A stretch of 64,000 nt of DNA. Origin: Lytechinus pictus (Eukaryota). Positions within the stretch are counted from its first letter, which is position 1. The number at the start of each line of letters is the position of its first letter. The notes beneath the pieces were generated by a model. It saw only the letters and a list, made by a program, of their open reading frames with translations, was not told the origin of the DNA and searched no databases. Position numbers and translations under genes: made by a program. The stretch covers positions 38,254,001 to 38,318,000 of the forward strand of contig NC_087245.1 of the NCBI RefSeq assembly GCF_037042905.1, given 5' to 3'. Positions 1 through 64,000 of the stretch are shown piece after piece.

Positions 1-812
1 GATACCCTTAACGAGTCCATGCGCGGACCGCGTCCAAAACTGAAAAAACACCCCTCTTTAAACGTGTTTTTTTGGTCACGCGTGTGTACAGCAATATATT
101 TGACTGGCCCCCCCGGGCAACAGCTCCATCACCAACCAACCTAGAAAGCTGGCTGCCATCTGTTTCGAGGAATTTTAAAACATTTTTTTATTCATGTTTT
201 TTCCTCCTCTGTAATTGGTGAGTGGAGCCAACAGAGTTCAGCAGAACAACCAATGTAATAGAGACCGAAGGTTTTGGTCTACATGTAATTGAACACTTAC
301 CCTTGAATATATATATTTTAATTTATTATTTTTTATATATCCTATATTGACTGGTCGCCATTATACCTAGACAGGAATAACCATAGTTTCTGGGGATTTA
401 TTTAACAATTTTGGAGAGTGGAGCCAACGCAGTTCAGCGGAACAACCAAATACAGAGACTGAAGCTTTTGGTCTACATTATTTATACCCAACAAACAACA
501 TTGAAACACAAAACCTGTTTAGTTTAACATTAACAGCGAGTCAGTGCGCAGGAGTACTTAATTGGTAATTCATATTTTTTCGATGACATTGTATTTACTT
601 TCAGATTATGTATCTGCTCGGCTGCAAACTTTCTGTAATGTTTTAGATAATGTACCGTACGACTTTGAAACCTAATCAATAAAAACTAAACAGACTTGGC
701 TGAGAGTGAGAACCGAGGAGTGAATGCAACAACAGGTCTGCGATTCATTAGCCACGCCGAGGCTATGCCATGGCGGTGACAGTCCTCAGCTCAGCCTCAG
801 GCAATTCAAGGA

Positions 813-1265
813 TAGACCAAAAGCTTTGGTCTCTGTTATGTTGGTTGTTCAGCTGAACTCTGTTGGCTTCACTTACCAAATACAGAGACCGAAGTTCTAG
901 CGCGATCTGTACAGGGGACTCAATGGCCATATGTTTATGTGTATTAAGTTCGGATAAAACGGGGCTGTGAAGTTGCGCAACAGCCGAGGTAAGTCACTGT
1001 TTTTGTTCCTTTTAACTTGATTTTCCCCGTTTTTTTGGCAATTAATGCCAAAAGGGAATATTAATTTGCATTTCGGTCGTGTTAATTTTCAAAAGTTTGA
1101 TTCATTAAAGACAAAAATTGAAGAGCCCCGACGGGGGGATTTTGCATTGTAAGTCCCCTAATGGTGGCTGCACGATAGCGAGCCATCTGTGTACGAGGTG
1201 AAATTTAAAAAATTAGAAAATGTTAAAAAACTCCTCGAAACAGACGGCTGCCAGCTGTCTATTCA
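813..1265. repeat. Unclassified interspersed repeat, with an inverted copy at ~13580-14595 and end fragments at 205-480
   Basis: Shared tagaccaaaagct(t/c)ggtctctg...cagagaccgaagttcta end and ctcctcgaaacaga(c/t)ggctgccagc block. Confidence 0.7.
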
Positions 1266-4200
1266 AGGAGAGCTCGACCTGTACCTGAGCAGTCTAACTT
1301 AGGCTAAGCAGCGGCTGAGCTGAGCAGATAGCAGCCGAGGACCTAACCCAGGGACCTCCCACCCGCTGCGCGGGCGGGAGGGAGCTCCCTGGGTTACCGA
1401 GGACCATACCAGTATATTACCAAGCAAATTATATGAAAATTTCCCTAGATTCTCATGATCAAATGTAACTGGTTATGAGATTAACTTACCTAGTCCCTAT
1501 AACGATTTCAAGCAAGTTCGATGAGCGATCAAATGGTACCTGACACGAAACTTGAGTTAGACTGCGTCGAGTTAATCTAAAGACTAACTTGTTCGTTAGC
1601 AGGGGACACGCGGACAGCTACATAGAAGAGCGATCACGACAGTCACATCTCACCCAGCCCGCCCCCGGGACCCGTCCGCGCCCCGGCCTCTTTAGATTCC
1701 CGCACTCAAAACGCGAGCACTGGCGCAGCTCCGAGGCCACGCCCACGATAGAAGAGCTCACAGACGTAAAAAAAAAAGGGGTGTGGACGGGGGTGTGGAT
1801 AGATCTACAGGTCATTTGGGAAGCGAGAAAACAGTGTCCGAATGCGGATTGTATTGCAAATATGTTCACAAACAAGGCAAAAAACGGCGGGGCAAAAAAC
1901 GGCGGAGCAAAAGCAATCAGTACGCTCCAGTGTTCTAGGAGCCCCCCAACCACACAAACAGACTAGTGTTATTGTTTATACAGACTGTCAAAACCTTGCA
2001 CCTAAGTGAGCTAAACTACAGTTTTATTCTGAGCAGCCCTAAAATATTTGAATTTGGGGATACAAGGTTTTTCACATCATCAACATTGTTCTAAAAATGA
2101 GGAAATATCACACCAACAAAAAGTTGATTTGAATTTATAAAAAGAGAAGAAATGAAACTAAGCATAACACTGCCAAATTTCATAAAAATTGGATTTAAGA
2201 TAATTACAGTTATGACATTTATTAAGTTTCTGTGAGGTTTCACAAAGTATTTATATGCACATCCTGGTTGGTATGCAAATGAGGGGACTTATGACATAAC
2301 CCAAAAACTATTTCTTTTGTATCTTATTATGAAATATTTTAATTTTCTCTTTATTGTCCCTTGAAAGTTTTATTCCTCCCTAAACATATGGTATTGCCTT
2401 ATAGAAACATTTTTTGGTTCAGTAAAGTTAGTCCTATCGTAAAATCTGAAGAAAAAAACCGAAATAATTCAAACAATAAAACACAAAAAAAATAGTGAGG
2501 GACATCATCAACCCTCTCATTTACATGGCAATGTGTTTTGGATATATAACTATTTTGTGAAAAACTTTAAAATGTCATCAACTTTCGTATTTTATATCCT
2601 AGTTTATTAAAACTTTCAGCATTATGCTTGTTTGATTTTTCTGTACTGATTCAAACATCATTTTTCTAGAGGACTTGCATGACCTTTAGGGTTGGGGTGT
2701 TTTGGTAAAATGAAACATTCTTATATTCTTCTCTATTATTTCTTTTTCTTCTAAACTTGCTTTCATACCCTTCTTTCTCCCTCCCAGATTCTCAATTCCT
2801 TCCTTCATTCACTTAGTTAAGGTAAAAGAAAACATTTGTAGCAAACAATTATTTTAGAAAGTCTTTAAATGCTACCACAATTATCCTAGATCTAGTTCTG
2901 GTACATTGAAATAAACTAATCTTTGTAAAATCATGAATTCTTAGCTGAAAACTGATAATTCTGATGATCACTAACACAAAACGCATATGTGGGACAGCAC
3001 ATTAATATTGTTTGGAAAATTACCAGACATTTAATGGAATTCCGTGCTTATTTTCCTCATATCTCAGCAATTACACATTTTTTCCTGACCCATTTGCCAC
3101 ATATTTTTTTATTCATACATACAAACACTTGGGTGGTCATTTTATTGGAATCTGTTCGATCTCACTTTAAGATCATTACCACAACTGGTATGCAATTTTT
3201 GTTCCTGACAACAAAAATGAAAATTTGAGAAAATATTGCATTAAATTACATATAGGCCAGACCTATTTAGGAATATTTGGATTGATTTTATACATGGGCA
3301 TCTGATCAAAATAAATTTTTGATTTTAATTTATCCAATAAAACACATCTTTAGTTACATTATTCACATCATATCCACTTTAGGGAACTCACATTAATCTG
3401 GCAATGAATTAGAATAGCGACATGCACTTTGGGGATTTCCCAAAACTGAAGATAGGCTTTAATGCAATCTTGGATTGTAGTAACTAGGTGGCAAAAAGGT
3501 GAATTCAAAGCCAAGTTTGATCGTGGCATGTGGGTAGAATGAACATGATGAAGATGATTGCAATTTAATTCAGAAAAGGAGCGATATTGAAAGGCAACCA
3601 CATCCGAAACTTCTAGCTTTGAGAAAGTATGGACAACTACATCCATGGGTAGAAACAAAATAACAGAATAAAGCACTACAGTTCAGCAGGTTCAACTTGT
3701 GCATAATACAGAGATGATTTATTTTTCTTCCCTGCAAAATATGAATTTTAATAAGTTGACAAAACTGTGATGGCAGGCATACATTCAATTATGAACCACA
3801 TCTCTTTCTAGGACACAACTTCCCTCTTAGAACCAAACAAACAAGACATGATTAAACTATATTTGTCCGATCTATAAAAAGTAGCTACTTTTCATTGCGC
3901 ATAGATTAGGCCTAATAAAAAATGGTTATTTTGCCCTCATAAGACCCAGATCAGAGAGATGGGCTGGTCGGTCGGTTGGTTTTCTTTTTTTTTTTTTTTT
4001 TAAATACCTTTGTTGCTGCACTGCACAAAGAAATTCATGCATGGGATGATTGTCAGACATGTCAAAACACATATTAAAGCCACTGAATACAAATTTGAGC
4101 AAATTCTTTGCCCAAACCTGACATTTTCTCACAAAAAATCACTTCACTTGTATATTTTGGGTCTGCCAAAAAAAAAATAATAAAAAATGACCATGTTTTT

Positions 4201-5984
4201 CTCACATTTTAGGGTCTGTCAGATGAGGGCAATGTATTATTTTTTTAGGCTTTATAATAATTCAAATTTCACCCCGATACCTGATTCATCCCCCCCCCCC
4301 TGCCAAATGTAAACATCAGACAAGTAGATACATGTAGGTGTAAGTTTTGAACAAACAATAAAAAAGAAAAAAAGCCAAAACTTCTTTTGAACCTGCACCA
4401 ATCTGTTTTACTTATTTGTCTCCTCTCTCACACAACATTTACAGACCAAGGTTTGATTCCCCTTCAAATTGATATAAAAATCAATTAAATTTAAACTTTC
4501 ATTTTCAAATTCTACTCTTCTTCATATCATATCCATGTCATACTATAATTTTAAAGCATTCCTGAGTTAGTGCTATTCTATACTGAAGGGTAAAGTGTAC
4601 TTTGGTGTGTACATCATTAACATATCAATATTACAACGATAGATTTATACGGTAATTAGGCTAATGATGTCATGTAACCACTTTCCTTTTCTTCAATTTT
4701 CAGGAAATCATAATCATTTCCTTGTTTCATAGATGTGTGTCAAAACATGTGTCCCTTGTAACAAAAGAAGTTTCAGCAATGTTTAACTTACACATTAAAT
4801 CAGTAGTCGATCCCAATTTACATTCTTGGAGAACAAAATTTGAATTTACATAATTTCCCATGATTGCTAAAAAAGAATAAGAGGAGAGATGACACCATCA
4901 GGGGCCTGTTGCAGAAAGAGGAGCGATTAAACGCAAGTAAAAATATCAAGCGCAAGTCCCGAATACGGTTGCTTCATTAGCTGAAAATCAAGTTGCACAA
5001 GATTTTTTGAGTTTGCGTTTGATCTCAACTCTTTCTGCAATGGGCTGTTTTCACAAAATATTCATTAGAATATTCATTAGGTGGGCTGATGATGTCACAT
5101 CCCCACTTTCCGTTTTCTTATGTTATTACATAAAATCATATTTTTTCCATTATTTCATACTTGTGTGAATAATACGTCTCCCTTATAATGAAATAAGTTG
5201 CAGCAATAAAAATCTAATGCACTAAATCAGTTGTCAATCCAATTTTTCTTGTTCTTGGAGGAAAAAAATTGAATAAACCTTAATTCATATAATAAAATAC
5301 AAAAGAACAAGTGGGGATGTGACATCATCAGCCCACCTAATGAATTTTCATGACGACTGTTTTCACAAAATTTTAAAATTCAATAACTTTGTTATTTAGT
5401 ATACGATTTTGATGAAATTTTTGGCATTTTGCTAAGTGAATTCTACTCTATTTACTAAACTTAAATACTTTCAGCCCAGACCATCCCTTTAAACATCACA
5501 TTCCATTTTCTTTGGTGACATGCATTAAATATATATAAAGGCAACTGTAAAAAGCAAATGTTTTAAAGAAATGTAGGTTTCCATAGAGATATAGATTGGC
5601 AAACACATGTATGCTACACACTGAGACAAGGTTTGATGACCTGATTTTTCACCTATGCATAGTTTTCGTAAATAAAACAAATAATGCAATGATTTTGGCT
5701 TGAGATGCTAGTGACAATGTTATGTAAAAGCACTAGCCTTGTGCTGTTGTAAATAACCTTGAGTCTCCTGCATCGCTATCAAGGCGCTCACACACGTGCA
5801 TGAATATTGCACCAATAGAATAGCCTTCTGGGTCAATATCATCAAGTGATTCAAGGCATTGTTAATACTGAACATCGAGTAGAGAACCTCAGTGAAGAGT
5901 GACTTTTGGGACATATGACAATCACTGGACAATATTTCTCATTTATTCTCAAGCTAGCTTCTTCAAAGTGACTCCTGGGTATTT

Positions 5985-6295
5985 TGTAGTGCTTCTGCTT
6001 TGCTTCTGAAGAGTTACAAAAGTGCTTTCACAAGCTTTTCGACTGCTTCTGGAGAGTGTCCACACCACTTCTGCAATGCTTCCAGGGTGCTTCCTCAGTT
6101 CTTCCGGAGTGCTTCTGAAGTGTTTCCAGAGTGCTTCCTCAGTGCTTCCGGAGTACTTCTGCAATGCTTCCAGGGTGCTTCCTCAGTGATTCCGGAGTGC
6201 TTCTGACGTGTTTCCAGAGTGGTTCCTCAGTGCTTCCAGAGTGCTTCTGAAGTGTTTCCAGAGTGCTTTCAAGGTGCTTCTGCAGTGCTTCAGTC
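5985..6295. repeat. 11-bp minisatellite (AGTGCTTCNNN) with 44-bp higher-order period, in the TSEN34 3'UTR
   Basis: Successive units agtgcttccgg / agtgcttctga / agtgtttccag / agtgcttcctc recur in order. Confidence 0.9.
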
Positions 6296-6320
6296 CTGAC
6301 GAGCAGACCAACCAACATTC

Positions 6321-6508
6321 TCAACTTATACCAGCCCACTGCAGAGAGGTACAGACAACTTCTTTCTGATTATTGACCGAGCAAAGGACAACAGCCTTCT
6401 TGACAAAAGTTCCTAACCTACCATGGCTGATGAGCTCCAGTGGTGTTAGTTGTTTATGGTGAGGTACACACACTACAATGAAGTAGGAATGGAAGAGTAA
6501 TGGGTCAC
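6321..6508 (-). CDS. TSEN34: TSEN34 last coding exon
   Basis: GDPLLFHSYFIVVC...HGRLGTFVKKAVVLCS...SLQWAGIS then TGA; AATAAA on the minus strand at 5942-5947. Confidence 0.95.
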
Positions 6509-9500
6509 CTGTTGTCAAAGATAAATGTAAAAATCAAAATCAATTACAAAATTGAATTCATATGTAGTAATTAGAAGTTGTAAATCCTATATACAGTAGC
6601 CGATACCTGGTTTGAGCACCGTGTTCAATGTTTATTGGTATTCAAAGTGGCAATATGCATGAGAACAGGTGAGGTGCAATCTTAAAATCTATTCAAATCT
6701 TAAATACAGGAAGCATACAGAAAGTAGAAAGTCATATAGATGAGAGTGAAACAATAAATACTAGGAAATTTTACAGAAAAGTTGACATGTTTTTAAAGAC
6801 GAAAGGGATAAAGGAACAACCTAAAAAGAGACACTCTCAGGGGACCATTTTCAAGGACCCATGAAGAGGATACGTATCTCACTAATCAATGAAGCACAAG
6901 GTAAACATTTTGATATTCAGATTTGCAAGCAGGACATTTGAAGGATGTTTTGAAAAAAAAGATGTAAATTTCAATTCTTATAAGAAAACAGTCTCTCATT
7001 TGCCCCATCTTCTACTATACTTCAGAAAGCATTTGAAAAGCTAACATGAAAATGTACATTAAAGTCACTATTATCAAATTATTAAAGGTCAAGTTCACCC
7101 AAGTAAAATGTTGATTTGAATAGAGAAAAATCAAACTAGCAGAATGCTGAAAACTTCATCAAATCGGATGTAAAATAAGAAGACATTTTAAAGTTTTGCT
7201 CAGTTTTCACAAAACAGTGATATGCACAATTCATTGACATGCAAATGAGACAGTCTATGATGTCCCTCACTCACTATTTCTTTTGTTTTTATTGTTTGAA
7301 TTATACATTATTTTGTTTTACACAGATTTGACAAGGACCAACTTGACTAAACCATATAGTATTCAACAATGCTAATTCCACATGATCAGGGAGGAATTAA
7401 TCGTTGTTTCACTTGACAATGAGAAGAAAATTAGAATATTTCATGTAATGAAATACAAAAGAACTAGTGAGTGGATGACGTGATCAGTCTCCTCATTTGC
7501 ATACCGACCAGGATGTGCATATAACTGTTTTGTGAAATTAAGCGAAACTTTGAAATGTCATAACTTTCTTATTTTACATCCGATTTTGATGAAATTTTCA
7601 GTGTAATACTTGTTGGAGTTTTCTCTTTTTATTCAAATCAACTTTCTGTTGGGGTGGACTTTTCCTTTAATATCATGACAATTCTCTTTTTTACCTGGAT
7701 AAACCAAGAAGTCTCCACCAAACTTGGTGCCGGATGTCAGGTAGTATCCCATCTCCCAGAAATGACGGAACACCCTACATTTGAGAATCTCTCTCTCAGT
7801 AGAAGGGTATCGCCAGGCGCTAGGAGGTGCTTCCAAGATAAACTTGCTGTCTGGTGGTTCCGCTGTCAGGCAAAGATTGATACACAGATGGTTTTTAAAA
7901 ATTATTAATGAAGTCAAACCCAAGTGCCAATTAAACAAAGCTATCTGTAATTTGACAGCTGAAAATTGGGGAAGCATTATTGGCTTCTCATTCATTTTAA
8001 AACACATTTGGCTAAAGTAGAAATATGCTGCAATTTACATATACACTGTCTTTAAGAAATATTGTTTGTAAAAAGAATTTTATTTTCAAAGTTTTTTATA
8101 GACATGATTATTTGGAAAATTATCAGAAATTTCTTTAAAAATGCTTTCAGTTGACATTTTGCGGTTTCATTTCCCGTCAATTTGTTGCGAAGCTATGAAA
8201 CAGAAAGATTCTCCTATTTTAATGGATTACAAGTCCATAATTTTTTAGTATAAGATTTGTCTATTTTACATTTTTGGGTCCGGTCTGGGTCTTTAACTGA
8301 ATTCATTGCATAGACAGCATGTGAAAAAAATTACTTGGGATGATGCAATAACCAGGTTGATTATTAAGTAAAAATATTCTAAATACCACTTGAAACAGCA
8401 AATCTTTGTATACTTTCGGGATTTGTTCTACATTTATGTAGAAACATTAAGGAAACATCAAATTCAAATATAAATGGATAATTATGGATTTATATGAGAA
8501 TTCAACTACAAAGTATTATATTGTCCCATGACAAAAGGCCATAATTGACATTTAATAATTTTGGAGATAATGAGAAAAAATGTATTTGCATTTATATGAA
8601 GATATTGATAGTGTGTCATTTTTCAAATTTAGATTATGAAACGAACTGAAACTTGCGATAATCCTTTTTTGATCTACATGTCAAACTTGATGAACCAAGT
8701 CCCTTACACTACATACTTCAATTTTGAAATAAAAATGGCAGATATGGGCTTTTTTCATGGGGCATGGGGGTGGTGGCAGTATACCTATCAAGAGTTGGAC
8801 TGAGCAGCCATCTTCTTTGACGTTATCCTCCTCCTCCTGATGCATGATCGATCTCTTAGGGCAATCTTCAGGAGTCTCCTGATCAGCACAGCACTCACTG
8901 ACTTCATGAGGAGACCTTTCACTTCCATCGTTCCTCTTTACTTCGGAACTTGCACCATGCTTTTCCTCTGTTACTCCGTTATCCTGAGGCGGAGAAGATC
9001 TAGTTCTTCCTGATTTGTCCTCCAGAAATGTCCCATCTCCCTTCCTGCAAGTCTCACGGTCGTCACCTAGAGGAATGTCCCCATTTGCTTCTTCTTCCGC
9101 TGCTTTGTTTCCAGCTCTTTCATTGCTGCAACTCATTCCTTCTTTTCTCTCGTTCTCTCCCTCAACGATTGGTTCATCCAAAGAGTGAAGCCTTCCATCC
9201 ATGCCTTCCTCATTCACCAATAGGCAATCATTTCCTTCTCCTTCTACCTCTCCTATATCACCCTTGATTGTCATTTGCTCTGCAGGCTTTATTTCTTCAG
9301 CTTCCTTCTCCTTTCCCTCACAATTAGTTTCCATCTTTTCAGTAGGATCGTCTCTTTCTTCTTGCCCTGTTCTCTTGGACAACTCTTTTCCCATCTTTTT
9401 CCTTTGTTCCTTCTTTCTTCTTCTCCCTTCTTCAATCACCTCCCTCAGCTGATTCCTCTGTTCCAAGACATGCTCTTGCCACAGAAGTTTCTGAAATACA

Positions 9501-12500
9501 AAATCATATGAAGGTTTCCTTTTAATGTCAAACTTTGTTTTACTGCAAAAAAATATAAAAATCTGCACAAAAAACCAAGTAGAACTTCAATGATTCTTTG
9601 TACGACAGTAAACGGATTACACAGTGAAATTAATTTACACTATTTTTTATAGGGAAGGAGGGCTACAATTGTCTTCAATCTTATCTAGGAGTATTTTTTA
9701 ATTGATCACATGCAGCTTAAAAAACCGTGGAATATTCTTCCTTTTCTTGATAGTTTCAAAATGAATGAAAACAAATTCAAGGAAATATGGAAAATAGAAG
9801 GCAATTTCATGGGTGTAATTGTAAAGATGTAAAACGCAAAATTTCGGCAACTTTGGAGGATTTTTTTTAAATACCCCTGCTGGTTAACCCTATAAACTGC
9901 CTGTTTATTTATAGAGTTTTAACATTTTCAAAATAAACATAATGGACATTTTACCTGTTTTTTGATAGAATCCATCCTCTGTTGGTCAAAAGCCTTCACT
10001 TGGTATTTACTTGGTTTGGCTACAGACATTGTCACGAGTCTACCAACTCCTATGACAAACAAGTCAAAGAGAAATACATAAACAATCACTAAATGCATGA
10101 GAACAGTAAGGCCTCAATACGATTCCTTTAAAAATAGCGTCTTGAAAAATCATCAACTTCAATCTGGCCTAACTGATACAGAATCAACGCCTGCAATGTT
10201 TGTGAAACTGTTGGACTAATTCGATAATAGCATTCCAGTTGTGGTAATAATCGAAATATGGCTGAACAGAATCCAATAAAATGACAACCAAAGGGTTTAC
10301 AGATATGTGCCGTATGATATTTCGGAGAGAAAAGATGCAATTGCTGAGAAATTCCAGTCAGGTACAGGGTCTTTTTCCAAGCAATAATAATGAGCTGTGT
10401 GAAGGCCGAGTTGGCAATCAGCAGTGTGATTTACTTTTTTTTTTCAAATCAAATTTTTGGATTTCACAAAGACAAGTATATGACAATCCTTCTCTACAAT
10501 GATATGGTGACTATACCCGTAAGGCACTATTTTGAATTCTTTCTCATGACATAGTTTCCTGCAAGTACACGTACAGGTATATTGTGTCTTGCCCTCAAAA
10601 CCCAGATGAGAGATTATTCGTCTACTCCTCATCCAAGTTATGGAACAGCCCTCCATGGCCCAGGGAAGCATGGGTGCTAGGGGGGCTAAAGCACCCCCAA
10701 GATTTTCCTGGGGGGTGCAGCATGTGTCATTGTCTGTAGGCAGTACCCCCCCCCCCCCTGGAATTCTGGTAGGTGTGGCAATATGGAGATATCAGGGTGC
10801 TACATAACTTTTTAGAAGCACTTGCCCAATCGGGCAAGTGAATTTCTAAATAGTTGGAAAAAACTTGCCCGAAAAAAAATCTTTCAAAATAAGGTTTTAC
10901 CGCTGCAAAAGATAGAATGGTTTTATATACCATTGCCCCTTTCCTCTCTTTAGACGTGAACTATTGTACTTTGTAATTTTTTTTCAAGGAAGAAAGAAAG
11001 AAAGAAAGATAAAGGGAAGGTGAAAGAATGGGTGAAGGAAAGATTGAAGGAGAGAAAAAAAATGAAAAACAAGAGATGAATGGAGAAAAAAGAATAAAGA
11101 AAAGAAAAAAAGGTTTCCTTCATTCTTTGAATAAAGAAAAAGGGAAAGAAAAGAACAGGAAAGGAAGGGAAAATGAATTAATGGGTGAAAGAAAGAATGG
11201 AAAGAAATAAAAAAGGGGGAAAGAAAGTAAGAATGAAGGAAAAAAGATNNNNNNNNNNNNNNNNNNNNNNNNNNNNNNNNNNNNNNNNNNNNNNNNNNNN
11301 NNNNNNNNNNNNNNNNNNNNNNNNNNNNNNNNNNNNNNNNNNNNNNNNNNNNNNNNNNNNNNNNNNNNNNNNNNNNNNNNNNNNNNNNNNNNNNNNNNNN
11401 NNNNNNNNNNNNNNNNNNNNNNNNNNNNNNNNNNNNNNNNAAAAAGGAGAGAAAGAATAAGGAAAAAGAGAAGGAAAGAAGAAAATAAAGATTGAAAGAA
11501 AGGATGAAAAGAATGAAGTGAGAGAATAAAAAAAAAGAAAAATAATGGAAGAAGGAAGCAAAGAAAAAATAGAGGAAAGAAAAAATGAAGAAATTTTAAA
11601 AAAGAAGGAAAGTACATGTAAGAAAATGAAGGAAAGAAAAAAAAATTAACAGAGAGAGAAAAAAGATCAGGAAAGAAAGCTAGGAAAGATTGAAAAGAAA
11701 GATAGATGGAACAAAAAAGGCAAGCNNNNNNNNNNNNNNNNNNNNNNNNNNNNNNNNNNNNNNNNNNNNNNNNNNNNNNNNNNNNNNNNNNNNNNNNNNN
11801 NNNNNNNNNNNNNNNNNNNNNNNNNNNNNNNNNNNNNNNNNNNNNNNNNNNNNNNNNNNNNNNNNNNNNNNNNNNNNNNNNNNNNNNNNNNNNNNNNNNN
11901 NNNNNNNNNNNNNNNNNGAGCAAGGATTACTTACGGAAGGAAGAAAAAGAAAGAAAGAAAGAGGAAGAAGGATCAAATTTGAAACAAAACAAAAAATGCA
12001 ATCATGTAATAAAAATCTTGCTGATATTTCTTTTAAATATATTTTGAAAATTGTTGGAAAAATAAACGTTTTAGAAATGAATAAAAATTTACAGAGAAAC
12101 ATTGACAAACTTAAAAATCAAATGAATCATTGCGGCATCGTGGACTTGCACGCATCTTTCTTCCCACTACACCGATCACAACACTCAAAACAACAGCTGA
12201 AACTAGTAATGAAAACTCAATAACTTGCTCCTCCGATCACATCACCAAATCAGTGATCTGAGAATCCAGTATAAAAAATTTCCCGCCGATTTTGTGATTA
12301 TTTTGTTGGAAAAAGTATTTTTCATGTGAGCTTGTTCACTTTGGTTCGGAGTTTGATCGGGGATAGTACAGGTGTGCACAGCAGCATGGAGATCCATGCA
12401 TGCCTGCCACACAGGCTGGAGGCTGGGCGCACCAGCCACATGTATGCTGACTCTGTGTGTAGATCACAAAAATGTCGCAAACTGGCTTGCAATTTGAATT

Positions 12501-15373
12501 GAGGGAAGTTGTTAACTTTGTTTTTTTCTCTCTCTCGTCTTTATTTTTGCATGTGAAGTATGGGGAAACTTTGTAAAATTTCATTTCACAGTGAGAATTT
12601 TGCTTGCCCGATTCGGGCAAGTAGTTTTTGTCTTTACTTCAAAACACTTGCCCGACTCTAACTTTTACTTGCCCTGGGCAATCGGGCAAGCGCTTATGTC
12701 GCACCCTGAGATATGTAACTAAAATTATCTACAATTTATAATGACCCCCCTTTTTTTTCTTCATTTTTTGTCAAATTTTTCAGGACCAAAATGATCTTCA
12801 TTGTGTAGTGCTTGTCAAATTTACATCGATACCCCCTGTATAAAAAATTGTTCTAAGGGTCTTCCAGCCTCCCTGAAGACATCATAAACTTCTTTTAAAA
12901 AAACACATCAACAATTTTATTTCTGATTCTTCTTAATATCCTTCAAAATTCTTGAAAAGTGCCTTTCGATGGGCACTCTACAAAGTGGACATGGTCCAAC
13001 ATTAATATCACTAACGCAGCTCAGCACATAACCAACATACATATTTAAAAATTAAAAAAAACATTTACTCTTCATATATGTGTTATACATACCATGTTGA
13101 AGGAGCACAGCTGCTTCTTCTGGCATGAGTTGTAGAGGTAGACCAAGCTGTATATTCTGCCTTGGAGCTCCAGGCAAAGCACCTATCAATGAACCCACAA
13201 TATGGTGTTCACGACGAAGTATTTCAACTTCTGTGTAAAAAAATCAAAGAAATCACTATTACGGTATAATGTGATAAATTAGTAATAATAGCATAAAAAG
13301 CACCCACAATTTAATAATTTGGCAAATTCGCGTATGCGCCCTCAGTATATCGATCGGCCAGTTTTGTTTGCAATTTTGAAAGTGAGTGAACGAACGCGGC
13401 TTTCTTGCCTCGATGTCAGGATTCATGCAGTCTGTTAGACCTTCATCCATAGCATTGAGGTGGGTGCATTTCTTTTTTTCCCCTTTAATATTGAGTGTTT
13501 TTGGTAACCCAAACCTCGAAGGTACCCATGACATGGTAGTATTTGTTAACTGTGGCAGCCTATGGCTACCTTCTGGGATGCTGCTAGACAGCTGGCAGCC
13601 ATCTGTTTCGAGGAGTTTTTTAAACATTTTTAAATTTCTCGTGCAGCCGCCATTAAGGGGGTTAACAATGCAAATTCCCCCCGATGGCACTCATTGATTT
13701 GTGTCTTCATTTCATAAAATATATAAAACGAACTGGACCAAAATAAAGGATATTATACCGCTTTGGCCTGAAATGCACCAAAACAGGAAAAAATAAACTT
13801 AAAAGGAAAAAAAAAACGGTGACTTACTTCGGCTGTCGCACAACTCCCACTTCCCTGGTTTATCCAAACTTAAACAGTTAAAGGAGAATGAAACTCTTGG
13901 AGCAAGTTAGCTTTTGTGAAAGCAGAAAAATCAAAGAATAAGATCAACAAAAGTTTGAGTAAAATAGGACTAGAAATAGAAGAGTTATGAGCATTTGAAT
14001 GTCGAGATCACAAATGCTATGGAGATCCTCCCATTGGCAATGCGACCAAGATCTATGATGTCACAGATGAACAACTCTCCCCTTTTGGACACTGAAAATA
14101 TACCCCAAAACATCTCTTTTTGCTCATTCTAATCATATGACAAACGATTCATCAATGATATAATGTTGTGAAACCTCTGTACTTGTCCTCTCATAAAGAG
14201 AACACCTCACCTTGTGATAGACTCTATAAAAGTGAGAATATAAGTGAAATAAGTACTAAAGTAATGAGGGAGTTGTACGTGTGTGACATCACAGATCTTG
14301 GTCGCATTGCCAATGGGAGGATCTACATGGCATTAGTGATCTCAATATTCAAATGCTCATAACTTTCTTATTATTCATTCAATCTTCCTCAAACTTTCAA
14401 CAATATGTTTCTTTGATTTTTCTCTTTGATATGGATTCAGCTGGTTTCAAGGGTTTCATTCTCCTTTAATACATAAAAATACGGCCATTGAGTCCCTTTA
14501 GTCGACTTAGAACTTCGGTCTCTGTAATTGGTGAGTGGAGCCCAGGATGTTCAGCTGAACAACCAATATAACAGAGACCGAAGCTTTTGGTCTAGGCTCC
14601 GGCACGCGAAGTGGGCCGAAGCTCTCTGGGTTACTGTCCCTTTAACCCAGGGAGCTCCGGCCTGCTCCTTGTAATACTACTAAACTAGGCAGACATGGGT
14701 ACTCTCCAAACTGGGTTAGAATGGGGTCGCAATGAAAGTGGAAAAAATAAATTATGCACTTACCTCGATTATATTAGATGAAGGTCTATCGTGACACAGA
14801 ATCCTGACATCGAGGCACAAACTGGACACTCAAAAAAAGGAAAAGTTAGACTCCATGTCGTGTTCGTTCTCAGTATCGATCGGCCATGATTTTGTTTTCA
14901 ATTTTGAAAGAAGGAGAATGAACGAGACAGAACTTCCTTTTTTTGAGGGTCCAGTTTTTTGTGCCTCGGATGTCAGGATTCTGTGTCACGATAGACCTTC
15001 ATCCATATAATCGAGGTAAGTGCATAATTTATATTTCCCCTTTTATTTGGGGTGCTATTACGACCCCATTCTACCCCATTTTTGGAGAGTATCCTCTGCC
15101 TAATAATATTATTACACGGACGAGTCCTGGGCTCCGGCCCGCGAAGCGTTACCTTCCCCTCAGCTCTCCGGGGCAATAAACACGCTGGTCCGTAGAATTT
15201 GGGGACCACCACTTTTTCGAATCCAGCTCCAGGCATCACGCACGAGTCATTTCTTTCACAATCACACATTACCTTCGTTTTTTCACTAAATAGCACATGT
15301 TCTTACCATCAGCATGCCAAACACAAAGTTGTCCAGCGATTAAATGTAGATTTATCAACTGTTTCGACGCCAT
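6321..15373 (-). CDS. TSEN34: tRNA-splicing endonuclease catalytic subunit Sen34, spliced CDS join(15373-15307,13230-13093,10049-9955,9490-8785,7862-7695,6508-6321), 453 aa
   Basis: All introns are GT-AG with compatible phases (1362 nt total). N-terminal VGSLIGALPGAPRQNIQLGLPLQLMPEEA and C-terminal KFGGDFLVYPGDPLLFHS...GRLGTFVKK...SLQW match Sen34. Catalytic Tyr, His and Lys are present. Confidence 0.95.
7086..7666. mobile_element. TTAA-flanked MITE family B in TSEN34 intron 5
   Basis: ttaa|aggtcaagttcaccc...ggggtggacttttcct|ttaa; homologous to 17603-18208, 60225-60811 and a decayed copy at ~2110-2690. Confidence 0.85.
7695..7862 (-). CDS. TSEN34: TSEN34 coding exon 5
   Basis: Encodes WRYP...VFRHFWEMGYYLTSGTKFGGDFLVYP; cag acceptor and gtaaaa donor. 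Confidence 0.95.
8785..9490 (-). CDS. TSEN34: TSEN34 coding exon 4 (charged, low-complexity linker)
   Basis: tttcag|AAA CTT CTG...ATA G|gtatac; 706 nt open inside ORF 8681..9568; phases fit both neighbours. Confidence 0.85.
9955..10049 (-). CDS. TSEN34: TSEN34 coding exon 3
   Basis: tag|...CAG|gtaaaa; 95 nt; phase 1 to 0; VGRLVTMSVAKPSKYQVKAFDQQRMDSIKKQ. Confidence 0.85.
10793..12708. mobile_element. Non-autonomous TIR element in TSEN34 intron 2 (GA-rich core, two N gaps)
   Basis: TIR cagggtgctacataa / ttatgtcgcaccctg; AGATAT on both flanks; subterminal cttgccc repeats; related fragment at ~26930-28140. Confidence 0.8.
11249..11917. other. Two N runs of exactly 192 nt each (11249-11440, 11726-11917)
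   Basis: Counted directly; both lie in purine-rich low-complexity sequence. Confidence 0.95.
13093..13230 (-). CDS. TSEN34: TSEN34 coding exon 2
   Basis: cag|...|gtatgt; encodes VEILRREHHIVGSLIGALPGAPRQNIQLGLPLQLMPEEAAVLLQH. Confidence 0.95.
13882..14465. mobile_element. TTAA-flanked MITE (Kolobok-like, AGG...CCT), family A copy 1
   Basis: ttaa|aggagaatgaaac...gtttcattctcct|ttaa; long internal inverted repeat; near-identical to 36607-37193. Confidence 0.88.
14660..15135. repeat. Long inverted repeat in TSEN34 intron 1
   Basis: tgcacttacctcgatt...caaaaaaaggaa is mirrored by ttccttttttt...aatcgaggtaagtgca; diverged relative at ~13330-13480. Confidence 0.8.
15307..15373 (-). CDS. TSEN34: TSEN34 coding exon 1 (MASKQLINLHLIAGQLCVWHAD)
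   Basis: ATG at 15373, donor G|gtaaga, phase 1 fits exon 2, CpG-rich sequence upstream. Confidence 0.88.
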
Positions 15374-16500
15374 CTGTAGCGTTGTTCTGATCGACGGCTC
15401 TTGCGAGCATGAACGATGATCACACATGTCGAAATGTCGCCCTCTAGCTAGCTCGGCAGCTCGTAGACTAGACATGACTGAGATCAGTGCTCAAACCAAA
15501 CTACGGAAATATTGTGGCGGATGGGGGGGGGGGGGGGCCGGGGGGGGGGGGGGGTCCGACCCGTACCAGTGCCCCCCATGTTTTATGCATTAAACATTAA
15601 AGATCAATGTTTCATACATAGCGATGTTCTCCCGGCATTTTGCCACGAGCCCCGCATTTAGCGGGGCTCTCCGCTAAAAAAAGCTATTAGAAAAATAATA
15701 ATAAAAAAAAAAAAAATCATTTTTATGTAAATAATTTGTATGCCGTCCTTGAAAGTCACAGCATATATTTTTAATGGAAATTAACAAAAGGGAGGAACTT
15801 CTTTTATGCTTGTCAAATTTTCCTCGGGAAAATGTGCTACCCAGCCTCGTAGAAAATCCTGGATCCGCCCCTGGTATCCACCTTTATGGTACAAACAGCA
15901 AAAAATCTGGGGGCGTCTTATAAGACTGAAGTTTAAATATAATTTAGCTTTAGTTTAACAAACTAGATAAGGACTAAAGCTTGAATTGATAACGGGGGCT
16001 TATAGGGGAAGTTCACCCCTGACTAAAAGTTTGCTCTAAAAATAGGCCTACCCGGGGAAGAATGGGTGAAAGTTTGAGGGGAAATCTATCAAAGATTAAG
16101 AAGATTGTAAGAATTTTAAGTTTTTTATTTATCACGTATATAAGAGCAGCTGCCCTATATAAAATGCATAAATTTTTAATGGCCCATGATATGATTAAAA
16201 AAATATTTCTTTCAAGAGCGGATGTGAACATTTGTGTTGATTCATTGTCTACGTGATATCAGTAACACAAAATTAATGATGAAGAGAAACTTATTTAAAT
16301 TGACTTAATTGTCTATTGATATCCTTTAGGTAAAATTCTAATTACTTTTAAAATCTTTTATGCATTTTCCTCAGACTTTAACGAATATCTTGCATTTTCT
16401 GCTATTTTTTTAGATCGTCAGAGTGAACTCCCCCCTTTTTTAAAGTTTTTGAAAAATGGCTTTTCTCAGGACTCTTTGCATAGAATCATACATGTATGCA

Positions 16501-16778
16501 CATTGGCGGCGGAAGCCAAAAGATTTAAGGGGGTCCACCTGAAATTTTGGGATGGACTCAGGTAAAAAATTTGACAAGCAAAAACAAAAAATAAGGTTAT
16601 CAACCAAAATTTTAGGGGGGGCACAAGAATTTTAGGGGGGTCCACCTGAATTTAGGGGGGGGGACGCAGAAAAAAAAAAGGTATCAACATAAATTTTAGG
16701 GGGGGGGTCCGTCCCCACCCCACCTCAAATTTAGGGGGGACATGACCCCCGTCCACCCCCCCGCTTCCGCCGCCTATG
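16501..16778. mobile_element. hAT-type MITE
   Basis: 8-bp TSD TGTATGCA; TIR cattggcggcggaagc / gcttccgccgcctatg. Confidence 0.88.
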
Positions 16779-17602
16779 TGTATGCATCTCATAAATCAAT
16801 AACTGCAACCGCGAAGCGCGTGACTTGAAAAAGAGATTCAATGCTGCATATTATGAATTAATGAATAAGTACGTATCTCGTTCATCAAATATTTCTATTG
16901 AGAGCGCGAAGTGCGAGCTAAAAATTAGATGCATAAGCACTCATGAAGCGAAAGCATCTCAAATATCACAAGCCAGATAATTTTTTATGAATGTTTTTTT
17001 TTTTTTACCTGAAAAATAGGGGCATGTGACCCCAGCCCCACCCTCGGATCCGCCACTAAACATGATGCGTATATATCTCGTTAATTAAAATTCTAAATAA
17101 ACCTCGAAGCACGGAGCAAAAACCGAGTTTCATACATTGACTTAAAAACAGGAAGAGCTATTTTGATCCTCTTAATAGGCAATGATCGATATTCATCATA
17201 TAAAACAGGCAATACGAGCGCGAAGCGCAGTAGAATTTTCTGTTTGTAAAATTACTGTGATGTATTTCTTTTCCTATTTCCAAGTCCCCCTTCCTTTATT
17301 CTATATTGACTTTTATATCTCCTCTTAAAATTCTTTACGGCCCCTGGATTCGCCAAAGTATTATACTTTGGATGAGAATAATATAACAAGTGGAATATGC
17401 CTCTGAGAGTCTTGCCTGCATTACCCGATTCAATATAGCACCGGTGCTGACAACTAAGATTGTTCTTTTTCACAAAAACCAATATATATATATATATACA
17501 TACATATTATATATATGTATATATATATTAAATTTGTTGGCCTCAAATGACCTCTGACAATGATCATGTGACATGAAACTTGAAAAGCTGACACTTTATT
17601 AA

Positions 17603-18208
17603 AGGTCAATTCCACCCGAGCAAAACGGTTTATTGAATAAATAGAAAAAAATCAAACTAGCATAACGCTGAAAATTTCATTAAAGTCGGATGTAAAATAG
17701 GAGTTATGACATTTTAAATTTTCACTTATTTTTCACAAAACATTGATATGCACAACTCAGTGAAACGCAGATGAGACAGTCGATGATGTCCCTAACTCAC
17801 TATTTCTTTTGCTTTTTATTGTTTGAATTATACAATATTTCATTTTTTTTTACAGATTTGACAATAAGGACCAACTTGACTAAACCATACAGTATTAAAC
17901 AAACCCAATCCCACATGTCCAGGGAGGAATTGATCGTTGTTTCACTTGACAATAAGGATAAAATAAGAATATTCATATATCATTTAATAAAATACAAAAG
18001 AAATAGTGAGTGGATGACATCATCAGTCTCCTCATTTGCATACCCACCAGGATGTGCATAAATAACTGTTTTGTGAAATTAAGCGAAACTTTTAAATGTC
18101 ATATAACTTTCATATTTTACATCCGATTTTGATGAAATTTTTAGTGTTATGATTGCTGGATTTTTCTATTTTTATTCAAATCAACCTTTGTTAGGGTGGA
18201 CTTGTCCT
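17603..18208. mobile_element. TTAA-flanked MITE family B
   Basis: TTAA on both sides; palindromic body. Confidence 0.85.
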
Positions 18209-18956
18209 TTAAGCATCAATATCCTTAAAAATAGTATTTTTTAAATTATCAATCCGGGCGGATAATGTCGCGACCGCGAGTGATTTAAAAAAAATTTTAC
18301 TATTTTGAAGAGTGACCCGAATAAGCTTGATGAAATGTTTAATTGCTAATTTTCCCCTCTTATTATTTTCTCTACATTATTTCTTCCTCCTTTTACTTTA
18401 TCCATTTTCCCCTCTTCCATCTCTCTTTGTTTTTCGCCTCCAGTATAGATGGACGCGGCTGCTTTGGCTCCTGGATCTGCCCATATCTTTCCATGTCCCT
18501 TCCTAATCTTTTTATTTGGTACAAGACGAGGCACTGGCTTTTATGCTATTATGGATTCGCAGTTTTATGAAAATAATTTTAAGGAACAAAAGACGCCCCC
18601 ACTTTCGGCAAATTCTTTCTATAACTATGTATCTCTATTCCTTTCCCCCTTCTTTATTATTTCTACTCTCCTTTGTGCTATTAATCTCTTCATTGCCGGG
18701 ATAGGTGTATAAGCCAGCAGCTTGGGGAATTATCGGGCACGAGGGCGTTTCTACCCCAGACTTTACCCCCCTGCTTTTTTATCATCTCTCTCCCCTTCTC
18801 ATTTTCACTTCCCCTCTAATTCTTTCCTTCTCGCTTTCCACTTTTTGGCTCTGGTTCTGCGTCTGCCGAAGGCAAGGTCCTTTCGCACCCGGACTTCCCC
18901 CATTTTTAAGTTCTTCTTTAAAGGGACAAAAAAAATGTTTGTTAATAAAAAAAAAT

Positions 18957-19957
18957 ACAAGTGGAACACTTTTGGCAGTCTCGCCTGCATTGCACAATTC
19001 GATATAGCAGCAGTGCTGCCTTTGAAAACAGCTTATGAATGAATTATTCACAAAAGAAAACACTAATATAATAAAATATGTCCATTGACCCAAAATGACC
19101 TTTGACCATGATCATGTGGCATATGACATGCATGTGCAAAACGATCATTCATACAGTACTTGATTACCCTTATGTCTATGTTTCATGAACTAGATCTATT
19201 AACTTTCTAAGTTATGATACCAATTCAACACATACTCGCAACACGGCCAAATTTCATAGACCTTCTATGACCTTTGATCTTGGTCATGTGACCTGAAACA
19301 TGCTCAGGATATAAAGGGATACATGGTTGCTCTTATGTCCAAGTTTCATTATCTATATCCTAAAAGTTATGACAATTCCACACATACCCTCAACATGACC
19401 ATTTTTGTTGACCCTAAATGACCTTTGACCTCGGTCATGTGCCCTGAATCTTGCACAGGATGTTCAGGGATACTTGATTGCTCTTAGGTCCAAGTTTCAT
19501 GAACTAAATCCATAAAAAAATTTACGATTCCACAAATACCCCAACATGGCCAAAGTTCATTGACCCCAAGTGACCTTGGTCATGTGACCTGAAACACAGA
19601 CAAAATCTTCAGTGATGCACCATTACCCTTATGTCTAAGTTTCATGAACTAGGTCCATATACTTTCTAAGTTATGACATTTAAAAAACAACCTTGGTTAA
19701 GATTTTGATATTGATTCCCCCAACATGGTCTAAGTTCATTGACCCTAAATGACCTTTGACCTTGGTCATGCGACCTTAAAAATCGGGGAGGATATTCAGT
19801 AATACTTATTTCTAAGTTTCTTGAACTAGGTCCATTTACTTTGAAAGGTATGACATTTCAAAAACTTAACATTGGTTAAGATTTCAATGTTGACGCCGCC
19901 GCTGCAGTCGGAAAAGCGGCACCTTTAATCTTGCTCTGCTATGCAGGCGAGACAATA
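18957..19957. mobile_element. Helentron-associated element, second copy
   Basis: Same ends (gtctcgcctgcat...atgcaggcgagac) and tgacctttgacc repeats. Confidence 0.78.
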
Positions 19958-20149
19958 AACGGCTGTTTTCGACTTGCCGTATAGCCGCCGTAGGGGAAAT
20001 GTGACTGCAGCATTACTATACAGCAACAGTCTACACCTAGATTATAGAGGGCTTGGCCCATGTCAAAAGCTTGCTTTGAATTAACAGTTAAGCCTGAACT
20101 TTATATTTGAATAACGGTAAGACACATATCACACAAAAGTTTACATTCT

Positions 20150-23100
20150 GATTCCAATGTGGTTTTATTCATATCTAATCAATGTTTTTCTTGTTTCACA
20201 TATAGTGTGTAGATTTTAAAATGTTCTCGACCTTCAGATCCTATGCAACACTGGATACAAAATCACAAAATGGTTGCCAACTGCAAGATTAAAAGCTAGA
20301 TTTTTTAAATACAGTACGTATGACTGTAACTCTTTTCATGAAAGTGGTAGCCATTCCTCCACAACTCAATTGGATTCACAATTATGGTTTATACAGGTTA
20401 CAGTCTGAAACAAGACTACAACAATGTAAAACACAAATACTCTTTTAGTCAATATCACAAATATCATTCTAGTTAAAATTGCCAGATTCTTTTCAACTTG
20501 TGACAAATTATAAAAACAATGGGCTCACTTTCAATGACAGACATAGCATTGCAGATATATTATAGTCTTGCAATGCAGTTACACATAATGAAAATACTAG
20601 ATAAAGCTCTACTATAACGTGTGCAATTAATTGTAGACCCATTGGTGCAAACGCCGCCCTTCCAATAGAGAGTACATGTATAAGAAACTGCCGTAACAGT
20701 AAAACACATCATTTTTGTAACTTTTGTAATCTCACTTTCCTCTAAAACAGTTAACATAATAATTATAGTTAAACTACAGCCACTTACTTTTTAAAGTTAT
20801 GAAATACATTTAATCACTCATAATCCATCAGACAAAGATATAAATAAAAGTACCAAGATCAAATTTAAAAACATCATCACACTTTTTTTATTAAATTATG
20901 GCCACATCATTTAACAGATTGACGAGGTGAGTGAGTCCAGTTAAATTTTTTTTTGGTAGGTAAGTTCCCGTTAAAATCAAAGTCAATCTTACAAGTCCCA
21001 TTGTTTAGTATACGTTTGGTAGGTGTTTTTTAAATCTCCCATTTCAAAAGTTTGCGACAACAACAAAATATATGTGTTTTGGTAAATACAAGTGTTAACT
21101 TTGCGTGCAAGATGGGAGTGTAAATGTCAAAGGTCGTGTTTGCATGAAATGTCAACCTTCTGGCAATGTAATTCTTGCATTATGTCACAAAACATACCTA
21201 TAAAGCAAACTAGAACTGACAAAAAACTACATCCAACCTAGTACAAGAGGTTATCGATGGATTTAAGAACATATAAAATAGTGGAAGATATTTTAATCTC
21301 GATCAATTGAATGGTAACGAAAAGAAACATATGATTACTGAATGATCCCTGCTGAAACCACTAAGGAATTTTCTACAGAATGCAGATTACAAGTATACAT
21401 GAAAGGCTAGATTGGAAATTAAAAAAAATAGAATACAATGAGATATAAAATATCATAAATGGAAATTACTTGTCTATTATTTGAGCTTATGGAAAATGAA
21501 ACATGATTCACAAATTAAAAATGAAGATATTTGTAGAAGCTGTATATCAACCTAGAAACCACTTTTAAGTGTGTTTTTTTCAGAACGCATTGTTTACCAA
21601 AACACTCAATTAACAGGCTCTTGAAATGAAAATAGAGATTAGAAAAACTGAGTTCACTTCGTAACTTAAACACACAAAAACAACGAAACAAGTTCCTGAG
21701 TGCCGCAGTTATCTTCGTAACGCAAGAAAAAAAAAGGTATTGGAACCGAAAACAGTATGTGCTGTGATAAGAACTTTCAACGTACAAATGCTATTAGATC
21801 AGACACTTACTGAAAGGAGCTGAAATGCAAGTATAAACGATATCTATTAAAAGGTATGTAATATCAGAGGATAATTCAAAATACTGCATGGACCATGGAC
21901 AGCATGTATCCCCCCGTTACGATTTATCGCATTTGTTTTGAACAAGGTTACGCACAAATCCCATGGGAGGGGGGCCAAAGTACCATCAACTAATCATCTT
22001 GCCAAAAAAAAAGAAAAAAGAAGAAGTTACTTATAGGTAGGTGAATCACAAGCCCCCCCCCCTCCCTTCAGACTTTATCATCAATCAAGAAGATGGATAG
22101 CACTATCAATAACACTACGTATCAATAACCAGTGGTGAAAGATGAATCATCTGAACACTTCCATGCCATATAAATGCCAGTTGTGGTAACGATTTCAAAA
22201 TAAGTTCATCAAGAATCCAATAAAATGACTCCCAGTGTCGGTACGTAGAAATACAAAAATATGAGCCAAAATATTCCAGGAAAAAACTTGTGTAATTGCC
22301 GAGGAATTCCCCAAATAAGCATGGTATTCCATATATGTTTTAGGTCTTTCTCCATGCAACAAAAATACACTGTCCCATGTGTGCTTATCTGTGTTAGCGA
22401 TTGTCAGTGTGATTGTTTTTCAACTTAGATTTCATGATTTCACAAATTTCAGTTCATGTAACTGATCCAGATCTAGATGAAGGATGAGAAAGTGACAATT
22501 AACCTTGGTTTTACAGACTTTCTCTTGAAATCGGCATTTAATGCAACCACTTTCATTGATCTTTTAACGAGAAGTGGTAAGGATTGATCGAGATCTATCA
22601 CCACTTGGACAGCATTTACATGTATGCTATGGATAACAAGTGACGTTTATGTCTGAAAGACGCTACCGATCACCACTGGTAGACGCAACGACTAGCTGGA
22701 GCTTAGAGCGCACTTAATACTGTATATTACTTACGTGGCGATAGAAAATTGTCACAATGCACGTAGATTGCACATTGTGACACATCATTTAAAAAAATAC
22801 TGCCGATGAGGAACCTAAGACATGGCGATATTGTCGGTGTGATGTCACCGATCTCCTCGTGCAATCTATCGAAAGGGGTGATGAGTTGTGAATGATGCGT
22901 TTTTGATCACCACAACCAGTGGTTTTTAGTGCAATTCATAACTAGTGATGATGATGTCGGGAAACATCTTACATAATGATACTTATTGTGGATGACTTTA
23001 TGAACAACCTGTATATGGATAGCATATGGAATCCACAATTCTTTTTCTTTTTAAGGGGAGGCAATAATTTTTATCTAAAAAAAAATAGTTCTTTGAGCAT

Positions 23101-25294
23101 TCAATTTTTTTAGTCATTCAGAAGAGAAACACAAGCAAGAATTCATCATGTTTATTTCACAAGAAAAAATTTCCAATAAAAGAGTTATTCCAGGAAACTA
23201 TTCATACATTTACGATACACGTAAAATCCAGAATGTGCTCCTTAGTTCGTAGTACATACAATTAACAACAACAAAAGAGATTCTCCAAGAATTGAAAATT
23301 TGAAATTGACAACTGTGATTTGTAAAATTCCTAAACACTACATAAACAACTTTAAAAATTAATTAAAATCATGAGGGTATAGGGTAGCTTTACATATTGC
23401 TTGTTCATAACAGCTAATAAAACTAAAAAGTTGGACCTTTTAGAGAGAATTCTTTTTATGTTGTGACATAAACACCATATTAGAATTAATGATTTTTCTG
23501 GGCTCCTTTTTTAGATCACCAGACATTTTGCTAAATAGCATTACAGTTTATATTAGACCCTATGACCCGTATTCTGAACTCGGGTTTCAATCAAACCCTG
23601 GTTTAAAGTTGTGGTTCAACTATGGAGAGCCAATTGGGGCACAAATCCCTAAAGGTACACAGCCAATTTAGTAACTCGTAATGACACCCAAATTGTTCAT
23701 AATTGTGTGGGAATGATAACTGAGGTATTTTAAAGTATTTTTCCTCACTATGAAAGCAAAATGACACAAAATAGTAAACATAAGAAATATACTATAGAAA
23801 CAGAATGTTTGAATTTTCGGCTACCCATAATTTTAGCAGAGTTAGACCGTGGTCTAAGTTAAACCTGACATCAGAATACGGGCCTAAGGGAATTTCAAGG
23901 GGTTCTTTGTTTAGTCTTCCAGGGCATTTCAGGGGTGAATTCGCCCCGAGGCCCCATTTTATTTTTTTCCCTGGTTGTAATTCATATTCCCACCTTGATA
24001 ATGGAACACAAACTATACCTCGCATTCAACTAACATGTAAACAGATGAAAAGTGATGTGATGTATGCTCTTCGATTGTAAACGAACAGCTCAGCGGAAAT
24101 TTAGACTTGGAAGAGAAATTCATTTCTGAAGCAACAAACAAAACCAGCGTGCTTGTACACAACTACCGGTAACCCTTCAAATTTCCTCATTTGACAATGA
24201 ACGTGAAAACGAAAGGTACACAAAACAAATTGAGAGAAGACAAGGAGTGTGTATCATACTAGTAGCCCGGTACTGGTTGTTCACAGTGTCTCAGTATTCT
24301 TATGTGAATCTTGCACAAAGCCATTGCAGTACATGTAATACGTCATCACACCATTTCTTTTCCTCAATACTTTTTTTTCCCATTCCACGTCACGTTGGTC
24401 TTTTTGTCGTTGCAAAGTGTCTCTTAAACATCAATTGTCTTTGAAAACAAGGTCTTGTAATGTATTGTCCATTGTGTAATGTCTAGTTCTTGTTCGGCAT
24501 AACTGACACAAACGTTCAGGTCGAATATAAGAATGGACACCACCAACATCAACACTGGCTACTGATATTTGGGTACAAGTTTCACAAGAAAATAAAACTT
24601 AAAAATCAAGTGGTGCCTCTTTTAAAGTGTCTTTCTGTACTGATGTAGCCAATGTACAAGTTGTATCAGAATGACTGGATATATGATAAAGTTTTTGCAT
24701 TTTTCACTTGATTCGTTCCAAGAGGCTTCCCTTTAGTGCCTTAGTGCAGAAGTAACACCATTCCTTGTAATTTGTGTTGTCAAATGAAATAGCTGACCTA
24801 TGAAGTCATCCTTGATCATCCTTGTACTGAAATCTCCAAACATTGCTGTATTTTGAATAACCATCGCATACCAAAAGAAGCCCTTAGTTCAAATATCATG
24901 GCTTTCTGAAAGGAACTTGACAACTATCTTGGACAGAGTCTCCACAATCTAGCGCCTTCCTTCAGAGCTGAGCTTCCATCTGCTTCTCCAGTGCATTCAT
25001 CACACCTTCACTATTAATACAATGCATCCGTTTCTCCTGTCCGAAAGGGGCTGCCAATAGCACAAGACTTTCCATATCATTGAAAGCAAAATACAGACCA
25101 GAATTTATTCAATGTTTCCTGCACATCAGATAATTTTTCAATATTTTTTTTTCTTAGCAATTACAATTGAAGCAGATTTCTAAACCCTAGATGATAGGTT
25201 GTTTTAATAATATTTTATTTTAAAGCATGACATAATCTTCGACGACTCTGCAGAAATTAGCTGACAGCCATCTTACAAACCTCTCCAAGGGGGT
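20150..25294 (-). other. YTHDF: Probable long YTHDF 3'UTR (~5.1 kb)
   Basis: Mostly unique, U-rich sequence on the sense strand without ORFs; AATAAA at 20164-20169 (minus). Extent is inferred. Confidence 0.45.
23564..23885. mobile_element. Harbinger-like MITE in the putative YTHDF 3'UTR
   Basis: cccgtattctga...tcagaatacggg inverted termini. Confidence 0.6.
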
Positions 25295-25336
25295 TTAGTT
25301 TCGGTGACCTCCACGTCGGCTGCTACGGCTGTCTCC
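25295..25336 (-). CDS. YTHDF: YTHDF last coding exon ([13 protein letters not shown])
   Basis: cttgacag acceptor, phase 0, short basic tail, followed by long UTR-like sequence. Confidence 0.75.
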   Translation of the reverse strand, partial: GDSRSSRRGGHRN

Positions 25337-27981
25337 CTGTCAAGATTGAAAATAAAAACAACTGTTAAAGCAACAAAAAAAAATTCTTACATGTAAGTAA
25401 ACAAGGTGGTCCACTAACAAGTCTCGCCTTATTTTGCGATCAATATACATGTACATGCGAAATTACCTTTTGACACCTTTCATGTAAGCTTTGTAGGTAT
25501 ATTATTGTGACAATATCTTATGATTATTTGAATATGAATTTATTAACAAACTTCATTCATTTGAAATGAACATTTTGTTTTACAATACTATACAATGATA
25601 CTATAAACAAAAATATTCATAACGTGTCGTAAAAATCAATATACGGTACATCAATACATTTTCCATACATTTTTCATTTGTTCAAAGTTTTATATTTAAG
25701 GTAATGAGGACATGTTTAAAATAATGTGATTTATAAAACTGAAAACCTATAAAAAGAAACAAAGAATTATTATAAAATAATAAATAAAATCAACTGGATC
25801 AGCACAGCAATTTTGCCCTCACAACTGCCCAAATCACCCCTGAAATTCCCCCAAATACATGTTTTGTGGCAACCATTCCTTTCAGAGTCGCCCAAAGATC
25901 TGTCGCAAAAAAATATCCAAGATTATTTAGAAAAGAAATATTTCAAAGCGCCCTGCCATTGACAAATCATGGGGAAATTGAATCAATACAAAATGTGCAA
26001 AAGGCCAATTGACTTGCACAATATAATCCGTCCGTCATGAGAGCCCGTCGGACCAATGCGATAAAAGTTCGGACAGCACAATTTTGACCAAACTCTTGAT
26101 CGTTATTACTTCGGGTCATCGCAGTTCTCGTTTCCAACAACCCCAATTCCTGAACTCTTTAAAAGCAGGTCTCTTGTTGCTAAACCAAAATAAATAACCT
26201 CTATGAAGTTACATGTTTCAAAGTGAAAACACAGTTTACTTCTGGTCGGTTAGTCTACTAAAAATTGCTCTCCTATATTAGACCTCCCAGACATGCAGGC
26301 GTCTATTATATAACACCCCAGGCATGCAGCCGAATGAAAGATTTGAATCCCTTCTCTGTTCTGAGATTAGCCTTGATTTCCCCATGACTTGTCAATGGAA
26401 GGTCGCTTAAACTATGGCAGAGTAAGGATATTTGCTTTTACTGCATTTATAAGTGCTTGTTACCCCTAAAAAGCAGCCCTTAAAATGAAATAGCCCCCAA
26501 AATTTTACCACCAGTGACCACACTAATGTACATTTAGAAAAAAATCATACCCTGAATTGGACAGAATTATGAGAGCATGAACTGATTCACAGTGATTTAT
26601 GAGGACTAAATTGTGGAAATTAAAGTGCACGTATGTGATTAAACAGTTGATTCATTTGGGATGGAAAACGCATTGTTAAATTTTTTTATACAAACCTGTA
26701 AAAATATACAAAAAATATTACAAACTTTGAAAAAAAAAAAACTGGAAAGAACAATGATCATTTGTAACAAGTGTGAACACAATTGATGCAGAAATAAAGA
26801 AATGAGAGCAAGTTGAATAAGAAACTTCCAACGTTTTTGTATAAACTGACCAACAGAATAACAGGAAAAAAGATGACATTACATGTACAAGGTCTTTGCC
26901 GAACTTCGTTTGGGCGAGACAAAAGGTAGTATGCGACATACACGCTTGGCCGGGGCAAGTAAAAGTAAGAGTTGGGCAAGTGTTTTGAATTAAAGACAAA
27001 AACTACTTGCTTGAATCGGTCAAGCAAAATTCTCACAGTGAATTGAAATTTTATAAAGTTTTCCCATATTTCACAAGCAAAAATACAGAAGAGAGAGAAA
27101 GAAAAAACAAGTGGAATGCCTCTGGCCGTCTCACCTGCATCACGCGATTCAATATAGCAGCAGTGCTGATTTTGAAAACTACTATAACTCGCACAAGATG
27201 TTCAGTGATACTTGGTTACTCTTATTTCCACGTTTTATGAACTAGACCAATACACTTATAGAGATATGATGGCAATTCAACAAATACCCCCAATGTGGCC
27301 AAAGTTCTTTGACCTTGATCATGTGACCTGAAACTCGCACAGGATGTTCAGTGATACTTGATTACTATTATGTCCAAGTTTTATGAACTAGACCAACACA
27401 CTTTCAAATTTATGGCTGTAATTCAACAAATACCCCAATTTGGCCAAAGTTCATTGACCCTAAATGACCTTTGACCTTGATCATGTGACCTGAAACTTGC
27501 ACAGGATGTTCAGTAATACTTGATTACTATTATGTCCAAGTTTCATGAATCAGATCTATAAACTTTCAAAGTTATGATGGTAATTCAACAGATACCCCCA
27601 ATTCGGCCAAAGTTCATTGACCCTAAATGACCTTTGACCTTGGTCATGTGACGTGAAACTCATGCAGGATGTTCAGTGATACTTGATTAACCTTATGTAT
27701 AAGTTTCATGAACTAGGTCCATATATTTTCTAAGTTATGATGACATTTCAAAAACTTAACCTTAGGTTAAGATTTTGATGTTGATTCCCCCAACATGGTC
27801 TAAGTTCATTGACCCTAAATGACCTTTGACCTTGGTCATGTGACATGAAACTCAGGCAGGATGTTCAGTAATACTTGATTAACCTTATGGCCAAGTTTCA
27901 TGAACTAGGTCCATATACTTTCTAAGTTATGCTGTCATTTCAAAAACTTAACCTCAGGTTAAGATTTGGTGTTGACGCCGC

Positions 27982-28012
<31 letters not shown>

Positions 28013-31000
28013 GTCGCCGCCGCCGTCGGAAAAGCGGCGCCTATAGTCTCACTCTGCTATGCAGGTGAGACAAAAACCAAAGTTAACAACTTTCCTTGAT
28101 TTAAAATGCAAGCCAGTTTGCATAATTTTCTTTGATCTACACACGGCGTGTGTCTTTGTGTACCTCACTCAGCCACACACAGACATAGGCTGTGTTCAGA
28201 TTATCCCCTGCTTACCGGAACATCCCCTGGAATCTGTGTGTGGCTGTGTGATTGTTCCAGTCATTTAAAATTTTGATTTTAACCTCCTATAGTTTCTTTG
28301 TAATTAAGCCAATCATTTGAACATGCCTGTGAAAGATGTGTGTAAACTGGGAAGTTTGCTTAATCCCATCTCATTTTCATTGGCCTTTTTTGCCATTTTG
28401 TGACTTTGGATTCTGATTCTGAAACCAATTGATGTGAGGGGCTAAAAATTCTAGTCATATAGTATTCCTACGCTACATGAGCCAACTTCACAGCTCTGTA
28501 ACAACATGTACTCAACAACCTATTCCAATCATTGCATGAAATCTTTAACTTGAAAACAATCATTCAGCAAATTTAGGAAAAGGAAATACATACCCTTCTG
28601 TTAGAATCCTCCTCTTGTCGTTTCTCATAGTGGTTGAAATCATCAAAGATGCAGGTCTCGTGCTTGAAATTGTGAATGATCTTCATCACCTGCTTAGCTT
28701 TGTCCAATAACACTTCCTGAGTGTCACGAGAGTTGGTCACAGGCTTGTTATCATTGTTCTCCAGCCGTATGTGCCGAAGCGTGCTGTTTGGAACATCCTT
28801 CACATATATCCATCGCACATCAAAACGACCCTTCCACTTATCCTGGGCCCACACACCAGTGTTGGTTGTAGAGTCCACCTCAGACATCATTTCTGCCACT
28901 CCACAGAAGTGCCCACTACCGTTCACACTGTAAATAAGGTACACAGGACCTTTACTTTGGCGTTCCTTCATGGCAGCATCCAAGCGTTTGTTACCATGCT
29001 CGGTGCTGCACCAGATGCCATACTTAATGGAGCGATGGATGTCGTCTTCTGAGTAGCTCTTGATGATAAAGATTCGAGAGTTCTTAAGGTCAAGTGTAAA
29101 GTCAGTAGGATTATAGTCATTAATAGAACGTAATTTCTCCAATACCGGGCTATCTGTATCATTTTTCTGGCCCGGTACACCAGATATGGGTGCCAGACCT
29201 GCGGTACTGCTTTGGTTAGAAGATCTTTGTCCATAGCCACGATTCTGTCCATTCGAGTCCCACACTCTCGGTTGTTGGGGTTGCGGTTGCACAACAGCCT
29301 GAGGTCCCCTCCGTGGAACGTCGCTCGTTGGCAACACTGGCTTTTGCTGGGACACAGGCTGAGCTGAAGTGAGAGGAGGTTGAGAAACCTCAATCTTGGC
29401 AACTGGCTGAGGCTGGACATGTTGCACTTGCGGTTGAGGGTGAACTGGCATCTGCTGCTGTGGAGGTTGCATGGGAGGCTGCTGAGGTGGCACCTGGATA
29501 TGCTGCTGAGGAGGGATGGCAGCAGGAGGTTGGGGCTGGGCTTGTGCTGGGTTCTGAGGGGGAGAGGGCATGGTGGTGGCAGTCCCAGCTGGCTTAGGAG
29601 TGCCAGTTTTGTCGCAATTATTCCAAGTTCCAATAGTCATTGGGGGCTTCATTGTCGGAAGCTGAGTAGGTACGGGAGCATGGGATCCAGTCTTTGTTGT
29701 TTTCTTGGGTTGCGGCTTTGCAGGCTTACTAACGATGGCAGCCCACGATGTTTGCTTTGGCACTGCTGTGTTCTGAGGAGGGGGTTGTGCAGTTCCTCCA
29801 GCCCCAGCCACAGCCTGAGAGAAGCTGGGCCCTTGAGGCTTAGGAGGAATCACATCCTGCTTCAGAACTTCACGTCCAGCAACATTCATAGCAGTCTTAT
29901 CCATGGGAGCACCGATGTTCAGTCCAGACATTCCCAATTCCATTGCCTTCATTCCATGGGCTTTGCCATCCTGTGCGTCAAGTCCATTTAAACCCTGGCT
30001 GTAGTTACGCTGTCCAGTCATAGAAGTCGGGCCAGCCTGGTACCTAGGGTAGTCATAGTAAGAGCCAGTCGGTGCCTGGGCCTGTGGCTGGGTACGAGCT
30101 GTTCCCTGGGGTTGGGCAGCGGGAGCAGAGTTACTCGCCCAGGTCCCTGGCATAAAGTCTGCATTGGGAGGGAAAAAGTTGAAGGTCTGGTTCAAGTAGG
30201 GAGGGGTGGTGCCAGGTTGGTTGTAGTAGTCCGGAGCAGCATAGTTCGACTCATAGCTTGTGTAGTTAAAATTGTTAAAGGTGTCTCCACCTGTGGACCA
30301 TGTTGTTTCAGTTCCAGGAATAGAGTACGATGGGAAGGAGTAAGGTGACTGGTAGTACGTTGTTGGCATATAGGAATCCTGTGCAGCCATACTCGGTGCC
30401 GAAGAGTACCCCTGTATTGGAACAAAACAAAAAAATATGTTAACTTTTCAGTATTTTTCAAAACTTTCTTTTCTACAGCATGTCCCAAAAATAAGGTCCC
30501 TCTTGACATACGGTTGAATTATTTCTGAAATAAATAACTATTATTCTCAATTAAATGTGCAGTAATAGAGAGCTCGTTACATATTCTCAATTCTACAAAA
30601 ATCTAATTGGTCTCACACCTCAGCAGTTTTAATAGCAGTAGTGCTTTTCACCCCATTCCAAGTTTGCATGCTGCACTGCTGTATGCTCTGCAGTGTCAAG
30701 CAAGTCAACCCCACACTGATTCCCCTATTAATCATCAAACAAAATCTTCATGCTGGATGCTCCTTGCCCTTCTGATCACGATAATGTTTGAGATATGATG
30801 AACTTTGTCAGATAAGGGTAATTATGTCCCTGCTCAGATCCTGGAAGTTAAAATGGGGGTTGACATGCTGGAGACAATGCAGTAATACAGCAGTGCTGCA
30901 AACTTGGAATGGGTAGGAATGGGCTGAAATGTACCGCTGTTACTGAACAGAATGTGTAAACCAGTGAAGTGAGGTAAGTTAAAAAAAAATCAAATGAGCT

Positions 31001-34000
31001 CTCTAGTCTCTACAATGTAGTTATGTACATTTGAGAAGATAATGCACTTTGGAATTAAATGATCTGTATTTCAGAGGGACATTTTTTGGGGGGATGTGTT
31101 GCATTGATTTGATTTTACAAGTATTTCCTCCTCATGACATGGGCTGTCAATTATAACTTTAACGTTCAATCCATAAAGCCAATAATTATCTGGGGCCCTC
31201 TCTCTGGTATACATGTTCTATTTTTCTTCAAAAACAGCAATTGGAGTAGTGTCATATTTAAATACAAACTTGGTGTTATTGGATCATAAATCAACAGATC
31301 AAGATTATACATGTATCTTGAAAAAGAGACTCAAGTTTTCTAAAATGCCAATTCCATGTTCTACATGTCGGGACACATACTGTACAATACATCATTCAAT
31401 ATAATAAAGCACTATACATATTGTTTGTTGAAAAAGGGTTTATGAAATATAATGCTTCCTGATAGAGAGAAAGTAGGAAATCTCATTGGCCACCCCCAAA
31501 AGATGCAAAATGAATGAGGAAAGCATCACTATTAAAATATCTATATTTTTTAATGATCTTTTACAACTTGCTCATTTCTATTTTATTGTTCTTATTTTAC
31601 CACTTCGTTATTATTATCATTGCCTAAGTACAGGTACATGTAGTCTTGCATTTCACATTTCTTATCTCAGTATTTAAAAATGTTACTCTTTTTGAATGTT
31701 TATTGTACAGTACATGAGATGAGTGTATTAATTGTTTGTACTTTGAATGCATGACCAATTCAACCATTTGGCTGCGACAGCAACTCATGTTTTCAATGAA
31801 CCTTGAATTGAAATATCTATTCCACAGTTCAGATTGGTTCATGCATACATGTACAATACAATATTGCATTTCCACTAATGCCACAAAATATTAGATACAT
31901 GTATTAGCTGAATACTGTATTCAGCTGTAAACTACTAATTTGTGGCTTTACACGCATATTACATATACATGGCTCATCTTGCATTAGGAACTTGAATGCC
32001 AGGTGGGTGTTTCATAAAGCTGTTCGTAAGTTAAGAGCGATTTTAAGAACGACTGGTGATCCTTTCTTACGCGCTAAAACATTGTCAATGGTGCATACCA
32101 TTTACCAACAGAAAGGATCACCAGTCTTTCTTAAAGTCGCTCTTATCTTACGAACAGCTTTATGAAACACCCACCAGGATTCATGTACATGTATAAGTCT
32201 TCTTACACAGCTCTTAATGAACATGTTACGTTGCCAAATGGCAGTTTACATGTAGGTAGTTACTGTGATTATAGTATCACAGTACATATACATGTATGTG
32301 CAAACCATTGATAGCAAACCGCCTGCTTCATCAGAGCTACAATACATTTAATTGTGTGCAATTTGAATCAAATAATTGAAATGCAGAGAAATCATAGTTA
32401 GGACTAGTGAGTACGTAGTACCAGCCATTCTTCGAAAAATGTAAACTCATGCCACTGAGTACATTACAATTTACAATCCATGAGCAAGGGAGAAAAACAA
32501 ATTAGAAGGGGTGGGGTGCCCCAAGCCTCCAGAGATGTTTTTCTTTCAGAGAAATCTGTTGATTTTGGTAATTTGATCCAATTCATACAGTACTACAGAC
32601 TGTCTTTTATTATTTTCATTATTTCTGCAGGTATTGGGACAAGTCCACCCCAACAAAAAGTTGATTTGAATAAAAAAAAGAAAAATCCAACAAGCATAAC
32701 ACTGAAAATTTCATCAAAATTTGATGTAAAATAAGAAAGTTGTGATATTTTGCTTAATGTCACAAAATAATGGATAAGAATTAAAAAAAGTTACCTGATG
32801 GGCGGGCTGGTTGGACTGCATGTAGCGTTCTAGTTCTCCTTCAGCAACATTCTCCTTAGGGTTTATCGGTCCATTTGGTACTAAGAGGCAAAGGAAAAGA
32901 AATTAAGCCATTTGATAATGGCAGACATGTATGCACAGTACATGCATGGATGACTTCAATACAGTTTGCATAAATCTATTAATGATAATAAACGAATGGA
33001 ACGCTTCTGGCAGTCTCACCTGCATTACGTAATTCAATATAGCAGCAATGCCCACTACGAAAACAACTAAGATAAATAATCATTCACAGAAACATCATTC
33101 ACATGATAATAACATACTAGATTCATCGACAATAAATGACCTTTGACCTTAATCATGTGACCTAATAATACTCATGCAAAAGGATCACTGATATTTGATT
33201 ACCACTACATGTATGTGTAGGTCCATGTTTCATGAACTAGATCCATAAACTTTCCAAGTTATGATGGCATTTCAACAAATACCCCAAACATGGTCAAAGT
33301 TCATTGACCATAAATGACCTTTGACCTTAATTATGTGACCTTAAATTTGAGCAGAATGTTTAGTGATACTTAATTTTTCTTATGACCTACTTTCATGAAC
33401 TAGATCCATATACTTTCAAAGTTACTATATTTCAAAAACTTATGTGTAACTTTGGTTAAGATTTTGATGCTGAGTGAGCAGAGTCCCCAACATAGTCTAA
33501 GTTCATTGACCCTTAATGACCTTTGACATTGGTCAATACTCAGGCAAGATATTCAGTAATACATATGTGAAATGTGAATAGACATGTACATAGGAAGTTG
33601 CCATCAGTTATATTGTTTTAAAGTATTGTCTACATGTACAGTAAATGAACATCTGAATGTTCTTCACTACATGTAAATTACATACAGTGTGTACATGTAC
33701 ATGCACTTGTGTGGTTACCTGTACATGTGGAAGAATTATTATTAAAACTTAAGGATTATTGACTTTAAATATGTAAAATAAATTCATAATTGTGACTTAG
33801 GTAGTTACATGTACAATTTCTGATTCTTAATTCTTACCTTGGCTCCTCTGACTTCTTGGTTTCTGCAAAAGAAGTGCAAATTAAAAATTAAATTACAAAA
33901 GTAATAAATTTTGATATTTACATGTAGTGTTTGTTTTGAAGAATGATCTACAGACCTTACATACAGGGTTATCTCAAAAGTTGAGTCAACTACATGTACA

Positions 34001-37000
34001 TATAATCTGACTATGTACATCAGGGCTCTGTCTTACAAAGACTTACGATTGATACAATCAATCGTAAGTATGGAAATCCACCAGTGTCAAATTTTTTTCT
34101 ACAGGAAATTTGCCAAAATGTCCTTTGTAACAAAGGCAAACACACCAAACTTGTCAAGAAATCAATGAATTTATGAAAATACATCATATATCTACATATA
34201 TTTTTGAACAAACATGTATTTTTAGATGTGGGCGTTGCTGGCTTTCCATAGTTGAGTTTGATCACATCGATCGCAACTCTTTGTAAGATGGGGCCCATTT
34301 GTATAAAATTATGCAAATTTGATGTGAACTGATATCAGTCTTTTTAAAGTGAAAGAATATTTAAGATAGAGATTGGAAATTAAGAAAATTATTTTTAATC
34401 AGCCTTTCTGATTGGTCATGAAAATGTATGATGAAGTAGTGAAATTAATTAAGAAAAAATATATTTTACTTAGATATTTATATCTAATGTACATGTAGCA
34501 GGGTCACAGAATGGTTTTGAAAGGGGGGGGGGTTGAGTCGGATGACATCATGACAGTTGACGCAAAAATCAGACTCAGATGGTGATGTTTATATTTTTAC
34601 ACGGTTTGGGGGGAAAAAGTGGGGGCTCCTCCTCCCCCGGTTCCATGGCCCCAGCTAATTGTTGCATACCTTTCCAAAGACAGGCAAGCTGGATAACATG
34701 TTCAGTATTTTGTTATTTAGACGACTGATGTGGAAAACTACATGTAGTTTCATGTAACCGTTACTGTTCAAGAACCCCCCCCCCCCCATCCTGCTTGTTT
34801 CAAAAGGTTGCGTTAACGAACCACTCTGATCTCAACACAACACTTCCAAGACAAGTGAGGGCTTAGCTCAAAGGGTTGCTTTACTTGCTTAGCATATCGC
34901 ACCGCACCACAAGGCAACACTGTAAGTGTATTATGGACCACATTTTTTCAGACAAAAGGCAGAAGAGAGATACAGATTTTTTTCAATTAGAAAGACATAT
35001 TTTCTCAAAATAATCAATTACTGAGTAATTACATTATTCATACAATGTACAACGGTACAACCCCCATCCTTGTTCTGTATGAATTTGTCAATATTTAATT
35101 ATTGTTTAAGATGAAAAGTATTGAATGGTGTCATTACTTACAACTTTGAATGACCAAAGATCTGAGAAATTAATATTGGGGATCAGACATACCTGAACAT
35201 GTACATATACAATATAAATTTAGAAGATCTGTTTAATTACACCAAAAATACTGAATTGAAATGAATGGTACTAGATCCAGTAATACTATGAATCATCATT
35301 AGGGACGCACCATGAGATATCTGGGAGGGGGGCTGAAAAAATCTTGACTGGATATATGAGCAAAAAAAAAAAAAAAACCTTGGTCCACTGACAAATCATC
35401 TGAAAGGTGCAAAAAATACTAAAACTTGTCTCAATGGAGTAAGAAAAAAAAGGGGAAAAAAAATTGCTCAAAGAAAGAAAAAAAAAGATTTGCATCAACC
35501 CAAACTTCCAGCCCCCACCCCCTGGGTATCTAATGGTGCATCCCACCTGGATATCCTGATCATGTATCTACAATACAGTCTTATATTTGTTATTCAAACC
35601 TATTAATCAGGACTACAAGATCACTTACAAAACGGTATTACAATCATGGTCCTGACAGGAGGCCATCATGATGGAAATATTACATAAAAGATCCATCAAC
35701 CTTATTTGTAACACTTCAGAATGTACAGTGTGGGTAAGACAGGGACATTTCATTAACATACAGTATGTACATGACATGTACACATACATGTACCTTTGCA
35801 AACTACATGTAGGACTGAGTCAAAATGTTTAATAGCCGTTCAAAGTAACGACCATTAAAAGCATGAACGTATTCTTATTTTGACAAACGTAGTGACTGGT
35901 GACCGTATGGTGACAGGGGGGGGGGGGGGGGGGGACAGGGGTGGCTCAGAAGTTCGAATCAATGATTCAAATACTAATGTCATGGCTTATAAATCAGCAA
36001 ATATATTTTCAAGTCTACATTGAATGAAATTGCAATATGCCTTGCCAGAATATGGAATTTATATCTTGGTCCTACATATAGACATTCACGTTAGTACATG
36101 TACATCTAGTGACTGTTCGACATCAACCAAAAGTTACACTGTACATGTATATTTCATGGAAGTAAATGTGAAAATTTAGTAGCTTCCAGAGAGTTTTTTT
36201 TTCTTTTTCTCCCTACCATCATCTCAACAAACCACTGTTACATGTAAAACATTTAAAAAAAATAAACATAACGATCCAGGCCTAATCCCTAACTGTCTGG
36301 GAATAATAACTAAAAAAGTTCTTCATCATTAAAACAATTATGATAAGAAATCACAATATAAATAAAATAATAACATTTTCTGCTTCCCAAAATTTTAGTA
36401 CGAAATCAGACCATTGCCTATATTTTACTGTTGAAGCTACATGTAAACTGGACTTCAGATTTCAGAATATGGGCTACAAAGTTGGCCTATAATATCTCAA
36501 ATTTTTTTAATTTCATAATGATACAGATATTACTTTTCATTCACATGCACTCATATTAGCAGAGCACAATACCACACTAAATATCTAATAAACATCCAAT
36601 TGTTAAAGGAGAATGAAACTCTTGGAGCAAGTTAGCTTTTGTGAAAGCAGAAAAATCAAAGAATAAGATCAACAAAAGTTTGAGTAAAATAGGACTAGAA
36701 ATAGAAGAGTTATGAACATTTGAATGTCGAGATCACTAATGCTATGGAGATCCCTCTGTTGGCAATGCGACCAAGATCTATGATGTCACAGATGAACAAC
36801 TCTCCCCTTTTGGACACTGAAAATATACCCCAAAACATCCCTTTTTGCTCATTCTAATCATATGACAAACGATTCATCAATGATATAATGTTGTGAAACC
36901 TCTGTACTTGTCCTGTCATAAAGAGAACACCTCACCTTGTGATAGACTCGATAAAAGTGAGAATATAAGTGAAATAAGTACTAAAGTAATGAGGGAGTTG

Positions 37001-38481
37001 TACATGTACGTGTGTGACATCACAGATCTTGGTCGCATTGCCAATGAGAGGATCTACATGGCATTAGTGATCTCAATATTCAAATGCTCATAACTTTCTT
37101 ATTATTCATTCAATCTTCCTCAAACTTACAATATGTTTCTTTGATTTTTCTCTTTGATATGGATTCAGCTGGTTTCAAGGGTTTCATTCTCCTTTAATGA
37201 AACTACTCAAACTACATGTAGTATAGAAATGTTCAAATCCTGCTCTTGTTATTACGTGTAGCTGATAATTCTTTCAATTATGTAGATCCTATCCTGTTCT
37301 GGACTTCTAGGGAATAAATAAGAAAATATTAATTGGCATTTTTCATATTGATGTGGAATAATGAAAAAGTCAAAATTGAAAAAATAATACCAAAGATTGA
37401 AGATTAATTCATGACAAGTTACAGTTTCATGATAATGGATTTAAAGAGGAAGTTCAACCTGATTAGTTTGTTATAAATAGAACATTGAATTAAAAATACA
37501 ATTTGAAGAAAAATTCATTGGTGAAAGAATGATGAAAGGTGAAAAAAAAGAATTTTGAGAATTGTGAATTTGGATTTAAGATGTCATCTACATGTATGAC
37601 CAACTCCCCAACCACATGAAAAACAAAAATATTTTTATTATAGAAGAGGGCTGTGGGTATGAAATGCTACGTCTGATGATATATCCATCGCACAATTACT
37701 AGATCTGTTAGTGTTAGGCCCCGACTCCATCAAATTTTTTTGGGAAATATTACATTTTCGATATTTGTTTGGATGATTGGTTATGGAGCTGCCATCACAA
37801 AATAAAAACTTTGAAATTCTTAATTCATAATACCTTCACTAATATTTTTCTGTTTTTAACTTTTTATTGAAAATAACTTCTCATCTGGTTGAACATTCCC
37901 TTCACATTTGCACTGTCCAGTTCAGTTGCATTTCATCATGAACAGCCAGCTGATCAATTCAAAACACATGTGATTGAGTGACTCTGCACTGAGATCCGAG
38001 TGAGACAAGTTTTTCTTTGCAACAGTAGATCCACAATAAAGCAACAACACAATTAAACTATCTCTAGAATAATCTCATTGATATCTTAACATGAACATAA
38101 TCATACTTTTAACTTAAGTAGGCCTACAGTTACATTTCATTTGCATTTAGCTTTCGTCTGGATTAGTTCTTGATAGCTTGACATGGTAAAATACACACGG
38201 CTGTCATGTACACTGTACGCATGCATTTGTTACATACAGGCATGTCAACACAGAGCCTGCATTACGTTCGCAGATATCAGTGGAGCTCCAATCCTCTCTC
38301 AGCTCACACACAGATACACACACACTGCGATGCAATGCTCCATTACGTGGTGGTTTGGGCACATAGAGGTGTACATGGCCGGCGAGTGTGCCATGTCATG
38401 TACGTACACATCAATGCATAATTTGGTGATAGAGAAACAGACGGTGAAACGAACCTGTTCAACTCCTGCCGCCGCAGACAT
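25295..38481 (-). CDS. YTHDF: YTH domain family m6A reader (YTHDF1/2/3 ortholog), join(38481-38455,33862-33838,32880-32795,30411-28594,25336-25295), 665 aa
   Basis: YTH domain [25 protein letters not shown]...GVWAQDKW...[12 protein letters not shown] with three cage Trp. Y/P/Q-rich N-terminus. The small 5' exons mirror vertebrate YTHDF. All introns GT-AG; 1998 nt. Confidence 0.95.
27106..28076. mobile_element. Helentron-associated (HINE/Tsp/pearl-like) element with ~160-bp tandem repeats
   Basis: SubTIR gtctcacctgcat / atgcaggtgagac, terminal hairpin, (GCC)n microsatellite, five central repeats, inserted into an A-run with no clear TSD. Confidence 0.8.
28594..30411 (-). CDS. YTHDF: YTHDF large exon 4 (low-complexity region plus YTH domain), 1818 nt
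   Basis: ORF 28573..30390; acceptor cag|GGG TAC; donor AGG|gtatgt. Confidence 0.97.
30480..31100. repeat. Degenerate long inverted repeat (old MITE) in YTHDF intron 3
   Basis: Arms such as cccattccaagtttgca / tgcaaacttggaatggg and gtcaacccc / ggggttgac. Confidence 0.65.
32003..32174. mobile_element. 172-bp hairpin MITE (Harbinger-type)
   Basis: 3-bp TSD CAG; ~65-bp near-perfect inverted arms gtgggtgtttcataaagc...gctttatgaaacacccac. Confidence 0.8.
32795..32880 (-). CDS. YTHDF: YTHDF coding exon 3
   Basis: [29 protein letters not shown], similar to vertebrate VQNG...DFEPYL; tag acceptor and gtaac donor. Confidence 0.88.
32990..33560. mobile_element. Truncated Helentron-associated copy in YTHDF intron 2
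   Basis: gtctcacctgcatt start plus about three repeat units. Confidence 0.7.
33838..33862 (-). CDS. YTHDF: YTHDF 25-nt microexon 2 (KPRSQRSQ)
   Basis: ttttgcag|AAACCA...CAAG|gtaaga; restores phase between exons 1 and 3. Confidence 0.82.
34023..34296. mobile_element. Harbinger-like MITE
   Basis: gggctctgtcttacaaaga...tctttgtaagatggggccc inverted termini. Confidence 0.6.
36607..37193. mobile_element. TTAA-flanked MITE (Kolobok-like), family A copy 2
   Basis: Same termini and body as 13882-14465. Confidence 0.88.
38455..38481 (-). CDS. YTHDF: YTHDF coding exon 1 (MSAAAGVEQ)
   Basis: ATG at 38481, CAG|gttcgt donor, 27 nt; resembles vertebrate MSATSVDxQ. Confidence 0.85.
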
Positions 38482-38539
38482 TGCCTTGTAAATCCAATAA
38501 TATACCAAGATTCTACTAAAATAAAGTCTTCTCTGAAAG

Positions 38540-38790
38540 TCCAATTGTACACGGTCAAACAGAAATGTTCACAAAATCGTATTTCCTTCCTCTTGACGGA
38601 AAAATCGTCCCGCAAAACAACGCTAATTTACGTCGGCCGATCCCAATAACAATGGTGGATTCCCAAGAAGTACATGTGCCTTGCAGAAAGACGTTGCGTT
38701 AGTTCGTAGATCGTCGTCGTGCATATATCGCGTATAGTCGAGTCGCGCTTTCATGTCACGTGATTGCAACGTCAGCACGCTCGGCATATT
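38540..38790 (-). promoter_or_regulatory. CpG-rich YTHDF promoter with E-box GTCACGTGA (38755-38763)
   Basis: Abrupt CpG enrichment upstream of exon 1; USF/TFE-type palindrome. Confidence 0.55.
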
Positions 38791-40678
38791 TTCTCCGATT
38801 ATAATACTAAGAATGATATTACCCTTCAAAACTTTTATATATATATATATATATAAAGCGAGATTTGTATATTCGAGTATTATTATAATAATATCATTAA
38901 GAGATTGATTAAGTCTACCGAATGACATTCTAATATGAGCGAGTTTTTCAGTAAATTTTCAGTAGTTGGAAGACAGAATGATGTCCAAAACGTCTTTCAA
39001 GGCCGGCCAGGGAGCCATGAAAAAGTTGCTTTAGTCTAGATTTAGTCGTTAAAAACAAAGTGCATAATAGAGGATAGAAAGGGTAATTTATCAATAAAGA
39101 AAGGGGAAAGAAATATAAAGTTGATATGAAAAAAAAGGATTAAACAGTCGAGATTTGTTCCATGAAAACTCAGAGATGAGAATTAAAAAATGGGATCATA
39201 ATTATCGGAAAGAACAGTGCCTTATGAAATTATTTTACAGCCATCACAGCCCATAACATAAAGTTCCAAACTTTGCGGAAATTGCAAAAATGAAATTATG
39301 ATGCAAATGAAAAGGAAAAGATTGCAGAAAGGAAAAATAAATGAATAATAGGCTATTTTTTGTTGATAACGAATTTATTTCATTCCAAAATTTCAACAAG
39401 GTTACAAAGTAAAGCCAAATATAATATAACGTTATGAAATAAAATAGAAACCTTCTGAAAAGCAAAGCTTGATATTGAATGTTTCCTTCAATAAATAAGA
39501 CATATTAATGCAAAATACAAAGTTCAATATAATATATATATATATAATATACAAATCATATCTTTCTTGTAGAAGTTCAAAATATATATAATACACAAAT
39601 CATCATACCTTTCTTGTAGAAATTAAATGTAAATCCTTGTTAAATACATTTTTTAACATATTCTCCCAAGTAAAATACAAACAAGGCTGGATTATATTAC
39701 AAGATATGAAAAAAAAGTGAAAAGGACACACAAAATAAAACGTTACAAAAGTAAGAGCAGAACAGTAGAAGTATAGGTTTTAGAATCCTCTAAAAAGATT
39801 ATTTAAGATTATAATGGGAGATGATGCAATATTCAACATTTCGAGCAAAAATTCATATTTGACATTTTCATTTATAGATTGTCGCATTAATTAATGTGAT
39901 TGAAAGTATCCTATGGAAAATAAACAACACTGTTGAGATAATTATGTGGGGAAATATTGTTTTCGTAACCAATGTCATCAGTAACTCATATATAGGCCTA
40001 CAATAAACTTGAAGCATAGGGTATCCCCGCTTCCACAATGATGCCAGGATATGCACGACCCCCCCCCCCCCCCATTGCGAGGAATGTTTTTATTGGTTTA
40101 TGGTAAAAAAAAACAAATAGGCCTATATTTAATAGTCGTTTGAATTATTCAATTCATAAATGGATTTATTATAACCTAGACTGAGTCATGATAGCGGACA
40201 AGCAACAAGCTAAATGTCAGGATTTGCCATGGCAAAATTCTTGTAAGAATATAGATTGCATGAACGCAGGAGCGGAGCAACGGCGCGGCGTGGAAAATAT
40301 TTCGTTTTTGGAATGCAAAATTAAACAAATTCAAGCATGACTGCATGCATTTAAAGATGAATCCACGCACTGACAGAAGTATTAATCAATTGATAATTAT
40401 TAAAAAATATCGTTTCCCCGGGATCGCGTTTCTGTCTTGAAAAGTGGGCGTGCGTATGGCACTATTGTTGTGTTGGGGTTGGATCGATACTGCTCTTTAA
40501 CTTTCAACCAGACTATATGAGATGAATCAATGCAAGATGTAGAGTTCATATATGTTTATTGAAGATTATAAACAAGATGTTGATGATGAAAAATACATGA
40601 GTAAGTCTGATGGTGACTATACTCTGAAGATGACGATAATATTAATTCTGCAAACTGATGTAGTATACTTTTCTGTAG

Positions 40679-42100
40679 CAGGCGCGTAGCCAGGGGGGCG
40701 GTGGGGGCGGTCGCCCCCCCAAAAAAACGTCCCAAAAAAGAAAAAAAGAAGGGAACTTGAAAAAAGAGAGTAGAAAAGGAAAAGCGAAGGGAGGAAAGGG
40801 AAGAAAGGTAGCTTTGTGGGTTTTTTTTTTTGTATTCTTTCTTTTTTTTCTCAAAAGAGAAACTCCTTCACTCTTGCTCTAAATTTATATATATGAATTT
40901 TGCTTCCCCGCTGCGCGCGGTTAAATGACAATATTGCAGTTCTCCTTTGTTTCCCTCACCCTTTCTCTAACCACCCTTTTCCACCTCAGCTATATGTGTT
41001 TCTTGCCAGTTCAAGTTCAAATGATTTCATGGAATTAGAGTAAGGTTAGCCCGAAATGTATGAAGTTCTCTTTTTTTTTTAAATTGATCGCGAAACTTCT
41101 GGTCGGGTCGGCTCCGGGCTAGTAAAATCTTTATATCAATTTCTGCCGTCACCTCCATATAGGCAACTTCTCCCGCTTTTCAGCTCATTACTAAAAAAAC
41201 ATAATTTGGGGGCAAACAGGTTCCTAATTTAAAAAGAGGAAGGTATAAAATTCGTGTCGTATTAAATAAAAAAGTACAATATTTTTTTATCAAATTCTAT
41301 TTAACTTCATTTCATTTCCCTGCACATTCATTTCCTGTCCTGTTTTGCGCCCTCAGTTTGAAATTTTGAATGACACTTAAGTTTCTTTATCATTCAAAAT
41401 GAAGCGCTTCAGGATAAGTCAACGAAATTATACATTATCCTTTTTTATATAATTTCAATAAATCACAGAAGTTTCAACTTTTTGCGCGATATTTTCCTTG
41501 TAATGAAGTTCCATAATCTTAGAAAATCAATTGAATTAGAGCCGATGGGTATAGAGATATCTGCATTTGATGAAACGTCTGCCCTTTGAAATTTCAGAGT
41601 TTCGAATTGCTCTGCGTGGGGATGAATATCTCCCTCCCGGCATATATACCCTTCTGCTCTGTTTTGCGAGTTAAAGATACTGTCGCTAAATTGTTTGTAA
41701 TCAAATCTGATCTTTCAAAGGGAAGCATTCAATATGACTTAGAGAATACCCTTTTCTCAGGACCCTTTTCTTTGCAAAAACTAAATGATAAAACGCTTTA
41801 GATTCCGCGCTTCGCGCGGGGTAATTATTATGTTTATTTCCTCCATTTTATCCCTTGTTTGTGCGTTCACAATCACTTTTGAAAACAAGGTTCAAAATCA
41901 CAATATAGTCAACTGAATTGAGCTGATATAGGTACTAGAGATAAGAGAGACGGCTCCTTTTCATTTTAATTTATGAAACACCTAAAAGCTTCGCGCTTCG
42001 CGCGGGAGGGGGAAAATCCCCCTCCCTGCACCCACCCCCTGGGAGCGCGCTTCGCGTGCATTTACCACCCCCTCAAAATGAAATCCTGGCTACGCGGTTG
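40679..42100. mobile_element. Non-autonomous hAT-type element
   Basis: 8-bp TSD TTCTGTAG; TIR caggcgcgtagccagg / cctggctacgcggttg. Confidence 0.88.
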
Positions 42101-43907
42101 TTCTGTAGCTCTAAACTCCAATTTCTATAATCTATCTGTATGCTAGAACAATCTCTAAAGTAATCTGATTTGGGTTCAGAAGTGAACCCGTTTTATATTG
42201 GTCTGTTCAAGACTCTTTACAACCAAACAGGTGTTGGTCAACCTTGGACGCTTGACCAAAACAATCTGTACGTCATAACTTTACTCTGAATTGGGGGAGT
42301 TGACCTTTTAGGGAGAACATGAAATGTAGAGAATAAGAAACCCATAAAATGTGTGTGCGTCAGAAGTTTAGCTGGAAGAAGAATGAGTAATACTTTCTTA
42401 AGAAAGTTGGAGTTGGTATACTTCCTGTAGAAGTATTGATTATATATTGATATAATATTGAATATGTGAGATATGTCTTATCATCACATAACACTATATC
42501 GGCGCGAAGAAGAACTAAAATGGTTAACATACAGACCTGAAAAGAGTTATATTAGGCCTAATGACAATTTGCAGTGCACTCATCAATCAAATAATGAGAG
42601 CGCGAAGCGCGAGCTGAAACATTTGAGATCAGTGACTGGAAAGGTTAACCAGTTTTTGCAATCACAAATAGGATGGGTATCTAATCAAACAATTAATGCG
42701 AGGGCGAAGCGTGAGTTGATATAATATTTAAATTTAATCGTAAAACAGGACATTCAAAGCAATATATGTAACCATGAACAGGACAGGTATATATAATAAA
42801 TTGACGCGAGCGCGAAGGGCGGGGCGGAATATTTTTTAATTTCAGACATGAAAACTGGACATAAGCATATTTTGCAATCATGAACAGGATGGGTATATAA
42901 CTCAACAATCGATCGATGCAAGCGCAAAATGTGAGCTAACAATTTTGATTTTCCGACCTGAAAACTCAGCCCCGTACTAAACCCCCGTACGTATAGATCC
43001 ACCACTGATTTTGAATATCACTTAATTTTTTTGAGTTTTCGTGATAAGAGAAGAACATACAAAAGAAATGAGATTTTAAATTCATAACAGTGAATAAAAG
43101 CAAAATAGCCATATTATAACACCGATGAGTCTCCCAAATGGCTCATTATGAGTCAATTTTTTTTTAAATTTCACCTCGCTTGCATTATTGATTTATTAGG
43201 AGCGGATCCAGCCTTCGCCAATAGAAGGAGAGGGGGTCTAGCCATATTTTTCCCCATTGGCCGCTCGAAGTTGATTTTTGTTTGTTTCTTTGAAGGGGTA
43301 GTCTTAATAGTAATTTCTTAGCTTTATTTTATAAATCATTAAAAATATATTATAATCTCATAAGCCTTATTTAAATAATCTGAGCGCGAAGCACGAGCTG
43401 ATTTTTATTTTATGTATTTTGTCCTAAAATTCTGGGCAATGATTTTGTGATCCTGAACAGATGTGTTGAAACTATATAATTACTGCGAGCGCGAAGTGCG
43501 AGGAGAAATTTGTAATATACGTTTTGATCTGATCGAAACTGCTTGCAGTTAGACATAAAGACGTTACATATTTCAACAAACAATGCGAGCAAAAGCGCGA
43601 GCTGAAAATTTTTGACATTTCTAAAAAAAAAAAAAGAATGGAAATTCCAAGCCCTTTTTTGTAATCGTGAACATGATAAGTATATAACTAAACAACAGCG
43701 AGTGCGAGCGGAAAAATTCGAGATTTAGACCTAAAAAAACGGGACACGTATATATACTATTCATGTTTTGTAAAATATGAAAAGGTTAAGTAATTGGGGA
43801 TCTTCCTACATTATATGCGATCGCATGCAAAGCGCGAGCTGAAATTTTTTGACATTGCTACTAAAAGAATGGAAATTCCGAGCGCTTTTTGTAATCGTGA
43901 ACAGGAT

Positions 43908-43943
<36 letters not shown>

Positions 43944-44541
43944 CTGATGCGCGCGCGAAGCGTGAGCGGAAAAATTCGAGATAGAGACCTTCAAACGGGA
44001 CGCTCTATTCAGCGTTCAGAGGCGTATAACAGGCGGGGGGGGGGAGGGGAAAGAGAGAGAGGGGAAGGGAAAGAAAGAAAAAGAGGAAAGGGAAAAGGGG
44101 AAAGGGAAAAATTTAAAGAAAGGGAAAGAAAGAACCTAAATAGGGAAAATCGAAGGAAAGCGGGAAAAGGAAAGAAGAACACGTGAGGAAGTACAAATAT
44201 CCTGAAATAATATAGCATGATTAGCAAGAGAGGGATATAAAATCAAAAGATATGACTCAATGGCACGGACAAGAATGGCGGGAAAATGGGAGAAAGAGGC
44301 AGAAAGAAACGGGAAATGAAGGTAGAACCAAAATCTCAATTGGAAAATCAGAATGTAGAGAAAAGGGAAGAGAAAAAAGAAAATAACTTAATAACATGCA
44401 CGACCGTGTTGCCGAGGATTGAAAAATATAAAGAACGAGAGGAAAGGTGGATGGCGTCTATTATAAGCTTGCTAAATTTTATGCAATAATGGTCACAATC
44501 AGGACAAACAATCCCGGGAAAAATCTTTACCCAAAGAATGG

Positions 44542-45432
44542 TGTAGTATTTTCCAAATTTCATCCTACTTCATTTCTCAACTTTGCCTTCTATTACTCAT
44601 CATCTTTGAGAGGACATTACCCTTGGATATGGCGTAGACAGGTTCGTACACCTGGGGGGGATGACTGGGCTGCCAACGCTATTGAGGGCGCGAAGCGCCC
44701 GAGCGAGGGAGCGAAGCGACCGAGCGGGGGGAGGGTGTGGGAGGGGGGTGTCCCCCCTCCCACGGTAGGGAGCTTTTGCAATTTTGAACTTGAAATCGTG
44801 CAATCTGATGCATACTTAATGAGGTAAAATAACACACACAAGCGCGCACGCACACACACACATACTCACCCCCACACACACACATACTCACCCCCACACA
44901 CACACACACACGGGTGCGCGAACCACACACATACTACTCCTTGAATGGACAGACATACATCGACAAGATCTACACACCGTGGCATACGAATACAGAATGG
45001 ACTGACACATAGTATTGCATATTGAACCACACTACGTATTTATTTATCTCTGTGAATTTTGCTGTTACACCTCTTCAGAAAAAAAAAACCAATGTCAACT
45101 GTGTACACGCAGGTATAGTCTTTGTTGTCTTGATATGGGTATGTGGTTATGAATGAAAACAGCCTCTGTGGCCATTTGTGAATAGAACACATAAACAACA
45201 AACAAATAACAATATGTCTGTTCATTATAAAGCATAATGAATACGTACATACTATGCTTTTTTTTACCTCAAAGAAACAGGCATAGTATCCATAGATGGA
45301 TATTGGCTGGCGGCTCATTAACATACAGATACAAAAAACATAAACAGTATCACTATGATCCAAGGAGTAACAATACTGCTTTGTAAGTTCAAATTAGGGC
45401 ATTATTTACTTCTATTTGATCTCAGTCTTATA

Positions 45433-45481
<49 letters not shown>

Positions 45482-46983
45482 TAATAATAATACAAATAAA
45501 AAATAATACTAATACAAATAATAATGCTAATACTAATAGGTTCCTTTTATCTCGCATTTCAAGACAGGGTAAATTCACACTGCGCTTTACATGAAACAAA
45601 CTTCTTTAAACATTTCAAACTTATGTCTTCATGCATCAATCAACATACTTTAAATGAATACACAACAAAGTGCATCTTAAATAAAACAAAAATAAATAAA
45701 TAGTTAACAATACAGAAAAGATGTAGCTGCTGCAAGCTTAACAACAAACTAATGTATACCAGTCAGTCCTGATATCAGTATTAGTGTAACAATAGTCATA
45801 TAGTGGGAGCATGAAGTTGAACAATTCATGATTATACATAATTATATATGTTATAAAGATAGTAGTATGGTACTCACTGTCACGAATTATTATGTATACT
45901 GTTGTATCACATTCATTTTCTATTCTGTTTTAGATTGTGCTGATGCATTTTGCACACAATGTATAATGCCTATAACACGTGGTTTGTCCCATTTGAACAC
46001 GCAAAACTCGTGGTTATCTTTTGGTTTCCACACCACGAGATTGCGCGCACTGCAAAATATGCGCGATTAATCTTGTGGTTATCTTGTGGTTTCCAAACCA
46101 CAAGATAACCACAAAATACTTGTAAGATTTTCTTTTTTTTACCGTCTGAATTGGCTTTCACCGTGTGAATGCGGCTAATAACAATAAACACAATTACAAT
46201 AATGATGAGGATTATTATCATCATCATCATAATTATTATTACTATTAATATTATAATTGTTATCATTATTATTATTACTATTATTATCATCATTATGACT
46301 TATTAAGTAACCAAATATCATTCCCCAAAACCTGGGGGGGATGATTGTACATGCCATCCCCCCCACCTTGTGAGGTGGGGGGGATGCATCCCCCTCATCC
46401 CCCCCGTTGTCTACGCCCCTGCTTGGATACCAGTTACTTCCACTCCCTGACAATAAACATGTCAACAAGTGGTCAAGAATGACCCTCAGCACAGCACATG
46501 CACCTGTGACTCACTGTAAATTCTCTGAATTGGTACCTCTCTCTCCCCTCTCTCTTTGTTTACATCCTACATCTCATTTGGGATGAAAACTACAACTTTC
46601 TTTTCGGACACACTTCTCAAAGTTTTCTTCTTCAGTAAACACGTGTTTTGAGAACGTCGTCAAATTACTTAATACATTTGTGGACTCCATCATCTCACTT
46701 GGAGCAAATTCATCCATTTCATCTTCCACAGCATATCATTTCAAATTTGCGTACTACCCTTTTTTCTCCGTCATTTTCACTAAGAGAAAATCCAAATACC
46801 GCTTGTGCTAGCCAAGTTATTTTTTGCGATATAATCTTGTGTGATTTTGTGTCATTGGGATTGTGCAATAATTGGAACACTTTGTTATATTGGAGGATTG
46901 TCTGTCGGATCTCTACACGCATAAAGTCGGTAAGTGGAGATTGGCTTATTACCATTTCAACTTATAAACCAGCCCCCGCTTCA
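44542..46983 (+). repeat. 5' LTR (44542-44629 + 46430-46983), interrupted by an insertion
   Basis: The two pieces sum to 642 bp and match the 3' LTR with one mismatch seen (catctttgag vs catatttgag). Confidence 0.95.
44630..46421. mobile_element. Non-autonomous hAT-type element inserted in the 5' LTR
   Basis: 8-bp TSD CTTGGATA (44622-29, 46422-29); ends tggcgtagaca / tgtctacgcccctg; contains (CA)n and (AAT)n tracts, no transposase. Confidence 0.9.
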
Positions 46984-46984
46984 C

Positions 46985-47002
46985 TGGTGACCCCGACGTG
47001 AT
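46985..47002 (+). promoter_or_regulatory. Primer-binding site complementary to tRNA-Trp
   Basis: TGGTGACCCCGACGTGAT starts 1 nt after the LTR end; the same 18-mer as the tRNA-Trp PBS of avian retroviruses. Confidence 0.9.
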
Positions 47003-47093
47003 TTAAACCCGACCAACGTGCTGAGAACAGTCATCCTTTTTCAAATTGTTTTAATTGTTGTCTCCCTTTCTTCATTCATTTATACTTATCATC

Positions 47094-47957
47094 ATGTCGA
47101 CTGACGATCAATTTTCTTCCGACTCGACAGCTAGCTCTTCTATTTCCAATGTTCAACTTAAGCTTCCTCCCTTCTGGCCAAATGATCCTACCATTTGGTT
47201 CGTCCAAGTTGAAGCTCAATTTCTAACAAAGGGCATCAGCAAACAATCAACAAAATTTGCATATATCGTTGCATCACTTGAACCCGAATATGCTCAGGAA
47301 ATCAGAGATCTCCTCATTTCTCCCCCAAAGGAGAACCCATATGATGTTTTGAAATATCAGCTCATCCAACGAACATCAGCATCCGAACAAAAACGGCTCC
47401 ACCAACTACTGATTTTGGAGGAGCTGGGAGATCGAAAACCCTCTCAGCTGCTCCGAAAAATGAAACAGTTGTTGGGAACCAACACTCTTGAGGAGAACAT
47501 TCTGAAACAACTATTCCTGCAGAGGCTGCCAACCAATATTCAAGTTATATTGGCTTCAACCCGAGATTCCATGGAAATCGAGAAGCTTGCCGACTTAGCC
47601 GACAAGATTCTCGAAACCCATTCCCCAATTCATCACTCTCGGGTAGCACATCTGTCTCCCTCTTCTTCTTCCACCACACCCTCTTCAAATCCTGAAATGG
47701 CAGAGATGAAAGCTCAGATCGCACAGCTTTCCCTTCTTGTCCAAAATGTGTCGGCGCAACAATCCGATCGGAGCCGAGGTCGCAGCCGTGAGCGAGGCTC
47801 TCGCCAGAAAGAAAGCCGTCAGCGTAGCAAGAGTCCTCAATCACATGTCGGAGGAGACTGCTACTACCATTGGCGTTTTGGAAAGGGGGCAAAGAAGTGC
47901 ACTCCCCCTTGCACTTTCAACCAGACCAACCAGGGAAACGACAAAGCCAGCGACTAG
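47094..47957 (+). CDS. gag: Gag (CsRN1-type, C-X2-H-X9-C-X3-C knuckle)
   Basis: [22 protein letters not shown]-terminus, [15 protein letters not shown]-rich stretch, [18 protein letters not shown]. Confidence 0.92.
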
Positions 47958-50900
47958 CGGCGACAAGTCCAACTGGCAGCAAACAACAAAGTCGCCTTTT
48001 CTACATCACTGATAGGAAAACTGGAATTCGTTTTTTGGTCGACACAGGAGCTGAAGTTAGCGTTCTTCCTCCATCAAAAGCCGAAAAGCATCATCCTTCA
48101 TCAAAATTCTATCTACAAGCAGTAAATCGCTCAAGCATTACGACTTATGGAGAACGAAGCCTGACTCTCGACGTCGGCCTGCGTCGAGCTTGCAGATGGA
48201 TTTTCATCATTGCTGATATTCCTATTCCTATCATCGGGGCAGACTTCCTTCATCACTTTGGTTTACTTGTGGATGTGCGCAATCTCAAGCTCATCGACTC
48301 TTCTACCAATCTATCTATTACTGGCATCCTTTCTTCATCTCCTTCTATCAGTCCTATGTTTCTAAAGCCAGAAAATCAAGCTGCCTACAAATCTATTCTC
48401 GACAAATTTCCTGACATTACACGCCCTGTGTATAAGGAGGCTGAGATCAAGCACTCCGTCACCCATCACATTGTGACGAAAGGCCCTCCTGTTTCATCCC
48501 GTCCTCGTCGCCTAGCAACCGACAGGTACAGTATCGCGAAGGCGGAATTCGATCACATGCTGGAACTAGGCATCATTCAACCGTCTAGCAGCAATTGGGC
48601 ATCTCCACTTCATATGGTGCCCAAGAAAACACCCGGAGACTGGAGACCGTGTGGAGACTATCGTGCACTAAATAGGAATACAGTGCCCGACAAATATCCC
48701 ATTCCCCATCTCCAAGACTTTACATCTGCCCTAGCAGGCAAGCGAGTTTTCTCAAAACTCGATCTCGTTCGAGCATATCACCAGATCCCTGTCGATCAAA
48801 CAGATGTACACAAAACAGCCATCACCACACCCTTTGGGTTATTTGAGTTTGTACGCATGCCTTTTGGGCTACGTAATGCCGCACAAACTTTTCAACGATT
48901 CATTGATGAAGTAACCCGTGGTCTTCCATTTGTGTACGCTTACATCGACGATCTGCTCATCGCTAGCGAAAATGAAGAGGAGCACAAGCAACATCTCCAG
49001 CTACTTTTCGCTCGACTCTCGAAATATGGCGTCGTCATCAACCCAGCCAAGTGTGAATTCGGCGCATCTTCTCTCACCTTTCTCGGACACATTGTTGATG
49101 AGAACGGCATCCGCCCTCTGCTCGAGAAAGTCAAAGTCATCAACAATTTCCCTGTTCCTGATTCTCTTCGCAAACTCAGAGAATTTCTAGGACTAGTCAA
49201 TTTCTATCGTCGCTTCATTCCTGATTGTGCAACTCTCACTCAACCACTCACCGATCTATTGGCATGCAAGCAGAAAAACAAAGCAATCCATCTCGATGAT
49301 GCAGCCCTCAATGCATTCAACTCAGTGAAAACAGCTCTCGCTCAAGCTACTCTCCTTTCACACCCAAAACCTAATGCCCCACTCTGCATTATGGTTGATG
49401 CATCAGATTTTGCTGTTGGAGGTGTGTTGCAGCAACACATTGACGATGACTGGCAACCCATCGCCTTCTTCTCAAAACGCCTGCAGCCAGCTGAGACAAG
49501 ATATAGCACATTCGGACGTGAACTTCTCTCTGTGTATCTCACTATTCGTCACTTCAGACATGCACTTGAAGGACGACAATTCTTCATCTATACTGATCAC
49601 AAACCTCTCACTCATGCCTTTAATGCTAGACCTGACAGGTATTCACCACGCGAAGTCAGACACCTAGACTACATATCTCAATTCAGCACAGATATAAGGC
49701 ATATTAGTGGAAAACACAATGTAGTGGCAGACGCTCTATCTCGCATGGAAATCAACTCCCTCACTTCAACTCCTACCATTGATTTCAATGCCATCGCCGC
49801 TGCCCAGGAGGTTGACGAGGAACTCAAACAACTCACTTCAACCTCGTTCAAACTCGAACCTCTACCTCTTCCTATTTCTGACTCTACTATCCTATGCGAT
49901 ACTTCAACTACCAATCCTCGACCTTACATCCCATCTAAATTCAGACGAGTTGTATTTGATGCTCTTCACAACCTATCTCACCCTGGCATCAATGCTACCC
50001 AAAAACTCATCACAGACAGATTTGTTTGGCCTGGAATCAACAAAGATGTTCGAAATTGGACCCAAACTTGCATACAGTGTCAACGTTGTAAAGTACACCG
50101 TCACACCAAGACACCGATAGGTACTTTTTCAACACCTGATGCTAGATTCGATCACATTCATATCGATCTCGTGGGACCACTTCCTCCTTCAAATGGCAAT
50201 GCATATCTTCTCACATGTGTTGACCGTTTCACCCGATGGCCTGAGGCAATGCCTATTCCCGACATATCAGCAGAGACTGTTGCCCGAACATTCATTTCAC
50301 ACTGGGTATCTCGCTTCGGTGCTCCCTCAACCATCACTACCGATAGAGGTCGACAATTCGAATCTTCCCTCTTTCAAGCTCTAACTCATCTTCTTGGTAG
50401 CTCTAGAATTCGAACTACATCTTATCATCCTGCATCCAACGGACTGGTTGAGCGCTTTCATCGGCAACTTAAAGCGTCACTCAAAACTACCTCTTCTCCA
50501 CGATGGACTGAAACTCTCCCTCTCGTCATGCTTGGAATTCGAACTGCAGTCAAATCTGATTTGGGATGTTGCGCTGCTGAACTGGTTTATGGATCAACTT
50601 TAAGATTGCCAGGTCAGTTTGTAGCACCTAATCAGAATGATTGTGATTTGGACCCTAGCAACTACATACATCGACTGAGAAAACAAATGGAGAACCTCAA
50701 ACCTCAGCCTACTCGTGTCCAGAATCGCAAACCACAAGTCCACCCAGATCTCACATCATGCACCCATGTCTTTGTGCGTCATGATGCAGTCAAGAAACCC
50801 CTTCAACCACCCTACGATGGCCCATATCAAATTATCAAGCGAGCTGATAAGTTTTTCACCATCCTACTCGAAGGAAAGCATGAAACTATCAGTCTCGACC

Positions 50901-51145
50901 GTCTGAAACCAGCATATTTGGAATCACCCATTTCACCAACCGTTCCAACCACTGTTCAACCAAGCCTATCTACTCATGACAATCCTAAACCTTCTCAAGT
51001 GACTACTACACCAACCACTAAGCCTCCGCCCCCCTCCATCACTCCTTCTTCATCATCATCTACCGAGCCTGAAATCAGACAAACTCGTTCGGGTAGAAAG
51101 GTGCATTTTCCAAAGCGTTTTGTTCAAGTTTTTCATTTTAATTGA
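47933..51145 (+). CDS. pol: Pol polyprotein (protease, RT, RNase H, integrase), in the -1 frame relative to gag
   Basis: [10 protein letters not shown]; YIDD; VDASD; HHCC (HNLSH...CIQC); DDE (HIDLVG, TDRG, VERF); GPY module; no stops. Confidence 0.96.
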
Positions 51146-51229
51146 GAAATTATTTTCTTCATTTGGACTATTACTATTTTCTTTGTTATCGACCGTTTCA
51201 TTTTATTCAACGATCTAGGAGGGGGCTGA

Positions 51230-51871
51230 TGTAGTATTTTCCAAATTTCATCCTACTTCATTTCTCAACTTTGCCTTCTATTACTCATCATATTTGAGAG
51301 GACATTACCCTTGGATACCAGTTACTTCCACTCCCTGACAATAAACATGTCAACAAGTGGTCAAGAATGACCCTCAGCACAGCACATGCACCTGTGACTC
51401 ACTGTAAATTCTCTGAATTGGTACCTCTCTCTCCCCTCTCTCTTTGTTTACATCCTACATCTCATTTGGGATGAAAACTACAACTTTCTTTTCGGACACA
51501 CTTCTCAAAGTTTTCTTCTTCAGTAAACACGTGTTTTGAGAACGTCGTCAAATTACTTAATACATTTGTGGACTCCATCATCTCACTTGGAGCAAATTCA
51601 TCCATTTCATCTTCCACAGCATATCATTTCAAATTTGCGTACTACCCTTTTTTCTCCGTCATTTTCACTAAGAGAAAATCCAAATACCGCTTGTGCTAGC
51701 CAAGTTATTTTTTGCGATATAATCTTGTGTGATTTTGTGTCATTGGGATTGTGCAATAATTGGAACACTTTGTTATATTGGAGGATTGTCTGTCGGATCT
51801 CTACACGCATAAAGTCGGTAAGTGGAGATTGGCTTATTACCATTTCAACTTATAAACCAGCCCCCGCTTCA
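51230..51871 (+). repeat. 3' LTR (642 bp)
   Basis: tgtagtattttcc...cccccgcttca; preceded by PPT AGGAGGGGG at 51217-51225. Confidence 0.97.
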
Positions 51872-53499
51872 ATGGTTATAGCCAAGGGCTAGTTATATCC
51901 CCCGATATTATGTCCTAACCTAAGTAAAGCTTGCACTGGCTAGATTTACCATAAAAAGCATGTTTGCTTTGGCTAAATTTCCAAAGCTATATAGCTATCA
52001 AATAAGTAGAATTTATTCATTTTCAAAGGCCAATTTTTTCTGGCTCGCTTCGCTCGCTGGCGACTTTAACAAATTATTCCACATTTGCTATGTTGTGCTG
52101 CCTCAAAATATTAAATTTATTATCCGCAAATGCGTTGAAGTTAATATAGGCCTATGTTGTGTACTACCGCGATTTGATAAAACAGTGGCCATCTGCAATG
52201 TTTAAAAATATCACAGGGTCACCAAGGGGGATGCACAGGGGGCATTTGCCCCCAGTGAGTTGGCCCCACCCCCGAAATTTTGAAAATAAAAAAATGTATA
52301 GTAAGTGTTGTCATAAGCATCCTACTAAAGCTGCAAAGTGCTCCAAAATAGCTTTTTCGTTCCTTAAATTTTGAAAATGTTCTCATCCATTCACTGTTAG
52401 CTCCCAAGTTTTTGTCAGTATCATAAATCTCTCAGGTCATTTTATAAAATTCAAAATGTCGCGCGCACTATATACACGCTCGCAGTAGCTGTTGACTGAG
52501 ATGAGTAAATTATCTGTTCAAATGGGGCTTAAAAATCCAATGTTCAAGTCAATATGCTTCTCGCGATTAGAGTTTTCATTATTCGTTTTTGCAGGATAAA
52601 CGCATCCTGCGTACTCAAAATTTTCATAAATAAAAAAAATTCACCTCGCGCTACGCACTCGCATTAAAAGTTTAATTAGATAGCCATCCAGTTCATGATT
52701 ACAAAAAGTGCTTATAGAACGTCCAGTCATCATCCCAGGATATCAAACATTTTCAGCTCGCTCGCATTATTTATTTGGTGAGATATCATCTTCATGACTC
52801 AATGCAAAATTTAGCTATCCTTAACAGGTCCCTTTTCAAGTCAGCTAGGGTATACATTAAAAAAATAATAGCTCGTGCTTCTTGCTCGATTTTGAGAAAT
52901 AGGCAAAATGTTTGTGTGTTGACCCGCCCCCACCAAATGTTCTTTTGCCTCCCCGAGGTTAAAAATCCTAGGGCCGCCATTGCCCCGGATCCGATCCGCA
53001 TAGCACTGGCCACCATAAGTTCTACAACTGAGAACAAAAAAGAAAAGATGAAAGAAAAGGAAAGGAAAATGTGATGTTATTTTCTGAATACCATGTCAAA
53101 ATCAATCTCAAAATTAGATTCTCATGAAGAGCTGATTTTTTTCTCGCTCGCTTCGCTCGCTCAGAACTTATATTAACCAACTTTTTGCTGCGCGCGCCAC
53201 GCTGTGCCCCCTCTTTTTTTTTTTTGGGGGGGGGTACTTATCACACATTTAACATCGCCCTAATGCTCAGGGCACAATCATAAAAATCTTGTTCATACCG
53301 GGAAATTTTTTGCTCTTTTTTTTCCAAGAAAAGATAAAGAAAAGATAAAGATAGTGAGGGAGGAAAGGGAAATAAAGAGGAAAGAAGTTCGAGAATGGAG
53401 AGAGCAGGAAAGACAGGAAGAATGAGAAGAATGTCATTACATGTTATATTACGAATATACTACAGAATGTTTGCAGGTTGATATTTTTAGTACTCTTGC

Positions 53500-54490
53500 T
53501 GGTGTTTGTATCTTCAGAAATCACCCCTAATAGCAATTATGTTTTGGATAAAAAAGAACAAAACAATTTCATCAAAGCTTCCGTTTCCGATTTCAATTTC
53601 AATTTTTCCTGGCGTTCCATTTCAGTAAACCCAATATCGAAGGTTTTTATCTTTTCAAAAAAATCTTTATGCAAATCTTTATATTTGTTACATTTCATTA
53701 TAATGTGGAAATCATCCCCGACCAAATTCAAATTACAATCTTCACAAAATCTCAGGTTAGGTGGTATCTTCTCCGGTCATTTATACCTCCCTGTTTCTAT
53801 CGGTAGATCATGAGCGCTCAGTCGGAGCTTGGTCATATTTTTTCTCAAATTGATATTGTGTATTGAACATAAATAATTTTCTTGCCTTATATTGAATTTG
53901 AATTGCCTAAAAGTTCTGTTTATTTCCTTTCCTAGTGTCCCTGTCATTAAATAAATCCAATTTAAATTGTTTATTCAATTTACATTTTCTACAAAAACTT
54001 TGTAAACCAATCTTCGTCCATATTACGTATTCGAATGAATATTGAAGTAAATTTTAGGCAATTTTGATGACTTTTGGATATCTACCGATTTCAGATGTCA
54101 CTGCTAAATTACTGCATTTGCGATTTACCCCAAGAATATATTTACAAAATCGAATCTGCGCCTTTCAGATTCATGTTTAAAATATAGCCCTGTTTTCCCA
54201 TCCATTAATTGTAGTTTTTTTTCCATGTCTATAACATTTGTACCCCAAATTTCAGATCCATATAGTAATATAGGTTGTATCGTTGCATCGAAAAGATGCA
54301 ACAAGGTTTTAGTGCTAGGAGTATAGGAACCAAAAGATTTGTACATTTTGAACAATGCTCTTCTCGCTTTATCAGCTAAATCCCTTGCGGCCACTTTAAG
54401 TGATCCATAATCCATTATTTGCGAAAACAATACCAAGATATTTCATTTCCCTAACAGTGCATAGTGTTTCTCCATTAATTTCAAATGAAA
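53500..54490 (-). pseudogene. Decayed non-LTR retrotransposon ORF2 3' part (post-RT plus CCHC zinc finger; RTE-X-like, tentative)
   Basis: LLHLFDATIQPILLYGSEIWG and HDLPIETGRY...FCEDC...GDDFHIIMKC in broken frames. Confidence 0.75.
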
Positions 54491-55069
54491 CCCTTCGTTC
54501 GATCTCCCTGATTTTGAGCACACCATAATCATGAAAATAAATAAAGCGAGCGCGAAGCCCGAGCTAAAATATTTGATATTCCGATCTGAAAAAGGGTCAA
54601 TTCAAGCTCTATTTCACGCACTTTGTAGGAAAATTACGATATGGATCGCGCCTTATTTTTCAATAAGTTCAAAGAGCTGATATTTTTCATCATTATTGCT
54701 TTGAATTTTGACATAGGACCGGGACATTCTAAGGTCATTTTGTCATCATATGAAAATGATGACTATCTTCCTATTACTCTTCCTAAGCGCGATATGAAAC
54801 TAATTGTCGATTTTCCATTCTGAAAAAAGGACAATTTACTTTATGAATTGATATCTTATTAATTAATTCAATAAGCCTATAAGAGCACGATTTATGTTAA
54901 TATTATGGCCTGACAACTGGAAATTTTAAGCACTTTTGTAATTATGAATAGGATGCATGAGTTGACATATTCTTAACAATTAATGCAGGCGCAAATCTCG
55001 AGCAGAAATCTTCGATAAACTGTCATGAAATGGGGATTTTAAGTTTGTTAAAGAATTAATTAAGACTTT

Positions 55070-56335
55070 CAGCTCTCGCTAGCATGAATTGCTTAGTTAT
55101 TTACGCATATTATTCATATTTACAAAAGTGTTTAGAATGTTCAAATTTCAGGTCGTAATATAAAAAACGTTCAGCTCGCGCTTCGCGCTCGCATTGTTTT
55201 ATTTCTATCAATCAGAATTAAAAAGGAAAATTGGCTGGCGCTTCGCGCTCGCATTGTTTGATTGGGGAGATATATATTCTATTCATGAGTCACTGCAAAC
55301 AGTCATTAATGTAGACCCCTTTTCAGGTCAGTTTATTTATAATATCAGTTCGCATTTCGCGCTCATATGAACTTTTTAGTTGGATACGCATATTTCTTAT
55401 GATGACAAAAAGTGCTTAGAATGTCCAGGTTTCATGATAAAAAATTGACTTTCAGCTGGAGCTTCGCGCTCGCATTATTTGATTAGTGAGATATGTATTC
55501 TATTCATAATTTTCTGCAAACAGTAATTAACAGGTCATTTTTCAGATCATTTAATTAAGACTTTCAGCTCTCGCTCGCACGAATTGCTTAGTATTATTTA
55601 CGCACATTATTCAAAATTACAAAAGTGTTTAGAATATTCAAATTTCAGGTCGTAAAATATAAAATGTTCAGCTCGCTCTTCGCGATCGCATCAATTGCTT
55701 AGTTCTGTGCCTACCCTTTTCATGGTTACATTGCTTCGAATGTCTTGTTTTTATTTCTAAATCTGCAAAAATTCAGCTAGCACTTCGCGCTTGTTTACTG
55801 TGTTCTTTATTTAAAAAAGTAATTAACCGGTCCAGTTTTCAGGTCGAATAACTGAAAAAAAAATCAGCTCGCACTCGTTCTATTTGATTAGTGAGAAATG
55901 TATTCTATTCATGAGTCACTGCAAACTGCCATTAACATGTCCTATTTCAGATTAGTTGATTAAAAGTTTCAGCTCGTAGCCTCGCGCTCGCATGAATTTA
56001 TTGCTCAAATATATACCCATTTTTATACAAAAACTGCTTTGAATGTCCGGTTTTCTAGTCGGAAATAAGTATTTTTAGCTTGCGCTCTCATCAATTATTT
56101 GGTTAATATATCAATCCACTTCATTGATACAAGCGAGTTTTCAGGTCGAACAGTCTTTAAAATGTCTTTTTTTTACAGCCCAGTATATTAAAAATGTCAG
56201 CTCGCACTTCGCGCTCGCATGCATCATTTTGTATACGCATGTAGTTAATGAAAAGCTGCTCCAAAATTTTCAATTTTTAGGTCTAAATATATAAAATATC
56301 CAAAAATTTGAGCTCGCGCTTCGCGCTCGCATAGT
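55070..56335. repeat. Degenerate ~110-bp tandem array anchored on GCTCGCGCTTCGCGCTCGCA
   Basis: About 12 motif copies at ~100-120-bp spacing with homologous AT-rich linkers; related arrays at 16800-17230, 42590-43980, 52450-52900 and 61389-62730. Confidence 0.85.
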
Positions 56336-56448
56336 AATTTATATTCAGGCCATATGAAATACCTTTTGTTCTATAAATGAAATAGGCTAACCCCTAAAAT
56401 AGAAGAAAAAAAATCCAGATTTGGGCGGCCGCGACGGGGAAAAGGGGA

Positions 56449-56751
56449 GGCAGTTTAGCTCAGTCGGTTAGAGCGCCTGTTCCGGATAAGATCGTAGATC
56501 TCAACGTGCGTGGGTTCGAGTCCCGCAGCATGCCGGAAGACGTCTAACAAAAAAACTGATGCTTAGCGTTGTGTGTTAACGTGCCTCACCGCTGTGTTCA
56601 ATGCGGGTGTGAATCAGTGGCGTACCTAGGATTTTCCACAGGGGGGGGGGGGGCAAAATCGGCCGCCAAAAAAATTGACAAGCAAAAAAAAAAAAAAAAA
56701 AAAGGTCTTCAATCAAAAATAAAGGTTATTGTTCCAGAAAAAAAATTGACA

Positions 56752-56789
<38 letters not shown>

Positions 56790-57172
56790 TCTTCATGCTC
56801 GACAGGGGGGGGGGGGATAAAGGTCTTCAAGCTCGTCAGGGGGGCATAAAAGGTATTTCAAGTTCGTCAGGGGGGCAGTGATATGTATTTTGTATGGGTT
56901 GTGGCTCGTCAGGGGGGGGGGGCAGAGTGCCCCCCGTAGGTACGCTAGTGGTGTGAATGCAGTTGGAAAACACTCCGTCCATCGGAAAGGACGCAAATGT
57001 TGGCCCCGTGTATAGGAGAGTCACAACCTATGCACGTTAAAACCAATACACTATTCGTCAAAGAGTAGGGTGTTCACCCGGTGTATTGCACCTGCCGGTC
57101 CCCGGTACTACAATACTGCAAGAATCTTCAGGATTGAAGGAGGCAGTGTAGCTTGAAGAAGAAGAAGAAGAA
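56449..57172 (+). mobile_element. tRNA-derived SINE with Deu/Nin-like central domain and (GAA)n tail
   Basis: A box TAGCTCAGTCGG, B box GGTTCGAGTCC; body tcgga..gacgcaaa..ttaaa..cactattcg..aagagtagggtgttcacccggtgt resembles the Deu/Nin domain (recalled, not aligned). Confidence 0.75.
56615..56950. mobile_element. hAT-type MITE nested in a SINE
   Basis: 8-bp TSD GTGTGAAT; TIR cagtggcgtaccta / taggtacgctagtg. Confidence 0.88.
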
Positions 57173-57217
57173 ATGTGAAAATAGATCCGCCCTCCTTTTG
57201 ATGAAAGCTGGATCTGG

Positions 57218-57510
57218 ATCCAGTGGATTAGTCTCCGGACTTTGAAACAGGGTCTTTGGTTCGAATCCCAGCCATGGCGTAATTTCCTTTGGCAAGAAAT
57301 TTATCCACATTCTGCTGCACTCAACCCAGGAGAGGTGAATGGGTGCCTGGCAGGAATTTATTACTTGAAATGCGTGTGCGCTGTAATCTTAGTAATTACG
57401 GCTGCCAAGCTATACAGCTGGGGTAATAATATCCAAGTCCTTAGGAAGCGCATAGAGACATTATTCATAATTGTGATATGCGCTATACAAGAACTGTTTA
57501 TTATTATTAT
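57218..57510 (+). mobile_element. Second tRNA-derived SINE with L2-like tail
   Basis: B box GGTTCGAATCC (~57258); 3' end aagcgcatagag...tgcgctata...(TTA)n. Confidence 0.72.
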
Positions 57511-58762
57511 CTGCCCCTGGATATAACAAAAGAAAATATGACCGAGGAGAATGGGGAACGATGTCTGACGTCGGTACCGATATTTGTCGGTATAATCAGT
57601 GCCTCCACATCCACTACTGGAAAATGGCCTAGCGACGCCCCTGCGTACAGATTTGGGGCTTGGGGCCATGTACCCCCCCCCCTGAAAAAGTTGCTTCAGT
57701 CCTTTACAGAGGATCTTTAAAAGAAAAGGAAAAAAATGTATAAAAAGAACAAACAGGGATTAAATAATCGAGTTTTGTTCAATGAAAGGTTAATTAGATG
57801 AGAATGAAAAAAGAATGGGATCATTTTCGTGTATAAGGGTACCGCATGCGTATTCCCAAAATGTCCGGTAACGGGGTACTGTTTCGCGGGACAAGTCCAG
57901 CCCGCGAATTGTTAAAAAAGGGGGTGCATTTGACTTTTCACCCGGAGATTTCTTGAAAAAGGGGGTGTTTTTTTCTCTCTCTCTCTTTGGACTCCTGAGA
58001 AATTTAAAAAGGGGGTTATAAAATTTTTTGAATATCATATAGAAAAATTGATCAAAATTCCTGAAATTCCTGCTAGTTTTGAAAGCTCATTCAGGATTAT
58101 TTAATTTTGAAAATAAAAAAACATAGTCCCCCACGATATGCTATACGTACGGAATCAGCACGAGTTAACAAATCGAAATTAAATCTTAATGCATGAGTGA
58201 ACAGGAATTGTAATTTTAGTGTAGCATTTTAAGTTTATCTTGCGGACCTCTGCAGTGTGTTCGTGAGAGTCAGATGTGATGGTACCTGTTACAAGCAAGA
58301 GGGCGAGATATGGTAAGACTTGGTTAAAAGGGCATTCCTCTACTTTGTGTCCTTTTACAAATTACAAGTCATAAGTATGTATCCCCCCTCCAACGTCCAA
58401 CGCTTGATTTTTTTTTTTTTATTTATTTTTTTTTTTGGGGGGGGGGGGCTTTAGTTCCCAAAGCTCGCCTAGAAACTCGTCTGGCACCGACCCCCTTAAA
58501 AATATTATGACCCAGCTAACAATTGGACTTAATTATTATACTGAACGTTGTTGAAGTAGTCCAAAGCTCGTGTTTTGACGTTTTGTCAAAACGATTTTAG
58601 GACTTCCGTCTGTGGAACGTTGAAAATAGACGCCAGTTAGAAAACGATGTTAAATGTTGTGAAAACAAGAAAAAAACATGCAAGTTACCATTGCATGGCA
58701 TGTTTATGCAACGGGCTGCGGTAGGCCTACATGCACAACAACCAGAACGGGGCCCAGATCTA

Positions 58763-58969
58763 CAGTGCGTCCCCCAAAAAAACTATACACTTCTGAAATG
58801 GCTGCCAAATATATCACTTTGAGGGAAAAGACTTATACATATAATTATGGAAAGCCAATAAAGTCAACTTTCAAAGGACCCCAAAAAGTTGGAAAACTAT
58901 TCATGCTTGAGTGAACACTGCCTACTTAAACCAGAGGTATGCAAATGAGGCTGGGTAGAATTAGCCTTC

Positions 58970-59003
<34 letters not shown>

Positions 59004-61055
59004 TGAAACTTGCAAAGTTGAGGGTTTTGTGATTAATTAATGATAAATTGTGATCAGTTTGTTGTGTGATAAAATTTCATGAGTTATTGAATTGTAATTT
59101 TCAATGCATGACTGATCATGAATTGCAATTTTTAGTGCAGCATTTTGACTTTATCTTGTGGATCTCAGCAATGTGTTCATGAGAGTCAGGAGAATAAGAG
59201 GAAAGATAGGACTTAAGTAGGTGTCAATAGAACATTTAGCCACCCCTTGCTCCATCTCCTCTACCCCCCCCCCCCCACTTCTCTCCTCCTGAGAGACTAA
59301 GCTTAGCTAGGCTGGGCAGGAATTAGCTATAGCCTTCCAGTATTTTGAGAGGTTAGTCATTTGGAACTTGCAAAGCTAAGGGTGTTATGCTAAATTAATG
59401 AGATAAGTTTTGCTTTCTTAGGCAAATTTCATGAGTTACTCAATCATAATTTAATCCATGAATGAACAGGAATTGTAAATATAGTGTAGCATTTTAAGTT
59501 TATCTTGCGGACCTCTGCTGTGTGTTCGTGAGAGTCAGATGTGATGGTACCTGTTACAAGCAAGAGGGCGAGATATGGTAAGACTTGGTTAATATGGCAT
59601 TCCTCTACTTTTTGTCCTTTTACAAATTACAAGTCATAATATGTACCCCCTCCATTTTCATTTCCCCGCCCCCCCCTCTCTCTCTCTGTCTAACTCCCTG
59701 ATTGTAGCCTTATCAAAACTTTACTGCCAAACGACCGGCGGCTGATGTTCAGGTTTTTTTTCATTGAATGATTACCAAGAAATTGACTGATTATGAGGAT
59801 TTATGAAGTAATTTATTGAAAAACTTGATTGATCACATTGCACATTGAATGAGTTGATTTATTGATAAATTGTTGATTAAATGATTGATAGGTAAAAGTT
59901 AATTTTTTTATGCCCCAATTCAGAATTTATCATTAAATCAACATTCTGCTCTGGACTTGATGCGTACATGATTGTAATAGCAATCAGTACAATGTATCTC
60001 AAAAGGAGGGGAGGGCGGGAGAGAGGGAGGGGGGGGGGTCGATCATGATGTAACCCTTATTCCATCAACCTACTGACTTCTCCCACTTGAAAGCATTGCT
60101 GTGATCCACATGATAAAGTTTAAATGATTTGTGTTCACTCGATCATGCATTAAGATTCAAGTAATAATTTGCTTAAACAATCAAAACAGGTCACGGTCGA
60201 TTAATCAATCACAACTTCCTTTAAAGGACAAGTCCACCCCAACAAAAAGTTGATTTGAATAAAAAGAGAAAAATTCAACAAGCATGACACTGAAAATTTC
60301 ATCAAAATCGGATGTAAAATAAGAAAGTTATGACATTTTAAAGTTTCGCTTTATTTCACAAAACAGTTATATGCACACCCTGGTTGGTGCAAATGAGGAG
60401 ACTATGACGTCATCCACTCACTATTTCTTTTGCCATTTTATTATATGAAATATGAAACATTCTAATTTTTCCTCATTGTCAAGTGCTACAATGATTAATT
60501 CCTCCCTGAACATGTGGAATTAGCATTGATTAATACTATATGGTTCAGTCAAGTTGGTCCTTATTGTCAGATCTATAAAAAATGAAATATTATAATTCAA
60601 ACAATAAAAAAACAAAAGAAATAGTGAGTGATGGACATCATCAACTGAGTCACCTAGTTGTGCATATCACTGTTTTGTGAAAAATAAGAGAAAGTTTAAA
60701 ATGTCATAACTTTCTTATTTTACATCCGATTTTGATGAATTTTTCAGCACTATGCTAGTTTGATTTTACTCCATTTATTTAAGTCAGCATTTTCCTGGGG
60801 TGGACTTGCCTGTGCAGGTTCCAAAGGATTTGCCTCTCAAAAACTGACAGAAATTGGAAGACTAATTCCGGCCCAGCCTAATTTTCATACCATTTGTTTC
60901 AGTGGGCAGTGCTCGCTCAAGCATGAATAGTTTTCCAACTTATTTAGTGTCATTTGAAAGTTGACTTTATTGGCTTCCATATTTATGTAGGTATTTTCCC
61001 CCCAAATTATTTGGCAGTCATTTCAAAAGTTTATAGCTTTTATTGGGACGTTGTG
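58763..61055. mobile_element. Non-autonomous Tc1/mariner-like element with ~170-200-bp TIRs
   Basis: TA|CAGTGCGTCCC left end; 58763-58930 is the reverse complement of ~60895-61055; right end decayed. Confidence 0.65.
60225..60811. mobile_element. TTAA MITE family B (opposite orientation), nested in a Tc1-like element
   Basis: ttaa|aggacaagtccacccc start; right end degenerate. Confidence 0.8.
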
Positions 61056-61171
61056 CAAACCCTTCACTCGAGTTAAGAGTCTAAATGTGCAGCCTACTCA
61101 TACCTTGTGTACTGAAGGCCGTCTCGCTCAGGAAACAGCAAGTTTTGTATGTGCTAGTCTTTGTATGGAGA

Positions 61172-61270
61172 CAGGGACCTGGGAACGATTTTTTCAGTGG
61201 GGGTGCTGAAATCTCTCCTCAGAGGTGGGGAGGGGGGGGGGGGACAGACACAATTGAGTTTAACATTATT

Positions 61271-61319
<49 letters not shown>

Positions 61320-63412
61320 TACATATATATGACAGTCACTTCTTGGCTTTCTTCTTATAAAAGAACATATATATATAATTAGATAATTCGAGCGCGAAGC
61401 GCGAGCTATTTTTTGTGGAAATTTCATGTATTTTGTCCTGAAAATTGAACATTTTGAGCAATGTTTGTGGTCCAAGATGCGTATGTAACAAATAATAATT
61501 GTGAGCGTGAGCAGATATTTTTTTATATACGCTCTGGCCTGATCGAAAGGGACGTGTTATAAGGACTGTTTTACAGTTACCCATGAAGACGATACATATA
61601 TCAACAATCAAATAATGCGAGCGCGAAGCGCGAGCTGAAAAATTTGACATTCCGACCTAAATACTGGACATTCTAAGCACGTTTTTTTATTATGAGCAGG
61701 ATAGGTATATTTACAATTGATGCGAGCGCGAAGCGCGAGCGGAAACAAAATTGAGATTTCAGACCAAAAAAACGAGAGATTCTAAGTACTTTTCTAATCA
61801 TGATGAGTATAGGTATAAAACTATACAATCGATGCAAGCGCGAAGCGCGAGCGGAAATAAAAATGAGATTTCAAACCTAAAAACGAGACATCAGTGCACT
61901 TTTCTAATCATGAACAGGATAGGTTTGTAACTATACAATTGATGCGAGCGCAAAGCGCGAGCGGAAACAAAATTGAGATTTCAGACCTGAAATGTAAATC
62001 AAGAAAATGATGGGTAATTGGATATATTCTTAAATTAATAATGTGAGCGCGAAGTGCGAGCAGAAAATTTTCAATATTCTGATCTGAAACTCCACACTGA
62101 ATGTAAAATGGTTTGAACAGATAAAGAATACTCAGACGAACATAAGAATAAAGATTTGATCAAAATCAGACAAGGAATCACAGTTATTGCATTTTAAAGA
62201 TTAGCATTATTCCCCACTTGTTCTTTTGTATTTAATTATATAAAATTAGATTTATTCAATATTTTCCTTTCAAGAACCAAAACAGTTGAATTGACAACTG
62301 ATTTAGTCCATTAGATATTCTTTGTTGCAACTTATTCCATAAGGGAGATATATCATTCATTCTGGTATGAAAAAAATGAAACAATTTTGATTCCACAAGG
62401 AACAGCTAGGATAGTGGGGATGTGACAGCAATGATCAGCCCACCTATTAAATATTCATGACGACATGCATATCACCATTTTCATAAAATATTGCTAAACT
62501 TTAGAATTAAATAACTTAAGTAATCGTTATCAGATTTTGATAAAATTTATTTATTTTGATAAAATGTATTTGATATAAATATTTTCAGCCCGGAGTACAC
62601 CCCCCCCCCAATCAAGCTGCGTATCTGAATAAAACATGCATGCGCGTGTTTAGAGTTAGACCTATAGTATCTGGGCATTCTAAATACATTTTTTATGATA
62701 AAAATAAATAATGCGAGCGCGAAGCGCGAGCAGAAAACATTTGATATTCCGATCTGAAAGAGGGTGAATTTAAACACTATTTCAAGTAATGTGTCGGAAA
62801 ATTCTGAAGGGGGGGGGGTCTACAAAACGTCGTTCATTTTCATTACATATCTGTCATTTATCATACCTACCACTAGATTTCTAGGAGATGCGCTGCCTAT
62901 ATATATGGAAAATAACACACGCAGCACCCCCAAATTTTGGGGGTGCTTCACCCCGAACACCCCCGATTCCCAGCCCGTAGGGCCATGGGACAGGGCGAAA
63001 AAGACTGTGAAATTTGATTTCTATTACTTGTAATTTTTGTATACAATACACGGGCGGTCGGGCGCGCGCTCACTAAATTGATTCGACATAAAACCTGGAA
63101 GTTTCAAGTCCAACCACCCCAGTTTGTATCACGTATTGCGCGCGACTACGTCTGTATCGGAGTGCTGCCCCGCTGGAGCTTGATTGAGTCGCGTTATATA
63201 GGAGGGATGTTATTGGAATATGTGAAAGACTATGTAAATGATTTGCGATTGTCTGATGTGATAATTATGTACATTATAACATATAAAAAAAAATACAGGG
63301 GGAACCTGATTTCGTGGGGGTGCTGCCTATGGAAAATAATACACGCAGCACCCCCAGGATAATTTCTGGGGGTGCTTCAGCACCCCCAGCACCCCCGCTT
63401 CTCAGGTCCCTG
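61172..63412. mobile_element. Composite non-autonomous hAT-type element just upstream of AIG1
   Basis: 8-bp TSD TATGGAGA (61164-71, 63413-20); TIR cagggacctg / caggtccctg; internal GCGCGAAGCGC arrays. Confidence 0.85.
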
Positions 63413-63572
63413 TATGGAGACAGCACACTTGTTGATCAAAGTCACAGGGTCTGTGCTTGCAGCAGACGTCCTAGCCCAGATCAACGGGGACAAATGGCCC
63501 TCTACGTTAATTTAGAGTGCACCTTCCTCTAATCTTATTTTACCGAGTTGTTATTATTATTAAAAGGCAATA

Positions 63573-63725
63573 ATGAGCTCTCAAGTTCTTGCAACAATTT
63601 TCCATTTTGTGGCTTTTGCGTATTACTGCTACGTCTACGCATATTACAAGATGGAAGTTGATTTGAAACTCCCACATCATAACTCGTTTGGGGGAGATCT
63701 CAAGTTTCTTACTGTCTGGTGTACG
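63573..63725 (+). CDS. AIG1: AIG1/ADTRP (FAR-17a) family membrane threonine hydrolase, first coding exon; gene continues beyond the window
   Basis: MSSQVLATIFHFVAFAYYCYVYAYY...SFGGDLKFLTVWCT matches the family motif GGxxKFLT containing the catalytic Thr; strong donor ACG|gtaagt, phase 0. Confidence 0.85.
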
Positions 63726-64000
63726 GTAAGTTTACCTGTTCCCACCCATGCTTTTCCATGTCGGGCCATTTGATTTATTGTGGAAAAGAATGTCATCAAG
63801 CTCGACCATCGACCACACACTAGTGGCGTAGCTACGGGGGGGGGGGGGGGGGGGGGCACGTGCCTCCTTGGATTTGGTGTGCTCCCCCAGGGCCCAGGTG
63901 CTCCCCTGAAAAAAATTGGCACAGAAAAAAAGGGGGGAGAAAGAAGGAAGAAAAAAGAAGAAATTTTTATATTAGAACTTAGAAAATAGCACTCATTCAA

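Follow-up and report, generated by a model that had tools for sequence, protein, structure and literature searches.

Why should one eight-letter word, TACATGTA, recur again and again within the introns of a single sea urchin gene? The question is raised by a 64,000-nucleotide stretch of the Lytechinus pictus genome (hereafter the window), in which an initial annotation had read a dense field of TACATGTA copies in the introns of a YTHDF gene as excision footprints of Tc1-type transposons. That reading is supported by 6-bp insertions at TA, by the polarisation of one of them with an outgroup and by a resident Tc1 family with matching ends: each TACATGTA very probably marks a place where a TA-targeting cut-and-paste transposon of the IS630-Tc1-mariner kind once landed and left again. 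In the literature searched, neither the excess of TACATGTA nor Tc1 scarring on a genome scale was found described for echinoderms.

The octamer and the YTHDF gene

An exact match count in the window returned 25 copies of TACATGTA from 31308 to 37589 (the field, 31308–37596), at exactly the positions that the initial annotation had given. Ten further copies lie to the left of the field, at 280–26880, and zero copies were counted in 37597–64000, in keeping with its remark that scattered copies occur left of 38 kb and none at 39–64 kb. The window total of 35 is far above chance, as had been claimed, since 100 dinucleotide-preserving shuffles of the window averaged 1.03 and never exceeded 4. Inspection of the flanks agreed that the copies in the field are dispersed, non-tandem and set in unrelated sequence. 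T..A flanks stand on 25 of the 35 ACATGT hexamers within the field, as a TA-bounded site requires, and outside the eight letters there is no base preference save the effect of 6-bp tandem doublets; the unit of enrichment is the whole octamer. The excess extends to the whole genome, which holds 224,046 copies in 811.7 Mb (0.276/kb), approximately eight times the base-composition expectation (our arithmetic, at ~36% G+C), and TACATGTA is the most over-represented octamer in a 296-kb sample made up of the window, MITE flanks and the Strongylocentrotus purpuratus and L. variegatus loci. At the genome-mean density, the 6.29-kb field would be expected to hold 1.74 copies (P(>=25) = 1e-20).

The coding span of YTHDF runs on the minus strand over 25298–38481, with its ATG at 38481. 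The L. pictus protein P0122 matches the window by tblastn at 100% identity over residues 18–46 and 46–652, locating the coding part of exon 3 (32795–32881) and exon 4 with the YTH domain (28594–30414; Pfam YTH, 7.6e-50); the coding parts of exon 1 (38455–38481), exon 2 (33839–33865) and exon 5 (25298–25336) were placed by peptide look-up. None of the five exons contains TACATGTA, and all 25 copies of the field are intronic, as had been stated (13 in intron 1, 5 in intron 2 and 7 in intron 3). Three copies in intron 4 (25388, 25446 and 26880, within 25388–26887) are part of the same field, bringing the 13.2-kb coding span to 28 in all. The field is CpG-poor (observed/expected ~0.3), and a CpG-poor stretch nearby, at 2–12 kb, has only two TACATGTA. 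The upstream, non-genic side of the gene (38482–64000) has a CpG observed/expected of ~0.7–1.2, no TACATGTA and five copies of another octamer, TAGGCCTA.

Insertion at TA and a candidate transposon

The YTHDF orthologue of L. variegatus was aligned over 16,765 bp at 7.4% mismatch, and the indel lengths in this alignment (1:50, 2:25, 3:21, 4:12, 5:14, 6:26, 7:10, 8:7) show a bulge at 6 bp. In 14 of the 26 clean 6-bp indels, TA in one species corresponds to TA-NNNN-TA in the other, the four letters being CATG in 11, CCGG in 2 and CGTG in 1. The CATG events are gains in both lineages, six in that of the window and five in that of L. variegatus, and these 11 clean TA to TACATGTA indels answer positively the suggestion that sister species should differ by an excess of CATGTA insertions at TA. 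Window-lineage scars stand at 25446–25453, 32247–32254, 34739–34746 and 36438–36445, where L. variegatus has TA and a 6-bp gap, and at 36095–36102, where it has GTA and a 6-bp gap with one adjacent substitution. A scar 3' of the last coding exon (24330–24337) is missing in both L. variegatus and the outgroup S. purpuratus, which read GCAGTA... there, and the insertion is thus polarised. Whether orthologues or paralogues are aligned, the short allele has just one TA at the junction. Three RNA runs labelled L. variegatus and one contig run over 31300–37299 gave mostly repeat-derived reads, with a unique intron depth of 0–8, and DNA runs matched just the MITE part of the stretch.

Two other octamers arise in the same manner. 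The variant scar TACGTGTA at 37253–37260 and a second scar type, TACCGGTA, at 24164–24171 are window-lineage 6-bp insertions at TA, and L. variegatus independently gained TACCGGTA at a different site. TAGGCCTA at 38119–38126, shared with L. variegatus, begins a set of six copies at 38119–58729, in the upstream region without TACATGTA. Like TACATGTA, TACCGGTA and TAGGCCTA are TA-XY-Y'X'-TA octamers, and both are in excess (20,388 and 66,473 genomic copies, respectively). A candidate MITE reading TA/GG...CC/TA (window 5078–5339; L018) was rejected as the source of TAGGCCTA because its apparent flanks are conserved and inverted between copies, which places the TA inside a larger repeat. The Sleeping Beauty-type scar TACWGTA reaches four times its usual density in the field but shows no enrichment window-wide (12 seen, ~14 expected by our base-composition arithmetic), a weak signal.

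Repeats and duplicates supplied further cases. A piggyBac-type MITE at 36603–37197 (~592 bp, with a TTAA target duplication, missing in L. variegatus) carries the TACATGTA at 37001 as a 6-bp gain at TGTA/CG, where 28 of 30 copies have plain TGTA; because MITE copy L003 also carries the scar, the source copy probably had it already. In L009, a local duplicate reads CACTATAT versus CACTACATGTATAT. In the young TTAA MITE family, 320 copies show net gains of +1 to +12 over 173 bp, with no bulge at 6 bp (+6 in 5 of the first 100 such copies). TACATGTA also arose by other routes, namely two substitutions at L017:765 and a 2-bp deletion at L046:1829, the sole alignable site among the tandem paralogues L044–L047, which align in exons only.

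A candidate agent resides in the genome. Searching with DDE_3 gave 729 candidates, 150 of which matched among those scored, and more than 100 intact Tc1-type copies have open frames of ~364 aa with no stops. Young copies are ~99.5% identical. Each spans ~1.9 kb, and the inverted repeats at its termini cover ~200 bp and are 83% identical; the ends of the copies read TA/CACTACTC...GAGTAGTG/TA at 9 of the 9 ends read, with TA at each. The transposase (347–364 aa) has the Pfam domains HTH_Tnp_Tc3_2 (7.5e-19) and DDE_3 (4.9e-20); judged from its sequence by these domains, the inverted repeats and the TA duplication, the candidate would be classed in the Tc1 family. The letters added by the scar are the terminal bases of this resident young family. 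Thus, the part of the initial annotation that called for a family with CA...TG ends held, and the part that called for a chromatin reader did not, as Pfam found no chromatin-reader or tether domain in the 347–364 aa transposase. The five young copies examined lie in A-TA-T contexts, unlike the scars, whose neighboring bases are G/C-enriched. The YTHDF alignment contains six large lineage-specific insertions, none of them a TA/CA...TG/TA element or Tc1-like, and no element was found there occupying a site scarred in the other species, which for one locus is weak evidence.

Formation of the scar would begin with integration, at which TA would be duplicated. At excision, the 3' cuts would fall where the element meets TA and the 5' cuts two bases into the element; cuts offset in this way would leave a CA-3' overhang on each donor flank, and loss-free end joining would produce TA-CA-TG-TA, a net gain of CATGTA. 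Thus, TA/CA...TG/TA ends together with a 2-nt stagger predict the TACATGTA scar. We infer both the stagger of the excision cut and Tc1 families with CA ends as the agents.

The excision footprints of Caenorhabditis elegans Tc1/Tc3 and the canonical Sleeping Beauty footprint, TAC(A/T)GTA, are likewise composed of the duplicated TA and the element's terminal bases, and the likeness would extend to staggered cleavage with end joining, CA...TG ends and the TA target. A 2-nt stagger is that of C. elegans Tc1/Tc3. Footprints left by NHEJ equal the 3' overhangs (PMC7827188), TA is the target of Tc1/mariner-type elements (PMC5481204), and the stagger is 3 nt for Sleeping Beauty and Mos1 (PMC7827188, PMC5481204); urchin scars keep 2+2 bases, whereas the Sleeping Beauty/Mos1 type is the product of a 3-nt overhang. 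Unlike the Tc1/Tc3 or Sleeping Beauty footprints, the urchin scars are germline-fixed, number hundreds of thousands, have reached equilibrium between gain and decay and cluster in particular transcription units. The hAT elements (Ac/Ds) and the P element also leave short donor-site insertions after excision repair, but these vary with the flank (hairpin-derived or 8-bp duplications), so that one fixed genome-wide word such as TACATGTA could not come from them. The excision of piggyBac is seamless (PMC7351741). The internal eliminated sequences of Paramecium, which are TA-bounded and Tc1/mariner-derived (PMC3464196), represent a similar massive entry and exit of Tc1-derived DNA in gene bodies; they differ in being excised precisely and somatically by a domesticated piggyBac transposase, leaving no scar while the germline copy stays.

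Gene body and flanks in three species

Confinement of the scars to the gene body is directly observed in three species. The density of TACATGTA in the YTHDF gene versus its flanks is 2.12 versus 0.14/kb in the window (p = 9e-14), 2.40 versus 0.25/kb in L. variegatus (p = 3.5e-9) and 2.57 versus 0.25/kb in S. purpuratus (p = 1.6e-8), and it falls sharply at the transcription start. Enrichment in housekeeping gene bodies in general, which the initial annotation had invoked, finds no support in a sample of 30 loci around RRM-domain exons, where the mean is 0.43/kb, equal to that in the flanks of 28 copies of the piggyBac-type MITE that served as a comparison sample. Gain and decay as measured predict 1.5–2.0/kb in YTHDF, where 2.1–2.6/kb is observed, and scar density there is thus a steady state. 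Transposon traffic has probably run without a break in the Lytechinus lineages, as it has independently in Strongylocentrotus, and has been far heavier within the YTHDF unit than upstream of it, with scarring and mutational decay in balance at ~2 per kb.

Tc1/mariner elements typically hop locally, and the scars might be real while the field stems from one resident element hopping nearby, or from older intron sequence, with no targeting of the transcription unit. Much of 38.5–64 kb is indeed young or lineage-specific (a Ty3/gypsy element, for instance), and density is clumpy genome-wide (dispersion index 1.59). We nevertheless regard this account as unlikely. The YTHDF gene of S. purpuratus is equally scarred although its introns cannot be aligned with those of the window, no intronic TACATGTA being alignable between them; new events are spread across 11 kb in both Lytechinus lineages; and 45.5 kb of upstream flank, summed over the three species, contains 1 copy where ~12.6 would be expected at the genome mean of 0.276/kb (our arithmetic). 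Within the alignment, scars among indels number 13 to 127 others in the unit and 1 to 47 in the downstream block, a difference that is not significant (p = 0.12).

Returning to transposon traffic biased toward the gene, we infer that the regional bias stems from integration preference rather than from repair or selection. Lentiviral integrase is tethered by LEDGF/p75 to H3K36me3 chromatin and integrates in gene bodies. Targeting of that type would give the same unit-wide bias with a sharp promoter edge; the likeness is one of possible workings and not of membership, and the lentiviral system has a tether, whereas the urchin Tc1 transposase shows none by Pfam. We propose, tentatively and with rather less than even confidence, that sea urchin Tc1-type transposons prefer to integrate in the transcription units of certain genes methylated in the germline and keep out of unmethylated flanks; that their flux keeps scars at a mutation-decay equilibrium of ~2–2.5/kb, making up about half of the 6-bp indels there; that this gene-body targeting mode is conserved between Lytechinus and Strongylocentrotus; and that the GGCC and CCGG families favor other chromatin. 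To our knowledge, such a mode has not been described for the IS630-Tc1-mariner superfamily. Sleeping Beauty integration is near-random (PMC7827188).

Other origins of the octamer and significance

Could 6 bp be inserted at TA with no transposon excision, through slippage of a TACATG unit or error-prone repair after a TA-specific nuclease? Doublets at 6-bp spacing are common, and 2 of the 11 new CATG events lengthen a scar already present (in L. variegatus, at 19752 and 19437 on the reverse complement of L068). Most new events, however, are at isolated TAs without similar sequence alongside and therefore without a template for slippage, the inserted letters match the termini of the resident Tc1, and the parallel occurrence of CCGG and GGCC cores is easier to reconcile with several element families than with one nuclease, all of which makes this origin improbable.

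Point substitution, mainly deamination of methylated CpG in TACGTGTA or TACACGTA within a methylated gene body, is largely refuted and retains only a very slight probability. The low CpG of the field would suit it, as would the fact that TACATGTA is 8-fold rarer in DNA with a CpG observed/expected of at least 0.8. Low CpG by itself, however, fails to predict TACATGTA density, which shows no correlation with CpG observed/expected in the flanks of the 28 MITE copies (rho -0.01). With 3 in the window, precursors are no commoner than other octamers of the kind, and the T..A flanks are left unexplained. In the L. variegatus alignment, the exact 6-bp indel is the commonest kind of lineage-specific TACATGTA difference, and CpG decay, which the initial annotation had named as the refuting case, accounts for one site only, in L. 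variegatus at 7940 on the reverse complement of L068, opposite which the window reads TACACGTA; no other lineage-specific difference has TACGTGTA or TACACGTA as its orthologous state. Four more sites differ by one other substitution, which fits the expected decay of older scars, as the neutral survival of an octamer in both Lytechinus lineages is 0.49.

That TACATGTA, a perfect palindrome confined to the YTHDF unit in three species and kept at 20673 as far as S. purpuratus within a conserved block, is a functional site for a dimeric DNA-binding protein or an intronic RNA element held by selection is just as improbable, given that turnover is neutral (the 12 sites common to the window and L. 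variegatus fit the same survival, with no excess positional conservation), that new copies appear by insertion at arbitrary TAs, that the YTHDF locus of the crinoid Antedon has none in 25 kb, and that the genomic copies are too numerous for a selected site. The top octamer at the Antedon locus, ATGGCCAT, belongs merely to a 30-bp satellite.

Excision footprints as such are textbook knowledge, normally met as rare lesions in reversion assays; scars that are genome-scale, at equilibrium and gene-concentrated set the urchin case apart. Here scars are a dominant trait of genome composition, so that the past transposition of departed elements can be counted, and scar rates and regional preferences can be measured by plain alignment of sister species. 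Because scars are ~9% of the clean indels and about half of the 6-bp indels in YTHDF, they are relevant to intron evolution and to indel models. Tc1/mariner elements are usually handled as near-random vectors, and the transcription-unit bias, if it reflects integration targeting, would be new for them. L. pictus is under development as a genetic model with Minos, a Tc1/mariner element (PMC11361634), work to which the presence of more than 100 intact transposase genes of endogenous Tc1 elements is relevant.

Octamer excess at the YTHDF locus

A large minus-strand ORF with a YTH domain, recognized by domain match, occupies window 28573–30390, and its closest protein relatives are echinoid YTHDF proteins. 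The L. pictus protein P0122 matches the window with 100% identity over residues 18–46 and 46–652, and protein or peptide matches place the YTHDF coding exons, all on the minus strand, at 38455–38481, 33839–33865, 32795–32881, 28594–30414, and 25298–25336. Given these positions, all 25 copies of the octamer TACATGTA in the field at 31308–37596, together with 3 copies in intron 4, are intronic. CpG observed/expected is ~0.3 throughout YTHDF and rises abruptly to ~1 just upstream of exon 1.

The initial annotation described these 25 copies as dispersed in unrelated flanks and saw none in 39–64 kb. All 25 coordinates are exact, the flanks are indeed unrelated, and zero copies occur after 37596 to the window end. 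With 10 further copies outside the field at 280–26880, the window holds 35; 100 dinucleotide-preserving shuffles average 1.03 copies, and none exceeds 4. Because TACATGTA is the top 8-mer of the field (25 seen vs. 0.92 expected under a second-order model) and 25 of the 35 ACATGT hexamers there have T..A flanks, the unit enriched is the octamer itself. The genome contains 224,046 copies in 811.7 Mb (0.276/kb), by our arithmetic ~8x the base-composition prediction, and the field density is another 14x above this genome mean, at which its probability is 1e-20.

The density of TACATGTA differs between gene and flanks in three species: 2.12/kb vs. 0.14/kb in the L. pictus window (p = 9e-14), 2.40/kb vs. 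0.25/kb in L. variegatus (p = 3.5e-9), and 2.57/kb vs. 0.25/kb in S. purpuratus (p = 1.6e-8). Upstream of YTHDF, there are 0 copies in 25.5 kb of the window, 0 in 10 kb of L. variegatus, and 1 in 10 kb of S. purpuratus. Outside exons and a handful of blocks, the S. purpuratus locus does not align with the window, so the 25 copies within its gene are independent of the Lytechinus ones, and the scar field is a recurrent property of the YTHDF locus and not an inherited site set. The three-species recurrence makes sequence age or local hopping an unlikely cause of the regional pattern, though either may contribute genome-wide. The YTHDF locus of the crinoid Antedon has zero copies in 25 kb, so YTHDF genes do not carry TACATGTA as a conserved feature. 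The top octamer of that locus, ATGGCCAT, comes from a tandem satellite with a 30-bp unit that lies downstream of the gene (Antedon mediterranea, L069:17865–19256).

Origin by insertion at TA

The copy at window 37001 sits inside a piggyBac-type MITE, whose paralogues read TGTA|CG in 28/30 copies and TGTA-CATGTA-CG in the window copy and in L003, and a local duplicate within another MITE locus, L009, pairs CACTATAT with CACTACATGTATAT. The MITE is ~592 bp long, with TTAA duplication, arms of ~200 bp, and 96–97% identity between copies (window 36603–37197 and 13877–14470; L002–L030), and it represents the 40 best-scoring matches among 18,065 first-look candidates from an 8-kb query. L. variegatus lacks the copy found in YTHDF intron 1, and members of one subfamily have gained an additional TA (CATAAAG to CATATAAAG).

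For the comparison of orthologues, YTHDF was taken from L. variegatus (locus L068) and S. purpuratus (locus L067). The L. variegatus locus is colinear with window 20.1–39.4 kb (16,765 bp aligned, 7.4% mismatch), and 12 TACATGTA sites are common to both species. Clean indels between the two number 172–200, varying with the flank-identity cut-off, and their length spectrum (1 bp, 50; 2 bp, 25; 3 bp, 21; 4 bp, 12; 5 bp, 14; 6 bp, 26; 7 bp, 10; 8 bp, 7) bulges at 6 bp. TA has become TA-NNNN-TA in 14 of the 26 six-bp events, with the core CATG in 11 (6 in the window lineage, 5 in L. variegatus), CCGG in 2 (one per lineage), and CGTG in 1. The excess of CATGTA insertions at TA predicted between sister species is thus present in both lineages. 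Additional window sites (e.g., 31308 and 35804) show the same 6-bp gap in the L. variegatus alignment plus a neighboring substitution. The octamer at window 24330 is absent both from L. variegatus and from the outgroup S. purpuratus, so this event is an insertion.

The common doublets 6 bp apart may reflect slippage or a fresh insertion at the TA of an existing scar. As the main source of TACATGTA, hexamer slippage is contradicted, as is a selected binding site. CpG decay, the substitution route that the initial annotation set against insertion, is likewise contradicted and accounts for one orthologous site only (window TACACGTA vs. L. variegatus TACATGTA). A minority of octamers originate by other routes, in line with an expected background of ~1/10. 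The reading of TACATGTA as a Tc1-type excision scar is supported by exact 6-bp indels at TA, by the outgroup-polarized site 24330, and by a Tc1 family with matching ends.

A candidate Tc1 family and the turnover of scars

Searching the L. pictus genome with Pfam DDE_3 yielded 729 candidates; 150 were scored and 150/150 match, >100 of them with open ~364-aa frames free of stops and nearly identical scores. The six copies read share ~99.5% identity, measure ~1.9 kb, and carry ~200-bp inverted terminal repeats; their ends take the form TA|CACTACTC...GAGTAGTG|TA. A CA...TG-ended Tc1-type family, as envisaged at the outset, is therefore found, but the chromatin-reader domain proposed for it is absent: the ORF is organized as in Tc1, with a paired-like HTH, HTH_Tnp_Tc3_2, and DDE_3, and no other domains were found. 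Many young copies form head-to-head inverted pairs with DDE-match spacings recurring at 1,645 or 1,678 bp, seen genome-wide (G000; e.g., C6:20053360/20055005 and C1:5457591/5459236) and at the Tc1 locus L031:1084–3432, which suggests a composite inverted dimer that is itself copied.

Excision of Tc1 and Tc3 in C. elegans involves a 2-nt stagger. Cutting CA...TG ends in this way would leave TA-CA and TG-TA, the joining of which would give TACATGTA. Sleeping Beauty and Mos1 have a 3-nt stagger and their scar consists of the overhangs (PMC7827188; PMC5481204). We infer that the young Tc1 family, and not its older CA-ended relatives or MITEs of these, made the scars.

At the 8.6% mismatch within the transcription unit, the probability that both lineages retain an ancestral octamer unchanged is 0.49, and the 12 shared sites, with a similar number decayed or rearranged, fit neutrality. 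New CATG scars amount to 5–8 per lineage in 10.9 aligned kb (0.12–0.16 gains/kb per 1% lineage divergence), and octamers decay by ~8% per 1% divergence. Because the predicted equilibrium (1.5–2.0/kb) is close to the observed density (2.1–2.6/kb), the field reflects ongoing traffic at steady state and is neither the product of one burst nor a track left by local hopping.

Regional scope, related octamers, and neighboring repeats

The entry into housekeeping-gene bodies first proposed is supported for YTHDF against its flanks in three species but not for gene bodies generally. Thirty loci centered on RRM-domain exons average 0.43/kb TACATGTA, equal to the flanks of 28 MITE copies that served as a comparison sample of other L. 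pictus DNA; in these 28 flanks, density is not predicted by CpG observed/expected (rho -0.01), and the CpG-poor window stretch at 2–12 kb has two copies only. Thus, not all gene bodies are targeted. In 235 kb of L. pictus DNA from outside the window, TACATGTA occurs at 0.49/kb where CpG observed/expected is <0.8 vs. 0.06/kb where it is at least 0.8 (p = 0.001), and TAGGCCTA lacks such depletion. Among indels, the higher scar share in the transcription unit (13 scars vs. 127 others) than in the aligned downstream block (1 vs. 47) falls short of significance (p = 0.12).

Other octamers of the TA-palindrome-TA form are also abundant in the genome: TAGGCCTA has 66,473 copies (~7x expectation) and TACCGGTA 20,388, though it contains CpG. 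These excesses fit several element families with different termini. The window has 8 copies of TAGGCCTA (3907, 16043, 38119, 39993, 40118, 42553, 52147, and 58722; 0.2 expected), mainly where TACATGTA is absent, and the excess extends to the S. purpuratus (7 copies) and crinoid (4 vs. 0.19 expected) loci. Its source element was not found; one candidate in the window, a TA|GG...CC|TA MITE at 5078–5339, was rejected because its TA is internal to a larger repeat. At S. purpuratus L067 reverse-complement position 27977, TACATGTAGGCCTA comprises TACATGTA and TAGGCCTA with one TA in common, as expected if a scar was made at another scar's TA.

A Ty3/gypsy-type retroelement at 47055–51145 (plus strand; 1,091-aa uninterrupted pol frame with protease, RT, RNase H, and integrase), preceded by a DUF7041 ORF, has no TACATGTA. 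Repeats of a 150–190-bp family, both dispersed and in tandem (TGACCTTTGACCT...GTTTCATGAAC; 19267–19552, 27307–27975, and 33100–33560), show very heavy RNA-seq read depth on the field (600–1,400). Long G or C runs (15523–15554 and elsewhere) place GGGGGGGG (85 occurrences) and CCCCCCCC (40 occurrences) far above expectation, and two 192-N runs (11249–11440 and 11726–11917) are assembly gaps or masked stretches.

Tc1-type excision footprints themselves are well known; in the literature, we found none on this octamer excess, genome-scale scars, or transcription-unit confinement in echinoderms. What this analysis adds is the sister-species indel spectrum with outgroup polarization, an intact Tc1 family with matching termini, evidence that the field recurs in S. 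purpuratus, and an equilibrium estimate.
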